In this document: in pieces, positions 1 through 64,000 of the stretch | How the letters are laid out: each line of letters opens with the position of its first letter | Numbering within the stretch: the stretch's first letter is position 1 | Assembly (NCBI GenBank): GCA_032718475.1 | Contig: JAUCBJ010008594.1 | Coordinates: 77,249-141,248 of the forward strand | Direction of reading: 5' to 3' | DNA length: 64,000 nucleotides | DNA from: Nemertoderma westbladi | Taxonomy: Eukaryota > Animalia > Xenacoelomorpha | Position numbers and translations under genes: made by a program | Notes under the pieces: model-generated | The model's input: the letters and a program-made list of their open reading frames with translations, nothing else | Databases searched by the model: none | Told to the model about the DNA's origin: nothing

Positions 1-724
1 TACGCCACGAGAGTAACTAGGGGTTTTATGTATACAAATATGAATAGGCATATTACATTACTGTAACTTAATCAAAATGCGTCGGATTTTCGAAAGTTTT
101 TACGTTAAAGTTAAACTACAAATGCTATCTTATAGTGAAATAATTCATCATTAGGTTTCCGCGAATTGGATTCCATTATTATTCATTGTCTAATGAGACC
201 GAGTCATAGCCAGCGCGCGAACAAAGCGTCTTATGCTATGACTCTAAGTTAAAGAAATATCAGTCAAATAAATATGGGAAACTTTAGTCAGTATGTGTAG
301 TCAGTATGTGTATGTGGAGTCAGTATGTGTAGTTTATGCAGTGTTTGTTATGTGATATGTTACGATGTGAATTGAGTTGAGTTAATAGATATGCGTTCTT
401 ATGACTCTAGCCTCTGATGTTCTTAGGGCAAAGTCTAAAACGTCAGAACTTCAGAATGAATCCAGAATGAAGAAGGATTCTAGGAAAAAAGGTAGCGCAT
501 GCGCCATTTTCCGTAGGCCGCTATTAACAGGGCCGGGGAGATTGCTCTGATTGGCTGAAATATGTCAAACAAAGAAAATTCCACACACAAAGAAACAGCT
601 GGCAGATTTCGTCATCTCAGTCCTGTATTTCCTGACAGACGCGTAGGTGAACAATTCTAAGCCCTTTTTAGAGTATTTAGCGCATTGCGTAAAATGACTT
701 GTTATGTCCGCAAAAGCTTTTACA
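1..724 (-). repeat. Partial 3' LTR of the older, minus-strand BEL/Pao element (runs off the window start)
   Basis: On the minus strand, the tract TCCCATTTTCTGGGAGCGG is followed at 724 by TGTAAAAAGCTTTTGCGGA. This mirrors the PPT/LTR junction of the nested copy at 19111-19148 (TCCCATTTTCTGGGAGCGG-TGTAAAGGCTTTTGCGGA). The rest of this LTR is diverged from the nested LTR. Confidence 0.75.
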
Positions 725-1086
725 CCGCTCCCAGAAAATGGGATTTAAGTCTATAAAATATAAAAAATCACAGTTTCTAATATATAAAAAATACTCTAAA
801 CTATCAGTCCTTCTTTCGCGATCGGCATTTACGAAGTTTTTTGAGACTGGTGAGAGTCTTTTTCTCTTTGGGGCGAGCCACTTTACTAGGAGGGCTATAA
901 CTCCTGGGGGAAGGGTGCCACAATTGCATCAGAAGGGTTTGGATTACGGTCGGTTTATCCGCCGGTCGAGGTACCCGGTTGATCGATGTCGACATCAGTG
1001 GATTGGCAGTGAACAACCTTTAGGGCTCGTTTCAGGACGGCAGCTCGTACTGGTCCTTGATGGGTTGTCTGTACGATAGCGGTAGG

Positions 1087-3808
1087 TTAACCGTGTATAG
1101 TGAAAAATTTCCTCGGTTTATTTGTTCTTTCTAATTCGCATTCACTGGCTTTATATTGATATGGTCTTCTATGAACTTCTTGCAACTCGGGATGTGCGTT
1201 TATGAATAAGTCACTGTATTCAGGAACTTGGCGGATAAAGTTAATCAAGTTATAAGAATCCAAGCTATTGGGGTTGATATTTCTCAGATATTTGCAAACG
1301 TATTTGGTTGAAATGTTCTCACCAACACGTTTCATCAGTTCGTAACTGGGAGTGTGAAATTTTTGTTCAACGGAGGAAAAGAGGTATGGGTGAAACGCAT
1401 AAACTCCTTCATATGCACGTCCTGGATAGTATCTGTGACGTGATTCGCAATGGAGATCCGCATTAGCTTCCCAAGATCTGATGTAGCGCAATGCAACTAT
1501 TTCGTCCGCACTTTCTAGGTCTCGGTTGAAAGGGCAATCGAAACTAGCATGTCCTTTGAATTGGCAGTGGTGACATTGAGTCATAAATTGAGGACAAACA
1601 GTGAAAATATGCTGATTGTTAAGTCCGACAATAAGCACAATAAATTTCCATAGTAGGTTGGTCTTTAAAGTAGGAGCAGGGTTTGTTGGAGTCCACTGGG
1701 GTAAAGTGGTCCCGTGATGCACATAATCAGCAACGTTTCCTAGAAATGTAATTGGCATGCCGATAATCATATGCTGTGAGACATTGTCGACCTTGATACC
1801 ATTCCAACACATAATCATTATCGCAACTCCTGGGCGTTGCAGGTTGGATTTCTTCAGATTCCAAGCAAATTGGTTCTTCTTCAACTTGCATAGCTTCGAT
1901 AGATGTAGCAGTTTTCTCAAGGGAACCCACCGTTTAAACTTCCACAATAGAGTATCCCGTGGGGATTTGGGGTCTTTGTATGACAGATTAATGTAGATTC
2001 TGTATACAAACGTCCTTAAAATTGGCAAATCCAGCGCTATCCAACTTCTCAGCAGCGGAATCTCTCAAGCTGAGTTTGGTCAAAGCGCAGTCTTTAAACT
2101 GACTGTCAACGTTACGGAACGGAGTCAGAAAGCGCCTAAAGCATTCAAATCGGATGAATTTATTGTGTTCATCTAGCTTAGCGAGTTTAGTTCCAAGCAC
2201 TAAGGGATGAGCACGTATAGTTCGACTGCACACATCGGCTAGCCAACCGCTTCTCCAGCTTCTCAAAGATGGTATATATAGCTAATGAGGGACGGAGTGG
2301 AACACTCATAAAGTTATAAACGACTCCAGGTGCTGTTAATGGTCCGTCAAAATATAATCACGAATAATGGTCACCATATATTTGTTGATAACTGACGGGA
2401 TTCCCAACTTTAAAATTCCATCCGTATTCGTGGAACGCCAGATGTCCGATGGAGGTCCTTTGTACTTTGTTGATTCCATTCGGTGTATTGCATACATAGT
2501 CCCATGGTGCAATCAATTGAGTGTCTACGAAAGGATATGGGATATTCTCCATATTTCTAAAGTCATTTTGGAGATCTCCATAAATGGCTGAACCGATCTT
2601 AAATATTCTCTCGTCAAACAGCATCTCGAGGACTGGTTGGGGTAGCATAGATCCATCTATACCCATGGCAGGTTTGCGTTCGGTATTGGTTACATAACAT
2701 TGCACGAGTTCGAATTGTCCATGTCGAAGTTTCTTTTGTATCTCTGTGAGAGTCTCAAAAGAGTAATTGATTGCGTTGGAACAAGCCCGAGTAAAAACAT
2801 GGGTAGAACCAGCTAATCCTCGTATATGTATCATTCTCGTAGTTCCTAGTTCTCCAACAGGAACACTACCTTCGTTATCGTAAGTAACAACTCCGTACAT
2901 TTCGATAATGTTAAGAGTTTCGTTCCACTCTTTGGTGGCTTTTTCTATGGTCATGCCCACCGGATGCCATAATGTCGTGTGGTCGCTGGGGTTAGGTAAA
3001 TCGCGATATTTCAAATAATGCATAGTATGTGTAGCTTCATCTCCATATCTATGTATTCTTTCTTCTTCAAACAATACATCTAGATTCCAATGGACTAATC
3101 GAGTTTTAATAAATCCATCGAGATTATATGGAGGTATTACGTCATTTTCTATTCTTTAAACATTATAAGGTTTTCTAAATGAGTTTACTTTAACCAATTG
3201 ATCTAAGTGTTTTTGTAGTTGTTCGAGTTCAACAATATCGAGGGGATTTATCCAAGGTAGATAGATACCTTAAACTATGTGTAGTATCTTCGGGTTTCAC
3301 CATATAATATTGAGTTAAATGGACATAATAGGGGTGATCTTTGATTCCGTAAAATGAGTTCTGTAAAGGTCTAGCGCGTATGTTAACCTCGTGGACCATA
3401 CGACGGACAAGATCCGCTCGATTGTCCGGAGGTTCAACGAGTATACCGTCGACATGAGCAGCTTCGATTGGCAGACGTTGTAACATAGGAGCATCAGCGA
3501 TAAGATCTCTAGATCTTAAGTTGATATCAACCAGTTGAGGTTGTGCTGTCGCGAAGAGTTTATCTCCGAAATGAGGAACCATCGAAGGATGAGTGATGGT
3601 TTTGGAATAGAGATCAGTCATAAGTATTTGAGCTTCAGGTTGGGCTAAAGCTGCTTCTTCTCTCTCGTCCATTTCGATATGTTTCTCCTCGAGCTGATTC
3701 TCCTCCGCTTGTCTTTGAAAGCGTTCGTCTAAGAACTCTTGTAGCGAATATGTACAAGTTCAATATATTCCTCCAGATTCTTGAATTCACGATCGAACTG
3801 GGGCAAAG
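1087..3808 (-). pseudogene. Degenerate extra ORF (env position) of the older BEL element: DEDDy/RNase D-WRN-EXD-like 3'-5' exonuclease plus CCHC zinc knuckles
   Basis: Co-oriented ORF pieces at 3229-3672, 2358-3074, 1988-2266, 1727-1930 and 1087-2028 are broken by stops and frameshifts. Motifs: ExoI-like GVVTYDNEG, ExoII-like LPQPVLEMLFDERIFKIGSAIYGDL, FVDTQ, SIGHLAFHEYG, and knuckle CHHCQFKGHASFDC. Confidence 0.7.
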
Positions 3809-5015
3809 TGTAAAGGCTTTTGCGGATCTAGCTAGTCATTTTCCCCGCAAAGTACTCTGTAGGTGTTTTAGCGGACATAAAAAGCCGTTTTCTTACTGTG
3901 TAGGTGTTTTAGTGGACATAAAAAGCCATTTTTCTGTATGTGTACTTTAGCGGACATAACAAGCAATTTTATGCCACAATACGCCAAAATACTCTTAATA
4001 CAGTGTAGTTCAGATGACGACATCTATCAGCTGATATGTCGACGTGGAGCTTTTGGCTTTCTTTGTTCAGGCTCACTCACTCGACCAATCAGAGCGATTT
4101 TCATTTTATTTGCACAGAAGCCTCCGGGAAATCGCGCAATGCATTATGGTCTTTGTTTACCTTTTTTCCTGAGCCCAGAACATCGGCTTTGGAATTATTC
4201 TGTGTTTCAGACTTTAGCCAAACATTAGAACGGCTTTGATTATAGAAACGTATAACTGTTATCAAATCAATGCATAATTCACAACAAACCAAATCATACA
4301 CTGCATATCATACTATACATACCTTTCACCGCATTATTTTACTGCTATTTACTGTCGGTTATTAATTGTTATCAGTTGATGGATATGTTGTTATATTTGG
4401 AGAATATCGATAAATAATCATAAAACCCCAATCTTCTTGATATACTGAAGGTTAGAGAGACCGGTTACATATAGCAATTGCGACTTACATTATAGTGGTT
4501 TTGGAGTGAATTGAATGCTATTTCATAGACCCTACATGTGTCAGTTGCTGTTCTCCTTATATATGATTAAAATTAGTGAAGGTCGGCAGATCAGTGTGCA
4601 GCAGTGTGCAGTAGTGTGCATGAGTGTGATAGATAACAAAGCATTTCCTAAAGAATGCGCCTTATACGAAAATCAATAGCCATCCCATTGTGTTTAGTGT
4701 AAGTCATAACTCTGTTTACATACTTAGAGCGCCACGTCCTAAAGGAACTGTTAATATTTCCCGAAAGTAAATAATATTTGTCAGAGATATTATAGTAACG
4801 ATCAATCGAATAGTACAGTAAGCCTACACCGCAATAGGGTCAGAGCATCCGAATCCAGTCTCCCTTAACCGTGGGTGAATGATCGCGCATAGGCTGGCTT
4901 CGGCTAATGTAACTTTATGTGTATCAAATACTTGTTATAGGCTAAAGTCGATTTATAACCTAGAAGACACCTAAATTTGGCAGGTTAAACTGCTAAAGGT
5001 CTAAAAGCGCGAACA
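3809..5015 (+). repeat. 5' LTR
   Basis: TGTAAAGG...GCGCGAACA, a direct repeat of 19130-20336 with about 9 substitutions spotted by eye. Contains three ~42-bp subrepeats (TTTAGCGGACATAA core) at about 3857-3970. Confidence 0.96.
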
Positions 5016-5065
5016 ATAACAGTTATTTCTTTCTTTATTGCAACGAAGGCAATAAAGGCAAAAGT

Positions 5066-5621
5066 CAACTCGCTCACTGAGGTCGCCTACAGCGTTGCTG
5101 TTGAGCCGATGCTCCAGCCGTTATCCGGTGAAACTTTCACCCATCGTACCACCTCGACGGACCAGCAGGCGAGGCTGGATGTGTCTGTGAGCGGCTTCTG
5201 GGGAAACCGATTCCAGCGGTCGTTCATCGACGTGTCCGTGTTTAACCCGCTGGCGGCGATGAACGCGGCTATGTCCCTAGACGCAGCGCACCTCCACCAC
5301 GAGAATCGTAAGATTCTTAAGTACGAGGAGAGGATACGGGAGGTGGAACATTCTACTTTCGTCCCCCTCATATTCTCGGCCTTTGGCGGGATGGCGCCGA
5401 CCACGCGCCAGTTTGTTAAGCGCCTGGGACAGAAGCTCGCAGACAAACGCGAGGTCACGTACTCGGAATGCGTCACGTGGATCCGGCGCAAGTTAAACTT
5501 CGCGTTGCTTCGTTCCTCCCTGCTCTGCCTTCGAGGTTGTAGGTCAGCCTCTAAATGGCCGGTTCATTGTCCAGTGTCTGATGCCTCCATTCGGTTGGAC
5601 AACGCCGACACTGAGCCGTAG
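5066..5621 (+). mobile_element. 3' fragment of a CRE-like non-LTR retrotransposon (restriction-like endonuclease domain)
   Basis: GC-rich ORF end EP..L...ARLDV..GFW....FIDV.V....HE.RK..KY....FVPL.F...GG....FALLR....CLRG.R, the typical PD-(D/E)xK RLE C-terminus; 5'-truncated. Confidence 0.8.
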
Positions 5622-7649
5622 CCTGGTAGTACAGCGCAGTCGTACAGGCCTACAATAGCTGACCAGTAGGCCTACAACATAAACAACCAACTGTTTTGAA
5701 TTTCCCCCTTACATCCGTATCACTGTACCTCATTGTATAAATCAGATTTGGTGATAGGGTGTAATAGTGCAATTTGAAATCCATTGTATCAACTATGTTA
5801 TTATACTATCATTCTCACCTAACCACCCGAACCGGTACTTACAGCAGTACAGGTACATCAGTATTATTCGATTTTGATAATTATATACCGGTAGGTCTTG
5901 ATATTTAATCAGGGACTGCAGCCCTGGTTTTTTATTGGGATTTTACTTATTTCTGTCAGTTTTATTTATCTGTAAGTTAATATTGAGCAGAAAGCGTGTA
6001 AGCCTGCTCAGATTGTATAAATAATTTGTAGGCTGGATTGTTGTCTGGCTGTTGTTAAGTCTGAAGAGATTGCAGTGTGTGTAGAGTGTATGCCCGATAA
6101 AGTACTAGTTAGGAACGTGGGGGCATCCAGTGCTGTAAGGTAAATCCCCCCCGAAAGAATAAGTCGTACTACTCGGTTAGAACGCATACTAACTAACCAT
6201 TTCGGAGTCTGCATATACTGTAGTTTATTTAGGCTTGATAGTAGCCTGCCAGCATTTGGTTTGTATTTCGTTTGTATAGTCTGTACGGGTAGCGTAATAT
6301 TTATTATTCAGAGTATATGCGATTATTCGCAACATTCACAACCCCAAGTTTATTCCTACAGTAATTGTGCTTGTTATACATACCGTTATAGTTAAATTAA
6401 CCCCGGTACTACATCAGGGCTGTTTGGCGTAGGTAAAGACTGGTGATTTTATGCTCTGGTCACTCCGGCAGATACCGTGGTTCTTTTAGCTGTACAAGTA
6501 TTTTTAACTGCTGGTTATTTGTTGTATAAGTACTTGTACCTAATTTAGGGTTTAGTGTACAGTGCTTTCCGAAGGTAATTAGTGTGTAGGCAGTATATTT
6601 GTGTTGTAAAGTGGTTAATAGGCACGTTAGCTATAGTAGGCTGCGGTAATTAACTTCTAGGTAGGAACACTCCGGGTACATAACGTAGTACTTATAGCGC
6701 TACGGCTATAAGTCGTCAGAAGGTGGTATTTTCTTATCTAGACAACGCAATATATTTACTACTGCTTTATTATTTTCAAATACCGTAGTATCCTGTCCGT
6801 TTGTAATAACCAGATATTCTAACTCCTTGTTAGGCTGGTTTGTAGATTTCCTGTAAAATTAACCCTAAAAATTCATACGTGTAATTTTTGTGTTTATTTA
6901 GAGATTGTAATCTCACCCCGTATTGTACGAAATTTGTAGTAATAAGTAACTTAGGCAAGTAGAATTATTTGTTTTAGTGTCCAACAAGTAGCACTTCACT
7001 GAGAGCGTACAGCTTTTGTGTAGTGACTCCTTCCCAGAAATAATAACATTTATTTCAAATATTTAACAAAACCCATTAAACGGGTATATATATTATAAAT
7101 CAACTCAAACCGATTTATAAAATAGTAGGCCTGTCATACAACAATTAGGTCTTAATATCAGTTGGACTACTGCTTAAATAATGGTAATAAAGTAAAGTAA
7201 AGTAACTAAGTAACTCTAAAAATTCGGAAATTCAATTATTCTAAAATAATTGACGTACCGGTATTTACGATAGGCTTATTATATTTATTTCTATAAATTT
7301 AGGCTGAAAATATATACCGGTATTCTGTAATTAATTCTAGTCTATAATTATACTTATGTATACACTATAAGTGTAAGCTGTATACCGGTATTCACGTTAG
7401 GCTTATTATATATCTATATATTTGCGCTGATATTATATACCGGTATTCTGTGACGAACCCTAATAATTCGATCCGTAATAATACTTATATATACTATAAG
7501 TGTATACCGGTATTCTAATATATTGTATATATATCACGTTACATAGAGTGACGATATCGTATTTAATTACTAGGCTAACAGTGATACTGAATTATTAGAC
7601 TTGCTTTAACTGTAATTATAGCAGTAGGCATTCAACTGTACAAACAAAC

Positions 7650-10600
7650 ATGTCTGACACAAAGCAAAACCTGTCAGACAGTCTCCTAGATACAACCATC
7701 TGTGATCCAGATAGGAGTGTGGAACGTTTGAGACCGAAGTTCAACTCACCTCCTACTGTAAGAAAGATCACCCCTCCAGTAGTAGTATCAGACCCTAGGC
7801 TAGTCAAACACCGTAGGTCTATCATAGGCACTCGGGCTCAAGTCAAGCGGGACCAAGAAGCAGCTGTTAAACAGCAGCAACACTCGAGCCGAGAACTTAT
7901 TTCTCAGCGGCCCGATAGCTCCAGTAGTTCAGATACTGTAGAGCTGACACCCGAGCGAGGAGCGATGCGGTTTATTCGGTTCCCCTTCTCATTCTTCCTG
8001 CAGCCGTACTCACTAGGGTATTGATTGCGGTGGAGGAACACCAAATTGATTGGGCGAGAAGTAAGCGATCGACCAAGGACAGTTATACGGGATACACAAG
8101 GGAGGAACTGAAGTCTATTGTCGAGTCGCAATGGAACTTCCCCGGACCTGGACTCCCGTTTAACTTATCGGAAGCTGCCTGGGAAGACTTACACAGGATG
8201 GGAGTGACAAAAGACACTAGTGATCCAGCTGTGTGGAAGAGGTCGGCAGCAGGATATGTACAGAGATTCTTCAGCTCTTTGGAGCGATTAGAGGAACAAC
8301 TGTTTCAACAACCCCAAGGACCTCAAGAGCAGGGAGAGCTGCTTTATCAAGTTCGAGAAAGAATTCTAAGAATCAGACTAATCCTATCGGCCTTTGAGGA
8401 AGCTTCGAAAAGAAGACAAGACACGTCGTTGCAAGTTGCCGTAAAGACTTGGTTTCAGCGGGTGAGTCTCAAGGTTCAAGGAACGGCCCAGTGGAAATTT
8501 CAGCTGGCTGAGCGCTCAACCCACGGAGAATCAACAGACGCTACCTTTTCTCAAGTGGAAAGCGAAGCAACAGCAGAGAAACCGCAGAAGAAGGACGCTA
8601 TTGACATCTATCTGTCAGATTATCAACGATTTCTAGGTGACGAAGAGTTGAGGAGAAGGCTGGCTGGACTTCGTCCTAATAGTGAAGGAGCCAAGTTTGT
8701 GCTGGATGCAATAGATGCGGAAATGTTAGCTGCGAACCAAGCTAAATTTGATGAAAGTAGCCGCATCGCTAGGGTTCAGGAAGGACGCAAGTGAAAGAAA
8801 AAACGTATAGAAGACAGAAAGATAGCAGCAGCGGCAGCGGCAGCGGCAGAAGTTGAAAGAAAAGTGGCAGCGGCAGCGGCAGAGGCAGAGGCTGAAAGAA
8901 AGGCGGCAGAAGCGGAAAGGAAAGCGGCAATGGCAGCGGCAGAAGTGGAAAGGAAAGCGACAATGGCAGCCGCAGAAGCGGAAAGAAAAGAGGCAGAAGC
9001 AGAAAGAAAGGTAGCAGTGGCAGAAGCGGAAAGAAAAGCGGCAGAGGCAGTGGCAGAAGCAGAACGGAGGGCATCTGAAGAGACCACCCAACTAGAGTTA
9101 GAAAATCTTCAAGAGAAGCAAGACTACATAGATAAACAAAGAACAGCTAGTCAGTGGCAGATGATGAGTCGATCTACTCCCAAAAGACAGGGATTTACAT
9201 CATCTGATGAAGGCGATACAACAGATCCTGAAGGTGGAGGAAATAGATCTCGTCTAAGTAGGCGTAGAAGAACGCCCCACCGTCAGAAATTGCCTAATTT
9301 GCCCCCAGCTGTGAGAAGGCAACTAGCTAGCACAGACTTAGGTAGTACAGAACCCACAGACCAAATTATTAGAGTAGAAAGACTCCCTACTATAGTGGAC
9401 GAACCTGAAATAATTAGGCCTGTTCTCGAAGCCACTCCCTCTGTAACAGAGACCACTGTACTTCCAGAACCGAACTATAAATTCCCTTTGTACAGTACTA
9501 AACTACCTGTATCCGGTGGGATAGTTCCTCAGTCAACTCCGGTCCTGGACGCTGAGCGAGTCATTAACAATTTGTCGCCCGTCGTCCCTCATCTGCGTGC
9601 TACTATGTTGGCGGCTCCCGCTTCGGCGGTTGAGTGGGTGGATGAGCGACGGCGGGGGATGGATATTCTCCTCGGGAAGATGGAGGAGAATCAGGCTCGC
9701 TCCTCCCAACAGGTCCGAGAGTTGGAGGGGACTGTTCAACAGTTAAAGGGAACAGTAAGAGAAATTAAGTTAGAATTACAGGAAGTGCAGCAGAGTATCG
9801 CGTTAGAACGCGATAAGTTAGTAAATCTACAAAAGGGTATACCAACACCCCCTGTAACAATGTGTCAACCTGTTAGGTCTGAAGTATTTCATGCGCAAGG
9901 TGTGGAGCCTACACGCATCTATACTGCTAGTGAAGTAGAAACTCCTATAGTAAACCCTATTAAAGGTAATTATAAACCTGTTGACAATGATATTCCATAT
10001 AGACCTGATAATAATCCGAGAAATTTATATACCGATAACTCGATATTAACTAATACGATGGCCCAAGAAAGTTTTACGCGTCAAATGGCTAGAACCGAAG
10101 CCCGTCAAGCGGTAAAGGTGGGAGAGATCGTCAAGTTCAATGGAGATGAGATGAAATGGTAACCTTTTAATGAATATTACAAAGATAACATACAGAACTC
10201 TGTGCTATCTAACGGAGAGAAACTTAGATTCCTCATCGAGTGCTTGGAAGGATCTCCCAAGTTAATGGCGTTAAAGTTTATTGGACATCCAGATGGATTA
10301 AGCCAAGTTTGGAATACCTTAAACATCAGGTATGGTAATAGGAATAACATAGCTAGGTATTTGTATGCAAAATTGGTAGCGCCCCGAAAGTTCATTAGCA
10401 GCGGGATTATAGAGTTTTCCGATGAGATTCAGGAGATCTGTAGACAATTAGATTGGCTAGGTAAGTCTCATGAATATCAGAGTTCTATGGTTATTGGAGC
10501 CGTGGCATCTACTTTGCCAAAGGGTGGAGTAGGTACACGCTGGGATAAGAAAGTGTTATATATGATGGAACAGCAACGACGAGACCCTACCATGGCTGAT

Positions 10601-13600
10601 CTCATGTCATTCTTAGATGGAGAGGTAAAATTACAGCTCCTAAAGCAGTCCAGAGAGAAGACACCGGAAAATAAGGTAAGTGAGAAACCTGTTTCTAGGA
10701 GAAAGGTAACACCAGTGTGTTATACAGACGACGGCGAAAGCCAGGCTTCTCAAGAGGAGGACAGCGGGAAAGACACTGAAAGAGCTTACTATGTCAACAG
10801 ACAGTGCCTAAAGACGTAAGTAAATTTAAGTCTCGAACCAATGACAGGAGAGAACAGGTAAGAAAAACTCCTCCTACGTCTCCTAAGAGAATTCATGGAA
10901 GAAAGCCCGAGGAAAGAACGAGTGTGCACAACGTTACCCAAAGTAAGGTAAGTAACATCAAACCAAAATGTGTGCTGTGCGACGGGCCCCACCGTTTAAG
11001 TGTGTGTGATGAATTCCTGAGGAAATCCCTAATAGATAGACGTGAAGTCATGTGGAATAAGCGGTTGTGTTATAATTGCCTCAGGCAAGGACACCAACGG
11101 CGAACCTGTTACTCCGACGCAAGGTGTGCTAAGTGCGACGCGAAACATCATATCTTGTTGCACACTGAATTCGAAAGAAACAACCAGAGTCAGGTAAGTG
11201 AGTCCGAACTACATGTCCAATTCAGTGATGTGAACGGCACTGACCAAAGTTCTGAGATGGAAGGATTCTATACGGATGAATTCTCCGACGAAAACGAATC
11301 CTGTTACCTAATAAATACCGCAGTGTATCGAGCACTTACGTATGAGAAAGAAACCGATAGTGAGCGCCCCCTAACTACTCCTGACCGACAACCATCTTGG
11401 AAAGCACCAACTTCCAACGTAGGAATCCGAGAATTTCCCGTAGTGCAGTTGAGAGTCCACGGGTCAGAAAAGAGCTATATAGTGAACACCCTACTTGACT
11501 CCGGCAGCACAGGAACATTCATCGACAAAGAACTAGCCGAAGACATCTTTACTGGACAACCCAAGTTCCGAACTAAGTTGAACATGTCAGGAATTATGCA
11601 GGTTTGGAAATCTACAGTAACTACAGACTATTATGTAGGCGCGTTGTCCACCCCCCAGGATGGACTAGGAGAACACAGTATAAGGTCAGTAAAAATGGTG
11701 GCGATAAAGAACTTCGCTACCAGCCAAGTGGAACCTTATAACTGGGATGAGGACGACTTCACCCAGCAGCATAAGATACCTAGATTCAACACAGACTATC
11801 CTGGAGTGCAAATACTCATCGGCCAAAATGCGCATGAGGCGCTTGAGACATTGGAGAAACGGCCTGCTCAACCGCAACCACTACAAACCTATGCGGGAAG
11901 AACTATAGTAGGTTGGTACTTTACTGGACTTTCCCGTAGAACTCTCATGGAAAGGCTACCCAAAGAACGAGTCTACCAGGTGAGTGAATGGGAAGAGGAG
12001 ATCAGTGAGGGAGACGACCCACCTGAGGGAACCCCATACTCCTCAGATAATGACGATATCCACCAACTCTTCGACGAGGAGAATACCATCGTCGACCTCC
12101 TTACGGAAAATGAAACTTGGCAAAACCAAGTGAACCTATGTCACCTCATTCATCCAACGGGGCAAATCGATTACAATGACGAACTGAATGAAGTATAGAT
12201 CGTTACAACGCGAAGACTCGCGATGAACACGCCGTACGATTCTTTACTCAAGAGGCTGTAGAGCCCAATTCCTACGATAAGGCCCTATCGGTAGAAGAAG
12301 AAAGAGCCAAGCAGATACAGGAAACAACTACACGTTTTCTTAAAGATCAAGGTAGATATGAGATTGGTCTGCCTTTCCGACGGCGAGAACCCAATTTTAT
12401 AAACAAAAAACCCTTGGCGGAGAAGATAATTGTGCAACTACATCGACGCCTTACGGCAAATGCTTCAGCTAAGGAGATGTACAAGACCCAGCTGAAGAAA
12501 TTCATTGACTAGGGATATGCGGAGCGAGTACCGGAAGGAACACCCATAACTGAGAGAATGTACTATTTAACACATCATTACGTTCTCAAACCCGGTAAAC
12601 CCAACGAAGTCTGGGTAGTATTTGACGGCTCCGCCCTCTACATGGGCCAATCCCTTAACTCCGAGTTGTTGCCAGGACCCAACTTACTCCAATCCTTGTT
12701 GGGAATACTCTTAAGATTACGACAATATTCAATAGCTTTCGCCTCCGATATAGAAGGCATGTTCTTACAAGTTAAAGCGCTGGATAGAGATCGAGACAGC
12801 CTACGATTTCTGTGGTGGCCTGAAGGAGACCTCAACCAGAAACCGGTGGAGTACTGGATGACCATCCAGGCTTTTGGGATCATCTCGAGTCCTTCAAACG
12901 CCTGCTCAGTGGTGCGTACCACTGCTGATGACAACCGGGACGCCTTCTCCAAAGAGGTTATCGACAACATCAAACGGGATATATACATGGACGACAATTT
13001 AAAGTCCCTCCCATCGGTGGAAGAAGCCATTGATGTCGCCAAAGGAACGGTAGAGTGCTTGAAAAGAAGTGGATTTCGATTAACTAAATTCACCAGCAAC
13101 TCCCGTGAGTTTCTGGAATCGATCCCGGTAGAAGACCGAGGAGTTAAAGATCTAGACCTTATCAAGGACGATCTTCCAGAAACCAAGACACTTGGTTTGA
13201 AATGGGACACGGAGAGAGATATCCTGTTTTTCCAGCTGAAACAGCGAGATAATCCAGTTCGGACTAAACGGATTTGTCTAAGTATCCTGAGCACTTATTT
13301 CGATCCATTGGGATTTATTAGCCCAGTTATATTGATTGCTCGGAGTTTAGTACAACAAATGTGGCTTGAAAACCACTCATGGGACGATCCACTTAAGGGA
13401 AAACTATTAAAGAAATGGATGAAATGGGAAGATTCTCTACCATCCATCGAGAACTTTATAATTTCCCGTTCATATTTTGGTCACATTCTCCCCACGTATT
13501 CCTATCAACTCCATGTGTTTGGAGACGCCAACGATATGGGAATAGGTATAGTAGCCTACCTGAGAGTTGAAACTTCGGATGGAATTAAGGTCGCCTTGGT

Positions 13601-15794
13601 TACCTCTAAGGCCTTGATTAACAAAACAAGTTGAAAGTTCCTCGAGCGGAGTTAAAAGCGGCTCTATACGCTACAGCCATCGGCCGGAATGTAACAGAAC
13701 AGATCGACTATCCACTGGAGAAAACTGTCTATTGGACCGATGCTTTACTCGTGTTGGAATATATAACCAATGAAGTCTGTCAGTTCAGCGTCTTCGTTAC
13801 CAACAGAGTAGCCATTATACTTAGTCGCACGAAGATAGATCAATGGAGACATTGCCCCGGTACGATTAATCCAGCCGATCGCCTCCAGGGGAGCAACTCC
13901 ACAAGAACTGATAGATACTCCAGACTGGTTAGGTGGACCCGACTTCCTAAGCAAGGAAGAGGATGAATGGCCTCCTCATCTTACTACGGCGGAGATTAGA
14001 CAAGCCAAGGGAGCGGAGAAAGTCAAACCTAAAACCCGGGCAAGTAAATCGAAGTTATTTAAACCCGTGATAGATCTGTCTGTACTACACACTTCCGGAG
14101 ACGACGCTTTGGATCCAAAACCCCCAGCCACAAATAAGTCTGTTGTGGAAATCAGAGAGAGAGATTGGAAATCTGGAACACCAGACGTCTCGCAGGGACT
14201 CTCACCCCTCCTACAGAGAGCGATACATCACTATAGCTCCTGGAATCGACTCTGTAAAGCCGTTACATATTTAAAGCGATGTTTTCATCATCACTACTCC
14301 AGGACGAAGACCGCTAGTGATACTGCTCCATTGACATCTGCGCAGGTCCATGTTGTTAAAGATCTTCCCAAATACAAGATATCAGACAGATTTCTGAAGG
14401 AGAAGATCAGTTACCAGGAGCATGAAGAAACCAATAAGCAGATACTGAGACTCCTGCAATGCTATGAGGATTCCGATAAGTATTTCCTGTTGTTGAGAAA
14501 TCCACAGATGCGCTTAAGGGATCGTTTCTCTAGCACAATGATAGATGGGTTGATACGTGTTGGAGGAAGACTAACTAATGCTCCATTATCCTTTGACACT
14601 AAGTTTCCCATACTCATTAGAAATCTTGAAATACAAATCAAGATGATTGTAGATGTTCACAGTAAGCTTTACCATGCTGGTAGAGAACGAGTTCTTAGCG
14701 AAATTCGAACTCGCTATTATTTTCATAAACCCCGTAGAGCTCTGAACCAAGTTCTTAGGAACTGCATACCCTGTAGGAAAGCATTCAGTAGGCTTTTAAC
14801 ACAGCGAGAGGCAGAATTACCTAGGGAACGAGTAAGCTTCTATGAACCACCCTTTACTAATACCGGTGTGGATTTATTTGGCCCTATTGAAGTATATCGT
14901 GCTAGGACTATAGTCAAGAGATGGTGTGTCATCTTTGTCTGTATGACTTGTAGAGCTATCCATCTCGATATGGTGAACGATTTATCTACCAATAGCTTCA
15001 TATTGAGCTTACGCCGACAGATCGCTCGCTTTGGAACTAGTAACACAATGAGATCTGATAAGGGAACGAACTTCATTGGTGCCAACAATGAAATCAAGGC
15101 TTACGTCAAAGATTGGAACCAAAGACAGGTGGACGATCAGCTAAGGGTAACAGCGTCTAGCTGGACCTTCAACGCCGCCGACGCCCCTTGGTGGGGAGGA
15201 AGTTGGGAGAGATTAATCAGGAGCGTGAAGACCGCATTTCACTTTATAGTGCCGTGCCGCGCGTATCTCACCGACGAACTTTTGCAGACGTTAATGGAGG
15301 AAATCGCCGCCTATCTCAACGAGAGACCGCTTATGCTCCCACGATCGGAAATCACAGACGGAGACGAATACTGCCGGCAAACTTGGCAACTTATGCAGTT
15401 GTTATCCCATCGTTTCGCTGACCATTTCGAAAAACATTATCTGCCTACGCTACAACTTCGAACTAAGTGGTTTGCGCAGCAAGAAAAGGTCAGCGCAGGA
15501 GACATGGTCCTTATTGTGAAGTCAGATCTTCCACGTAAGCGGTGGCAGACAGGTCGTATCATCGAGACTCATATCTCGGATGATGGTTTGGTGCGATCGG
15601 TAGAACTCGTCGTCATGCGACGTAACTTTAAGAAACCAGGAATTGTCTTCGAGACACAGCAGCTCAATCGCCCAGTTGGTCGTTTATGTTTACTGGAAAG
15701 AGACAGAAAACTCTCCGGAAACTATGGAAGGCAAGATACTCTTCCCACGACCACCTCCCTAATCCAACAAACATCTAGGGACTCCCCAACGTAA
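7650..15794 (+). pseudogene. BEL/Pao gag-pol polyprotein, disrupted by several frameshifts and stops
   Basis: Gag zinc knuckles CVLCDGPHRLSVC, CYNCLRQGHQRRTC and CAKCDAKHHILLH; protease LLDSGST; RT YMDD; RNase H LHVFGDA, PRAELKAA, YWTDA, NPAD; integrase HHCC, GVDLFGP, SDKGTNF, GGSWERLIRSVK. Split into ORFs starting at 7650, 8021, 8864, 10202, 10804, 12558, 13631 and 14067. Confidence 0.95.
8820..9070 (+). repeat. Coding low-complexity repeat (AEAERKA)n in the Gag N-terminal region
   Basis: Repeated GCAGAAGCGGAAAG-type units translating to an A/E/R/K-rich, helix-like segment. Confidence 0.8.
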
Positions 15795-17500
15795 CAGCGT
15801 CTGGAGTGGGTGTGTGACTATATTATTTTATATTTGTTTTTATTATTTTATATTTATGTATGTATTATTATGTAATTTTATTATAATCGTTTTCTTTAAT
15901 TTTATTTAGTAGAATGTTATTTTAGCGATTATCTAGTAGATTAGTGCAATATATATTAGTCTTATTACTTAATTACTTATATATTATATATTTAGTGCGA
16001 CGGCGAGAAATAATTCTTTTTCTCTTTCCTTACTGTCCGTATCATATTATAAATACGTGACTACAGTAAGATGAAATGTCCGTACTTATTAAAGTACAAT
16101 AAAGCTCCTACTATATTTAAGTATTATTGGTAAGTAGAGTATTAGGAATGCAAAGTTCAGATCCTCGTGTCTCAGCTAAACCAAGCTCTGGGTAGACCTT
16201 GGAAACGACTTGCCTCTTCTCACTGACATTGTTTCTTGCAATATTGCTCTCATACCGTATATTAAATAATACATATAGTAGCGCGATGTCCCTTTAACAG
16301 TAGCATAAAACGCAAAATAAATCTGTGAAACCCTTTGACCATCTGTAATTCTAGTCGATTAAGATATCGTGCGTGGCACCCACCGATATACTTGAAAGAC
16401 AAAATTCTAGAATCAGTGGTTAACGTCCCCAGACATGTTCTGCAATAAACTAGTGCCCATCTTAAATATTAACTATTAATATTTGTAAAATCTGTCAAAT
16501 AGATACAATAGAGTAACTACTTACAAGTTAACTCTAGAAAATCTATAAATTAAAATCTGTAAAATTTTAGATCCTTTAAAATTCTAGTCTACTAAGATAT
16601 CGTAGCACTTACCGATACTCTTAAAAGGACAAATTTCCTAGAATTAAGGACCCTAGTCCCCAGACATGCTCTGGAATAAAATTATGTCTGTTTTAAGGAT
16701 AAATAATAAAATTTACGGGAATAAATTTAAATTCATCTCTTTTAATGAATTTGATAAATTGTCATTTTATACAATTTATAACATTCCCAAAATTCCATTA
16801 ATTAATAGATCATGGGAGCGGAGATTCACCCTATTAAGTGTATTAGTGTGCGAGAATCTCCAATATATAGTCAATAGCCGATAAAATTCATAAGATCATG
16901 TATAAAGGGGATATTGACAATTAAAGAATTACTATTAAATAGCATCCCAGATCTGTATGCATGGGAATTACCCTAATTCTACCGCTAGCTTTCCATAATG
17001 TCACCATAGTAACAACCACGCTAGAATTAGAAGCGAGTTAAAAGAACAATAGAAAGCTTGCCCCAATGAATAGCATAGGGAATAAATAGTACACTGCCAG
17101 TATCCAAGGATACATAATAATAACGTGGCATTCTGGAAGGCACTTGACTAACGGACAAATGGCCCAAATGTGTACAATTTGTAACAGTTGTGTGGAATTT
17201 GTGCGTTTATAGGTGAATGTTACTACTAAAGTGTGTTTACAGTAGCGAGTCGCAATTGTGAAAGTAGCCCTACCTCTGCAGTAAGAACCTGAAGTAAATC
17301 TTAGCCCTTGGGACGGACAGTGGAGTGACTCGCGCTGGTTGTTGTTGTCGTTGTGCAGCTACTATGTTGGCGATAGGCACATCGCGACAGTACATCAGCG
17401 CTGAGGATCTTGCGCTGTCGGGGGGCCGTGAAGGGTAGGCAGCGACGCCCGCTAGCCTAATTATAACTAATTATAATATTGATAAACTCATATAGCAGCT

Positions 17501-19060
17501 ATGACTGAGTTGATATAAGATGATCTTGGTATCAGGGAGCGATATACTCTACCGTTGCAAGCGTTTGTTGATAGCTTAATATGCGGCGACGCTAGTCCAA
17601 CTACTACAGAGGACGATGGTCATTATATCGAACCGCCAATGTCCCAGGAGCAACTCACTCGTGAATTGGACTATCGAAAATTCACTGCTCGCTATACGCA
17701 TCGTAATGGTACGCATATGGACTTCTTAACTACTGGTCATCCTATCGATTTACACGATACGGATGATGTCGACACCGAAAGGGAAATGGTCCTATTTAAA
17801 TATCATACCCAGTGGAGTCGGAACGATAAACTGAGAATCGAATGCGAAAATTCTATTCGAAATCGACTTGAAAGAGAAGACGTTAAAGAACCGGATAAAC
17901 GCAGTGACTCCAACGTATATTTGGAATTCTTGAGAGAAACATTGTAAAACTGAAGAAAGATCACCAGCGTTTCCCCTACAAGACGTGCGTTTTTGGTATT
18001 ATTGCGATGAATGCCCAAGACCCAACCAACAAACGGAAAGACATAAACATCCGCGGAGACGTTGCTCTAAACACAGTTTTACTCGCTATATTTACGGGAG
18101 TTTCGAGCGAAACTTGTTCGATGTATCACCTACGCTCGCTCGATTCAAATGATCCTTAAATAAACCTATGATCAGAGTTCCGGAATACTCGGTCAGACCT
18201 CCTCACTCCCTAGTGAGACCTCAGACTCTTGATCCTAATAGTATCACGGATCCTCCCGAACTGTACTCACTGTTCAAAGATCTAGTGTTACCTGAACAAT
18301 TAGTCGGTGGCACTCCGGTTGTGGGCTCCCTAAATATTCGCCCATCTTACCTAGTCGGATTGGGACGCGGACATCTAATATCGCCATTCAACCGTATCAT
18401 CGTCCCGGTTTAACCCGATACAACCTGTCACCGAGGTGGAGGAGAGAGTTGTACGAAACGCGTTGGACACTATTCGTCAAAAGATTGGAAAAGGAACCTA
18501 CAATTGTTTAGAGAAACGTAAATTGCAGCAGCAAGTCCAAGCGGTAAACGAATTAGCTTTATCTCAGTTCGATCAGGAAATCCAGAATCTCTAAGAAGAT
18601 ATCAAACTTGGACGACTCTACTTTCTGCAAGAGTTTTGGACGAATGCTTTCAACGACAAGCGGAGGAAAATCAGCTCGTGGAGAAGCATATCGATCCCGA
18701 TAGAGCCCTAGAATGCGAGTTGGAAAGAATCATCAAACCGAGGAAATTTCTCACTACACACGGTCCACCTACCGCTCTCGTGCAAACGACCCGTCAGGGA
18801 CCAGTAAGAGCTGCTGTCTTAAAACGCGCTCTCAAGGTTGTTCGACCTCGTTCCACTGAGGTTAATACCGATCAACGGGTACCTCGACCGGTGGATACAC
18901 CGACCGTAATCCTAAACCTTCCGATGCAATTGTATTGCACCCTTCACCCAGGAGTTATAGCCCTCCTAGTAAAGTGGCTCGCCCCAAAGAGAAAAGGACT
19001 CTTGCTAGCCTCAAAAAACTGCATAAACGCCGTCCGCGCAAGAAAGACTAACTGTTTAGA
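17501..19060 (+). pseudogene. Internally deleted extra ORF of the nested BEL element
   Basis: Starts ATGACTGAGTTGATA like the host copy at 20839(-) and has matching peptides (TDPPELYSLFKDLVLPEQLVGGTPVVG; FQRQAEENQL.EKHI; ECELER..KPRKF.T.HG). It jumps near 18693 over the ~2.5-kb exonuclease/knuckle block. Confidence 0.8.
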
Positions 19061-19129
19061 GTATTTTTATATTTTAGAAACTGTGATTTTTTATATTTTA
19101 TAGAATTAAATCCCATTTTCTGGGAGCGG

Positions 19130-20336
19130 TGTAAAGGCTTTTGCGGATCTAGCTAGTCATTTTCCCCGCAAAGTACTCTGTAGGTGTTTTAGCGGACATA
19201 AAAAGCCGTTTTCTTACTGTGTAGGTGTTTTAGTGGACATAAAAAGCCATTTTTCTGTATGTGTACTTTAGCGGACATAACAAGCAATTTTATGCCGCAA
19301 TACGCCAAAATACTCTTAATACAGTGTAGTTCAGATGACGACATCTATCAGCTGATATGTCGACATGGAGCTTTTGGCTTTCTTTGTTCAGGCTCACTCA
19401 CTCGACCAATCAGAGCGATTTTCATTTTATTTGCACAGAAGCCTCCGGGAAATCGCGCAATGCATTATGGTCTTTGTTTACCTTTTTTCCTGAGCCCAGA
19501 ACATCGGCTTTGTAATTATTCTGTGTTTCAGACTTTAGCCAAACATTAGAACGGCTTTGATTATAGAAACGTATAACTGTTATCAAATCAATGCATAATT
19601 CACAACAAACCAAATCATACACTGCATATCATACTATACATACCTTTCACCGCATTATTTTACTGCTATTTACTGTCGGTTATTAATTGTTATCAGTTGA
19701 TGGATATGTTGTTATATTTGGAGAATATCGATAAATAATCATAAAACCCCAATCTTCTTGATATACTGAAGGTTAGAGAGACCGGTTACATATAGCAATT
19801 GCGACTTACATTATAGTGGTTTTGGAGTGAATTGAATGCTATTTCATAGACCCTACATGTGTCAGTTGCTGTTCTCCTTATATATGATTAAAATTAGTGA
19901 AGGTCGGCAGATCAGTGTGCAGCAGTGTGCGGTAGTGTGCATGAGTGTGATAGATAACAAAGCATTTCCTAAAGAATGCGCCTTATACGAAAATCAATAG
20001 CCATCCCGTTGTGTTTAGTGTAAGTCATAACTCTGTTTACATACTTAGAGCGCCATGTCCTAAAGTAACTGTTAATATTTCCCGAAAGTAAATAATATTT
20101 GTCAGAGATATTATAGTAACGATCAATCGAATAGTACAGTAAGCCTACACCGCAATAAGGTCAGAGCATCCAAATCCAGTCTCCCTTAACCGTGGGTGAA
20201 TGATCGCGCATAGGCTGGCTTCGGCTAATGTAACTTTATGTGTATCAAATACTTGTTATAGGCTAAAGTCGATTTATAACCTAGAAGACACCTAAATTTG
20301 GCAGGTTAAACTGCTAAAGGTCTAAAAGCGCGAACA
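19130..20336 (+). repeat. 3' LTR
   Basis: Direct repeat of 3809-5015, preceded by GGGAGCGG and followed by the TSD CAAAG. Confidence 0.96.
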
Positions 20337-20839
20337 CAAAGCTAATTCTTTTACCGCTTGGACTTGTTGTTGCAATTTACGTTTGTCTAAACAATCGTAG
20401 GTTCCTTTTCCGATCTTTTGCCGAATCGCGTCCAGTGCGTTCCTTATAACACTTTCTTCTACCACGGTGACAGGTTGTATCGGAGTCAAACCGGGATGAT
20501 CATACGGGTTGAATGGAGATATTAAATGTCCGCTTCCCAATCCGGCTAGGTAGGATGGGCAAATATCTAAAGTGCCCACAACCGGAGTGCCACCGACTAA
20601 TTGTTCGGGTAACACCAGATCTTTGAACAATGAGTACAACTCAGGAGGATCCGTCATACTATTAGGGTCGAGAGTCTGTGGGCGCCCTGGGGAATGAGGA
20701 GGTCTGGCCGAGTATTCTGTCCATTGTCTTCTGTCGTATATTGACTCGCGTCGCCGCTTATCAAACCATCAACAAACGCTTGTAGCGGTAGAGTATATCG
20801 CTCTCTGATACCAAGATCATCTTCTATCAACTCAGTCAT
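20337..20839 (-). pseudogene. N-terminal part of the older element's extra ORF
   Basis: ORFs 20654-20839 and 20322-20657 match nested-copy peptides at 17501-18560; the sequence resumes at 3808. Confidence 0.8.
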
Positions 20840-22661
20840 AGTTGCTATATGAGTTTATCTAGATTACAACGAATGAGGCTAGCGGGTGTCGCCACCTTCA
20901 ATCCCCCTCTCTGCCCCCGGACAGCCCTGAGGTCCTCAGGGCTGATGTACTGCTGTCGCTGTGCCCCTCGCCAACGCAGTAGCCACACAACGACAACAAT
21001 AACCAGCGCGAGTCACTCTACTGTCCGTCCCAAGAGCTCGAATATACTAGAGGTACTTGATACAGATGTAGGATAACTTTCACAATTGCGGCTCGCTACT
21101 GTAAACATACTTTAGTAGTAACATTCACCTATAAATACACAAATTCCACATTCCTGCCACAATTTGTACAAATTAGAGCCATTTGTCCAGTAGTCAGATG
21201 CCTTCCAGAATGCCACGTTATTATTATGTATTCTTAGATACTATCAAGGCGCTATTTATTACACATGCTATTCAATGGGGTAAGCTCTCTATTGTTCTTT
21301 TAACTCACTTCTAATTCTAGGGTGGTTGTTACTATGGTGACATTATGCAAAGCTAGCGGTAGAATTAGGGTATTTATCATGCATACAGATCTGGGATGCT
21401 ATTTAATAGTGACTCTTGGGTTATTAATATTCCCTTTATATATGATTTTTATTAATTTTGTCGGATATTGTCTGTACACTGGAGATTCTCTCACACTGAT
21501 ATGCTTAATAGGGTGAATCTCCACTCCAATGATCTATTAATTAACGGAATTTTGGGAATGTTAATAAATTGTATAAAATGACAATTTATTTGATTCATGA
21601 GAGGATATGAATTTAAATTTATTCCCGTAAATTTTATTATTTAATATTAAAATAGACACAGTTTTATTCCAGAACATGTCTGGTCATGATCCTTGATTCC
21701 AGAAATTTTGTCTTTTAAGGGTATCGGTAAGTACTACGATATCTTAATCGACTAAAATTTTAGAGGATCTAAGGGTTTAACAGATTTTTATATCAACATT
21801 TGTTATAATAATGTTGTGAATATTTAACAAATAGTTAATATTAGGATGGGCACCGATTTATTCCAGAACATCTCACTGATTCTAGAATTTTGTCTTTCAA
21901 GTATATCGGTGGGTGCCGCGATATCTTAATCGACTAGAATTTCAGAAGGTCAAAGGGTTTAACAGATTTATGGGTCAAAGATTTTAACAGATTTACTTTG
22001 ACAGTGCTACTGTTAAATGGACATCTTTCTTAGTTTTTAGTTTAGTTTAGTTTATTTCGCCACACATGTTAAAATACATAAATACAACAAACAATTATAC
22101 CTGGCATCACTTATAAATACGCTACTGCGTGTTACACGGGATTGTTGCTAAATAATAATAAACACGGGGAATAAAATTATTACACAATTATACAGTAGGT
22201 TTTCCACTGTTTCAAAAATTAATAATTCTACTATATGTATTATTTAAAATACGGTACGAGAGCAATATTGCAAGAAGCAATGTCAGTGAGAAGAGGCAAG
22301 TCATTTCCAAGGTCTACCCAGAGCTTGGTTTAGCCGAGACACGAGGATCTGAACTTTGCATTCCTAATACTCTACTTTACCAATAATACCTAAGTATAGT
22401 AGGAGTGGTATAGATTGTACTTTAATAAATACTGACATTTCATCTTACTGTAGTCACGTATTTATAGTATGATACGGACAGTAAGGAAAGAGAAAACGAT
22501 ATATTATACTAAGTAATTAAGTAATAAAATACGAAATATATTGCACTAATCTACTGAGTAATCGTTTAAAATATTATTCTACTAAATAAAATTAAATAAA
22601 ACGATCACAATAATATAAATTACATAATAATGCGTACATAAATATAAAATAAAACAAATAA

Positions 22662-23107
22662 GATTACAGAAGGCGGGGTAGCTCAGTTGGTTGAGCGCCG
22701 GGCCTACTACTACTACTAGGATCGGCATGCTGCATTGCAGCTGCATTTTTAAGAATGCTGTGCCGGCTTGTCAACAAAATTGCACCGCCACAACTCCCTA
22801 TCACCCATGACATTTGCTAGATCATCCGCATCTTTAAGGCCAGTGTCCTTTAAGATGCGTCTCAAGAAAGTCATGGGCTGTCCACCATGCTCCACCGGGC
22901 CTGCAATCTAATGGTTGTAGGTTCAGCCCCGCCAGGGTCCACTCAGCCTTTCATCCACTGGGGTCGATAAAATGAGTACCAGTTAAATAAATGGGAGCAA
23001 ATCTTGGGATAGGAGTAGCGCCCACCCCTACCCTCGGGTAGCAGCTATCGAAAGAGGAGCCTTCGGGTCGCCTCCGGCTTCGGCCGACTGTTTGCTTTTT
23101 TTTTTTG
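22662..23107 (+). mobile_element. tRNA-derived SINE inserted in the older BEL element
   Basis: Head GGCGGGGTAGCTCAGTTGGTTGAGCG (A box) and degenerate B box GGTTCAGCCCC; central ACTCAGCCTTTCATCC...GGTCGATAAAATGAGTACC block; TSD AAAACAAATAA at 22651-22661 and 23108-23118; absent from the homologous nested-copy site near 15830. Confidence 0.8.
22706..22894 (-). mobile_element. 5'-truncated RTE LINE 3' end inserted in the SINE head
   Basis: Matches 23580-23760; (TAG)n tail on the minus strand; TSD CCGGGCCT at 22698-22705 and 22895-22902. Confidence 0.88.
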
Positions 23108-23982
23108 AAAACAAATAAAATAATAGAGTCACACACCCGCTCCAATCGCTGTTATGTTGTGGAGTCCCTAGATGTTTGTTGGATTAGGGAGGTGGTCGTG
23201 GGAAGAGTCTCTTGTTTTCCGTAGTTGCCGGACAACTCTCGGTCTCTTTCCAATAAACATAAACGACCAACCGGGCGATTAAGTTGTTGAGTTTCAAAAA
23301 CGATTCCAGGTTTCTTGTAGTTAAGTAGCATGACTACGAGTTTCACCGATCTCACTAAACCATCATCGGATATATGAGTCTCGATGATACGACCTGTCTG
23401 CCACCTCTTACGGGGAAGATCTGATTCCACAATGAGGACCATGTCTCCGGCGCTGACATTTTCTTGCTGCACAAACATTAGAGAACGAAGCTTAGACGAG
23501 TTATTATGTTTACGACATAATCGCCATATTATTGACATATTACGACAAATTATGTTTACTTTAGAACACATCAATGACTACTGCTAGGATCGGCATGCTG
23601 CATTGCAGCTGCATTTTTAAGAATGCTGTGCCGGCTTGTCGACAAAATTGCGCCGCCACAACTCCCTATCACCCATGACATTTGCTAGATCATCCGCATC
23701 TTCAAGACCAGTGTCCTTTAAGATGCGTCTCAAGAAAGTCATGGGCTGTCCACCATGCTTATTCACTCCATGAGGCTGCCAAAGTACAAGATTATGCACT
23801 GGCAGGTCCTCACAGCGAAAGCAATGTCCTGCAAAGCGGATGCGATTTTGTTCTAGTGTCAAGCTTGGGGGAACCAATAAGACACCTCCAATGTTATATA
23901 GCGTCTGGTTGGAGATGTGTGCATTGTACTTGACACAATGAACCAGGCGTAGCATCCTTGTGAATGTGCCATCCAGAGATTT

Positions 23983-24230
23983 AAAATGTTTAAGGTAGTG
24001 GCAAGCCGACTTAAGGGCGTCACAATCAGTCATCAGTCTGATGTCTCCTTCTGCATTGCATACCGGTACCGGTGTTTCATACTTTTGTGTTTTGTAGTTT
24101 TACCAGTTTGTTTAAGTAATCAGGCCCTGACGATACCCCAACGGGGAGAAATATATAGGCCGTTGTTTAATTATCTTTTAATTGTCTTTCGGGGCTATAA
24201 AACTCCTGTTCCACCAACCCCTTGTAATGG
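23983..24230 (+). mobile_element. 248-bp insertion in the RTE copy, probably Penelope-like element derived
   Basis: 12-bp duplication ATCCAGAGATTT at 23971-23982 and 24231-24242; the site is uninterrupted in the RTE copy near 29690; contains a minimal hammerhead motif. Confidence 0.65.
24123..24161 (+). ncRNA. Minimal type I hammerhead ribozyme motif
   Basis: GGCC-CTGACGA-T(A)CCCC AAC GGGG A-GAAA-TATA-TA-GGCC: both core boxes, stem I GGCC/GGCC, stem II CCCC/GGGG, and palindromic ATATAT in place of stem III. Confidence 0.7.
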
Positions 24231-25839
24231 ATCCAGAGATTTGGTGTCCTCAGCAGTTAGAGCCCAGCATGGACTCCCATAGAGGAGCACTGGAACTACT
24301 GCTGCTCTAAATAATCTGACCTTAAGTTTCCGAATAATTCTCGGTGACTTCCAAATCCTGGAAAGCCTATTCAAGGCTGCCCATGCCTTTCCCTTACGTA
24401 TTCGAAGGTCCTCACCTGACTTCCGGATCCATGATCCCAGGTAACAGAAGTCATCCACATGCTCAAGCATACCATCTTTTGAGCTTATGGTCATCCGATC
24501 AGAGACTTGCTGAGGACTTTCAAAGTTAACTGTCAAAATTTTGGTCTTTCTGGAGTTAATAAAAAGACTAACACTAGAAGCAGCATTTTCTAATGAGCTG
24601 AGGAGCCGTTGGGCTCCCTCTAGTGATTCATTCTGAGAGCACTCCTAAGTCATCAGCAAAGTCTAGATCAGTTAGGTACTTGGCAGGATTTCCTCGACTT
24701 CTGGAGCCCGTAGGTGGAGTTATCATCATAGGACATGCGTAGAACATAGTCAACCACAATTATGAACAAGAATGGTGCAAGTGTGTCTCCCTGGAGGACG
24801 CCCCATAACACTTCAAATGGTTTTGTGTCACCGTCAACAGTAGACACAAATGTTGTCGAACTATCGTATACTGATCTGATTGCTGCAATAATTTCATCAG
24901 GAATCCCATATAATGAAAGTATGCTGAACATACGTGAGCGAGAGACTGAATCAAAGGCTTTGAAGAAGTCAACAAAGATAACAGCCAGATGCCTGTCTTT
25001 CATTTTTGATAACTCTTCAATTATCCTTCTAAGTGCCAAAATGGGCTCCATGGTCCCACGACCTTTACGGAACCCATTCTGATTTCCACGGAGCAGTCTC
25101 TCAATGGGATCCCTGATGCGATTTAATAGAATACTATTGTATAGCTTTGCAGCAATCGAGATCAATGAGATTCCCCGAAAAAAACCATAGATTGTTAGGT
25201 TGCCCTTCTTGGGAACAGGCACCAACTTATATGTTTTCATTTCTTGTGGGACTCTGTTGTTCGGTTCATGTCTACTATGATGGGATAGATGAGCCTTAAA
25301 CACTCAGGTATTTTAAAGACCTCAGGGGGAACACCATCTACTCCACTGGCACGATTGGTCTTAATGCTCTTTGCAGCAGCCTTCACTTCTGCAAAGGAGA
25401 TATCACCAATGGGAATATCTGGGAGTACAGACTCAGACACTTTTACTTCTATAAAGTTATCAGGCAATACCCTGTCATTATTGAGGAGCTTTTCAAAGTG
25501 GGCCTTCCAACCATTGAGGCGATCGGCTGGTGATTCAGCCTTAACCTTGGTGGTTGGTTGGCTTTTTCGACCAGCAAGCAAGTTGATCGATCTCCATGCC
25601 TGGGATGATTGCCTGCTGTCGTCAGCATCATTGATGGCATCAACCTGTTGGTTTATTAGCTCCTGTAAATTAACAGAGTACTGCCTGTTCAGGGACCTAG
25701 ATGCAGCCTTAACTGCATTCTTGGCCGCTGTAGTCTGTTTGAGTCGGGACTCTTTCTGCGCCTTGTAGAGGTCATTTCGGCACTTCTGAATTTTGTTGTC
25801 AGTCCAGGGGGCCCGGCCCTTTTCCTGTTTCGAGGGTAT

Positions 25840-26521
25840 ACAGGAACTGTTTCTGCAGCTGCTAACGTATGGTAGACCCCTCGTAGGTGTCCCTTGCAGA
25901 TGCGACGGTTGTGGCGCTGGGTTTGATCTCAACCACGGGTTGAATTGTAAGAAGGGTGGTCTAGTGATTCAGCGTCATAACGAGCTCCGCGACGCAGTCG
26001 GTGACCTCGCGGCCCTGGCATTCGGACCGCGAAACGTTATGCTCGAGCCAGTGGTCCGCGAGCAGCACGAGGATGGCGACGGGGCTGGTCTGCGATGCGA
26101 TGTCGGCATTAGGGGAGCGTTCAGTACCCAGACACAGGCGTTGATTGACATACGTACAATTAACCTTGACGCCGTGTCTTATGCTGGGCGCTCCGTGAGG
26201 TCGGTATTGGAGTCAGCGGAAGAGGAGAAGAAACGCTTATATACAGCCGCAGTTTCCGCCCGCCGAGGTGATTTCTCCCCTTTCGTCGCCTCATGCGACG
26301 GCATACTGGCACCGCAGGCCAATAAGCTGTTGCGAATCATCGCAGACCGCCTACACACCAACTGGGGGAAACCATACAGTTCGGTAATGGGGTGGGTGCG
26401 TGCACGCATATCGTTCGCGATAATCCGCGGCACTTCCCATTGCCTGCGAGGGTCGCGGGTGAGATGGCGAAGCGGTTTGGGGCTTGAGGACGGCGCCGGG
26501 ATACCAGGGGGCTTTGCTTAG
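25840..26521 (+). mobile_element. 3' fragment of a second CRE-like non-LTR retrotransposon (CCHC finger plus RLE endonuclease)
   Basis: CRCDGCG....NHGLNCKKGG..IQRHNELRD...EP...LRCDV....IDIR....EEEKKRLY...FSPFV.SCDG...ISFAIIR....CLRGSR. Confidence 0.85.
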
Positions 26522-26702
26522 AGTGTTTGATCGATTATGCGGGGACTGGTATGGTATATTACATAATTATTGCTCATTGTAACTGTGTAATGGAGTTGTT
26601 ACCATCTGTACTGCAAGCAATATGCTATTGATCATTTAGTGCGTTTTTGCGAAAATTATAATATACATATCGGAATAATAAACGTTACGGTAGAGTGTAA
26701 CA

Positions 26703-27192
26703 TACAGTACAGTAGGTAGTACCGTTAGTAGGCAGTACAGTACAGTAGGTAGTACCGTTAGTAGGCAGTACAGTACAGTAGGTAGTACCGTTAGTAGGCA
26801 GTACAGTACAGTAGGTAGTACCGTTAGTAGGCAGTACAGTACAGTAGGTAGTACCGTTAGTAGGCAGTACAGTACAGTAGGTAGTACCGTTCGTAGGCAG
26901 TACAGTACAGTAGGTAGTACCGTTAGTAGGCAGTACAGTACAGTAGGTAGTACCGTTCGTAGGCAGTACAGTACAGTAGGTAGTACCGTTAGTAGGCAGT
27001 ACAGTACAGTAGGTAGTACCGTTAGTAGGCAGTGCAGTACAGTAGGTAGTACCGATAGTAGGCAGTACAGTACAGTAGGTAGTACCGTTAGTAGGCAGTA
27101 CAGTACAGTAGGTAGTACCGATAGTAGGCAGTACAGTACAGTAGGTAGTACCGTTAGTAGGCAGTACAGTACAGTAGGTAGTACCGTTAGGC
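26703..27192. repeat. 33-bp minisatellite, about 15 copies
   Basis: Unit TACAGTACAGTAGGTAGTACCGTTAGTAGGCAG with few variants. Confidence 0.95.
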
Positions 27193-28059
27193 CTACAGAA
27201 AGATAAGATACAATTTGATACAGATGACATTTGAGATACAATTTTAATTTCCCTCCAATTTAGTTATCCTTTGTTACTAAAACCAATCAAACAACTCCAA
27301 ATTTGTAATATTAACGTAAAATGGTCTATAGAGCTAACACAAGGGCTCGTGTTAGCTATATTTTTTTCATGTCCCTTCCCGGGCTCCGTACTGCCTCTCT
27401 GCCTCTGGGCTGGGTAAAATGTATGTTTTCGATTCCCGGGAATCAGAGTGGTACCCGGAGACCAAAACATAGCCCGGAGAATCCAAAGATCAGTGACAAG
27501 TCTCTGTTTCAACTCTATTTATAATGGCTTCATATCACTGATAATACTAACGCCGTTAAGTAATGGTGATATATTCTATAATATAAAATTATTCTAAATT
27601 CGGCAAAATGCCGTACAGTTTTACCAATTATTATGCAGACCTATCAATCATCTTCAGATCTTTGCATTCAATTTTACCATCCATTCTTATTATCCAAACA
27701 TTAAAATTCCCAATGCTGCCAATATTATGATACCGGGTTATCAAACTCTAAAACCAATACGATAGTATAACTGGATAGATTAAATGGGCAACCTTATTGG
27801 TAGAATACATATAGCATTATTATCATTTTTCTGGCATAATTTGTTTTATAGCTAATGGTAATTATATATCCTCCTATCTTACTTATTAAATATTAATTTA
27901 TTAATTAAAGTATTCTGAGATGGACTAATAACAACTGTTCAAATATTATTAGTATTTTTATTTTGCAATGAAAAAATATAAGTACTCTATAAAATACCGT
28001 TTTGGAAATTAATTAAATTACTATAATAATTGTTTACTCTAATATTTGATTTTATCAAC

Positions 28060-28124
28060 ATGTTGTGGACAATCTTTGTTGATATTTGTCTGTTGGGGTT
28101 CGTGTTTTTTACTTCTTTGATCTT
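28060..28124 (+). CDS. CYP exon 1 (membrane anchor)
   Basis: ATG..MLWTIFVDICLLGFVFFTSLI; donor GTAAGT, phase 2, joins exon 2 in frame. Confidence 0.75.
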
Positions 28125-28833
28125 GTAAGTTTGTATCCTACCTAATTATATAAACTTTATTTTACTGTGTAGTTTAAATCTACTTTATACAATTTATTGA
28201 TTGAATCTTTCATTTCGCGCGGAGACGGGGGGGGGGGGGGGGGGGGGAGGTGGGACTGGACTCAAATCCCACCTTGGCGAATTAATATCCCGCCTCAATG
28301 TTCAAACCAAAACAATAAACTCAACACAATAGAACAGGCTACAGTTTTAATTTTGGGAGTAATCAGCTGTAATTTTCGTTTGGAGATGGATGAATTTTAT
28401 GGCGTCCAGCCCCCCCCCCCCCCACTGTGTGACAGTATAAGATTTATTTTGAACTGAAGTACGACAGTAGGTCTACGCACTGTTATTGACAGATTGTCGC
28501 AAAGAACCATCGTCAGTTATCATAGGCCTACAGCCCTTCGTAAAACTGAAACGAGTGCTCTACCAGGGGGTCAAGCAATTTCACGAATAAAATTACATAT
28601 AAAAAATAATAGTTATTTTTGTTTTCGATGACCTCGTCAAAAAGTAAACACCCTCTCTGGGAGTAGGCAGAAAAATTCAATACCTTAATAGTTCTTTAGC
28701 TAATTACTGCACCTACATCACCATATACAGTAGCTTTTTTATTAATATTATTTTCGTGGAATTAATTTTTTATATGAGCAATGTTTTTTGTTGTTATTTT
28801 GCTATTAATTGATACTTGTTTTTTACTTGTTAG

Positions 28834-28980
28834 CTGGTCTTGGAGGAAGCAACGATTATTCTCAGAATTAGGGATCCCTGGCCCACGGCCTTTACCTTTG
28901 TTTGGGAATATCTTATCATATGGTAAAGGGATGCACGAATTCGATATGAAATGCACTAAGAAATACGGCAAAACATTCGG
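28834..28980 (+). CDS. CYP exon 2
   Basis: TAG acceptor; WSWRKQRLFSELGIPGPRPLPLFGN...KKYGKTFG; donor GTGAGT. Confidence 0.92.
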
Positions 28981-29399
28981 GTGAGTTACCTAAACAATTT
29001 AGAAAGTGTTTATCCCTCCGAAAACGGTGTCTTTGTATTTTATATATAATAACTATTTACATACTTGTGTGTAAAGTAGCACTTTACAGTGTGACGAGTG
29101 GCTTTGTTACACGAACGAACGTTAGTGAGTGAGTGAAAATAAAGCCACGAGGATCAGAACACTGTAAAGTACTTTGCAACAAGGACGTATGTAGTTTTAT
29201 TCAAAATTTTAACATTACGAAATGATTGTACATATACATTATAAGTGATAGAAACTGCACAAATTATATTAGTTACTGTATAAATAAATGTAAAAATTAA
29301 TTACATAAATTATGTTATAAATAAGTTAGCTTATATTTATAGTTGCGTTTGGAGCCATGTTATAATAATATAGCTAGACCCTACTGGTTAAATAGCTAT

Positions 29400-30101
29400 T
29401 GGTGTCTAGTGCTGGTCTTTTTATTAACTCCAGAAAGACCAAATTTTTGACCGTTAACTTTGAAAGTCCTCAGCAAGTCTCTGATTGGATGAGCATAAGC
29501 TCAAAGGATGGTATGGTGAGGACCTTCAAATACGTAAGGGAAAGGTTTGGGCAACCTTGAGTAGGCTTTCCAGGATTTGGAAGTAACCGAGAATTAATCG
29601 GAAACTTAAGGTCCGATTATTTAGAGCAGCAGTAGTTCCAGTACTCCTCTATGGGAGTCCATGCTGGGCTCTAACTGCTGAGGACACCAAATCTCTGGAT
29701 GGCACATTCACAAGAATGATACGTCGGGTTCATTGTGTCAAGTACAATGCACACATCTCCAACCAGACACTATATAACATTGGAGGTGTCTCATTGGTTC
29801 CCCCAAGCTTGACACTAGAACAAAATCGCCTCCGCTTTGCAGGACATTGCTTTCGCCGTGATGACCAGCCAGTGCATAATCTTGTACTTTGGCAGCCTCA
29901 TGGAGTGAATAAGCATGGTGGACAGCCCATGACTTTCTTGAGATGCATCTTAAAGGACACTGGCCTTGAAGATGCGGATGATCTAGCAAATGTCATGGGT
30001 GATAGGGAGTTATGGCGGCGCAATTTTGTCGACAAGCCGGCACAGCATTCTTAAAAATGCAGCTGCAATGCAGCATACCGATCCTAGTAGTAGTAGTAGT
30101 G
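29400..30101 (+). mobile_element. 5'-truncated RTE LINE copy in CYP intron 2
   Basis: Near-identical to 23580-24580(-); (TAG)n tail; TSD AATAGCTAT at 29391-29399 and 30102-30110. Confidence 0.9.
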
Positions 30102-31689
30102 AATAGCTATACCCCGCCTACCGGTACGTAAATGCAGTAGGACTATCTGGCTGTCAGGCAAATTTCCACCTATTGTTTACGTGGTATCCAATGACGGCGT
30201 TAGTAATGTCCCCTTAGTGCACATTACTTATCGTCGCCATGGGTTACCATGTAAATAATAACACCAAATACAATACTAAATGTACAGGCCAATACAATGC
30301 TGTAATGTCCTCTAAAGTTGTAAAGTGCTAAATAACAACTCGATGTTAATACTAACGGCGTTGAGTCATGTTACAATTTTGGAATAAATTGGTACGAAAT
30401 GAAAATTACATGGTTTAACACTGAAGCATTTTTCTCATAAAAGTTGCTAAACGGAATATTTGGAATACATTGTCACACGTTTTAACCCTTTTTTCCCTAG
30501 TCCGATTCGACTTGTAGTCAAAGTAAAAAAAGTATTACATGTGTCAATACCTTTAACAAGTAGCTTTGGAACTTCTGAACCCCTGTTCCAAATTCATGAT
30601 TCGTTTTGAAGCACGTTGCGTGGAAGCACGTTACACATGGTAGATTTACAGTACCGGTAGAGCTAAAATGGTGGTGCGCTTGAACCGCAACTGCCACAAA
30701 CATTATATTTATGCATTACAAAACATGCTGTCTATATTATCAAGTTGTCAGTTATTATTAATCAGCAGAACAATGTAGTCCATGAACTGCCAAAGTTTCT
30801 AAAATCAATCTGTTTACAATCTTCCAAATAGAGAATGTGTGTGTGCAGGATTCTTGCTTTTGGAGCATGGTGGTGCTTTCTTTTTGAATTTTTTTTTTCA
30901 AATACAACTTATTACAACGTTTTAATTTCATGGCCCTTTCTATCCATCATCCCTCTCCAGGGGTGATTCGACGCAAATAGCAGCTGATTACTCTGTAATC
31001 TTAAATTGTAAACTGTTCTATTGTGTTTAGTTTATTGTTTTGGTTAAAATAACGTGCCACTGTAACCGGCTCCTTTCCCTAAATTGAGAATGAGAATTTA
31101 TCATTGAGGCGGGATATTAATTCGCCAAGGCGGGTTTTGCCTCCACTTTTCCCCCTTTTCTCAGTTGTCTAAAGTTCTTATTGACACTAAATACTGAGAT
31201 GAAGTCGAAAAAACTAAACACCTACCAACGACTGCTTACTAAAGTATCAGGGAGGAAGATTGGGGCTGGAATAATTATTGTTCATGGCAGGAATATCCAA
31301 TGTGAACTAGTGAACTCTCTAAAGCAACTCTAATTCGATATATATTGTGGAATATTAAATTTCTGTGAATCTAAAATAATTTGAATTGAATTACTTTGTT
31401 GCGATTTTGTAACTTATGTTGATTATTTTTGTTGTGACTGAATATAATTAATAATTAGTAGTAATTATAATTAATACTAGATTATTACTCTTAGCATTAC
31501 AATCATTTAGATTTGTTGAAGTCCGTGTGGGGTGGGTTACCTACCTGGGATTTAGAACAACACAATAAATCGATGGGTCAAACGTTCGACTCACGCCTAA
31601 TTCCTCTCGCCTTATGCCGCCAATGTCATATTTGTTTACTGTTTTTTGTTATGCTATGAAACAACAAAAAAGCTAAGCAAAGCATACAT

Positions 31690-31811
31690 TAGACCGAAGC
31701 TGGAAGCGACCCAAGGGCTCCTCTTTCGATAGCTGCTACCCGAAGCGCCGAAGGTAGGGGTGGGCGCTACTCCCTTACCAAGATATGCTCCCAGTTATTT
31801 AACTGGTACTC
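31690..31811 (-). mobile_element. 3' fragment of the same SINE family as 22662-23107
   Basis: Reverse complement of about 22974-23088 (GGGCTCCTCTTTCGATAGCTGCTACCCGA...GGTAGGGGTGGGCGCTACTCC). Confidence 0.8.
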
Positions 31812-32424
31812 AACAAGGAGGAACACGAGTGGGGCCTTTGTCCAGCAAAAGCTGCAAGCCATCTCAGCGAACAATTATAATTATACTATGGCTAGTTATA
31901 TATTGGCTTCCGACACACACGCACAGACTTTTGGAAAACGGCCATAGTATAATTATAACAGTTCGCTGATGGCTCGCAGTTTTGACTCGCCCCAATGAAA
32001 CAACAAGGAAATCGTAAAACCAAACAAGCATATTGATGAATAAGCCTAATGTACAGTATAACTTCTCACCGTATTCATAAAAAATGTGGATGCGAATTGA
32101 TTAAATTTACAACGTGATTATTTTGTTATCCACACAATTCATTCCTCGAGGGTTTTACACTTTAAGTGAAACATAAATAGTGGTTTTCGCCCAGTAAATC
32201 CTTCATGCTTTTGTAAAATTTGTTGTCAACTTCCAATTTAGACTGCTTAGAGCTCGATTGGTCTAATAGAAACAAATTATTGAATATTTCACCCAAAATA
32301 TTTCCTTGTTGTAACACATTTTAGGAATGTTATCGTGTGGTTTTGTTTTATGTCTAGTTATTTCGGAATTTTCGATTAAATGTTTCTCGGTTTTATATTA
32401 TTATTTCCATTGTGATCGTTTCAG

Positions 32425-32521
32425 GATATACGAAGGCGCTTTCAGCATGTTGGTTACTTCGGATCCGGAGTTAATTAAGGCCATTTGTATCAAAGAATTC
32501 TCTAAATTTACTAACCGACGG
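32425..32521 (+). CDS. CYP exon 3
   Basis: CAG acceptor; IYEGAFSMLVTSDPELIKAICIKEFSKFTNRR; donor GTGAGT. Confidence 0.92.
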
Positions 32522-32857
32522 GTGAGTTGGTGTACGGCTACCGGTGCGGTAGGCCTACTCGCGGTAGACCCACCCCAACTCATACACTGTAGGTCCTTGT
32601 CGGCTAACGAAAGTTATTGGCAACATTCTGGGATAATATGGAATACCATATTTAATTAATTATTTATTTAGTTAACCCGGCATATTATAATTAATCTTAT
32701 AAATATTATTATATTAAATATTTATCTTATATAATATTTATACAAACTATTTCATAAATTGATTTTTTTTCAAATCCGATTTCAAATTCGTCCATTATAT
32801 AAAATTTATGTTTGTTAAAAATTTCGTTATGTTATGGAATTACTTTCATTATTGTAG

Positions 32858-32974
32858 CGCTTCGAGGATGGAGACACTCGTTTACAAAGCATGATAACTC
32901 GGGCTCAGGATGAACAATGGCACCGTTTGAGAACAACGTTAACACCAATTATGAGTGGAAATAAACTAAAACAG
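32858..32974 (+). CDS. CYP exon 4
   Basis: TAG acceptor; ...QDEQWHRLRTTLTPIMSGNKLKQ (WxxxR motif); donor GTCGGT. Confidence 0.88.
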
Positions 32975-35097
32975 GTCGGTAGTTGTTGGAATAAACTGAA
33001 ACAGGTCGCTAGTTGGAATTGATATCTAACCTCAATGTTATTTTATATATTAAGGGGAAGTAACAGGTTTTATACACTGACACGTTAATCTAACCAAAAC
33101 AATAAACAAATTCAATAGAAGAAGTTACAGTTTTATTTTCAGGAGTGATTCTCTCCCCCTATCTGCCGATTATGTTGCGATATATGGCGTTGTGTGTAAA
33201 ATAACCCTTTATACAGTATAGAACAGATTAGATAAGGTGTATTAATGTGCAACCGTAATACTGTATAATTAGAGAGGGTAAGTAAAATACACACGTTCGT
33301 TTATATTCAGCCGATTTTATACAGTATGTAGCCTCAATTACGTAAAGTTTACAATAAAACCCAAGTATATTAATTTGCGGTGGCAAACTTCTATAAAACA
33401 AAATATGAATTTGCCGTTTCCGAATATCTATCGAATCCAATATATTTGTGCTAATTTAATTTACATTTCTCTATAAATCAATGTTTGTGCTAAATTAACG
33501 TCTCAATTGTGCTTTTAATAATCGCCAAATTAAGTTAAGGCCATTATGTGCTTCTGCCCACTGGTTGGTCGAAAACCCAGCTGAGAGAACTCTGGATTTC
33601 GCCTGATCATGTGAGCAGATTTAGACATTGCGTCATTCTTACAGTTTTAGCTGTAGCCATCTTAAATCTTTGTTATTTGCACTTCCGTTTTGATTGTAAT
33701 TTGCTGCTTTCTTCTGTAACTTCGTGACTTTGATGAAATGATTACTGCTTGATCAGACTCTTGATTTATATTTCTTATTGTTAATAATAATTCGCTGCAA
33801 TGTAGTAAATCTAAATCAACGATTTTTTCTTCGACTGTCTGACTGTCTGACTGTCTGACTGTGTTTTACTATGGCTAGCTTGTCTGACTGTCTTGCCATG
33901 TTTTACACCGTTACGGTAACCACCCGTTTTAGCATGCTGGGGGCCGCCAAATAAATAAATAAACTATAAATATAAATATAAATAACTATAAATATAAATA
34001 GTGAGCCCGCTATGCGGGCTCACTATTCGGAAGCGACGGAAGGAAGGTTGGAGGATCCAATGCACGACACTACCGGAGGGACTGGCTGACTGGTGGTTGC
34101 GGTCGGGCTGATTTAAATTGAAGATCGGGGGTCGGTCGCCATTAAGGCTGTAAGGGGGAAGGTAACCTAGATTTTGTGTCTCTGTCTGCTGATTAGTTAG
34201 GCGGAAATATCATATTGATTTGGGGTAATCTTATCCGATTACGCTAGTGCTACGCTAATGCTATGCTAAATGTGGCTAATGCTACGCTAACGCTATTTGT
34301 TATTGTTGCACTTATTGTTATTGTTATTGTATTGTTCCGAAATGCTTGATTCTATTGTAATGTTTTAGATAGGCGCTATTTGATTGTTTTCTATTTCTAA
34401 ATTTATGCTTGTTAAATTGCTGTTACCGGTAGGTCAAATAACACGGTCTTTAGGCTGTCTCTAGTGTAACCCAGTAGCGTAACTAGTTAGTGTTACAAAT
34501 TCTGGAATACCTAGTAATTAGTTCGCAACTCCGTACGTTTGAGAAATTGTAGTTTATGCTAGTATTTAGAACAAAATAAGGATTTCGTACGCTGCATAGC
34601 GGAGAATAGTTTGGTTATTTACGCTTAGGAAATATCTTGGACTAATCTAGGCTAGGCGGTTATCCTAAAATAGTGGGTTCGCAAGTTTACAGTAGTCGCA
34701 ACGCAAGCGTAGCTAAGCAGTAATATTGCTGATTACAGTCAGCGCTAAGATTATCAGAATCAAATAAATGATTTTCGCCTTTATTCGCAACATTAAATAT
34801 TCTCACATTCAACTTTTGTCCGCCTGACGAACTGCTTTCTTTCTCTGTGAAGGGTGAACGATAGAGTGTCAAATCACCTACACTCGTATTAAGTAGCTTG
34901 GGAAGCCAAATCAGGTTTATTGTTTTGGTTATTTCTGTTTCGGCTTGTGCTTAGGGCAATTAGCTTGGTATGTTATAGTTTGATTAAACCCTTTGTTTCA
35001 TTCGAAAATAAAAATCTTATCAAAAGAAAGGATCCCCTTTGAGATTTCTAACAGTAATCGGATCTCTTTCGGGGGCTTTTAACAGATTACTTTGTAG

Positions 35098-35335
35098 ATG
35101 ATTTCTTTGGTGGACCATTGCGCCGTCAATCTCAACACAATTATCGCCAAGGCAGCTGCTACGGGGGAGGCGGTCGAGCTAAAAGATTTATTTGGTGGAT
35201 TCAGTATCAACGTTATTGCGGAATGCGGATTTAGCGTTAGAGTTGACTCTTCAGGGGACAAGAATGACCCATTTCTCTACCACGTTAAGAAGGCTTTTCT
35301 CACCAACTTTTTCAAACCCATGATCCTTCTTATCC
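35098..35335 (+). CDS. CYP exon 5
   Basis: TAG acceptor; MISLVDHC...VELKDLFGGFSINVIAECGFSV...DPF; donor GTGAGT, phase 1. Confidence 0.88.
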
Positions 35336-35571
35336 GTGAGTTGAATTGTTTTATAGCAACAGTACTATAATAGGACGGACATATTTTTAGTTTATTTAGT
35401 TACTATTTGGGGTGAGGGTGAGCTACGACGTCTGTGAGCCTCTAGCTGACATTCCGTTTTTAGTTCCGGTCAAACCGGCATTGTCCGCTTGTTTGTCCGT
35501 CAGTCAGTCCGTCCGTCCGTCTGCCCTAATGTTTGAATCCTCTCCTTATATTAATTTGTTTAATGTTTCAG

Positions 35572-35711
35572 TGATGTTCCCAAATGCCTGTCCTCCCATA
35601 TTATCGAAGCTTAAGATATTTTCAATTTTACCGAAAAACTCAAAAGAATTCTTCAGTAACTTAATTAACGACATTCTTAGTAAAAGGGAAACTTCTAAAG
35701 ATTATATCGGG
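35572..35711 (+). CDS. CYP exon 6
   Basis: CAG acceptor; MFPNACPP...EFFSNLINDILSKRE; donor GTGAGA. Confidence 0.82.
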
Positions 35712-36548
35712 GTGAGAAACCATTATCTATTGTACTTGTATGTGTGTATATTATAGGCCTTCTTAAACTGTAGGTTGTGGGTGATGATGTAACGCTTGGG
35801 GTGGCTGAGAATTCACTGTTGCCACAAGCACTCTCTGAGCCAACTCCACGAACATTTATGTTTTAGAAGCACCTGAAAAACAACCGTTTAATTAAGCACA
35901 TTTTCAGACTGAATCTACAGTATCTGCTTTATAAGTAATATATTAATTATTGATTTATTATTATGTAAAAAAATGTAGTTTGTCCCTTGTTGTACGGTGT
36001 AATTTAGTTTACACCTTCCGTTGATATTTCACATTGATAGCAGTATAAAAGCAATAATAGTAAGGTTTAATCAGTTAGAACTTCAATTGCTGTTTCTGGC
36101 TGTAAGAGGTATGGGTTCGATAGACGAAAGGGGGCACTGGGGAGTTTTTGCTTTTAAAGGGACTATCTAGAGGGCTACTCTCTTAAAAGGTAGCTAGCTA
36201 AATGAGTACCCGTTTCCTCCGGGGAGTATAGTTCTGGGGGGACCGCACTGTAAATAAGTCGTCGGACTTTGCGCGTTGTCCATGGCTCACCGAATAAACT
36301 TTAAGTAATTGTTATAATTAAGTTTCAAACTTGAATCCATCCATATCACGGTTGATTATTTTGTATAATAATACATGTACTGAAATGTGACACTTTGTAA
36401 TATAATGTATTATACCGATAGTCCTAAATATAGGCCTAAATATATGACGTTCTATAATGGATTAGTTTACAGAAAGTGCGGATGAAGTGAACCAAATTTA
36501 CAGAATGTTGGCATATAATGGAAAGTCTTATAATTATTATTTCTGTAG

Positions 36549-36675
36549 AGAGTTGATTTTATGCAAACAATGCTGAATTCCTATGATAAGATTCAACCAG
36601 GTCACTCGGCTCTCAATAAGGTAGGGATGTCTCTGGATGAGGTATTCGCCCAAGGTCTACTATTCTTTATTGCAG
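36549..36675 (+). CDS. CYP exon 7
   Basis: TAG acceptor; RVDFMQTML...MSLDEVFAQGLLFFIAG; donor GTGGGT. Confidence 0.9.
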
Positions 36676-36756
36676 GTGGGTAGGTAGACCGAGGGGCATC
36701 GGGAATATCGAGCGGGAACTTTATTTCATTTATTTAGTTATTTAATAGCCAGAACA

Positions 36757-38045
36757 TTAACCCTATTTATCCCGGGTTATGGGGGGGGGGGGGGTGAGGG
36801 TGGGGGGGGGGGGGGGGGGATTTTGTAATTTATCTGTATTTTTAGTCAGATTTGATTGGAAAACCGAGATTTCGTGACTTTTCCTAAAGTTTAATGGGCT
36901 ATCTAACAGCGCAAACGCCAATTATATGGCTATGTTTTTCGTGCTGTGGTCCCATTCTGGTCCTATCTCACATATATTTCGTGCTAAAATAAACGAAATA
37001 AACAAGTTAGTGCAAGTATGATAATGTAAAAATGTAAAATGTAAAAAAAAAAAAAAAAATGTAAAAAACGAAATCAAACTTATTTTTTTGCCTTATGGGT
37101 TTTCTGTGATGCTAATCACGAATATGACACTAAATATATCGTCATATAATTGATTATGGCATTTTCCGGATATGTGTCAATGCGTCACGAAAAATACAAG
37201 TAGCAGAAATTTGAATAATCATAAATCATTACCGAACCAACCTAATTTTATGTCCTTGTGGGTTTTCTGTATACAGTAGCTGATATAACACTCAAATCAT
37301 AATGTTATCTGAATCATAATGTTATTTTTGACTATGTCGCAATGTAGCACGAAAAATACAAGAAGCAGCAATTGTTAATAAATTTGATGCTATCAAAAGA
37401 TCAAAGATCTTGAACAATTTCCATCGTGATCAGCGATCTCGAAAGGCCCTATAGCTTCAGAATTATCAAACCAAATTTAATCTGTGTCGGTTTGATACGT
37501 TATGCTAAAACTTGTATTTTACGTCTTGCCACACCACATTCACCTAAAACGATTGTTGCGATTCCATGAAAGATTTTTTACGAGTTGAATCGTATTCAGC
37601 GACCTTTAAAGCCAGTGTGGCCTCAGAATTACACAAACAAAGGCAAAATTTAACAGTTTAAAATTTTTCTACATTTTCTTTTCACTCTAGGGAACCAAAA
37701 TGGCCCTAAAAAATGATGTTTGCACTACCAGAAATATTATTAGGTAGTTTCATCGAAATCAGCGACCTCGAAACTCGTATATATTCAGAATTAACCAACC
37801 AAACACAACATTTTTAGTTTGGTATTTTTTCTACTTGTACTTTTCGTCCTGAGGGACCAGAAAAACACCAAAAAGTATGGTTAGAATGCCAGAAAATATT
37901 TTAAAGAAGTTATCGTGATCAGATACCTCGATAACCCTTATACTTTCATTATTGTAATTTTTCAGCCAAGGTCTAAAAAAAATATAAAATGACCCCCCCC
38001 CCCCCTTGTCCACTACGTAGTAAAAATGAAAATAGCCCTGTTAAA
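36757..38045. mobile_element. Probable non-autonomous DNA transposon remnant in intron 7
   Basis: Poly-G near the left end, poly-C near the right end, and recurring internal ATCAGCGACCTCGAAA-like subrepeats. Termini and TSD not resolved. Confidence 0.4.
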
Positions 38046-38278
38046 ATCAATGTTTTGTTATACAGTAGACAGCGCAATTAGTATTTACTGACATTCGGGT
38101 TGTTATGTTTGACTGCAGTTTAGGTTTGTTTGAAATGAAACGCAATGCATCTTTATTTACGTTTGTATATTTCCTTTAATACGAACCTACATATAAGCTG
38201 CAGTCAATTTTATTTAAATACATCAAAATGACTTGGAGGTTAATTTTTCAGAACAATAATTTTTTTCCGTCTTTTAAG

Positions 38279-38391
38279 GTTATGAAACGACATCGAACAC
38301 TTTAAGTTGGTGCTGCTACAATTTGGCTCTGAACCCTGATATTCAAGCTGCAGTCATAAATGAATTGGACGAACTAATTGACAATGATGTT
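38279..38391 (+). CDS. CYP exon 8
   Basis: AAG acceptor; GYETTSNTLSWCCYNLALNPDIQ...; donor GTAAGT. Confidence 0.92.
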
Positions 38392-38889
38392 GTAAGTAGT
38401 GGATATAACTGGATAGATTGTGGTTTATGTCGAACATCGCCTTTCACTAACTTTTATCTTGTTATTGATTTGTTTTAAAGTACTCGATTCTGTGTCATTG
38501 TTTATGTTTATATAACTATACAGTGTAATAAATAACAATAAGGCAATACATTTAATTGTGATGGGGCACTTGTGATTGGGAAATTGTGATTTAGCTAACA
38601 AAATTTATATTTTTAAATATATACATTAATAATTCATAATTGAAGAAAATAAAAGCAATAGGCCTACATTTAATCAATAGCAAATAAAAAAGTTTATGAA
38701 ACTCGTTTAACACTATTATTCTGTCTTTAATGCTAAAATTATTAAATATAAGCGTTGTGTAACTTCTATACAGTAAGTAGCTTATAGTAGCATCTTCCAT
38801 GTGTCCCAGTTGGAGGGACCGGCCATGGAGGGAGGCCCCATCAGTTGTATTATATTTTATTTATTTACATAATTTGCTATATATTGTAG

Positions 38890-39113
38890 GAATTGACTTA
38901 CGAAAAGGTGTCTAAACTAGAATATCTCGATCGCGTTATATCTGAGACTCTCCGATTGTGTTCGCCTATTGTGCGATTTGAGAGAGTTTGCTCCGAGGAT
39001 TGCGTGGTTAACGGCGTGACGATACCCTAAGATACCGTTGTAGCGGGTTCCCTCTACGTATTACATAGAGATCCGGAAATCTGGCCTAATCCGGAGGAGT
39101 TTAATCCAGATAG
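38890..39113 (+). CDS. CYP exon 9 (in-frame TAA at 39028)
   Basis: ELTYEKVSKLEYLDRVISETLRL...GVTIP*DTVV...HRDPEIWPNPEEFNPDR; donor GTGGGT, phase 2. Confidence 0.9.
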
Positions 39114-39296
39114 GTGGGTTGTTGGACTGCATATTGTTGTTGATATATTTTACTATATATTAAACGCAGAACACACCCGCTGACACTTATGACACCTTTG
39201 TGTGAGTTGATGTATCGTAGTGCAAGTATTACTGAATTAAAGCGGGCTGACAAAAAACCTTTTTATTTCGAAAAGTTAAGCTATACCCACCACCCA

Positions 39297-39843
39297 CACC
39301 AGCATACCATCCTTTGAGCTTGTGCTCATCCGGTCAGAGACTTGCTGAGGACTTTCAAAGTTTACTGTCAAAATTTTGGTCTTTCTGGAGTTAATAAAGA
39401 GACCAACACTAGAAGCAGCATGTTCTAATGAGCCGAGGAGCCGTTCGGCTCCCTCTAGTGATTCTGAGAGCAAGTCATCAGCAAAGTCTAGATCAGTTGG
39501 TACTTGGCAGGATTTCCTCGACTTCTGGAGCCAGTAGGTGGAGTTATCATCATCCCATCATCATTATGATGATCTAAGGACATGCGTAGAACATAGTCAA
39601 CCACAATAATGAACAAGAATGGTGCAAGTGTGTCTCCTTGGAGGACGCCCCATAACACTTCAAATGGTTCTGTGTCACCGTCAACAGTAGACACAAATGT
39701 TGTCGAACCATCGTATACTGATCTGATTGATGCAATAATTTCATCAGGGATCCCATATAATGAAGATATGCTGAACATACGTGAGCGGGAGACTGAATCA
39801 AAGGCTTTGAAGAAGTCAACAAAGATAACAGCCAGATGCCTGT
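39297..39843 (-). mobile_element. Internal RTE LINE RT fragment in intron 9
   Basis: Matches 24465-24995 (GVLQGDTLAPFLF, FADD). Confidence 0.88.
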
Positions 39844-40420
39844 CCCCCCTCTGTCACAATCGATCACGAATTTTGTAACCCCCCCCCCCCCCCCCCCCCC
39901 CCCTTGAATGTCACGCCACAAAAAATACCCATTATAGTTAATAAAAAATGTTAAATGTTAAATTATTATGTTATTAACACTAAATGTTAATACTTCATTA
40001 ATTCAGCTGTACACAATGACTAAACAAGGAAGACACCACGCATAGACACTCCCATGGGAATGACGACATCTGAGTTTCGACATCGATCACCGGAAGTGCA
40101 CCAGGTATACGATCGCCTATTGTTCCATTTCCTGGGTCTAACTCTACCTCGTCCTTATCTACCCAACCCATTCAATGTGGTGTTCTTCATCTTTATCGCC
40201 ACTTAGAATTAACACTTCATCCCCTCGATTCGCGATTACTTGAATAGATTTCACTTTGGCTGTTGATGTTGGTGTTATGTATTTTATTTATTCACCAAAG
40301 TGCTTTTGTGACGTCACAAGTATAGCTACTCACCCCCTTCCCCCATGTCACAAATTGTCACAACATTGCAACCCCCCCCCCCCCCCTTCGACCGTGACAT
40401 CATTTATACACGAGCCCTTA
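39844..40420. mobile_element. Probable MITE/DNA transposon remnant
   Basis: Repeated TGTCAC/GTGACG motifs with poly-C tracts; right end reads AGGGCTCGTGTATAAATGATGTCACGG on the minus strand, next to TTA; left end appears truncated. Confidence 0.45.
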
Positions 40421-40428
40421 TTACTACT

Positions 40429-43400
40429 GCTTTGTTTGGTTAATTTTTCGTTTATGCAGGTTTCTCGCTTTGTTTGGTTAATTTTTCGTTTATACAGGTT
40501 TCTCGCTTTGTTTGGTTAATTTTTCATTTATACAGGTTTCTCGCTTTATTTTGTTAATTTTTCGTTTATACAGGTTTCTCGCTTTGTTTGGTTAATTTTT
40601 CGTTTATACAGGTTTCTCGCTTTGCTTGGTTAATTTTTCGTTTATATAGGTTTCTCGCTTTGTTTGGTTAATTTTTCGTTTATACAGGTTTCTCGCTTTG
40701 TTTTGTTAATTTTTCATTTATACAGGTTTCTCGCTTTGTTTGGTTAATTTTTCGTTTATACAGGTTTCTCGCTTTGTTTGGTTAATTTTTCGTTTATACA
40801 GGTTTCTCGCTTTGTTTTGTTAATTTTTCATTTATACAGGTTTCTCGCTTTGTTTGGTTAATTTTTCGTTTATACAGGTTTCTCGCTTTGTTTTGTTAAT
40901 TTTTCGTTTATACAGGTTTCTCGCTTTGTTTGGTAAATTTTTCGTTTATACAGGTTTCTCGCTTTGTTTTGTTAATTTTTCGTTTATACAGGTTTCTCGC
41001 TTTGTTTGGTTAATTTTTCGTTTATACAGGTTTCTCGCTTTGTTTGGTTAATTTTTCATTTATACAGGTTTCTCGCTTTATTTTGTTAATTTTTCGTTTA
41101 TACAGGTTTCTCGCTTTGTTTGGTTAATTTTTCGTTTATACAGGTTTCTCGCTTTGCTTGGTTAATTTTTCGTTTATATAGGTTTCTCGCTTTGTTTGGT
41201 TAATTTTTCGTTTATACAGGTTTCTCGCTTTGTTTTGTTAATTTTTCATTTATACAGGTTTCTCGCTTTGTTTGGTTAATTTTTCGTTTATACAGGTTTC
41301 TCGCTTTGTTTGGTTAATTTTTCGTTTATACAGGTTTCTCGCTTTGTTTTGTTAATTTTTCATTTATACAGGTTTCTCGCTTTGTTTGGTTAATTTTTCG
41401 TTTATACAGGTTTCTCGCTTTATTTGGTTAATTTTTCGTTTATGCAGGATTCTCGCTTTGTTTGGTTAATTTTTCGTTTATACAGGTTTCTCGCTTTGTT
41501 TGGTTAATTTTTCGTTTATACAGGTTTCTCGCTTTGTTTGGTAAATTTTTCGTTTATACAGGTTTCTCGCTTTGTTTTGTTAATTTTTCGTTTATACAGG
41601 TTTCTCGCTTTGTTTGGTTAATTTTGCATTTATACAGGTTTCTCACTTTGTTTGATTAATTTTTCGTTTATACAGGTTTCTCGCTTTGTTTGGTTAATTT
41701 TTCATTTATACAGGTTTCTCGCTTTGTTTGGTTAATTTTTCGTTTATACAGGGTTCTGGCTTTGTTTGGTAAATTTTTCGTTTATGCAGGATTCTCGCTT
41801 TGTTTGGTTAATTTTTCGTTTATACAGGTTTCTCGCTTTGTTTGGTTAATTTTTCATTTATACAGGTTTCTCGCTTTATTTTGTTAATTTTTCGTTTATA
41901 CAGGTTTCTCGCTTTGTTTGGTTAATTTTTCGTTTATACAGGTTTCTCGCTTTGCTTGGTTAATTTTTCGTTTATATAGGTTTCTCGCTTTGTTTGGTTA
42001 ATTTTTCGTTTATACAGGTTTCTCGCTTTGTTTTGTTAATTTTTCATTTATACAGGTTTCTCGCTTTGTTTGGTTAATTTTTCGTTTATACAGGTTTCTC
42101 GCTTTGTTTGGTTAATTTTTCGTTTATACAGGTTTCTCGCTTTGTTTTGTTAATTTTTCATTTATACAGGTTTCTCGCTTTGTTTGGTTAATTTTTCGTT
42201 TATACAGGTTTCTCGCTTTGTTTTGTTAATTTTTCGTTTATACAGGTTTCTCGCTTTGTTTGGTAAATTTTTCGTTTATACAGGTTTCTCGCTTTGTTTT
42301 GTTAATTTTTCGTTTATACAGGTTTCTCGCTTTGTTTGGTTAATTTTTCGTTTATACAGGTTTCTCGCTTTGTTTGGTTAATTTTTCGTTTATACAGGTT
42401 TCTCGCTTTGTTTGGTTAATTTTTCGTTTATACAGGTTTCTCGCTTTGTTTTGTTAATTTTTCGTTTATACAGGTTTCTCGCTTTGTTTGGTAAATTTTT
42501 CGTTTATACAGGTTTCTCGCTTTGTTTTGTTAATTTTTCGTTTATACAGGTTTCTCGCTTTGTTTGGTTAATTTTGCATTTATACAGGTTTCTCACTTTG
42601 TTTGATTAATTTTTCGTTTATACAGGTTTCTCGCTTTGTTTGGTTAATTTTTCATTTATACAGGTTTCTCGCTTTGTTTGGTTAATTTTTCGTTTATGCA
42701 GGATTCTCGCTTTGTTTGGTTAATTTTTCATTTATACAGGTTTCTCGCTTTGTTTGGTTAATTTTTCGTTTATACAGGTTTCTCGCTTTGTTTGGTAAAT
42801 TTTTCGTTTATACAGGTTTCTCGCTTTGTTTTGTTAATTTTTCGTTTATACAGGTTTCTCGCTTTGTTTGGTTAATTTTGCATTTATACAGGTTTCTCAC
42901 TTTGTTTGATTAATTTTTCGTTTATACAGGTTTCTCGCTTTGTTTGGTTAATTTTTCATTTATACAGGTTTCTCGCTTTGTTTGGTTAATTTTTCGTTTA
43001 TACAGGGTTCTGGCTTTGTTTGGGAAATTTTTCGTTTATGCAGGATTCTCGCTTTGTTTGGTTAATTTTTCGTTTATACAGGTTTCTCGCTTTGTTTGGT
43101 TAATTTTTCATTTATACAGGTTTCTCGCTTTATTTTGTTAATTTTTCGTTTATACAGGTTTCTCGCTTTGTTTGGTTAATTTTTCGTTTATACAGGTTTC
43201 TCGCTTTGCTTGGTTAATTTTTCGTTTATATAGGTTTCTCGCTTTGTTTGGTTAATTTTTCGTTTATACAGGTTTCTCGCTTTGTTTTGTTAATTTTTCA
43301 TTTATACAGGTTTCTCGCTTTGTTTGGTTAATTTTTCGTTTATACAGGTTTCTCGCTTTGTTTGGTTAATTTTTCGTTTATACAGGTTTCTCGCTTTGTT

Positions 43401-46400
43401 TTGTTAATTTTTCATTTATACAGGTTTCTCGCTTTGTTTGGTTAATTTTTCGTTTATACAGGTTTCTCGCTTTGTTTTGTTAATTTTTCGTTTATACAGG
43501 TTTCTCGCTTTGTTTGGTAAATTTTTCGTTTATACAGGTTTCTCGCTTTGTTTTGTTAATTTTTCGTTTATACAGGTTTCTCGCTTTGTTTGGTTAATTT
43601 TTCGTTTATACAGGTTTCTCGCTTTGTTTGGTTAATTTTTCGTTTATACAGGTTTCTCGCTTTGTTTGGTTAATTTTTCGTTTATACAGGTTTCTCGCTT
43701 TGTTTTGTTAATTTTTCGTTTATACAGGTTTCTCGCTTTGTTTGGTAAATTTTTCGTTTATACAGGTTTCTCGCTTTGTTTTGTTAATTTTTCGTTTATA
43801 CAGGTTTCTCGCTTTGTTTGGTTAATTTTGCATTTATACAGGTTTCTCACTTTGTTTGATTAATTTTTCGTTTATACAGGTTTCTCGCTTTGTTTGGTTA
43901 ATTTTTCATTTATACAGGTTTCTCGCTTTGTTTGGTTAATTTTTCGTTTATGCAGGATTCTCGCTTTGTTTGGTTAATTTTTCATTTATACAGGTTTCTC
44001 GCTTTGTTTGGTTAATTTTTCGTTTATGCAGGTTTCTCGCTTTGTTTGGTTAATTTTTCGTTTATACAGGTTTCTCGCTTTGTTTGGTTAATTTTTCGTT
44101 TATACAGGTTTCTCGCTTTGTTTGGTTAATTTTTCATTTATACAGGTTTCTCGCTTTATTTTGTTAATTTTTCGTTTATACAGGTTTCTCGCTTTGTTTG
44201 GTTAATTTTTCGTTTATACAGGTTTCTCGCTTTGCTTGGTTAATTTTTCGTTTATATAGGTTTCTCGCTTTGTTTGGTTAATTTTTCGTTTATACAGGTT
44301 TCTCGCTTTGTTTTGTTAATTTTTCATTTATACAGGTTTCTCGCTTTGTTTGGTTAATTTTTCGTTTATACAGGTTTCTCGCTTTGTTTGGTTAATTTTT
44401 CGTTTATACAGGTTTCTCGCTTTGTTTTGTTAATTTTTCATTTATACAGGTTTCTCGCTTTGTTTGGTTAATTTTTCGTTTATACAGGTTTCTCGCTTTA
44501 TTTGGTTAATTTTTCGTTTATGCAGGATTCTCGCTTTGTTTGGTTAATTTTTCGTTTATACAGGTTTCTCGCTTTGTTTGGTTAATTTTTCGTTTATACA
44601 GGTTTCTCGCTTTGTTTGGTAAATTTTTCGTTTATACAGGTTTCTCGCTTTGTTTTGTTAATTTTTCGTTTATACAGGTTTCTCGCTTTGTTTGGTTAAT
44701 TTTGCATTTATACAGGTTTCTCACTTTGTTTGATTAATTTTTCGTTTATACAGGTTTCTCGCTTTGTTTGGTTAATTTTTCATTTATACAGGTTTCTCGC
44801 TTTGTTTGGTTAATTTTTCGTTTATACAGGGTTCTGGCTTTGTTTGGTAAATTTTTCGTTTATGCAGGATTCTCGCTTTGTTTGGTTAATTTTTCGTTTA
44901 TACAGGTTTCTCGCTTTGTTTGGTTAATTTTTCATTTATACAGGTTTCTCGCTTTATTTTGTTAATTTTTCGTTTATACAGGTTTCTCGCTTTGTTTGGT
45001 TAATTTTTCGTTTATACAGGTTTCTCGCTTTGCTTGGTTAATTTTTCGTTTATATAGGTTTCTCGCTTTGTTTGGTTAATTTTTCGTTTATACAGGTTTC
45101 TCGCTTTGTTTTGTTAATTTTTCATTTATACAGGTTTCTCGCTTTGTTTGGTTAATTTTTCGTTTATACAGGTTTCTCGCTTTGTTTGGTTAATTTTTCG
45201 TTTATACAGGTTTCTCGCTTTGTTTTGTTAATTTTTCATTTATACAGGTTTCTCGCTTTGTTTGGTTAATTTTTCGTTTATACAGGTTTCTCGCTTTGTT
45301 TTGTTAATTTTTCGTTTATACAGGTTTCTCGCTTTGTTTGGTAAATTTTTCGTTTATACAGGTTTCTCGCTTTGTTTTGTTAATTTTTCGTTTATACAGG
45401 TTTCTCGCTTTGTTTGGTTAATTTTTCGTTTATACAGGTTTCTCGCTTTGTTTGGTTAATTTTTCGTTTATACAGGTTTCTCGCTTTGTTTGGTTAATTT
45501 TTCGTTTATACAGGTTTCTCGCTTTGTTTTGTTAATTTTTCGTTTATACAGGTTTCTCGCTTTGTTTGGTAAATTTTTCGTTTATACAGGTTTCTCGCTT
45601 TGTTTTGTTAATTTTTCGTTTATACAGGTTTCTCGCTTTGTTTGGTTAATTTTGCATTTATACAGGTTTCTCACTTTGTTTGATTAATTTTTCGTTTATA
45701 CAGGTTTCTCGCTTTGTTTGGTTAATTTTTCATTTATACAGGTTTCTCGCTTTGTTTGGTTAATTTTTCGTTTATGCAGGATTCTCGCTTTGTTTGGTTA
45801 ATTTTTCATTTATACAGGTTTCTCGCTTTGTTTGGTTAATTTTTCGTTTATACAGGTTTCTCGCTTTGTTTGGTAAATTTTTCGTTTATACAGGTTTCTC
45901 GCTTTGTTTTGTTAATTTTTCGTTTATACAGGTTTCTCGCTTTGTTTGGTTAATTTTGCATTTATACAGGTTTCTCACTTTGTTTGATTAATTTTTCGTT
46001 TATACAGGTTTCTCGCTTTGTTTGGTTAATTTTTCATTTATACAGGTTTCTCGCTTTGTTTGGTTAATTTTTCGTTTATACAGGGTTCTGGCTTTGTTTG
46101 GGAAATTTTTCGTTTATGCAGGATTCTCGCTTTGTTTGGTTAATTTTTCGTTTATACAGGTTTCTCGCTTTGTTTGGTTAATTTTTCATTTATACAGGTT
46201 TCTCGCTTTATTTTGTTAATTTTTCGTTTATACAGGTTTCTCGCTTTGTTTGGTTAATTTTTCGTTTATACAGGTTTCTCGCTTTGCTTGGTTAATTTTT
46301 CGTTTATATAGGTTTCTCGCTTTGTTTGGTTAATTTTTCGTTTATACAGGTTTCTCGCTTTGTTTTGTTAATTTTTCATTTATACAGGTTTCTCGCTTTG

Positions 46401-49400
46401 TTTGGTTAATTTTTCGTTTATACAGGTTTCTCGCTTTGTTTGGTTAATTTTTCGTTTATACAGGTTTCTCGCTTTGTTTTGTTAATTTTTCATTTATACA
46501 GGTTTCTCGCTTTGTTTGGTTAATTTTTCGTTTATACAGGTTTCTCGCTTTGTTTTGTTAATTTTTCGTTTATACAGGTTTCTCGCTTTGTTTGGTAAAT
46601 TTTTCGTTTATACAGGTTTCTCGCTTTGTTTTGTTAATTTTTCGTTTATACAGGTTTCTCGCTTTGTTTGGTTAATTTTTCGTTTATACAGGTTTCTCGC
46701 TTTGTTTGGTTAATTTTTCGTTTATACAGGTTTCTCGCTTTGTTTGGTTAATTTTTCGTTTATACAGGTTTCTCGCTTTGTTTTGTTAATTTTTCGTTTA
46801 TACAGGTTTCTCGCTTTGTTTGGTAAATTTTTCGTTTATACAGGTTTCTCGCTTTGTTTTGTTAATTTTTCGTTTATACAGGTTTCTCGCTTTGTTTGGT
46901 TAATTTTGCATTTATACAGGTTTCTCACTTTGTTTGATTAATTTTTCGTTTATACAGGTTTCTCGCTTTGTTTGGTTAATTTTTCATTTATACAGGTTTC
47001 TCGCTTTGTTTGGTTAATTTTTCGTTTATGCAGGATTCTCGCTTTGTTTGGTTAATTTTTCATTTATACAGGTTTCTCGCTTTGTTTGGTTAATTTTTCG
47101 TTTATGCAGGATTCTCGCTTTGTTTGGTTAATTTTTCGTTTATACAGGTTTCTCGCTTTGTTTGGTTAATTTTTCGTTTATACAGGTTTCTCGCTTTGTT
47201 TGGTAAATTTTTCGTTTATACAGGTTTTTCGCTTTGTTTTGTTAATTTTTCGTTTATACAGGTTTCTCGCTTTGTTTGGTTAATTTTGCATTTATACAGG
47301 TTTCTCACTTTGTTTGATTAATTTTTCGTTTATACAGGTTTCTCGCTTTGTTTGGTTAATTTTTCATTTATACAGGTTTCTCGCTTTGTTTGGTTAATTT
47401 TTCGTTTATACAGGGTTCTGGCTTTGTTTGGTAAATTTTTCGTTTATGCAGGATTCTCGCTTTGTTTGGTTAATTTTTCGTTTATACAGGTTTCTCGCTT
47501 TGTTTGGTTAATTTTTCGTTTATACAGGTTTCTCGCTTTGTTTGGTTAATTTTTCGTTTATGCAGGATTCTCGCTTTGTTTGGTTAATTTTTCATTTATA
47601 CAGGTTTCTCGCTTTGTTTGGTTAATTTTTCGTTTATACAGGGTTCTGGCTTTGTTTGGTTAATTTTTCGTTTATGCAGGATTCTCGCTTTGTTTGGTTA
47701 ATTTTTCGTTTATACAGGGTTCTCGCTTTGTTTGGTTAATTTTTCATTTATACAGGTTTCTCGCTTTGTTTGGTTAATTTTACGTTTATACAGGGTTCTG
47801 GCTTTGTTTGGTTAATTTTTCGTTTATGCAGGATTCTGGCTTTGTTTGGTTAATTTTTCGTTTATGCAGGATTCTCGCTTTGTTTGGTTAATTTTTCATT
47901 TATACAGGTTTCTCGCTTTGTTTGGTTAATTTTTCGTTTATACAGGTTTCTCGCTTTATTTCGTTAATTTTTCGTTTATACAGGTTTCTCGCTTTGTTTG
48001 GTTAATTTTGCATTTATACAGGTTTCTCACTTTGTTTGATTAATTTTTCGTTTATACAGGTTTCTCGCTTTGTTTGGTTAATTTTTCATTTATACAGGTT
48101 TCTCGCTTTGTTTGGTTAATTTTTCGTTTATACAGGGTTCTGGCTTTGTTTGGTAAATTTTTCGTTTATGCAGGATTCTCGCTTTGTTTGGTTAATTTTT
48201 CGTTTATACAGGTTTCTCGCTTTGTTTGGTTAATTTTTCATTTATACAGGTTTCTCGCTTTATTTTGTTAATTTTTCGTTTATACAGGTTTCTCGCTTTG
48301 TTTGGTTAATTTTTCGTTTATACAGGTTTCTCGCTTTGCTTGGTTAATTTTTCGTTTATATAGGTTTCTCGCTTTGTTTGGTTAATTTTTCGTTTATACA
48401 GGTTTCTCGCTTTGTTTTGTTAATTTTTCATTTATACAGGTTTCTCGCTTTGTTTGGTTAATTTTTCGTTTATACAGGTTTCTCGCTTTGTTTGGTTAAT
48501 TTTTCGTTTATACAGGTTTCTCGCTTTGTTTTGTTAATTTTTCATTTATACAGGTTTCTCGCTTTGTTTGGTTAATTTTTCGTTTATACAGGTTTCTCGC
48601 TTTGTTTTGTTAATTTTTCGTTTATACAGGTTTCTCGCTTTGTTTGGTAAATTTTTCGTTTATACAGGTTTCTCGCTTTGTTTTGTTAATTTTTCGTTTA
48701 TACAGGTTTCTCGCTTTGTTTGGTTAATTTTTCGTTTATACAGGTTTCTCGCTTTGTTTGGTTAATTTTTCGTTTATACAGGTTTCTCGCTTTGTTTGGT
48801 TAATTTTTCGTTTATACAGGTTTCTCGCTTTGTTTTGTTAATTTTTCGTTTATACAGGTTTCTCGCTTTGTTTGGTAAATTTTTCGTTTATACAGGTTTC
48901 TCGCTTTGTTTTGTTAATTTTTCGTTTATACAGGTTTCTCGCTTTGTTTGGTTAATTTTGCATTTATACAGGTTTCTCACTTTGTTTGATTAATTTTTCG
49001 TTTATACAGGTTTCTCGCTTTGTTTGGTTAATTTTTCATTTATACAGGTTTCTCGCTTTGTTTGGTTAATTTTTCGTTTATGCAGGATTCTCGCTTTGTT
49101 TGGTTAATTTTTCATTTATACAGGTTTCTCGCTTTGTTTGGTTAATTTTTCGTTTATACAGGTTTCTCGCTTTGTTTGGTAAATTTTTCGTTTATACAGG
49201 TTTCTCGCTTTGTTTTGTTAATTTTTCGTTTATACAGGTTTCTCGCTTTGTTTGGTTAATTTTGCATTTATACAGGTTTCTCACTTTGTTTGATTAATTT
49301 TTCGTTTATACAGGTTTCTCGCTTTGTTTGGTTAATTTTTCATTTATACAGGTTTCTCGCTTTGTTTGGTTAATTTTTCGTTTATACAGGGTTCTGGCTT

Positions 49401-52400
49401 TGTTTGGGAAATTTTTCGTTTATGCAGGATTCTCGCTTTGTTTGGTTAATTTTTCGTTTATACAGGTTTCTCGCTTTGTTTGGTTAATTTTTCATTTATA
49501 CAGGTTTCTCGCTTTATTTTGTTAATTTTTCGTTTATACAGGTTTCTCGCTTTGTTTGGTTAATTTTTCGTTTATACAGGTTTCTCGCTTTGCTTGGTTA
49601 ATTTTTCGTTTATATAGGTTTCTCGCTTTGTTTGGTTAATTTTTCGTTTATACAGGTTTCTCGCTTTGTTTTGTTAATTTTTCATTTATACAGGTTTCTC
49701 GCTTTGTTTGGTTAATTTTTCGTTTATACAGGTTTCTCGCTTTGTTTGGTTAATTTTTCGTTTATACAGGTTTCTCGCTTTGTTTTGTTAATTTTTCATT
49801 TATACAGGTTTCTCGCTTTGTTTGGTTAATTTTTCGTTTATACAGGTTTCTCGCTTTGTTTTGTTAATTTTTCGTTTATACAGGTTTCTCGCTTTGTTTG
49901 GTAAATTTTTCGTTTATACAGGTTTCTCGCTTTGTTTTGTTAATTTTTCGTTTATACAGGTTTCTCGCTTTGTTTGGTTAATTTTTCGTTTATACAGGTT
50001 TCTCGCTTTGTTTGGTTAATTTTTCGTTTATACAGGTTTCTCGCTTTGTTTGGTTAATTTTTCGTTTATACAGGTTTCTCGCTTTGTTTTGTTAATTTTT
50101 CGTTTATACAGGTTTCTCGCTTTGTTTGGTAAATTTTTCGTTTATACAGGTTTCTCGCTTTGTTTTGTTAATTTTTCGTTTATACAGGTTTCTCGCTTTG
50201 TTTGGTTAATTTTGCATTTATACAGGTTTCTCACTTTGTTTGATTAATTTTTCGTTTATACAGGTTTCTCGCTTTGTTTGGTTAATTTTTCATTTATACA
50301 GGTTTCTCGCTTTGTTTGGTTAATTTTTCGTTTATGCAGGATTCTCGCTTTGTTTGGTTAATTTTTCATTTATACAGGTTTCTCGCTTTGTTTGGTTAAT
50401 TTTTCGTTTATGCAGGATTCTCGCTTTGTTTGGTTAATTTTTCGTTTATACAGGTTTCTCGCTTTGTTTGGTTAATTTTTCGTTTATACAGGTTTCTCGC
50501 TTTGTTTGGTAAATTTTTCGTTTATACAGGTTTTTCGCTTTGTTTTGTTAATTTTTCGTTTATACAGGTTTCTCGCTTTGTTTGGTTAATTTTGCATTTA
50601 TACAGGTTTCTCACTTTGTTTGATTAATTTTTCGTTTATACAGGTTTCTCGCTTTGTTTGGTTAATTTTTCATTTATACAGGTTTCTCGCTTTGTTTGGT
50701 TAATTTTTCGTTTATACAGGGTTCTGGCTTTGTTTGGTAAATTTTTCGTTTATGCAGGATTCTCGCTTTGTTTGGTTAATTTTTCGTTTATACAGGTTTC
50801 TCGCTTTGTTTGGTTAATTTTTCGTTTATACAGGTTTCTCGCTTTGTTTGGTTAATTTTTCGTTTATGCAGGATTCTCGCTTTGTTTGGTTAATTTTTCA
50901 TTTATACAGGTTTCTCGCTTTGTTTGGTTAATTTTTCGTTTATACAGGGTTCTGGCTTTGTTTGGTTAATTTTTCGTTTATGCAGGATTCTCGCTTTGTT
51001 TGGTTAATTTTTCGTTTATACAGGGTTCTCGCTTTGTTTGGTTAATTTTTCATTTATACAGGTTTCTCGCTTTGTTTGGTTAATTTTACGTTTATACAGG
51101 GTTCTGGCTTTGTTTGGTTAATTTTTCGTTTATGCAGGATTCTGGCTTTGTTTGGTTAATTTTTCGTTTATGCAGGATTCTCGCTTTGTTTGGTTAATTT
51201 TTCATTTATACAGGTTTCTCGCTTTGTTTGGTTAATTTTTCGTTTATACAGGTTTCTCGCTTTATTTCGTTAATTTTTCGTTTATACAGGGTTCTGGCTT
51301 TGTTTGGTTAATTTTTCGTTTATATAGGTTTCTCGCTTTGTTTGGTTAATTTTTCGTTTATATAGGTTTCTCGCTTTGCTTGGTTAATTTTTCGTTTATA
51401 TAGGTTTCTCGCTTTGTTTGGTTAATTTTTCGTTTATACAGGTTTCTCGCTTTGTTTTGTTAATTTTTCATTTATACAGGTTTCTCGCTTTGTTTGGTTA
51501 ATTTTTCGTTTATACAGGTTTCTCGCTTTGTTTGGTTAATTTTTCGTTTATACAGGTTTCTCGCTTTGTTTGGTTAATTTTTCGTTTATACAGGTTTCTC
51601 GCTTTGTTTTGTTAATTTTTCGTTTATACAGGTTTCTCGCTTTGTTTGGTAAATTTTTCGTTTATACAGGTTTCTCGCTTTGTTTTGTTAATTTTTCGTT
51701 TATACAGGTTTCTCGCTTTGTTTGGTTAATTTTGCATTTATACAGGTTTCTCACTTTTTTGATTAATTTTTCGTTTATACAGGTTTCTCGCTTTGTTTGG
51801 TTAATTTTTCATTTATACAGGTTTCTCGCTTTGTTTGGTAAATTTTTCGTTTATGCAGGATTCTCGCTTTGTTTGGTTAATTTTTCATTTATACAGGTTT
51901 CTCGCTTTGTTTGGTTAATTTTTCGTTTATGCAGGATTCTCGCTTTGTTTGGTTAATTTTTCGTTTATACAGGTTTCTCGCTTTGTTTGGTTAATTTTTC
52001 GTTTATACAGGTTTCTCGCTTTGTTTGGTAAATTTTTCGTTTATACAGGTTTCTCGCTTTGTTTTGTTAATTTTTCGTTTATACAGGTTTCTCGCTTTGT
52101 TTGGTTAATTTTGCATTTATACAGGTTTCTCGCTTTGTTTTGTTAATTTTTCGTTTATACAGGTTTCTCGCTTTGTTTGGTTAATTTTTCGTTTATACAG
52201 GTTTCTCGCTTTGTTTGGTTAATTTTTCGTTTATACAGGTTTCTCGCTTTGTTTGGTTAATTTTTCGTTTATACAGGTTTCTCGCTTTGTTTTGTTAATT
52301 TTTCGTTTATACAGGTTTCTCGCTTTGTTTGGTAAATTTTTCGTTTATACAGGTTTCTCGCTTTGTTTTGTTAATTTTTCGTTTATACAGGTTTCTCGCT

Positions 52401-55400
52401 TTGTTTGGTTAATTTTGCATTTATACAGGTTTCTCACTTTGTTTGATTAATTTTTCGTTTATACAGGTTTCTCGCTTTGTTTGGTTAATTTTTCATTTAT
52501 ACAGGTTTCTCGCTTTGTTTGGTTAATTTTTCGTTTATGCAGGATTCTCGCTTTGTTTGGTTAATTTTTCATTTATACAGGTTTCTCGCTTTGTTTGGTT
52601 AATTTTTCGTTTATGCAGGATTCTCGCTTTGTTTGGTTAATTTTTCGTTTATACAGGTTTCTCGCTTTGTTTGGTTAATTTTTCGTTTATACAGGTTTCT
52701 CGCTTTGTTTGGTAAATTTTTCGTTTATACAGGTTTTTCGCTTTGTTTTGTTAATTTTTCGTTTATACAGGTTTCTCGCTTTGTTTGGTTAATTTTGCAT
52801 TTATACAGGTTTCTCACTTTGTTTGATTAATTTTTCGTTTATACAGGTTTCTCGCTTTGTTTGGTTAATTTTTCATTTATACAGGTTTCTCGCTTTGTTT
52901 GGTTAATTTTTCGTTTATACAGGGTTCTGGCTTTGTTTGGTAAATTTTTCGTTTATGCAGGATTCTCGCTTTGTTTGGTTAATTTTTCGTTTATACAGGT
53001 TTCTCGCTTTGTTTGGTTAATTTTTCGTTTATACAGGTTTCTCGCTTTGTTTGGTTAATTTTTCGTTTATGCAGGATTCTCGCTTTGTTTGGTTAATTTT
53101 TCATTTATACAGGTTTCTCGCTTTGTTTGGTTAATTTTTCGTTTATACAGGGTTCTGGCTTTGTTTGGTTAATTTTTCGTTTATGCAGGATTCTCGCTTT
53201 GTTTGGTTAATTTTTCGTTTATACAGGGTTCTCGCTTTGTTTGGTTAATTTTTCATTTATACAGGTTTCTCGCTTTGTTTGGTTAATTTTACGTTTATAC
53301 AGGGTTCTGGCTTTGTTTGGTTAATTTTTCGTTTATGCAGGATTCTGGCTTTGTTTGGTTAATTTTTCGTTTATGCAGGATTCTCGCTTTGTTTGGTTAA
53401 TTTTTCATTTATACAGGTTTCTCGCTTTGTTTGGTTAATTTTTCGTTTATACAGGGTTCTCGCTTTATTTCGTTAATTTTTCGTTTATACAGGGTTCTGG
53501 CTTTGTTTGGTTAATTTTTCGTTTATATAGGTTTCTCGCTTTGTTTGGTTAATTTTTCGTTTATATAGGTTTCTCGCTTTGCTTGGTTAATTTTTCGTTT
53601 ATATAGGTTTCTCGCTTTGTTTGGTTAATTTTTCGTTTATACAGGTTTCTCGCTTTGTTTTGTTAATTTTTCATTTATACAGGTTTCTCGCTTTGTTTGG
53701 TTAATTTTTCGTTTATACAGGTTTCTCGCTTTGTTTGGTTAATTTTTCGTTTATACAGGTTTCTCGCTTTGTTTGGTTAATTTTTCGTTTATACAGGTTT
53801 CTCGCTTTGTTTTGTTAATTTTTCGTTTATACAGGTTTCTCGCTTTGTTTGGTAAATTTTTCGTTTATACAGGTTTCTCGCTTTGTTTTGTTAATTTTTC
53901 GTTTATACAGGTTTCTCGCTTTGTTTGGTTAATTTTGCATTTATACAGGTTTCTCACTTTTTTGATTAATTTTTCGTTTATACAGGTTTCTCGCTTTGTT
54001 TGGTTAATTTTTCATTTATACAGGTTTCTCGCTTTGTTTGGTAAATTTTTCGTTTATGCAGGATTCTCGCTTTGTTTGGTTAATTTTTCATTTATACAGG
54101 TTTCTCGCTTTGTTTGGTTAATTTTTCGTTTATGCAGGATTCTCGCTTTGTTTGGTTAATTTTTCGTTTATACAGGTTTCTCGCTTTGTTTGGTTAATTT
54201 TTCGTTTATACAGGTTTCTCGCTTTGTTTGGTAAATTTTTCGTTTATACAGGTTTCTCGCTTTGTTTTGTTAATTTTTCGTTTATACAGGTTTCTCGCTT
54301 TGTTTGGTTAATTTTGCATTTATACAGGTTTCTCACTTTGTTTGATTAATTTTTCGTTTATACAGGTTTCTCGCTTTGTTTGGTTAATTTTTCATTTATA
54401 CAGGTTTCTCGCTTTGTTTGGTTAATTTTTCGTTTATACAGGGTTCTGGCTTTGTTTGGTAAATTTTTCGTTTATGCAGGATTCTCGCTTTGTTTGGTTA
54501 ATTTTTCGTTTATACAGGTTTCTCGCTTTGTTTGGTTAATTTTTCGTTTATACAGGTTTCTCGCTTTGTTTGGTTAATTTTTCGTTTATGCAGGATTCTC
54601 GCTTTGTTTGGTTAATTTTTCATTTATACAGGTTTCTCGCTTTGTTTGGTTAATTTTTCGTTTATACAGGGTTCTGGCTTTGTTTGGTTAATTTTTCGTT
54701 TATGCAGGATTCTCGCTTTGTTTGGTTAATTTTTCGTTTATACAGGGTTCTCGCTTTGTTTGGTTAATTTTTCATTTATACAGGTTTCTAGCTTTGTTTG
54801 GTTAATTTTACGTTTATACAGGGTTCTGGCTTTGTTTGGTTAATTTTTCGTTTATGCAGGATTCTGGCTTTGTTTGGTTAATTTTTCGTTTATGCAGGAT
54901 TCTCGCTTTGTTTGGTTAATTTTTCATTTATACAGGTTTCTCGCTTTGTTTGGTTAATTTTTCGTTTATACAGGGTTCTGGCTTTGTTTGGTTAATTTTT
55001 CGTTTATGTAGGATTCTCGCTTTGTTTGGTTAATTTTTCATTTATACAGGTTTCTCGCTTTGTTTGGTTAATTTTACGTTTATACAGGGTTCTGGCTTTG
55101 TTTGGTTAATTTTTCGTTTATGCAGGATTCTCGCTTTGTTTGGTTAATTTTTCGTTTATGCAGGATTCTCGCTTTGTTTGGTTAATTTTTCGTTTATGCA
55201 GGATTCTCGCTTTTGTTTGGTTAATTTTTCGTTTATACAGGTTTCTCGCTTTGTTTGGTTAATTTTTCGTTTATACAGATTTCTCGCTTTGTTTGGTTAA
55301 TTTTTCGTTTATACAGATTTCTCGCTTTGTTTGGTTAATTTTGCATTTATACAGGTTTCTCGCTTTGTTTGGTTAATTTTTCGTTTATACAGGGTTCTGG

Positions 55401-58400
55401 CTTTGTTAGGTTAATTTTTCGTTTATGCAGGATTCTCGCTTTGTTTGGTTAATTTTTCGTTTATACAGGGTTCTCGCTTTGTTTGGTTAATTTTTCATTT
55501 ATACAGGTTTCTCGCTTTGTTTGGTTAATTTTACGTTTATACAGGTTTCTGGCTTTGTTTGGTTAATTTTTCGTTTATGCAGGATTCTGGCTTTGTTTGG
55601 TTAATTTTTCGTTTATGCAGGATTCTCGCTTTGTTTGGTTAATTTTTCGTTTATATAGGGTTCTGGCTTTGTTTGGTTAATTTTTCGTTTATACAGGGTT
55701 CTGGCTTTGTTTGGTTAATTTTTCGTTTATGCAGGATTCTCGCTTTGTTTGGTTAATTTTTCATTTATACAGGTTTCTCGCTTTGTTTGGTTAATTTTTC
55801 GTTTATACAGGGTTCTGACTTTGTTTGGTTAATTTTTCGTTTATGCAGGTTTCTCGCTTTGTTTGGTTAATTTTTCGTTTATACAGGGTTCTCGCTTTGT
55901 TTGGTAAATTTTTCATTTATACAGGATTCTCGCTTTGTTTGGTTAATTTTTCGTTTATACAGGTTTCTCGCTTTGTTTGGTTAATTTTTCGTTTATACAG
56001 GATTCTCGCTTTGTTTGGTTAATTTTTCGTTTATGCAGGATTCTCGCTTTGTTTGGTTAATTTTTCGTTTATATAGGGTTCTGGCTTTGTTTGGTTAATT
56101 TTTCCTTTAAGCAGGGTTCTCGCTTTGTTTGGGTAATTTTTCGTTTATACAGGTTTCTCGCTTTGTTTGGTTAATTTTTCGTTTATGCAGGATTCTCGCT
56201 TTGTTTGGTTAATTTTTCGTTTATACAGGTTTCTCGCTTTGTTTGGTTAATTTTTCATTTAGACAGGTTTCTCGCTTTGTTTGGTTAATTTTTCGTTTAT
56301 GCAGGATTCTCGCTTTGTTTGGTTAATTTTTCGTATATGCAGGATTCTCGCTTTGTTTGGTTAATTTTTCGTTTATACAGGTTTCTCGCTTTGGTTGGTT
56401 AATTTTTCGTTTATACAGGTTTCTCGCTTTGTTTGGTTAATTTTTCGTTTATGCAGGATTCTCGCTTTGTTTGGTTAATTTTTCATTTATACAGGTTTCT
56501 CGCTTTGTTTGGTTAATTTTTCGTTTATACAGGGTTCTGGCTTTGTTTGGTTAATTTTTCGTTTATGCAGGATTCTCGCTTTGTTTGGTTAATTTTACGT
56601 TTATGCAGGATTCTCGCTTTGTTTGGTTAATTTTTCGTTTATACAGGTTTCTCGCTTTGTTTGGTTAATTTTTCGTTTATACAGGTTTCTCGCTTTGTTT
56701 GGTTAATTTTTCGTTTATGCAGGATTCTCGCTTTGTTTGGTTAATTTTTCATTTATACAGGTTTCTCGCTTTGTTTGGTTAATTTTTCGTTTATACAGGG
56801 TTCTGGCTTTGTTTGGTTAATTTTTCGTTTATGCAGGATTCTCGCTTTGTTTGGTTAATTTTTCGTTTATACAGGATTCTTGCTTTGTTTGGTTAATTTT
56901 TCGTTTATACAGGATTCTCGCTTTGTTTGGTTAATTTTTCGTTTATACAGGTTTCTCGCTTTGTTTGGTTAATTTTTCATTTATACAGGTTTATCGCTTT
57001 GTTTGGTTAATTTTTCGTTTATGCAGGATTCGCGCTTTGTTTGGTTAATTTTTCATTTATACAGGTTTCTCGCTTTGTTTGGTTAATTTTTCGTTTATGC
57101 AGGATTCTCGCTTTGTTTGGTTAATTTTTCGTTTATACAGGATTCTCGCTTTGTTTGGTGAATTTTTCGTTTATACAGGATTCTCGCTTTGTTTGGTTAA
57201 TTTTTCGTTTATACAGGTTTCTCGCTTTGTTTGGTTAATTTTTCATTTATACAGGTTTCTCGCTTTGTTTGGTTAATTTTTCGTTTATACAGGTTTCTCG
57301 CTTTGTTTGGTTAATTTTTCATTTATACAGGTTTCTCGCTTTGTTTGGTTAATTTTTCGTTTATACAGGGTTCTCGCTTTGTTTGGTTAATTTTGCATTT
57401 ATACAGGTTTCTCGCTTTGTTTGGTTAATTTTTCGTTTATACAGAGTTCTGGCTTTGTTTGGTTAATTTTTCGTTTATGCAGGATTCTCGCTTTGTTTGG
57501 TTAATTTTTCGTTTATACAGGGTTCTCGCTTTGTTTGGTTAATTTTTCATTTATACAGGTTTCTCGCTTTGTTTGGTTAATTTTTCGTTTATACAGGTTT
57601 CTCGCTTTGTTTGGTTAATTTTTCATTTATACAGGTTTCTCGCTTTGTTTGGTTAATTGTTCGTTTATGCAGGGTTCTGGCTTTGTTTGGTTAATTTTTC
57701 GTTTATGCAGGATTCTCGCTTTGTTTGGTTAATTTTTCGTTTATACAGGATTCTCGCTTTGTTTTGATAATTTTTCGTTTATACAGGTTTCTCGCTTTGT
57801 TTGGTTAATTTTTCATTTATACAGGTTTCTCGCTTTGTTTGGTTAATTTTTCGTTTATACAGGGTTCTCGCTTTGTTTGGTTAATTTTGCATTTATACAG
57901 GTTTCTCGCTTTGTTTGGTTAATTTTTCGTTTATACAGGATTCTCGCATTGTTTGGTTAATTTTTCGTTTATACAGGTTTCTCGCTTTGTTTGGTTAATT
58001 TTTCATTTATACAGGTTTCTCGCTTTGTTTGGTTAATTTTTCGTTTATACAGGGTTCTCGCTTTGTTTGGTTAATTTTGCATTTATACAGGTTTCTCGCT
58101 TTGTTTGGTTAATTTTTCGTTTATACAGGATTCTCGCATTGTTTGGTTAATTTTTCGTTTATACAGGTTTCTCGCTTTGTTTGGTTAATTTTTCATTTAT
58201 ACAGGTTTCTCGCTTTGTTTGGTTAATTTTTCGTTTATACAGGGTTCTGGCTTTGTTTGTCTAATTTTTCGTTTATACAGGATTCTCGCTTTGTTTGGTT
58301 AATTTTTCGTTTATACAGGATTCTCGCTTTGTTTGGTTAATTTTTCGTTTATACGGGTTTCTCGCTTTGTTTGGTTAATTTTTCCTTCATACAGGTTTCT

Positions 58401-61398
58401 CGCTTTGTTTGGTTAATTTTTCATTTATACAGGTTTCTCGCTTTGTTTGGTTAATTTTTCGTTTATACAGGATTCTCGCTTTGTTTTGATAATTTTTCGT
58501 TTATACAGGTTTCTCGCTTTGTTTGGTTAATTTTTCATTTATACAGGTTTCTCGCTATGTTTGGTTAATTTTTCGTTTATACAGGATTCTCGCATTGTTT
58601 GGTTAATTTTTCGTTTATACAGGTTTCTCGCTTTGTTTGGTTAATTTTTCATTTATACAGGATTCTCGCTGTGTTTGGTTAATTTTTCGTTTATACAGGA
58701 TTCTCGCTTTGTTTGGTTAATTTTTCGTTTATACAGGATTCTCGCTTTGTTTGGTTAATTTTTCGTTTATACAGGATTCTCGCTTTGTTTGGTTAATTTT
58801 TCGTTTATACGGGTTTCTCGCTTTGTTTGGTTAATTTTTCCTTCATACAGGTTTCTCGCTTTGTTTGGTTAATTTTTCATTTATACAGGTTTCTCGCTTT
58901 GTTTTGATAATTTTTCGTTTATACAGGTTTCTCGCTTTGTTTGGTTAATTTTTCATTTATACAGGATTCTCGCTTTGTTTGGTTAATTTTTCGTTTATAC
59001 AGGTTTCTCGCTTTGTTTGGTTAATTTTTCATTTATACAGGTTTCTCGCTTTGTTTGGTTAATTTTTCGTTTATACAGGATTCTCGCTTTGTTTGGTTAA
59101 TTTTTCGTTTATACGGGTTTCTCGCTTTGTTTGGTTAATTTTTCCTTCATACAGGTTTCTCGCTTTGTTTGGTTAATTTTTCATTTATACAGGTTTCTCG
59201 CTTTGTTTGGTTAATTTTTCGTTTATACAGGGTTCTGGCTTTGTTTGTCTAATTTTTCGTTTATACAGGCACAGGGTTCTGGCTTTGTTTGTCTAATTTT
59301 TCGTTTATACAGGATTCTCGCTTTGTTTGGTTAATTTTTCGTTTATACAGGATTCTCGCTTTGTTTGGTTAATTTTTCGTTTATACGGGTTTCTCGCTTT
59401 GTTTGGTTAATTTTTCCTTCATACAGGTTTCTCGCTTTGTTTGGTTAATTTTTCATTTATACAGGTTTCTCGCTTTGTTTGGTTAATTTTTCGTTTATAC
59501 AGGATTCTCGCTTTGTTTTGATAATTTTTCGTTTATACAGGTTTCTCGCTTTGTTTGGTTAATTTTTCATTTATACAGGTTTCTCGCTATGTTTGGTTAA
59601 TTTTTCGTTTATACAGGATTCTCGCATTGTTTGGTTAATTTTTCGTTTATACAGGTTTCTCGCTTTGTTTGGTTAATTTTTCATTTATACAGGATTCTCG
59701 CTGTGTTTGGTTAATTTTTCGTTTATACAGGATTCTCGTTTTGTTTGGTTAATTTTTCGTTTATACAGGATTCTCGCTTTGTTTGGTTAATTTTTCGTTT
59801 ATACAGGATTCTCGCTTTGTTTGGTTAATTTTTCGTTTATACGGGTTTCTCGCTTTGTTTGGTTAATTTTTCCTTCATACAGGTTTCTCGCTTTGTTTGG
59901 TTAATTTTTCATTTATACAGGTTTCTCGCTTTGTTTTGATAATTTTTCGTTTATACAGGTTTCTCGCTTTGTTTGGTTAATTTTTCATTTATACAGGATT
60001 CTCGCTTTGTTTGGTTAATTTTTCGTTTATACAGGTTTCTCGCTTTGTTTGGTTAATTTTTCATTTATACAGGTTTCTCGCTTTGTTTGGTTAATTTTTC
60101 GTTTATACAGGGTTCTGGCTTTGTTTGTCTAATTTTTCGTTTATGCAGGATTCTCGCTTTGTTTGGTTAATTTTTCGTTTATACAGGATTCTCGCTTTGT
60201 TTGGTTAATTTTTCGTTTATACAGGATTCTCGCTTTGTTTGGTTAATTTTTCGTTTATATAGGTTTCTCGCTTTGTTTGGTTAATTTTTCATTTATACAG
60301 GTTTCTCGCTTTGTTTGGTTAATTTTTCATTTATACAGGTTTCTCGCTTTGCTTGGTTAATTTTTCGTTTATACAGGTTTCTCGCTTTGTTTGGTTAATT
60401 TTTCGTTTATACAGGTTTCTCGCTTTATTTCGTTAATTTTTCGTTTATACAGGGTTCTGGCTTTGTTTGTCTAATTTTTCGTTTATGCAGGATTCTCGCT
60501 TTGTTTGGTTAATTTTTCGTTTATGCAGGATTCTCGCTTTGTTTGGTTAATTTTTCGTTTATACAGGTTTCTCGCTTTATTTCGTTAATTTTTCGTTTAT
60601 ACAGGGTTCTGGCTTTGTTTGTCTAATTTTTCGTTTATGCAGGATTCTCGCTTTGTTTGGTTAATTTTTCGTTTATACAGGATTCTCGCTTTGTTTGGTT
60701 AATTTTTCGTTTATACAGGATTCTCGCTTTGTTTGGTTAATTTTTCGTTTATATAGGTTTCTCGCTTTGTTTGGTTAATTTTTCATTTATACAGGTTTCT
60801 CGCTTTGTTTGGTTAATTTTTCATTTATACAGGTTTCTCGCTTTGTTTGGTTAATTTTTCGTTTATACAGGTTTCTCGCTTTGTTTGGTTAATTTTTCGT
60901 TTATACAGGTTTCTCGCTTTGTTTGGTTAATTTTTCGTTTATACAGGATTCTCGCTTTGTTTGGTTAATTTTTCGTTTATACAGGTTTCTCGCTTTATTT
61001 CGTTAATTTTTCGTTTATACAGGATTCTCGCTTTGTTTGGTTAATTTTTCGTTTATACAGGTTTCTCGCTTTATTTCGTTTATACAGGTTTCTCGCTTTG
61101 TTTGGTTAATTTTTCGTTTATACAGGATTCTCGCTTTGTTTGGTTAATTTTTCGTTTATACAGGTTTCTCGCTTTATTTCGTTAATTTTTCGTTTATACA
61201 GGTTTCTCGCTTTGTTTGGTTAATTTTTCGTTTATACAGGATTCTCGCTTTGTTTGGTTAATTTTTCGTTTATATAGGTTTCTCGCTTTGTTTGGTTAAT
61301 TTTTCATTTATACAGGTTTCTCGCTTTATTTCGTTAATTTTTCGTTTATACAGGTTTCTCGCTTTATTTCGTTAATTTTTCGTTTATACAGGTTTCTC
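40429..61398 (+). repeat. 38-bp intronic satellite, about 550 copies, derived from the exon 10 splice acceptor
   Basis: Unit GCTTTGTTTGGTTAATTTTTCGTTTATACAG|GTTTCTC; the last unit runs directly into exon 10. Confidence 0.98.
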
Positions 61399-61538
61399 CC
61401 CGAACAAAAGAAGAATCGCAACCCCTATGCTTACGCTCCTTTTGGTCTCGGGCCCAGAAGTTGCCTAGCAACCAGATTTGCATTGCTGGAAGTAAAGGTG
61501 GCTCTCGTGAGACTCCTTCAAAACTATAACATTCAGAG
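61392..61538 (+). CDS. CYP exon 10 (heme-binding cysteine)
   Basis: RFLPEQKKNRNPYAYAPFGLGPRSCLATRFALLEVKVALVRLLQNYNIQR; phase matches exon 9; donor GTAAGA. Confidence 0.95.
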
Positions 61539-64000
61539 GTAAGATGAGCTCTATAGTTAAACTCTATGTTAATAACATTCAGAGGTAAGATGAGCTCTGG
61601 TTAAACTCTATGTTAATAACATTCAGAGGTACGATGAGCTCTTGTTAAACTCTATGTTAATAACATTCAGAGGTAAGATGAGCTCTAGTTAAACTCTATG
61701 TTAATAACATTCAGAGGTAAGATGAGCTCTAGTTAAACTCTATGTTAATAACATTCAGAGGTACGATGAGCTCTTGTTAAACTCTATGTTAATAACATTC
61801 AGAGGTAAGATGAGCTCTAGTTAAACTCCATGTTAATAACATCCAGAGGTACGATGAGCTCTAGTTAAACTCTATGTTAATAACATTCAGAGGTACGATG
61901 AGCTCTTGTTAAACTCTATGTTAATAACATTCAGAGGTAAGATGAGCTCTAGTTAAACTCTATGTTAATAACATTCAGAGGTAAGATGAGCTCTAGTTAA
62001 ACTCTATGTTAATAACATTCAGAGGTAAGATGAGCTCTAGTTAAACTCTATGTTAATAACATTCAGAGGTAAGATGAGCTCTAGTTAAACTCTATGTTAA
62101 TAACATTCAGAGGTAAGATGAGCTCTAGTTAAACTCTATGTTAATAACATTCAGAGGTAAGATGAGCTCTAGTTAAACTCTATGTTAATAACATTCGGAG
62201 GTAAGATGAGCTCTAGTTAAACTTTATGTTAATAACATTCAGACGTAAGATGAGCTCTAGTTAAACTCTATGTTAATAACATTCAGAGGTAAGATGAGCT
62301 CTAGTTAAACTCTATGTTAATAACATTCAGAGGTAAGATGAGCTCTAGTTAAACTCTATGTTACTAACATTCAGAGGTAAGATGAGCTCTAGTTAAACTT
62401 TATGTTAATAACCTTCAGACGTAAGATGAGCTCTAGTTAAACTCTATGTTAATAACATTCAGACGTAAGATGAGCTCTAGTTAAACTCTATGTTAATAAC
62501 ATTCAGAGGTAAGATGAGCTCTAGTTAAACTCTATGTTAATAACATTCAGAGGTAAGATGAGCTCTAGTTAAACTCTATGTTACTAACATTCAGAGGTAA
62601 GATGAGCTCTAGTTAAACTTTATGTTAATAACCTTCAGACGTAAGATGAGCTCTAGTTAAACTCTATGTTAATAACATTCAGAGGTAAGATGAGCTCTAG
62701 TTAAACTCTATGTTAATAACATTCAGAGGTAAGATGAGCTCTAGTTAAACTTTATGTTAATAACATTCAGAGGTAAGATGAGCTCTAGTTAAACTCTATG
62801 TTAATAACATTCAGAGGTAAGATGAGCTCTAGTTAAACTCCATGTTAATAACATTCATAGGTAAGATGAGCTCTAGTTAAACTCCATACTGATAACATTC
62901 AGAGGTAAGATGAGCTCTAGTTAAACTCCATGTTAATAACATTCATAGGTAAGATGAGCTCTAGTTCAACTCCATACTGATAACATTCAGAGGTAAGATG
63001 AGCTCTAGTTAAACTCCATGTTAATAACATTCAGAGGTAAGATGAGCTCTAGTTAAACTCCATACTGAGAACATTCAGAGGTAAGATGAGCTCTAGTTAA
63101 ACTCCATACTGATAACATCCCGAGGTAAGATGAGCTCTAGTTAAACTCCATACTGATAACATCCAGAGGTAAGATGAGCTCTAGTTCAACTCCATTTTAA
63201 TAACATCCAGAGGTAAGATGAGCTCTAGTTAAACTCCATACTGATAACATTCAGAGGTAAGATGAGCTCTAGTTAAACTCCATGTTAATAACATTCATAG
63301 GTAAGATGTGCTCTAGTTAAACTCCATACTGATAACATTCAGAGGTAAGATGAGCTCTAGTTAAACTCCATGTTAATAACATCCAGAGGTAAGATGAGCT
63401 CTAGTTAAACTCCATACTGATAACATTCAGAGGTAAGATGAGCTCTAGTTAAACTCCATGTTAATAACATTCATAGGTAAGATGTGCTCTAGTTAAACTC
63501 CATACTGATAACATTCAGAGGTAAGATGAGCTCTAGTTAAACTCCATGTTAATAACATTCATAGGTAAGATGTGCTCTAGTTAAACTCCATACTGATAAC
63601 ATTCAGAGGTAAGATGAGCTCTAGTTAAACTCCATGTTAATAACATTCAGAGGTAAGATGAGCTCTAGTTAAACTCCATACTGAGAACATTCAGAGGTAA
63701 GATGTGCTCTAGTTAAACTCCATACTGATAACATCCCGAGGTAAGATGAGCTCTAGTTAAACTCCATACTGATAACATCCAGAGGTAAGATGAGCTCTAG
63801 TTCAACTCCATTTTAATAACATCCAGAGGTAAGATGAGCTCTAGTTAAACTCCATACTGATAACATTCAGAGGTAAGATGAGCTCTAGTTAAACTCCATG
63901 TTAATAACATTCATAGGTAAGATGTGCTCTAGTTAAACTCCATACTGATAACATTCAGAGGTAAGATGAGCTCTAGTTAAACTCCATGTTAATAACATTC
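61526..64000 (+). repeat. 44-bp intronic satellite, at least 56 copies (runs off the window), derived from the exon 10 splice donor
   Basis: Unit ATAACATTCAGAG|GTAAGATGAGCTCTAGTTAAACTCTATGTTA; the first unit overlaps the exon end. Confidence 0.98.

Follow-up and report, generated by a model that had tools for sequence, protein, structure and literature searches.

Does a BEL/Pao retrotransposon of Nemertoderma westbladi encode a DEDDy-type exonuclease at the env position, and if so, what would the enzyme act on? The question arises at positions 1087-3808 of a 64,000-nucleotide stretch of DNA that we analysed as a whole (the window). A sequence-only reading had described a BEL/Pao element there, with one long sense ORF between the integrase and the polypurine tract that carries a DEDDy-like exonuclease and zinc knuckles. 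We found that this stretch makes up the 3' part of a BEL/Pao element that is degenerate and lies on the minus strand; we call this element B. It belongs to a multi-copy BEL/Pao family with a long third gene (ORF3) after pol, at the env position. Absent from the sequence-only reading were the insertion of a second element into B, the much larger size of ORF3, an Asp-to-Glu change in the ExoIII motif, and the optional nature of the nuclease block. The features are collected in Table 1.

Table 1. Features of elements A and B in the window, ordered by position.
Feature	Positions	Strand	Remarks
3' LTR of B	1-724	-	TG at 724; continues beyond the window start
Polypurine tract of B	725-734	-	Identical tract in A at 19120-19129
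C-terminal part of ORF3	783-1533	-	True end uncertain, beyond copy-specific stop 1087-1089
Intact zinc knuckle, CX2CX4HX4C	1534-1575	-	zf-CCHC_3 E = 0.0035, below the curated cut-off (Pfam)
Second knuckle, split	1594-1639	-	Frameshift near 1625
First knuckle, degenerate	1691-1732	-	C*LCASRDH; copy-specific stop after first Cys; Asp at fourth ligand position
Linker between nuclease and knuckles	1733-2250	-	Frame of the 1988-2281 ORF; two in-frame stops
ExoIII-like motif, PL-x6-Y-x3-E	2262-2300	-	PLRPSLAIYTIFE; frameshift directly after, at ~2250-2260
In-frame stop within nuclease domain	2358-2360	-	At this codon, essentially all contig depth differs in each of the 4 runs
ExoII motif	2571-2624	-	LPQPVLEMLFDERIFKIGSAIYGD, Asp 2576-2574; FVDTQ next
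ExoI motif, D-x-E (YDNEG)	2871-2894	-	Asp 2879-2877, Glu 2873-2871; end of a hydrophobic strand
ORF3 upstream of nuclease	2949-3808	-	Matches no known family
Target-site duplication of A	3804-3808; second copy 20337-20341	+	5 bp, CAAAG
5' LTR of A	3809-5015	+	TG...CA, 1207 bp; 98.8% identity with 3' LTR
gag-pol of A, broken	7650-15794	+	Knuckles, protease, RT, RNase H, integrase
Spacer between pol and ORF3 of A	15795-17470	+	~1.7 kb, non-coding; even substitutions by codon position
ORF3 of A	17501-19103	+	Without the 2.5-kb nuclease and knuckle block
3' LTR of A	19130-20336	+	TG...CA
Start of B's ORF3	20342-20872	-	Internal deletion of ~550 bp relative to A
Integrase C-terminus of B	23152-23577	-	DUF5641 E = 2.5e-11; 87% identity to A

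The inserted element, A, is a younger sister of B that lies on the plus strand (3809-20336). When we compared the window to itself, a 1.2-kb direct repeat (3808-5032 and 19129-20351, 98.8% identical) identified the LTRs of A. A contains the Pfam domains DUF1759 (E = 2e-8), Peptidase_A17 (E = 4e-28), Integrase_H2C2 (E = 7e-8), and DUF5641 (E = 3e-20). The domains of its Pao-type gag and pol are in the order PR-RT-RH-IN, and it has three BEL-type Gag zinc knuckles (at 10969, 11068, and 11125; span 10969-11160). Three Gag zinc knuckles are a feature of BEL/Pao. Because of these four domains and the three knuckles, we assign A to BEL/Pao. The TG...CA LTRs, the target-site duplication, and the polypurine tract are all complete in A, while B has the tract and the start of the LTR only. 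By eye, we recognised no tRNA-Arg or tRNA-Gly primer-binding site downstream of 5015.

B is found on both flanks of A and is 78-87% identical to it. The only part of B's pol within the window is the DUF5641 tail of the integrase; the remainder lies outside. From this tail, the post-integrase region runs down to 20342, resumes at 3808, and ends with the polypurine tract and the LTR. B's LTR opens TGTAAAAGC, as does A's, and the two LTRs align locally and patchily over ~480 bases. Because A inserted into B, B's integrase is ~19 kb away from the stretch. The BEL/Pao identity was correctly called, as judged by the four domains in A and the DUF5641 tail in B. The location between integrase and polypurine tract is right once the nested element is discounted, but as the DNA now stands, position 3808 adjoins the 5' LTR of A.

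A sits in the opposite orientation within ORF3 of its sister (3804-20341), so antisense RNA against the family is possible. Each LTR of A has, close to its start, three copies of a 41-bp repeat (3853-3970 and 19174-19291), possibly an enhancer array. In A's Gag (8795-9100, plus strand), a long repeat rich in Ala, Glu, Lys, and Arg precedes the capsid domain, and by eye we predict a coiled coil. Just inside A's 5' LTR, the ORF 4989-5621 (plus strand) is similar to another plus-strand ORF at 25790-26521 (24% identity over 164 amino acids, E = 3e-12). Neither has a Pfam match; we take them to resemble the C-terminal restriction-like endonuclease region of non-LTR elements. ORF 4989-5621 could have inserted later or could be cargo that A carries.

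The rest of the window is also rich in repeats. Fragments of non-LTR retrotransposons (22704-25968 on the minus strand, 29405-30099, and 39300-39853; RVT_1 E = 8.5e-19, and DUF6451) include two that interrupt B. A 38-bp satellite array with a strong AT skew extends from 40278 to ~61500 (~554 copies, 94-99% alike), and a 33-bp tandem array at 26703-27190 has 14.8 copies and is open in several frames. A short open frame at 32315-32659 (plus strand) has no Pfam match; part of it resembles a cytochrome P450 exon.

ORF3 extends well beyond the stretch. It starts far upstream, near 17500 in A and near 20870 in B, and continues past B's 1087. From summed lengths, with no built sequence, we estimate that it has roughly 1,250-1,350 codons (~1,300). 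In the longest block of the spacer that precedes it (16892-17384), substitutions between A and B fall 23/23/25 by codon position. The counterpart of the spacer in B (23108-20872) is interrupted by a LINE fragment. In the shared parts of ORF3, third positions account for 14/27, 14/20, and 21/42 of the substitutions between A and B (the last in B's 1160-979), and short blocks near the start of ORF3 and near the junction show no codon-position bias.

In B, the stretch is not the single long sense ORF that had been proposed. Rather, it is part of the ~1,300-codon ORF3, with four changes of frame (near 3760-3790, 3260-3290, 2250-2260, and 1625) and in-frame stops between them. These stops and frameshifts are largely absent from other copies. 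Of the stops, those at 3156-3158, 2358-2360, 1727-1729, and 1087-1089 set this copy apart from the contigs of other copies. Other copies with an indel at 1625 are represented by 2, 3, and 5 contigs in the runs X1-X3, respectively, and the contigs that bridge the frameshift zone at 2250-2260 have an indel there. Remnants of the knuckles occupy the neighbouring frame down to 1625, so the N-terminal 146 amino acids of the 325-residue open frame at 1087-2064 are probably off-frame. We rejected this frame as a whole protein.

Is there a nuclease in ORF3? We built five profiles from 60 bacterial PF01612 loci, 56 of which had a usable frame. The RNase D profile scores the region at 12.6 bits (P = 3.9e-6), none of 1,001 shuffled sequences scores as high, and this region is the profile's top hit among the 624 frames of the window. 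The pooled profile gives 5.8 bits (0/1001 shuffles as high). The WRN-like bacterial profile fits more poorly than RNase D and is not significant (1.3 bits, 8/1001 shuffles as high). The short RNase D-like profile is not significant either (-2.5 bits, 244/1001), and the PolA profile gives no score. Among NCBIfam models, RNase D (rnd) matches over ExoII with E = 0.006. hhalign gives E = 1.6e-4 (probability 50) and E = 1.4e-3 (probability 17). In the ESM Atlas, the best match is to PF01612 at 0.92, and all 10 of the best family-bearing matches share the family or clan, with a shared-feature count of 152-158, which is below the 170 that is typical of true family matches.

Standard searches with the nuclease piece gave nothing. 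There was no Pfam match at the curated cut-off, including to PF01612, and no match in a sequence search of the PDB. Among 1.84 billion representative proteins, there were 0 matches at E = 0.001. Three word-seeded searches (with the near, longer, and upstream pieces) found no match, and neither these nor the protein searches identified a eukaryotic homologue. Pattern matches in metagenome and viral contigs were confirmed in 0 of 81 and 0 of 14 cases, respectively. A phage search found no match, and in PHROGs the only matches were of unknown function, at E = 0.05 or worse.

A single-sequence AlphaFold model has a pLDDT of just 31, and its fold search returned unrelated proteins. An alignment-guided model reaches 56.5 overall, and 81-91 over ExoII, and its fold search retrieves NrnC, RNase D, WRN, and EXD2 (best E = 3e-3). 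Because the input alignment contained DEDDy proteins, the guided model and its DEDDy fold matches are circular.

The motifs bear on the question in another way. We scored ExoI, ExoII, and ExoIII in order, using matrices from 38 family members that were aligned without the query, although the blocks and spacing were picked after seeing the query. The region scores 37.2, as compared to 9.5 ± 5.0 for shuffled sequences (maximum 28.3, with 0/500 as high) and at most 17.2 for 27 windows of gag and pol. This is far below the family members, which score at least 63.6, but are themselves in the matrices. Taken singly, only ExoII is significant (0/500 shuffles as high, versus 21/500 for ExoI and 198/500 for ExoIII). 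For each of the three motifs, the best site in the query is at the expected place. In a MAFFT alignment with trimmed references, D24, E26, D125, Y225, and E229 fall on the catalytic columns of the family; with untrimmed references, ExoI is misplaced.

The D-x-E (YDNEG), the ExoII segment, and FVDTQ that the sequence-only reading had noticed are present, on the minus strand. Its ExoIII, "PLRPSLAIYHL", is a mix of frames. The nuclease frame reads PLRPSLAIYTIFE, and we rejected "YHL" as ExoIII. Instead, the window's own frame has Y-x3-E, where DEDDy enzymes have Y-x3-D (Asp), so we class the domain as a DEDDy-like variant and not as a canonical member. The ExoI D-x-E, the ExoII Asp, and the ExoIII Tyr occur in the same order as in cellular DEDDy proteins (RNase D/Rrp6, WRN/EXD2, EXD1, and Mut-7/Nibbler). 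In contrast to these, the domain has Glu in ExoIII and two long insertions relative to the family (~40 and 33 amino acids), and it is just 11-21% identical to the 38 bacterial members. The K-x-G form of ExoII resembles WRN-like sequences, while the D-T-Q strand that follows it resembles RNase D. Given these mixed features, we did not assign the domain to a DEDDy subfamily.

Each of the profile and search signals is weak, but they agree with each other on the DEDDy family. The region very probably has a DEDDy-type fold, if a remote one, as judged by the profiles and the ordered motifs. The sequence-only reading had proposed such a domain and had staked it on a profile match to DnaQ-like exonucleases. 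Weak matches of this kind came from NCBIfam RNase D, our own profile, and the ESM Atlas; Pfam PF01612 gave none. Alternatively, ORF3 might contain a real domain that is not DEDDy, with coincidental motifs. The blank standard searches, the low hhalign probabilities, and the choice of blocks and spacing after the query was seen could all be explained this way. However, several methods of different kinds agree on one family, and three motifs are in the correct order, so we consider this alternative improbable.

If the fold is DEDDy, is the enzyme active? The Glu in place of Asp in ExoIII, the absence of small residues after the Tyr, and the extreme divergence might indicate a pseudo-nuclease with weak or dead catalysis. 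ORF3 would then be an RNA-binding scaffold or decoy, like EXD1 and Maelstrom, which PMC5408684, in its available text, gives as inactive derivatives of the DEDD fold. On the other hand, carboxylates are still present at all four positions and the Tyr is kept. At the Tyr and Glu codons, the variants in other copies, among those listed, are at silent positions only. Also, the bdelloid ORFs, in the same part of that source, vary the motif too (DEED). We consider a pseudo-nuclease unlikely, and we favour an exonuclease that would use Glu as the fourth carboxylate.

The product would then be a divergent DEDDy-type 3'-5' exonuclease joined to zinc knuckles. One intact and two broken knuckles had been reported, and all three are where they were expected (Table 1); the ESM Atlas gave no usable match for the knuckle-bearing tail. 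We saw no membrane segment either, in agreement with the sequence-only reading: across nine single-frame pieces, the highest 19-residue Kyte-Doolittle mean is 1.38. With no membrane segment, we rejected the idea that the gene at the env position is an envelope gene.

The knuckles would bind single-stranded RNA. They are of the retroviral CCHC type and, like those of BEL Gag, form a series of three, which raises the possibility that an active exonuclease is packaged via these nucleocapsid-like knuckles and helps with replication by trimming the element's own RNA, the tRNA primer, or cDNA ends. Such a role is proposed in the available portions of PMC5408684 and, for Dada DNA transposons, of PMC3706591. 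But gag and pol suffice for most BEL/Pao elements (PMC8742986), and ORF3 is a gene separate from gag-pol. Overall, we think a replication helper is rather unlikely, and we continue with an exonuclease that acts on other RNAs.

To learn about other copies, we turned to public sequencing data. Three public DNA runs from two studies contain 0.32-0.45 of the sampled words from the window, and the window itself may derive from one of them. Across four runs (from at most three samples), 7113, 5123, 3106, and 155 contigs matched, and all 30 bins were covered. This is clearly a large family, including the nuclease region.

Variation among the copies has a coding pattern. The variants come from short Logan contigs, and those given for 2361-3155 are among the top 40 of 830 variants. 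In the nuclease frame, 14 of 16 variants in 2262-2337 are at third positions (P = 1e-5), as are 10 of 15 in 2361-3155 among the variants listed (P = 0.009). Beyond the break, in the frame of the 1988-2281 ORF, 5 of 6 variants in 2200-2219 are at third positions; these counts exclude seven variable places in the frameshift zone (2250-2259). The third-position excess across copies implies that the region was under selection as a protein and that coding continues across the break. This bears on another explanation, that the region is a captured fragment of a host gene that rides along neutrally. The death of this copy and the many deletion derivatives would be expected of such a passenger. However, the third-position excess, the in-frame fusion within ORF3, and the lack of a close cellular homologue have already largely refuted it, and we consider it very improbable.

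The nuclease seems to be optional. A lacks the 2.5-kb block with the nuclease and the knuckles (B's 3674-1150), with the joint at 18694|18700. The frame is preserved across A's joint, within a 193-residue open frame (18522-19103). The same 1150-3674 joint is found in one contig each from X2 and X3 (depth 1960 and 763, which is not copy number), with only 26 letters on the short side, which calls for caution. Other contigs have deletion joints from 951, 954, or 964 to 3663 or 3672. A lacks the block and yet has LTRs that are 98.8% identical and an intact target-site duplication; A's loss could postdate its insertion. Because A lacks the block and the contigs contain both shared and differing joints, an element can probably do without its own nuclease and knuckles in cis, and it seems that several lineages with deletions have spread. 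We also considered that the block was inserted recently into an ancestor that resembled A. This is unlikely because several different lower breakpoints (951/954/964/1150) join to 3663-3674.

Dispensability in cis fits with a product that acts in trans, but does not indicate its target. Similarly, the copies without the block do not discriminate against a replication helper, because they could be complemented in trans.

What might the ORF3 product do? Given the 1.7-kb non-coding gap after pol, we suspect that ORF3 is expressed from a separate RNA, probably a subgenomic one. The exonuclease would trim the 3' ends of RNAs, and since nuclease-less copies seem to have multiplied, it would do so in trans. 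We rank host silencing RNAs as its target ahead of a dead scaffold and a replication helper; the available text of PMC5408684 names both the processing of RNA 3' ends and a role related to silencing as possibilities for such ORFs. The whole chain, in which an enzyme acting in trans trims or destroys the 3' ends of RNAs, most probably those of host silencing RNAs, is a tentative proposal, as is the RNA-processing or anti-silencing role put forward in the sequence-only reading. A stronger version is that this BEL/Pao lineage independently evolved a silencing suppressor of ~1,300 amino acids, with an active D-E-D-E exonuclease, three knuckles, and a swappable in-frame block, which full copies supply in trans and on which nuclease-less copies free-ride. 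We think this is quite unlikely to hold in full.

Juno and Vesta, two LTR retrotransposons of bdelloids, are on the Ty3/gypsy side. They contain DEDDy ORF3s, which are common to the Athena/Terminon retroelements (PMC5408684), and the bdelloid precedent given in the sequence-only reading holds. As far as the available text of PMC5408684 shows, the likeness is considerable: a third ORF that follows pol and occupies the env position, with an RNase D-like DEDDy domain, an altered catalytic tetrad, no membrane or env features, and a putative function. That text does not mention BEL/Pao. The carrier here is BEL/Pao, and the tetrad is D-E-D-E instead of DEED. Also, the domain here is in a ~1,300-amino-acid protein with three knuckles and makes up an optional in-frame block, and no link to the rotifer sequences emerged.

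Dada elements also carry a DEDDy domain, but these are DNA transposons, with the domain inside the transposase and each of the four DEDD residues intact (available text of PMC3706591).

Compared to the Belpaoviridae/Semotivirus profile (PMC8742986), our family is typical in having LTRs of up to 1.2 kb, a gag-pol with PR-RT-RH-IN, a polypurine tract, and an optional third gene. It differs in that the third gene is not env-like; the profile gives only gag, pol, and env. A is 16.5 kb, or ~19 kb with the block, versus 4.2-10 kb in the profile (PMC8742986). Size alone is not unprecedented, because the maxima of de la Chaux and Wagner include Flow at 16 kb and Sinbad at 21 kb (PMC3118150, supplement 9, in its available part).

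In the literature we searched, we found no exonuclease third gene in BEL/Pao, although Repbase Reports, subscription journals, the Terminon paper, and most supplements may hold a precedent. The available parts of PMC6431247, PMC5718144, PMC12440569, PMC7998251, and PMC3118150 include no such case, and the main text of PMC3118150, where available, never mentions an exonuclease. Exonuclease third genes were already known; what is new here is that the carrier is BEL/Pao, that the tetrad is D-E-D-E, that the ORF is very long, and that the block is optional.

These results extend exonuclease third genes, as published for bdelloid LTR elements, to BEL/Pao, with a sequence that is too divergent for routine annotation. 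Recruitment of the same class of enzyme to the env position, repeatedly and in unrelated lineages, suggests a general benefit that is still unexplained. Because a single genome contains copies with the block and copies without it, it offers a natural comparison for asking whether suppressors of small-RNA silencing are encoded by animal retrotransposons. If ORF3 does encode a silencing suppressor, the transposon would be countering the animal piRNA pathway with an enzyme of its own, and in our searches we found no such case reported for this superfamily.

Follow-up and report, generated by a model that had tools for sequence, protein, structure and literature searches.

A cytochrome P450 exon in Nemertoderma westbladi lies between tandem arrays of its own acceptor and donor junctions

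What gives rise to an exon that is flanked on both sides by tandem copies of its own splice junctions, and which of those copies are used when it is spliced? The locus that raises this question lies in a 64,000-nucleotide stretch of the N. westbladi genome (GCA_032718475.1, contig JAUCBJ010008594.1, positions 77,249 to 141,248 of the forward strand), referred to here as the window. Its plus strand carries a CYP3-like cytochrome P450 (CYP) gene in which exons 1–8 (28060..38391) all have GT–AG borders and an open frame; exons 1–4 occupy 28060–28124, 28834–28980, 32425–32521 and 32858–32974, and exons 5–8 occupy 35098–35335, 35572–35711, 36549–36675 and 38279–38391. Exon 9 (38890..39113, plus strand, 224 nt) extends from the EXXR motif to the PERF motif. 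Exon 10 (61392..61538, plus strand, 147 nt, phase 2/2), bordered by AG and GT, encodes the last part of the PERF motif, followed by the heme-binding motif FxxGxRxC with the heme Cys (Pfam p450 positions 388–435, E = 3.6e-14). The product contains the I-helix, EXXR, PERF and heme motifs and is 43–45% identical to vertebrate CYP3A over 443–467 amino acids in the six best matches listed, although its heme motif reads SCLA where the CYP3A match displayed has NCIG. We found no close named relative, the best named matches being vertebrate CYP3A at 54–63%, with the top value of 63% on exon 9. Apart from the arrays described below, a single long minisatellite was found near the gene (33 bp × 14.8 copies, 26703–27190), away from any coding junction.

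The window's haplotype has one lesion across the 10 exons, an in-frame TAA in exon 9 (39028..39030, plus strand; codon 395 of 471). It lies upstream of the heme Cys, and owing to it the frame is not open through that residue. The residue at this position in 26 homologues is Lys (24/26) or Gln (2/26). A search of short exon 9 proteins for the codon at 39028 in other runs yielded no candidate. Given this stop, selection on the window's haplotype may be relaxed.

The intron between the exon 9 donor and the acceptor at 61392 spans 22.3 kb, most of which is a 38-bp satellite on the plus strand (40429..61398; TRF period 38, 552.0 copies). As the initial annotation had described, this satellite is the acceptor junction of exon 10 amplified about 550 times: each unit consists of 31 nt of intron end, including the AG, and 7 nt of exon 10. 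Splitting the array gave 552 units, of which 547 are 38 nt long, belonging to 60 types with a mean divergence of 3.4% from the consensus. The exact figure of 552 is uncertain, as the array contains perfectly identical blocks of 3.0–3.3 kb; the duplicated blocks, in its 5′ part, comprise 86 units (3.3 kb) and 79 units (3.0 kb). Unit types are most diverse in the 3′ third, and at higher-order lags of 87, 81, 168, 33 and 58 units the unit identity is 0.22–0.25, against a shuffled maximum of 0.14. The rest of intron 9 (39279..40428) is repeat-derived, with a second copy within the window and high summed depth: a LINE-like reverse-transcriptase fragment, on the minus strand (39279–39853; RVT_1, E = 4.7e-7), is followed by high-copy sequence that reaches the array start.

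Downstream of exon 10 lies a 44-bp satellite on the plus strand (61526..64000; TRF period 44, 56.2 copies), with units of 13 nt of exon end and 31 nt of intron starting with GT (46 nt in the first unit). It is likewise the amplified donor junction that had been proposed, present at least 56 times; because the array runs past the end of the window, the 56 full units are a lower bound. The claim that the two units are unrelated also held, and we rejected a common origin, the longest local match between them being 6 nt. Positions 1–40428 of the window share no 14-mer with the consensus of either unit. The exonic parts of the repeat units code for conserved CYP residues. The initial annotation had taken exon 10 to be the only unique sequence in about 23.5 kb; its length of 147 nt was correct, but the unique core is only 127 nt (61399–61525) because 7 and 13 exon nucleotides belong to repeat units.

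The decoys are locally identical to the real sites, from −31 to +7 at the acceptor and from −13 to +31 at the donor. YAG is intact in 542 of the 547 38-nt units, that is, in 541 decoy acceptors and the authentic last copy, and on the donor side GT is kept in 56/56 full units and AG|GTAAG in 48/56. There was no conservation of the decoy AG beyond that of the rest of the 38-nt unit (13/38 positions invariant; a mean of 1.05 substitution types per position, with 1 and 0 at the AG letters). All 541 intact decoy acceptors run into a stop at codon 7–109, 493 of them at codon 8, and every decoy donor reads through a TAA at 61540. It had been suggested that only the innermost pair gives the correct frame. 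The correct frame in fact returns with each third copy, only to meet a stop, and it is an open frame that the innermost pair alone provides.

Public runs provided evidence on which sites are used. X1, X2 and X3 are DNA, from two studies, and X4 was judged to be RNA from three GT..AG joints; X4 is a single run seen as assembled contigs, which drop rare forms and leave minor decoy use below detection. A spliced X4 contig (depth 330, 0 differences in 32 nt) joins the end of exon 9 at 39113 to the innermost acceptor, at 61392, and another (depth 225, 0 differences in 149 nt) runs from 61392 to 61540 and then into new sequence, which places the donor in use at the innermost copy. The new sequence reads as a last CYP exon (exon 11). 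Joints 6–7, 7–8 and 8–9 are also present, and window-type exons 6–10 are spliced at depth 190–330. A third X4 contig, at depth 120 versus 330, joins a 114-nt piece to 61392, and the explanation that we favour below leaves it unexplained. Neither this piece nor a different unique flank that precedes the unit in one X3 contig matches within the window at ≤3 mismatches. No X4 contig was found on the repeat flanks, and no window-type exon 10 contig was among those listed for X2; neither result is evidence, since contigs drop rare forms.

A paralogue with 86% identity, seen in contigs of X1, X2 and X3, has non-array flanks (30 nt displayed per side); these contigs extend 136 nt upstream and 530–1218 nt beyond the match. 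The paralogue is spliced in X4 at depth 365, similar to the window-type gene, and of the exon 10 differences listed between the two, 7/8 are silent. Because the flanks of this paralogue are not arrays, the arrays are likely to be younger than the duplication that gave rise to it.

We consider it the best reading, with a probability of about 0.62, that these are two putatively locus-specific repeats of the kind called mirages, whose neutral expansion was tolerated by exon definition. The arrays, which have reached satellite size, are probably neutral. They would have been seeded by independent duplications of 38 and 44 bp after the split from the paralogue, and the acceptor- and donor-spanning stretches were then likely copied head to tail by slippage, followed by unequal exchange. 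Growth would have been outwards only, because selection keeps exon 10. The spliceosome would take the innermost pair by exon definition, because between no other two sites does an exon of 147 nt arise around the unique core of 127 nt, and rare mis-splicing would mostly be cleared by nonsense-mediated decay, leaving a low fitness cost. The two-sided layout is most likely due to chance in a repeat-permissive region, picked from a scan of many windows, and a modest excess of junction duplications perhaps helped it to arise.

Such an excess is the core of an explanation that differs from ours solely in seeding and is otherwise compatible with it, namely that tandem duplications arise or survive more readily at exon edges than elsewhere, especially where the edge is AG|GT, and that the arrays are the extreme tail of a genome-wide pattern. 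A mis-spliced product at AG|GT still has GT at its start and AG at its end, and a second splicing step could take it out; AGGT duplications are able to yield precisely spliced introns (PMC3443670). The gene also contains a third, unselected duplication, at the exon 4 donor, with two copies and a period of 30 (32960..33015, plus strand; junction 32974|32975), which falls below TRF listing at score 30 and whose decoy donor, if used, would insert 10 codons and keep the frame. Thus 3 of the 19 junctions are duplicated, against a background of 1.6–2.3% (P = 0.003–0.009 before correction for selection), and all three are AG|GT, versus 6/19 overall (post hoc P = 0.02), a pattern that pure chance does not predict. 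However, without the two selected exon 10 junctions the count is 1/17, which is not significant (P = 0.24–0.33; about 0.05–0.18 by arithmetic against the gene-body background only). The donor regenerated at AG|GT copies is weak, with 5/9 consensus matches, there is no hairpin at the seeds, and the other long minisatellite (26703–27190) lies off coding junctions; we regard biased seeding as unlikely. Hairpin seeding as such was rejected, with z values of +1.6, −0.7 and +0.2 at the three duplicated sites, nothing beyond shuffles; the lowest value among the 19 junctions, −2.2, belongs to an unduplicated donor. A stronger proposal, that AG|GT exon edges are self-correcting for splicing, so that duplications there evade selection and can reach satellite size, we find doubtful. 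Were it true, a genome-wide class of repeats seeded at junctions would have this gene as its most extreme member. Its nascent RNA would run through 21 kb with 541 perfect acceptors, either committing stably to none of them or splicing to them and re-splicing recursively, before the exon-defining pair emerges.

The initial annotation also raised the idea that the arrays act on splicing. Every 2 kb of nascent RNA would carry about 50 acceptors in the first array and about 45 donors in the second; U2AF, U2 and U1 would collect there, and copy number would set how often exon 10 is included or how much CYP is made. The intact signals (542/547 and 56/56 units) fit this idea, as do reports that chicken LL2R repeat RNA recruits splicing factors although it has just over 5 predicted donors per 2 kb (bioRxiv 10.64898/2026.03.19.712899) and that splicing-affecting tandem repeats are common in humans (PMC10078293). 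Youth and homogenisation, however, already predict intact signals, and the only effect of skipping or extending this exon would be loss of the enzyme. Comparison of unit conservation and paralogue splicing gave the idea no support, and we saw no sign of function: conservation at the AG does not exceed that at other positions, and the paralogue is spliced at depth 365 without adjacent arrays. We judge it improbable. It is also hard to credit that the gene is a pseudogene copy in which the arrays grew once selection was lost. The TAA at 39028, in place of a conserved Lys and before the heme Cys, would suit a dead gene, but it is a single lesion in 10 exons, exons 6–10 are spliced at depth in X4 with 0 differences in exon 10, and the listed paralogue differences in that exon are mostly silent. 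The arrays moreover look older than one fresh stop because their units occur in divergent alleles (those carrying units in the runs differ from the window by several percent) and have themselves diverged by 3.4%. That the arrays are missing from real DNA, or much shorter there than in the assembly, is highly improbable. The perfect 86- and 79-unit blocks could reflect over-expansion by the assembly, and among the contigs listed as matches none crosses from exon into array with 31 letters on each side. Against this, joints that jump back by 38 letters occur in X1, X2 and X3, from two studies, units of the 44-bp array are present in the same three runs, and their tandem order is observed in X1. 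Exon contigs of X1 and X3 end inside the first unit on both sides. Unit contigs in these two runs total 70–500 times the exon depth, and depth ratios vary among runs, contig depth not being copy number; the 60 unit types and the diverse 3′ third also argue for real arrays. Doubt is confined to the exact array length.

The repeat class is ordinary, but the locus is an unusually clean natural experiment. Before the real acceptor is made, transcription passes through 21 kb with hundreds of copies identical to it, and after the real donor come dozens to hundreds more of the same kind, which sets first-come-first-served splicing against exon definition far more sharply than the cases of 3–25 copies found in print. 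With this locus one can also ask whether tandem repeats are seeded or sheltered by AG|GT junctions.

The structure belongs to a described kind, that of the amphioxus mirages and the human junction-spanning minisatellites, and differs in scale and in involving both exon edges. Mirages, described for Adh3, the globins BflGb6 and BflGb9, troponin C and PGBD5 (PMC3087553, PMC3902484), share with our locus boundary-spanning tandem units on the acceptor or donor side, copied splice signals and normal mRNA; here, too, the units are head to tail and contain the boundary, splice signals are retained and the spliced X4 contigs use exon-proximal sites. The copy numbers found in print for mirages are 3–6 (BflGb6), against 552 and at least 56 here, where there are also higher-order blocks and arrays on both edges of one exon. 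The human cases (PMC1557585) include F7 IVS7 (37 bp, 5–9 copies), 6-16 (25 pseudo-sites), CBS IVS13 (15–20), lamin B2 (10–15 copies) and PDGF (16–18). The F7 unit, with 4 nt of exon and 33 nt of intron and identical pseudo-donors, resembles ours, and the exon-proximal donor is used in F7, lamin B2 and PDGF (PMC1557585). Silent decoys thus have precedents in F7 IVS7 (PMC1557585) and in the Adh3 and globin mirages (PMC3087553), but decoys are not always silent, as the two nearest pseudo-donors are also used in 6-16 and CBS (PMC1557585). The human arrays described there are donor-side only, with ≤25 copies, whereas exon 10 also has a 21-kb acceptor array. In the Rogers model of AGGT tandem duplication (PMC3443670), units likewise carry AG|GT and the stretch between copies has GT...AG ends; that model concerns exon-internal duplication and a new intron, whereas we saw no intron gain here, existing junctions having been copied into existing introns. 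The LL2R repeat of chicken is similarly a transcribed tandem array with dense splice sites, but it has a non-coding unit of about 160 kb, a retrotransposon promoter and predicted sites only (bioRxiv 10.64898/2026.03.19.712899); in our arrays, real junctions have been copied within introns. A literature search covering few subscription papers, and thus a weak negative, turned up neither an array pair around one exon nor an array of hundreds of copies, nor any test for enrichment across a genome. Besides the scale of the arrays and their presence at both exon edges, what is new here is the third duplication at the exon 4 donor, the AG|GT at all three junctions and the TAA in exon 9 of this haplotype.

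We used Tandem Repeats Finder to delimit the repeats flanking exon 10 (61392-61538), the heme-Cys exon of the CYP3-like gene. The acceptor array (40429-61398, + strand) contains 552.0 copies of a 38-bp unit, and the donor array (61526 to the window end, + strand) contains 56.2 copies of a 44-bp unit within the window, in agreement with the initial annotation, which had counted about 550 acceptor-junction and at least 56 donor-junction copies. The 38-bp unit spans the acceptor junction, with 31 nt from the end of intron 9 and 7 nt from the start of exon 10; the 44-bp unit spans the donor junction, with the terminal 13 nt of exon 10 and the initial 31 nt of intron 10. The units had been described as unrelated although each straddles a boundary of the same exon, and indeed their longest match is 6 nt. 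No 14-mer of either consensus occurs elsewhere in the window. The exon had also been taken as the only unique sequence here; a unique core does separate the arrays, but it amounts to 127 nt rather than 147. YAG is kept in 542/547 full-length acceptor-array units, GT in 56/56 donor-array units and AG|GTAAG in 48 of the 56. The acceptor array comprises 60 unit types (mean divergence 3.4%) and has nested periods at lags 87, 81, 168, 33 and 58, with identity of 0.22-0.25 compared with at most 0.14 in 50 shuffles, every third lag being tested.

Elsewhere in the window, frames of a Bel/Pao-type LTR retrotransposon lie in fragments at 7600-15800 (Peptidase_A17, E 4e-28), with an alanine/glutamate-rich repeat at 8809-9050. 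A large inverted duplication (15470-18560 and 20338-23476) has nested arms that are mostly 85-97% complementary. An element at 1090-3759 (minus strand), with related pieces at 17519-20768, has frames of 325, 265 and 176 codons; it has no Pfam match above the cut-off (a weak zinc knuckle has E 0.046), and its first frame has no match in the atlas. Fragments of a LINE-like family, 91-97% alike, occur at 23620-25303, 29405-30094 and 39279-39853, two of them within introns 2 and 9. Two related frames (4989-5618 and 25240-26518) have no Pfam match; by eye, we take them to resemble a non-LTR element C-terminal domain.

The host gene comprises 471 codons from ten GT-AG exons (28060 to 61538), with its final exon beyond the window, and shares 43-45% identity with vertebrate CYP3A across the best six of 26 stored matches. 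Exon 10 bears the heme motif (Pfam p450 positions 388-435). To ask which splice sites are used, as the initial annotation had proposed, we turned to X4, a public run treated as RNA because its contigs connect exons 6-7, 7-8 and 8-9 at GT..AG joints. Exon 10 is present in four X4 contigs. In one (depth 330), the end of exon 9 in the window, 39113, is joined to 61392. Another (depth 225) matches 61392-61540 with 0 differences and then continues into new sequence reading RCEKTVVPPAI, where the CYP3A match has TCKETQIPMKL; this CYP-like continuation indicates that the innermost donor is used. The third (depth 365) is a paralog. The fourth (depth 120, about one-third of the exon 9 form) joins a 114-nt piece exactly at 61392; the last letters of this piece were not found in the window, and candidates for it are an alternative upstream exon, another allele or a back-splice. 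These splice choices come from the assembled contigs of one run, which are blind to rare decoy use.

All 541 intact decoy acceptors, the array copies of the exon 10 acceptor, lead to a stop, at the eighth codon in 493, and every decoy donor product runs through the TAA at 61540. The innermost pair had been held alone to give the correct frame; it does give the sole open one, yet the frame itself recurs at every third copy. NMD would degrade stop-bearing decoy products, although the product of the first decoy donor, with its stop only ~42 nt from the last junction, might escape.

Beyond the observed unit anatomy, splice choice and decoy stops, we infer a neutral expansion, to which we assign a probability of roughly 0.6. 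Two separate, independent short duplications would have seeded the arrays, whose growth by slippage and unequal exchange, in surroundings rich in transposons, would have been possible solely away from exon 10. Exon definition would pick the innermost pair, so that the arrays are tolerated, and mis-spliced products would be degraded.

An assembly artefact is very improbable. The acceptor array contains perfect duplicates of an 86-unit and a 79-unit block, and 552 may therefore overstate the copy number or reflect very recent growth; however, three DNA runs (X1, X2 and X3) have contigs that jump back by 38 nt on reaching the end of the unit, and all three also contain the 44-bp unit, which X1 shows in tandem order. 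The comparison covered 4/6 public runs, representing no more than three samples and three studies; the window itself may derive from one of them. Relative to the exon contig, the summed unit depth is 276-fold and 503-fold in X1 and 69-fold and 89-fold in X3; these ratios are not copy numbers. In X1 and X3, the exon is carried on 176-nt contigs that stop inside the first unit on both sides, short of the 31-letter bridging threshold. One X3 contig enters the 38-bp unit at its position 11 (window 61371) from 154 nt of different unique sequence and stops before the exon 10 core; this flank is either another 5' edge of the acceptor array or a dispersed copy. Decay in a dead gene is unlikely. An in-frame TAA at 39028-39030 (exon 9, codon 395), which the initial annotation does not mention, replaces a residue that is Lys in 24 of 26 homologs and Gln in two. 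Barring a consensus error at this letter, the window haplotype is predicted to be null, but the TAA is the sole lesion across ten exons and the gene is spliced in X4. Arrays that act on splicing, as the initial annotation suggested, also seem improbable. A chicken repeat RNA rich in splice sites is described as recruiting splicing factors (bioRxiv 10.64898/2026.03.19.712899). In the acceptor array, however, 13/38 unit positions are invariant and the AG shows no excess conservation over the rest, and the paralog's exon is spliced with no adjoining arrays. Compared over window 61390-61510 in X1-X4, the paralog differs from exon 10 at 17/121 nt (86% identical), with 7 of 8 listed differences silent. 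Its genomic contigs in X1, X2 and X3 reach beyond the match by 136 nt upstream and by 530-1218 nt on the far side, and the 30 nt displayed to either side are not array sequence. These flanks suggest that the arrays probably arose after the split from the paralog and are probably not needed for splicing exon 10. Exons 5-6 also occur in ~96%-identical versions at run-dependent depths (X1-X4, window 35085-36045), and a CYP cluster with copy-number variation is likely.

A bias towards junctions or AG|GT, in origin or survival, is possible but doubtful. Scoring the gene's 19 junctions for an adjacent junction-spanning copy, for which the background is 1.6-2.3% of sampled positions, identified three: both exon 10 edges and the exon 4 donor. 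At the latter, the sequence is present in two copies of period 30 (32960-33015), a duplication absent from the Tandem Repeats Finder listing. The exon 4 decoy donor would add 10 residues in frame. Three of 19 gives P 0.003-0.009, but two of the three prompted the search; the remaining 1/17 gives P 0.24-0.33, or by arithmetic ~0.05-0.18 on the gene-body background alone. AG|GT is present at 3/3 duplicated junctions versus 6/19 overall (post hoc P 0.02), and introns can reportedly arise from AGGT duplications (PMC3443670). No hairpins were found at the three seed sites. A 33-bp minisatellite (26703-27190; 14.8 copies, 97% matches) lies ~870 nt upstream of the start codon, off coding junctions, although a 5' UTR junction is possible. 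Duplication of both edges of a given exon has a probability of 0.0003-0.0005 at the background rate, and thus two-sided seeds should arise by chance in a large genome. The initial annotation had considered two such expansions unlikely by chance; the growth of both to array size would be the rarer part.

Junction-spanning repeats of this kind have precedents. Our literature search, with supplements and the original Adh3 description outside its coverage, found no two-sided or hundreds-of-copies case, and the splicing-associated repeats documented in the portion of PMC10078293 consulted include no junction-spanning one. The exon 10 arrays do not demonstrate a new mechanism, but offer a useful system in which to test splice-site choice and junction-biased seeding. 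Donor-spanning minisatellites of 5-25 copies are described in human F7, 6-16, CBS, lamin B2 and PDGF, with only the first donor used in F7 and the nearest pseudo-sites used too in 6-16 and CBS (PMC1557585). Amphioxus mirages are described as tandem repeats across exon-intron boundaries of both types that leave splicing undisturbed (PMC3087553; PMC3902484). The exon 10 arrays are a real, extreme and two-sided example of this already known kind of repeat.

Follow-up and report, generated by a model that had tools for sequence, protein, structure and literature searches.

Junction-spanning tandem repeats at both ends of the heme-binding exon of a predicted CYP3A-like cytochrome P450 gene in Nemertoderma westbladi

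A predicted P450 gene with one in-frame stop

The window analyzed here, a 64,000-nt stretch of the Nemertoderma westbladi genome, contains ten exons of one gene on the forward strand (Table 1), and the exon 9 numbering used in an earlier reading of the sequence (the first-pass annotation) fits this model. Exons 1 to 8 keep a single open frame with every intron GT-AG, intron 9 spans 22,278 nt, and all ten genuine donors carry a G at +5. Each of four gene pieces searched matched the Pfam p450 family, three of them exceeding the curated cut-off (exon 10 at E=3.6e-14; exon 5, at E=6e-4, lies under it). ExxR, PERF-like and heme Cys motifs are all present in the predicted product, whose best PDB matches are CYP3A5, CYP3A7 and CYP3A4 (E ~1e-17). 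On these matches the host gene is a CYP3A-like cytochrome P450, with the clan assigned by best hit only, without a tree. Relatives recovered by HMMER share at most 64% identity. Word-index protein searches with single exons gave no match, and in those searches the residue at the exon 9 stop was without an independent protein comparison.

This stop, missed in the first-pass annotation, takes the place of a conserved Lys ahead of the heme Cys and is the sole lesion in 471 codons. Contigs of sequencing run X1 stop at 39027 and resume at 39029, a break that suggests that 39028 is a variable site.

Table 1. Positions of the gene, its repeats and other features within the window
Feature	Position	Strand	Description
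Exons 1-8	28060-28124, 28834-28980, 32425-32521, 32858-32974, 35098-35335, 35572-35711, 36549-36675, 38279-38391	+	one predicted CYP3A-like gene
Two-copy 30-bp duplication	32960..33015	+	across exon 4 donor; self-match score 20 at lag 30
Exon 9	38890..39113	+	224 nt
In-frame TAA in exon 9	39028..39030	+	assembled haplotype; at Lys of CYP3A I-P-K-G motif
High-copy LINE-type element fragment	39300..39853	-	unique part of intron 9; RVT_1 E=4.7e-07
Acceptor array	40429..61398	+	552 units x 38 bp; unit = 31 nt intron 9 end + 7 nt exon 10 start
Exon 10	61392..61538	+	147 nt; encodes heme-binding Cys motif; last acceptor to first donor
Donor array	61526..64000	+	at least 56 units x 44 bp, runs past window end

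Two arrays across the ends of exon 10

The first-pass annotation had described about 550 tandem acceptor-like units upstream of exon 10, each an acceptor end plus the first seven exon bases, and both the number and the make-up of the unit hold. A tandem-repeat scan of the window returned period 38 and 552.0 copies over 40429-61398, and splitting the array unit by unit gave 547 units of 38 bp and five of other lengths. The AG, said to be kept in nearly all units, is present in 547 of 552 (546 upstream copies and the real site) and absent in five. The reported variants occur as well: CAG is changed to TAG in 21 of the 547 38-bp units, and 71 carry TGCAG. The real 3' splice site sits in the last unit, 61361-61398.

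A second array, not noticed in the first-pass annotation, lies at the other end of the same exon. Its unit joins the last 13 nt of exon 10 to the first 31 nt of intron 10 (46 bp in the first unit), and all 56 units keep the GT; the count is a minimum, as the array continues beyond the window. Both ends of one exon are thus amplified, the acceptor 552-fold and the donor at least 56-fold. The small duplication across the exon 4 donor is a third, incipient junction-spanning repeat of the gene; self-match scores at the other splice sites outside the arrays are 6-15, leaving aside the window at the exon 4 acceptor, where this repeat overlaps.

Units of the acceptor array fall into 60 distinct types, with 1.27 differences per 38-bp unit on average (mean divergence 3.4%) and 13 of 38 positions that never vary. 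The types form position-dependent gradients along the array, and exact runs of units recur at two distances, one of 86 units at lag 87 and another of 79 at lag 81, as exact block repeats of 3.0-3.3 kb. These runs show that blocks of the array have been duplicated recently. Exact repeats of this size are also what might be expected if the assembly had inflated arrays that exist at a far shorter length, and no read or contig crosses the whole acceptor array. The 60 unit types with their gradients make such inflation highly improbable, as does an array depth of ~10^4 in X1 and X2 against at most 66 on exon 10, a comparison that holds to an order of magnitude only.

Contigs from the array were found in both DNA-like samples (X1 and X2). 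In X2, contigs of the acceptor and donor arrays are abundant, contigs cross 61337-61407 and 61378-61553 without a difference, and one contig is unbroken through the last two acceptor copies at a depth of 91. The LINE-type fragment in intron 9 has very high depth in X1-X3. We rejected summed depth as a measure of copy number, as X2 and X3, from one sample, differ ~8- to 22-fold at the array start. Neither array has a contig in run X4, and 61200-61800 has none in X6; we did not count such absences as evidence.

The exon 9 stop could mark a null haplotype on which the arrays grew under relaxed selection, with working alleles carrying short arrays. The loss of a conserved Lys, the recency of the kilobase block duplications and the origin of the transcript contigs (below) from another sample would all fit. 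We regard this as unlikely, given a single lesion in 471 codons, X1 contigs that break exactly at 39028 as they would at a variable site, and a second sample, X2, that is rich in contigs of both arrays (though summed depth does not equal copy number) and in which one contig runs through the last two acceptor copies without a break.

Splice-site choice and constraint on the copies

All three aligned contigs of X4, a run tentatively labelled as DNA, cover exon sequence only, and we infer that X4 is RNA, a processed copy in DNA also being possible; its sample differs from that of X1 and X2, and the assembled array length may not hold there. In contig 17 (depth 330) exon 9 is joined at its end to 61392, and the match continues without difference to 61421, beyond the repeated 7 nt of exon 10; the contig's loose end, compared by eye, is the last 30 nt of exon 9 before AG. 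Contig 18 (depth 225) exits exon 10 by way of the first donor and enters new in-frame sequence, C-E-K-T, which stands at the corresponding place in 3 of 18 homologues chosen from 150 matches. The exon 10 boundaries are backed by these two contigs and by X2 contig 13. In the contigs of this one run, the spliced transcript joins exons 9, 10 and 11 through the innermost, genuine acceptor-donor pair; contig assembly drops rare variants, and low-level use of copies would not show. A further join into exon 10 (depth 120), which counts against the reading preferred below, brings in a 114-nt sequence; an 18-nt piece of it matched nowhere in the window even with 3 mismatches allowed.

The real acceptor departs from the consensus of the array at two sites, both in the branch-point zone, and its 31 intron nucleotides are common to 9 of the 547 units. 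The penultimate unit is identical to it over all 31, so local acceptor sequence cannot decide the choice. A strict branch motif with a second candidate A occurs in 18 units, the real one included, and a loose motif alone is found in 393 of 542; weaker branch points in the copies may contribute to the choice. As to masking by RNA structure, three stretches were folded without shuffle controls, and the acceptor units came out nearly unstructured.

The first-pass annotation had set a first-AG model against exon definition from the downstream donor. Since 67 AG dinucleotides precede the array within intron 9, a literal first-AG model is not a real alternative. The X4 join at the last acceptor fits exon definition; the donor, however, is itself repeated at least 56 times, so exon definition would need a nearest-pair rule or exon enhancers in addition. 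Neither AATAAA nor ATTAAA occurs in either array, which leaves premature polyadenylation unsupported.

The AG adjoins GT in 388 units (370 CAG/GT and 18 TAG/GT), and joining exon 9 to such a copy would recreate AG/GT, as if the 22-kb intron might be removed in ratchet-like steps with used copies spliced again. A recursive splicing site is an acceptor followed by a near-consensus donor, marked by saw-tooth nascent RNA and internal junctions. The long intron and the AG-then-GT order resemble this. Unlike recursive sites, those in the array copy the terminal acceptor rather than forming dedicated elements, and the regenerated donor is far from consensus: no near-consensus donor follows a copy acceptor, the AG/GT sites mismatch at +3 to +5, and no AG/GT or G/GTAAAT site in the array has the +5 G of the real donors. 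The first strong donor beyond the array start is at 61539. With the real exon 9-10 join, of the same sequence, stable in X4, stepwise removal is scarcely credible.

A different possibility is that the array works as a decoy, as the first-pass annotation implied, its copies binding U2AF/U2 or steering a share of the transcripts into decay, with array length setting the dose of P450. As had been claimed, the copies resemble acceptors, and their use would cut the protein short: from exon 9, all 546 AG-bearing upstream copies lead to a stop, within 8 residues in 501 and within 108 in the other 45. The peptide given for such a join, R-F-L-A-L-F-G-stop, is read from 248 of the 546, and the others stop after other peptides. 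That the stops carry any meaning is not supported: when mock units of 38 bp were made from the other eight acceptors of the gene, all 24 of 24 site-by-phase cases ran into a stop (within 8 codons in 10 of 24), and a stop is thus expected for any such unit.

The annotation had also raised the question whether the AG and the branch-point-like TTAAT vary less than other positions, and an alignment of the units gave no sign of this. The AG held one derived allele where 2.1 were expected (P=0.34, or P=0.24 when changes on a spanning tree are counted, where the best reachable P is 0.11 and power is low), and TTAAT held five against 5.3 (P=0.55), the second T being changed in 40 units. AG and GT taken across both arrays gave P=0.18, and the stop-forming T showed no excess conservation in acceptor units. 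The U-rich tract varies slightly less (7 alleles against 11.6 expected, P=0.057, one of eight groups tested). This, the 546 intact AG-bearing copies that all end in a stop, and the amplification of both ends of the heme-binding exon are what a decoy function might predict. The lack of excess conservation in the other signals, stops expected by chance and a contig join that uses the real site make it very unlikely.

A related idea would treat the arrays as a length-variable sponge that binds splicing factors or diverts some of the transcripts to decay, with length as a heritable dial of P450 dose; the unit that was amplified may have passed a filter for a weakened branch point, which would have allowed growth without killing the gene. 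We hold this to be quite doubtful.

We consider it probable that the arrays are giant junction-spanning mirage minisatellites, grown by recent neutral block duplication, with splicing spared by innermost pairing across the exon. Growth may have proceeded by unequal exchange or slippage. Exon 10 would be recognized across its body, pairing its innermost acceptor and donor. An upstream copy is followed by only 7 exon nt and by no real-looking donor, and so would have neither exon enhancers nor a U1 partner across the exon; the few copies that lie ~300 nt or less from the donor would be outcompeted by the nearest acceptor. Where a copy was used on rare occasions, the transcript would meet a premature stop and probably decay, hiding the cost. 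In the best reading, the expansion is recent and largely neutral, and it is tolerated since the acceptor and donor nearest to each other are likely the pair that recognition across the exon selects.

Significance and comparison with known systems

Around one 147-nt exon there are 546 near-identical acceptors upstream and at least 55 donors downstream, which allows ~30,000 possible wrong pairings. This makes the locus an extreme natural test of exon definition, the question of identical competitors having so far been studied with 2-9 copies. RNA from an array-carrying animal would quantify the stringency with which cross-exon definition and proximity shut such competitors out. The locus also illustrates that tandem expansion can create giant introns and break gene prediction. 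Should array length alter P450 output, which nothing here shows, the arrays would represent an expression polymorphism of a new kind.

In the literature searched we found no larger junction-spanning array, which is not proof of absence in print; the earthworm metallothionein arrays are intronic, and none is described as junction-spanning in the parts of that account available to us (PMC12783039). For exons between long introns, Carranza et al. 2022 (PMC9225289) report that sites nearest to one another across the exon have the advantage, with the preference for upstream 3' sites reduced, not shown reversed. Their proximity rule predicts use of the last acceptor and first donor here; it comes from competing human site pairs and minigenes rather than from hundreds of copies, and is weaker for 3' sites. 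A direct match for the 44-bp donor array is the 37-bp VNTR in intron 7 of human F7, in which the genuine donor is followed by identical copies and the first of 5-9 alone is used (Borensztajn et al. 2006, PMC1557585). That system is donor-sided, with 5-9 copies tested by mutagenesis, whereas here at least 56 donor units follow an exon whose acceptor end is repeated as well.

The closest relatives are the mirage minisatellites of amphioxus (lancelet), described for the globins BflGb6 and BflGb9 (Ebner et al. 2010, PMC3087553), for troponin C and PGBD5 (PMC3902484), and for Adh3, credited to Canestro et al. 2002 by citing passages. In mirages, as here, a head-to-tail unit of minisatellite size (10-160 bp, a range that includes 38 and 44 bp; PMC3087553) spans an intron-exon boundary, 5' or 3', and duplicates its splice signal, most copies keeping the AG or GT. 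Mirages are reported to leave splicing undisturbed (PMC3087553, PMC3902484), and the exon 9-10-11 joins in the X4 contigs, from one run of a sample other than that of X1 and X2, would fit the same outcome here. The terminal mirage unit differs from a homogenized interior, as the real unit here lies two positions off consensus, and concerted evolution within the cluster, from which the boundary unit is partly excluded, has its counterpart in the 3.4% divergence and exact blocks. The differences are of size and arrangement: the BflGb6 mirage has 3-6 units against 552 copies over 21 kb, and, unlike amphioxus mirages, both ends of one exon are amplified. The locus is likely an unusually large but tolerated example of a repeat class already known from mirage minisatellites and the F7 VNTR, a precedent that the first-pass annotation had overlooked, and its interest lies in scale and symmetry rather than in the kind of repeat.

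Repeats at the splice sites of a P450 gene

The ten-exon gene model keeps a single frame with all introns GT-AG, 4 of 4 exon pieces match Pfam p450, and the solved structures closest to its product are CYP3A5, 3A7 and 3A4. The first-pass annotation had described about 550 tandem acceptor look-alikes in intron 9 (22,278 nt), nearly all retaining AG and each followed by an in-frame stop, and this description proved accurate. A unit-by-unit split yields 552 units, 547 of them 38 bp, in 60 types with a mean divergence of 1.27 differences per unit; AG is present in 547 of the 552, and all 546 upstream copies reach a stop when joined to exon 9, in 501 cases with at most eight residues.

A second array, overlooked in that annotation, consists of copies of the final 13 nt of exon 10 together with its donor. 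GT is found in all 56 copies examined, and 42 carry a 9-mer identical to that of the real donor. Counting a duplication at the exon 4 donor as well, three of the 19 visible splice sites carry junction-spanning repeats. In the summed contig depth of X1 and X2, two of the sequencing runs compared with this DNA, the donor array stands two- to three-fold above the acceptor array and on that basis may be the larger. Two similar unique flanks exit it in X2 contigs, neither inside 61200-61800.

In the assembled haplotype, exon 9 carries an in-frame TAA where CYP3A proteins have Lys. X1 contigs end at 39027 and resume at 39029, and a break exactly at this codon suggests that site 39028 is variable and that the nonsense codon at the conserved Lys is a segregating null allele.

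Features of the P450 locus and other elements in the window
Feature	Position	Strand	Description
P450 gene model	28060-61538		ten exons
Exon 4 donor duplication	32960-33015		two copies, 30 bp, across the junction
Exon 9 TAA	39028-39030
Acceptor array	40429-61398	+	38-bp period, 552.0 copies (Tandem Repeats Finder)
Exon 10	61392-61538	+	acceptor array ends 7 nt inside
Donor array	61526 to past window end (64000)	+	44-bp period, at least 56 copies
Minisatellite	26703-27190		33 bp, 14.8 copies, 97% matches; about 870 bp 5' of the P450 start codon
Pao/BEL-type LTR retrotransposon	8795-15794		frame broken at several places; DUF1759, Peptidase_A17, Integrase_H2C2, DUF5641 (Pfam)
Pao/BEL-type fragment	near 23152-23577	-	3' part
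LINE-type family, fragments	23617-25968, 29587-30054, 39300-39853		reverse-transcriptase remnants
Suggested unclassified mobile element	1087-3759; partial recurrence near 18522-19549	-	ORFs of 325, 265 and 176 residues
Related ORF fragments	4989-5621, 25790-26521

The LINE-type fragments occur upstream of the P450 gene as well as within its introns 2 and 9, and the 33-bp minisatellite lies away from its splice sites. Pfam gave no match for the 325- and 265-residue ORFs of the minus-strand region; a 41-bp repeat and the sequence after it occur at both 3853 and 19174, which suggests a mobile element. The two mutually related ORF fragments likewise had no Pfam match, and by resemblance they likely derive from the C-terminus of a further family of retroelements.

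Variation among the acceptor units

Thirteen of the 38 unit positions are invariant. The expectation that AG and TTAAT would vary less than other positions found no support in the monomer alignment. AG shows one derived allele where 2.1 would be expected (P=0.34), and TTAAT five where 5.3 would be (P=0.55). Spanning-tree change counts gave P=0.24 and P=0.55, respectively, and AG combined with the donor GT gave P=0.18; power is low, with P=0.11 at best for a fully invariant AG. Closest to significance was the U-tract (P=0.057, one of eight groups tested). Exact runs of 86 units recurring at a lag of 87 units and of 79 units at a lag of 81 point to recent block duplication as the probable source of uniformity. 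The decoy stop needs no special explanation: the 38-bp unit length is not divisible by three, and when units are mocked up from the gene's other eight acceptors, a stop is reached in 24 of 24 cases.

Choice of the real pair

Over all 31 intron nt, the unit immediately upstream matches the real acceptor exactly, and a total of 9 of 547 units share this sequence. Most donor copies are the same as the real donor. Splice-site sequence by itself thus could not select the real pair. All ten real donors of the gene have +5 G. Within the acceptor array, none of the AG|GT or G|GTAAAT sites is followed by a +5 G donor, and past the array start a strong donor is first met at 61539, so the upstream copies, with 7 exon nt each, would have no cross-exon partner. 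Four copies giving exons of 185-299 nt would lose to the nearest pair, at 147 nt. The real unit's branch region may help: by the motif definitions used, it has a strict motif and a second candidate A, common to 18 units, and 393 of 542 units have only a loose motif. We infer this whole mechanism. Choice of the innermost pair would fit the exon-centric proximity rule (PMC9225289) and the donor result for the human F7 intron 7 repeat (PMC1557585); for 3' sites, the former paper describes an upstream preference reduced, not reversed.

There are seven runs, none recorded as RNA. Compared with 61200-61800, X1 and X2 are DNA-like with numerous array contigs, and X2 contigs across 61337-61407 and 61378-61553 show zero differences, so that a second sample confirms the assembly here. 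Run X4 has three contigs here, with exon sequence only, and we infer that it is RNA, though not recorded as such. By eye, the 30 letters ahead of 61390 in contig 17 (depth 330) equal 39082-39111, the end of exon 9. Its match extends to 61421, past the repeated 7 nt, so the last acceptor was used; this is one run, in contigs only, from a sample other than that of X1 or X2, whose array may differ in length. Contig 18 (depth 225) exits exon 10 at the first donor and continues in frame with C-E-K-T, found also in 3 of 18 homologues hand-picked from 150 matches.

Contig 19 joins 114 letters to the exon 10 start at 61392, at depth 120 where the join with exon 9 has 330. They have no AG at their end and no resemblance to exon 9, and a piece of them searched in the window had no match; they may be an alternative exon lying upstream, belonging to a different allele or to a paralogue.

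Relation to known repeat classes

There is no evidence for a function of the arrays. Recursive splicing fails on sequence, as the AG|GT sites of the array are without the +5 G of real donors. In amphioxus, boundary-spanning tandem repeats are called mirages and reportedly leave splicing undisturbed (PMC3087553, PMC3902484). The arrays share at least four of the six mirage features compared, and copy numbers in the published examples considered here are 3-9. Given RNA and DNA from one animal, these arrays would put exon definition to a natural stress test. The arrays are a real, extreme member of a known repeat class.

Follow-up and report, generated by a model that had tools for sequence, protein, structure and literature searches.

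Mirage minisatellites in the Adh3 gene were reportedly described by Canestro et al. in 2002, and the Adh3 array is said to show somatic instability. Mirages are tandem repeats that lie across exon-intron boundaries and leave splicing undisturbed (PMC3087553). Those described in amphioxus include Adh3, the globins BflGb6 and BflGb9, troponin C and PGBD5 (PMC3087553, PMC3902484), with 3-6 units in BflGb6 (PMC3087553) and 2-7 units in PGBD5, troponin C being named as another bearer in the same source (PMC3902484). Donor minisatellites have been described in human genes. A 37-bp VNTR in intron 7 of F7 presents 5-9 identical donors, of which the most upstream alone is used; four further human genes, IFI6 (6-16), CBS, LMNB2 and PDGF, carry 10-25 units, and in 6-16 and CBS splicing also uses the two pseudo-sites that follow (PMC1557585). 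In ABCA7, the unit of a 25-bp VNTR in intron 18 starts at the donor GT, and alleles of up to 9711 bp are cited (PMC5954066), which by division amounts to about 390 units, so hundreds of donor copies have precedent. The length of this VNTR tracks exon 19 skipping and lower expression, and retention of one unit through the second donor is put at about 2% (PMC5954066).

Here we describe a locus of Nemertoderma westbladi, contained in a 64,000-nt stretch of genomic DNA (the window), in which one exon of a cytochrome P450 gene is preceded by an array of copies of its own acceptor and followed by an array of copies of its own donor. Both arrays are splice-junction minisatellites, or mirages, and thus of a known kind, with unusual size and two-sidedness. 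A literature search, with most subscription papers and supplements outside its scope, found neither an exon with both edges amplified nor hundreds of acceptor copies.

Host gene and junction arrays

The gene model has ten exons, from 28060 to 61538 (Table 1), and yields a 471-codon P450 that is open but for a TAA in exon 9; the mutual joints of exons 1-8 are model joints, set by GT/AG boundaries and reading frame. Pfam family PF00067 was matched by all three exons scanned, above the curated cut-off in two of them. Exon 10, which carries the P450 haem cysteine in an FxxGxRxC haem motif, aligns with positions 388-434 of the 462 in the p450 profile (E 4e-14), and its best match in the PDB is CYP3A4 (E 2e-12), with CYP3A4, 3A5 and 3A7 making up the top 14 of 33 matches. 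The matched CYP3A chains extend about 40 residues past the exon 10 match. A homolog search with exon 5 returned 39 candidates, none significant. The host gene is a CYP3-like cytochrome P450, its placement in the CYP3 clan being taken from the best matches of one exon.

Table 1. Exons of the P450 gene and features of the two junction arrays, in window coordinates (X4, a cDNA-like sequencing run described below; a slash within a motif marks the exon-intron boundary)
Feature	Position	Strand	Remarks
Exon 1	28060-28124	+	GT/AG and reading-frame model
Exon 2	28834-28980	+	GT/AG and reading-frame model
Exon 3	32425-32521	+	GT/AG and reading-frame model
Exon 4	32858-32974	+	GT/AG and reading-frame model
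Exon 5	35098-35335	+	GT/AG and reading-frame model
Exon 6	35572-35711	+	GT/AG and reading-frame model
Exon 7	36549-36675	+	GT/AG and reading-frame model
Exon 8	38279-38391	+	GT/AG and reading-frame model; exon 8-9 joint in X4
Exon 9	38890..39113	+	In-frame TAA at 39028-39030 in window allele
Acceptor minisatellite	40429..61398	+	38-bp unit, 552 copies (TRF period 38); last unit is the used acceptor
Exon 10	61392..61538	+	147 nt, phase 2 at both ends; haem-binding FGLGPRSC motif
Donor minisatellite	61526..64000	+	44-bp unit, 56 GT sites; continues beyond window end
Real, used donor GT (GAG/GTAAGA)	61539..61540	+	X4 contig identical over 61392-61540, then new coding exon
Read-through TAA past first donor	61540..61542	+	Reading frame AGG TAA

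On the 5' side of exon 10, each acceptor unit joins the last 31 nt of intron 9 to the first 7 nt of the exon, and the array of about 21 kb takes up 94% of the 22,278-nt intron 9; the other introns of the gene measure 236-3444 nt. A YAG is retained in 544 of the 549 units parsed (three more were missed by the parsing pattern), and 15 of the 38 unit columns are invariant. From every one of the 548 upstream acceptors the reading frame runs into a stop, at codon 7 in 498 cases. Identical strings of 87, 80 and 64 units recur along the array, as compared with 4-8 units in 20 shuffles of unit order. The arrays have expanded via block duplication, and assembly error could account for part of this. Within 41029-51300, blocks of 80 and of 87 units, each about 3 kb, recur unchanged at offsets of 81 and 87 units; such higher-order blocks may reflect recent duplication or an assembly artefact, and with blocks repeated identically the exact acceptor copy number may be distorted by assembly.

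On the 3' side, a first-pass annotation of this DNA had reported at least 56 tandem donors from 61526 onwards, in agreement with the 56 GT sites parsed here and with TRF, which finds a period of 44 over 61526-64000 with 56.2 copies, 93% matches and a score of 4078. The donor unit consists of the last 13 nt of exon 10 and the first 31 nt of intron 10; successive GTs are spaced by 46 bp for the first unit and 44 bp thereafter, and all 56 units keep the GT. As the real donor is the first of these, 55 decoys lie in the window, a count to be read as at least 55 because the window end cuts the array. The unit junctions (n = 56) read GAG/GTAAGA in 42 cases, TAG/GTAAGA in 6, GAG/GTACGA in 4 and GAC/GTAAGA in 4. 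The annotation had rightly named the first as the majority form and GTACGA and AC/GTAAGA as variants, and had left out the six TAG/GTAAGA units. It had also described a shift to CTCCATACTGA units after about 62800: a change does occur there, and the distal units, of CTCC type, are not uniform, the 27 of them ending in CTCCATACTG (15), CTCCATGTTA (10) or CTCCATTTTA (2), with two endings mostly alternating. Within the arrays, variant blocks have spread locally. Invariant columns number 28 of 44, and variable positions make up 3 of the 9 in the donor signal as against 16 of the 44 in the unit as a whole.

Arrays occur at 2 of the 19 junctions of the gene that were examined, both of them on exon 10 and 127 nt apart. 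None of the other 17 junctions is amplified in the window, where a single 12-mer look-alike (within 3 kb) was seen at one of them. A third minisatellite (26703-27190; 33 bp, 14.8 copies, 97% identity) lies about 870 nt 5' of the P450 start codon and at no splice junction of the gene.

Several mobile-element sequences share the window. A BEL/Pao-type LTR retrotransposon, split into several frames, occupies roughly 7900-15800 on the forward strand and matches DUF1759, Peptidase_A17, an integrase zinc-binding domain and DUF5641. Fragments of one high-copy LINE family lie 5' of the gene (24231-25968, reverse strand, with an RVT_1 match at 24671-25303), in intron 2 (29405-30000) and in intron 9 (39301-39844, reverse strand). 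Neither of two open frames at 1087-2064 and 2358-3155 (reverse strand), 325 and 265 codons long, has a Pfam match; a 1.2-kb repeat (3808-5032 and 19129-20351, 98.8% identical) adjoins them together with related inverted stretches, and frames and repeats possibly form an unclassified mobile element.

Transcription and splice-site use

Six sequencing runs are listed for the organism, none of them recorded as RNA, and four were compared: the genomic runs X1, X2 and X3 (two samples, two studies) and X4, which is labelled 'DNA?'. X4 behaves as cDNA, because 38391 and 38890, separated in the window by a GT..AG intron, are contiguous in its contigs, and this holds for two alleles of exon 8. In another X4 contig (depth 329.6) the end of exon 9 is joined to 61392, the last acceptor of the array. 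One of 465 nt (depth 225.2) matches the window without a difference over 61392-61540 and then reads on in frame with R-C-E-K-T-V-V-P-P-A-I, a continuation that we take to resemble that of CYP3A4. The first donor is therefore used; exon 10 is internal and joined to exon 11, and the gene is transcribed. The annotation, which had suggested looking at donor usage in cDNA, was right on several points: the units of the donor array do copy the true donor, the exon concerned is internal, reading past the first donor does give AGG TAA, and use of any downstream donor would truncate the protein. Two situations that it had named as speaking against its own reading are not borne out, as spliced X4 contigs exist for a gene that might have been silent, and an exon 10 that might have been terminal runs on into exon 11. 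With that joint, AGG TAA as the true stop and the array as 3' UTR were rejected.

The splice joints found in X4 contigs involve the last acceptor and the first donor only, in one run and with the limit that contigs lose rare forms and that decoy products would be degraded. X4 cover is absent from the arrays at 61350-61385 and 61548-61590, contigs being a record of presence and not of absence. That the X4 sample carries the arrays is assumed from its identical exon sequence, this run being the cDNA-like one. In a further X4 contig, 144 nt long and with a depth of 119.6, a different sequence of 114 nt is attached to the last acceptor at 61392. The last 30 letters before this second joint do not end in AG, contain an ATG in frame with exon 10, and have no counterpart in the window at up to three mismatches; the contig may be chimeric or trans-spliced, or may begin with an alternative first exon of another allele.

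All three genomic runs contain units of both arrays, and X1 and X3 each have a 176-nt contig covering 61378-61553, that is, exon 10 with the start of both arrays. In X2, whose records are filtered, an exon 10 contig is absent and the contigs break exactly at the base of the exon 9 stop. The codon at 39028-39030, TAA in the window allele, encodes lysine in X1, X3 and X4, and the TAA either segregates as a null allele or stems from an error of assembly. The depth of array units relative to unique sequence varies widely among X1, X2 and X3, depth being no measure of copy number. With the same reservation about contig depth, a 60-nt donor-unit contig in X2, at a depth of 3467 as against 4-7 for unique contigs, hints that the donor array may reach hundreds of units.

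A paralogous exon 10 is present in all four runs, with 17 differences in 121 nt (about 86% identity; window 61390-61510 against X1-X4) and the same donor position. In all three genomic runs its junctions are free of arrays, being flanked by 136 nt of ordinary intron on the 5' side and by 530-1218 nt of unbroken contig on the 3' side. The paralog is expressed, and its intron positions are those of the array-bearing P450. Because the paralog lacks arrays at the same junctions, the arrays most simply arose after the two genes split.

Origin of the arrays and alternative readings

We consider it probable that two minisatellites have grown from the two edges of exon 10, likely as neutral sequence, and that the spliceosome takes the exon-proximal pair of sites. 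The seed would have been a short tandem duplication across each junction, arising after the paralog split, and the seeds would have expanded into the introns through slippage or unequal exchange without disturbing the coding exon. Of all the sites on offer, the closest acceptor-donor pair across the exon is the one found joined in X4, and a spliceosome that picks by such proximity would arrive at the authentic sites. Rare use of a decoy would introduce a premature stop and mostly end in nonsense-mediated decay, at small cost. The vertebrate decay rule places its limit at 50-55 nt. Under it, only the products of donor 2 would escape, because the stop at 61540-61542 precedes the junction by 42 nt for donor 2 and by 86 nt for donor 3. 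The splice signals of the arrays have been neither eliminated nor preferentially retained, and selection on them is not apparent. The arrays are most likely without function, most likely neutral and tolerated because the exon-proximal pair wins. Precedents are F7, where the most upstream donor alone is used (PMC1557585), and the mirages that leave splicing undisturbed (PMC3087553), whereas the donor-containing VNTR of ABCA7 is a case that is not neutral (PMC5954066). That the only arrays among 19 junctions share an exon hints at something other than independence (two randomly placed independent arrays would share one exon in 9 of 171 pairs, about 5%, a post hoc figure); local instability would explain the shared exon as well as function would.

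Effects on RNA that the annotation had suggested find no support here. It had proposed that each donor unit can pair TAACAT..AGAG with CTCT-ATGTTA around the GT. The predicted fold of a single unit does contain this stem, which is complete in 20 of the 56 units and no more stable than expected (z -0.21, 0.07 and -0.06 for three units against dinucleotide shuffles), and folds of five-unit multimers are likewise unexceptional (z -1.21 and 0.02 against multimers of shuffled units). Masking of the decoys by such hairpins was rejected, as their stability is that of chance, the real donor would be covered too, and real and decoy donors are alike; a check of the distal donor-unit variant for compensatory change in the hairpin found none. 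Premature polyadenylation fares no better: the 2475 bases of the donor array contain neither AATAAA nor ATTAAA, and the same holds for the acceptor array. AATAAC is not a usual polyadenylation signal; it occurs 39 times. An influence of the donor array on exon definition is unsupported by the X4 contigs found, which use the first donor only. A low-level effect may nevertheless exist, since rare forms are lost from contigs and products of mis-splicing contain premature stops.

The arrays could have arisen neutrally and still act as a modifier of the kind described for ABCA7, long alleles lowering P450 mRNA or raising exon 10 skipping through titration of U1 and U2AF or slowed splicing. Skipping of exon 10 would remove 147 nt in frame and with them the haem cysteine. 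The dependence of exon 19 skipping on VNTR length in ABCA7 (PMC5954066) makes such an effect conceivable, and the differences in array depth among X1, X2 and X3 are a weak hint of length variation, to be read with the caution that depth gives no copy number; in X4, however, the contigs found show normal joints at both edges, and we regard a modifier of this sort as unlikely.

More elaborate is the idea of a coupled system, in which a 21-kb field of 550 decoy acceptors is tolerable thanks to the donor array and the ratio between the two array lengths sets how much active P450 is made. We hold it to be quite improbable; if true, one exon would for the first time be seen to carry splice-site satellites that compensate each other. 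The compensation itself, with a U1-loaded donor array strengthening exon 10 against the 550 decoys and one array permitting or selecting for the other, seems very improbable. It accords with the confinement of both arrays to exon 10, the other 17 junctions having none, and with the retention of GT in 56 of 56 and of YAG in 544 of 549 units. In work with engineered U1, U1 bound just downstream reportedly enhances an upstream donor, and enhancement by U1 sites just downstream of the real donor would be in keeping with this. Yet signal columns are conserved no better than the others, and local instability alone could produce two arrays 127 nt apart. Nor does the comparison with F7 help, since pseudo-sites there do not compete, and the part of that study dealing with the array found no regulatory element in it (PMC1557585).

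That the gene lost its function and the arrays expanded afterwards as debris is suggested by the nonsense codon that the window allele carries in exon 9 and by the expressed paralog, which could cover the function. Against this, X1 and X3 carry array units together with the lysine codon, X4 splices two exon 8 alleles to an intact exon 9 and on to exons 10 and 11, and the remainder of the 471-codon model is open. For the species this reading is already largely refuted, and we give it little credence. Least credible of all is recursive (ratchet) splicing, by which a joint to an upstream unit would recreate AG/GT and be respliced stepwise to the last acceptor: CAG/GTTTCT occurs in 371 acceptor units because exon 10 begins with GT, but GTTTCT departs from the U1 match at +3 to +5 and this same weak site goes unused at the mature mRNA junction, the acceptor units lack the U1 match at these positions that would make an acceptor with an immediate strong donor, the six TAG/GTAAGA donor units lack a pyrimidine tract, and no relevant paper came out of a literature search that combined recursive splicing and tandem repeats.

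Returning to the preferred reading of neutral arrays and exon-proximal site choice, the locus requires that the exon 9 donor skip about 550 near-identical acceptors before joining the last one, and that exon 10 take the first of at least 56 donors. Such a choice of sites is what definition across the exon predicts, and use of the last acceptor is hard to square with a rule by which the first acceptor downstream of a donor is taken. The locus is thus an extreme natural experiment that could gauge how splice-site choice depends on decoy number and what an array costs, aided by a ready control gene in the expressed array-free P450 paralog and by probable length variation among individuals. It is also a warning for annotation, since a P450 that is expressed can look truncated when its haem exon is hidden by a 21-kb repeat.

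Comparison with known splice-junction minisatellites

Both arrays share several features by which mirages are recognised. Their units span an exon-intron boundary of the host gene, AG or GT is kept in many units (56 of 56 GT, 544 of 549 YAG), and in X4, one run in which rare forms would be invisible, the authentic sites yield regular mRNA. Variant blocks that have spread locally and the identical strings of 87, 80 and 64 units show concerted evolution and turnover of tandem units. Length polymorphism between alleles is a further mirage trait, of which the unequal array depths in X1, X2 and X3, being no copy numbers, give a weak hint.

Among the human donor arrays, F7 is close in that its first unit lies across the exon-intron junction, identical donors follow and the most upstream is used; it differs in having 5-9 units, the others of that group having up to about 25, all on the donor side only as far as that source describes them (PMC1557585). 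The extra use of pseudo-sites in 6-16 and CBS is a further difference, of a kind invisible to contigs here. ABCA7 shares a donor GT that opens every unit and alleles of kilobase length. Unlike the P450 arrays, it is amplified on the donor side only, its unit as described contains no exon sequence, and array length there has a measured effect on both splicing and disease (PMC5954066). The amphioxus mirages resemble the P450 arrays most: boundary-spanning copies at either type of boundary, a unit within 10-160 bp, AG or GT often kept, concerted evolution and normal mRNA. They differ in copy number, 2-7 as against 552 and at least 56 here, and amplification of two edges is absent from the descriptions compared, from which the original account of Adh3 might differ.
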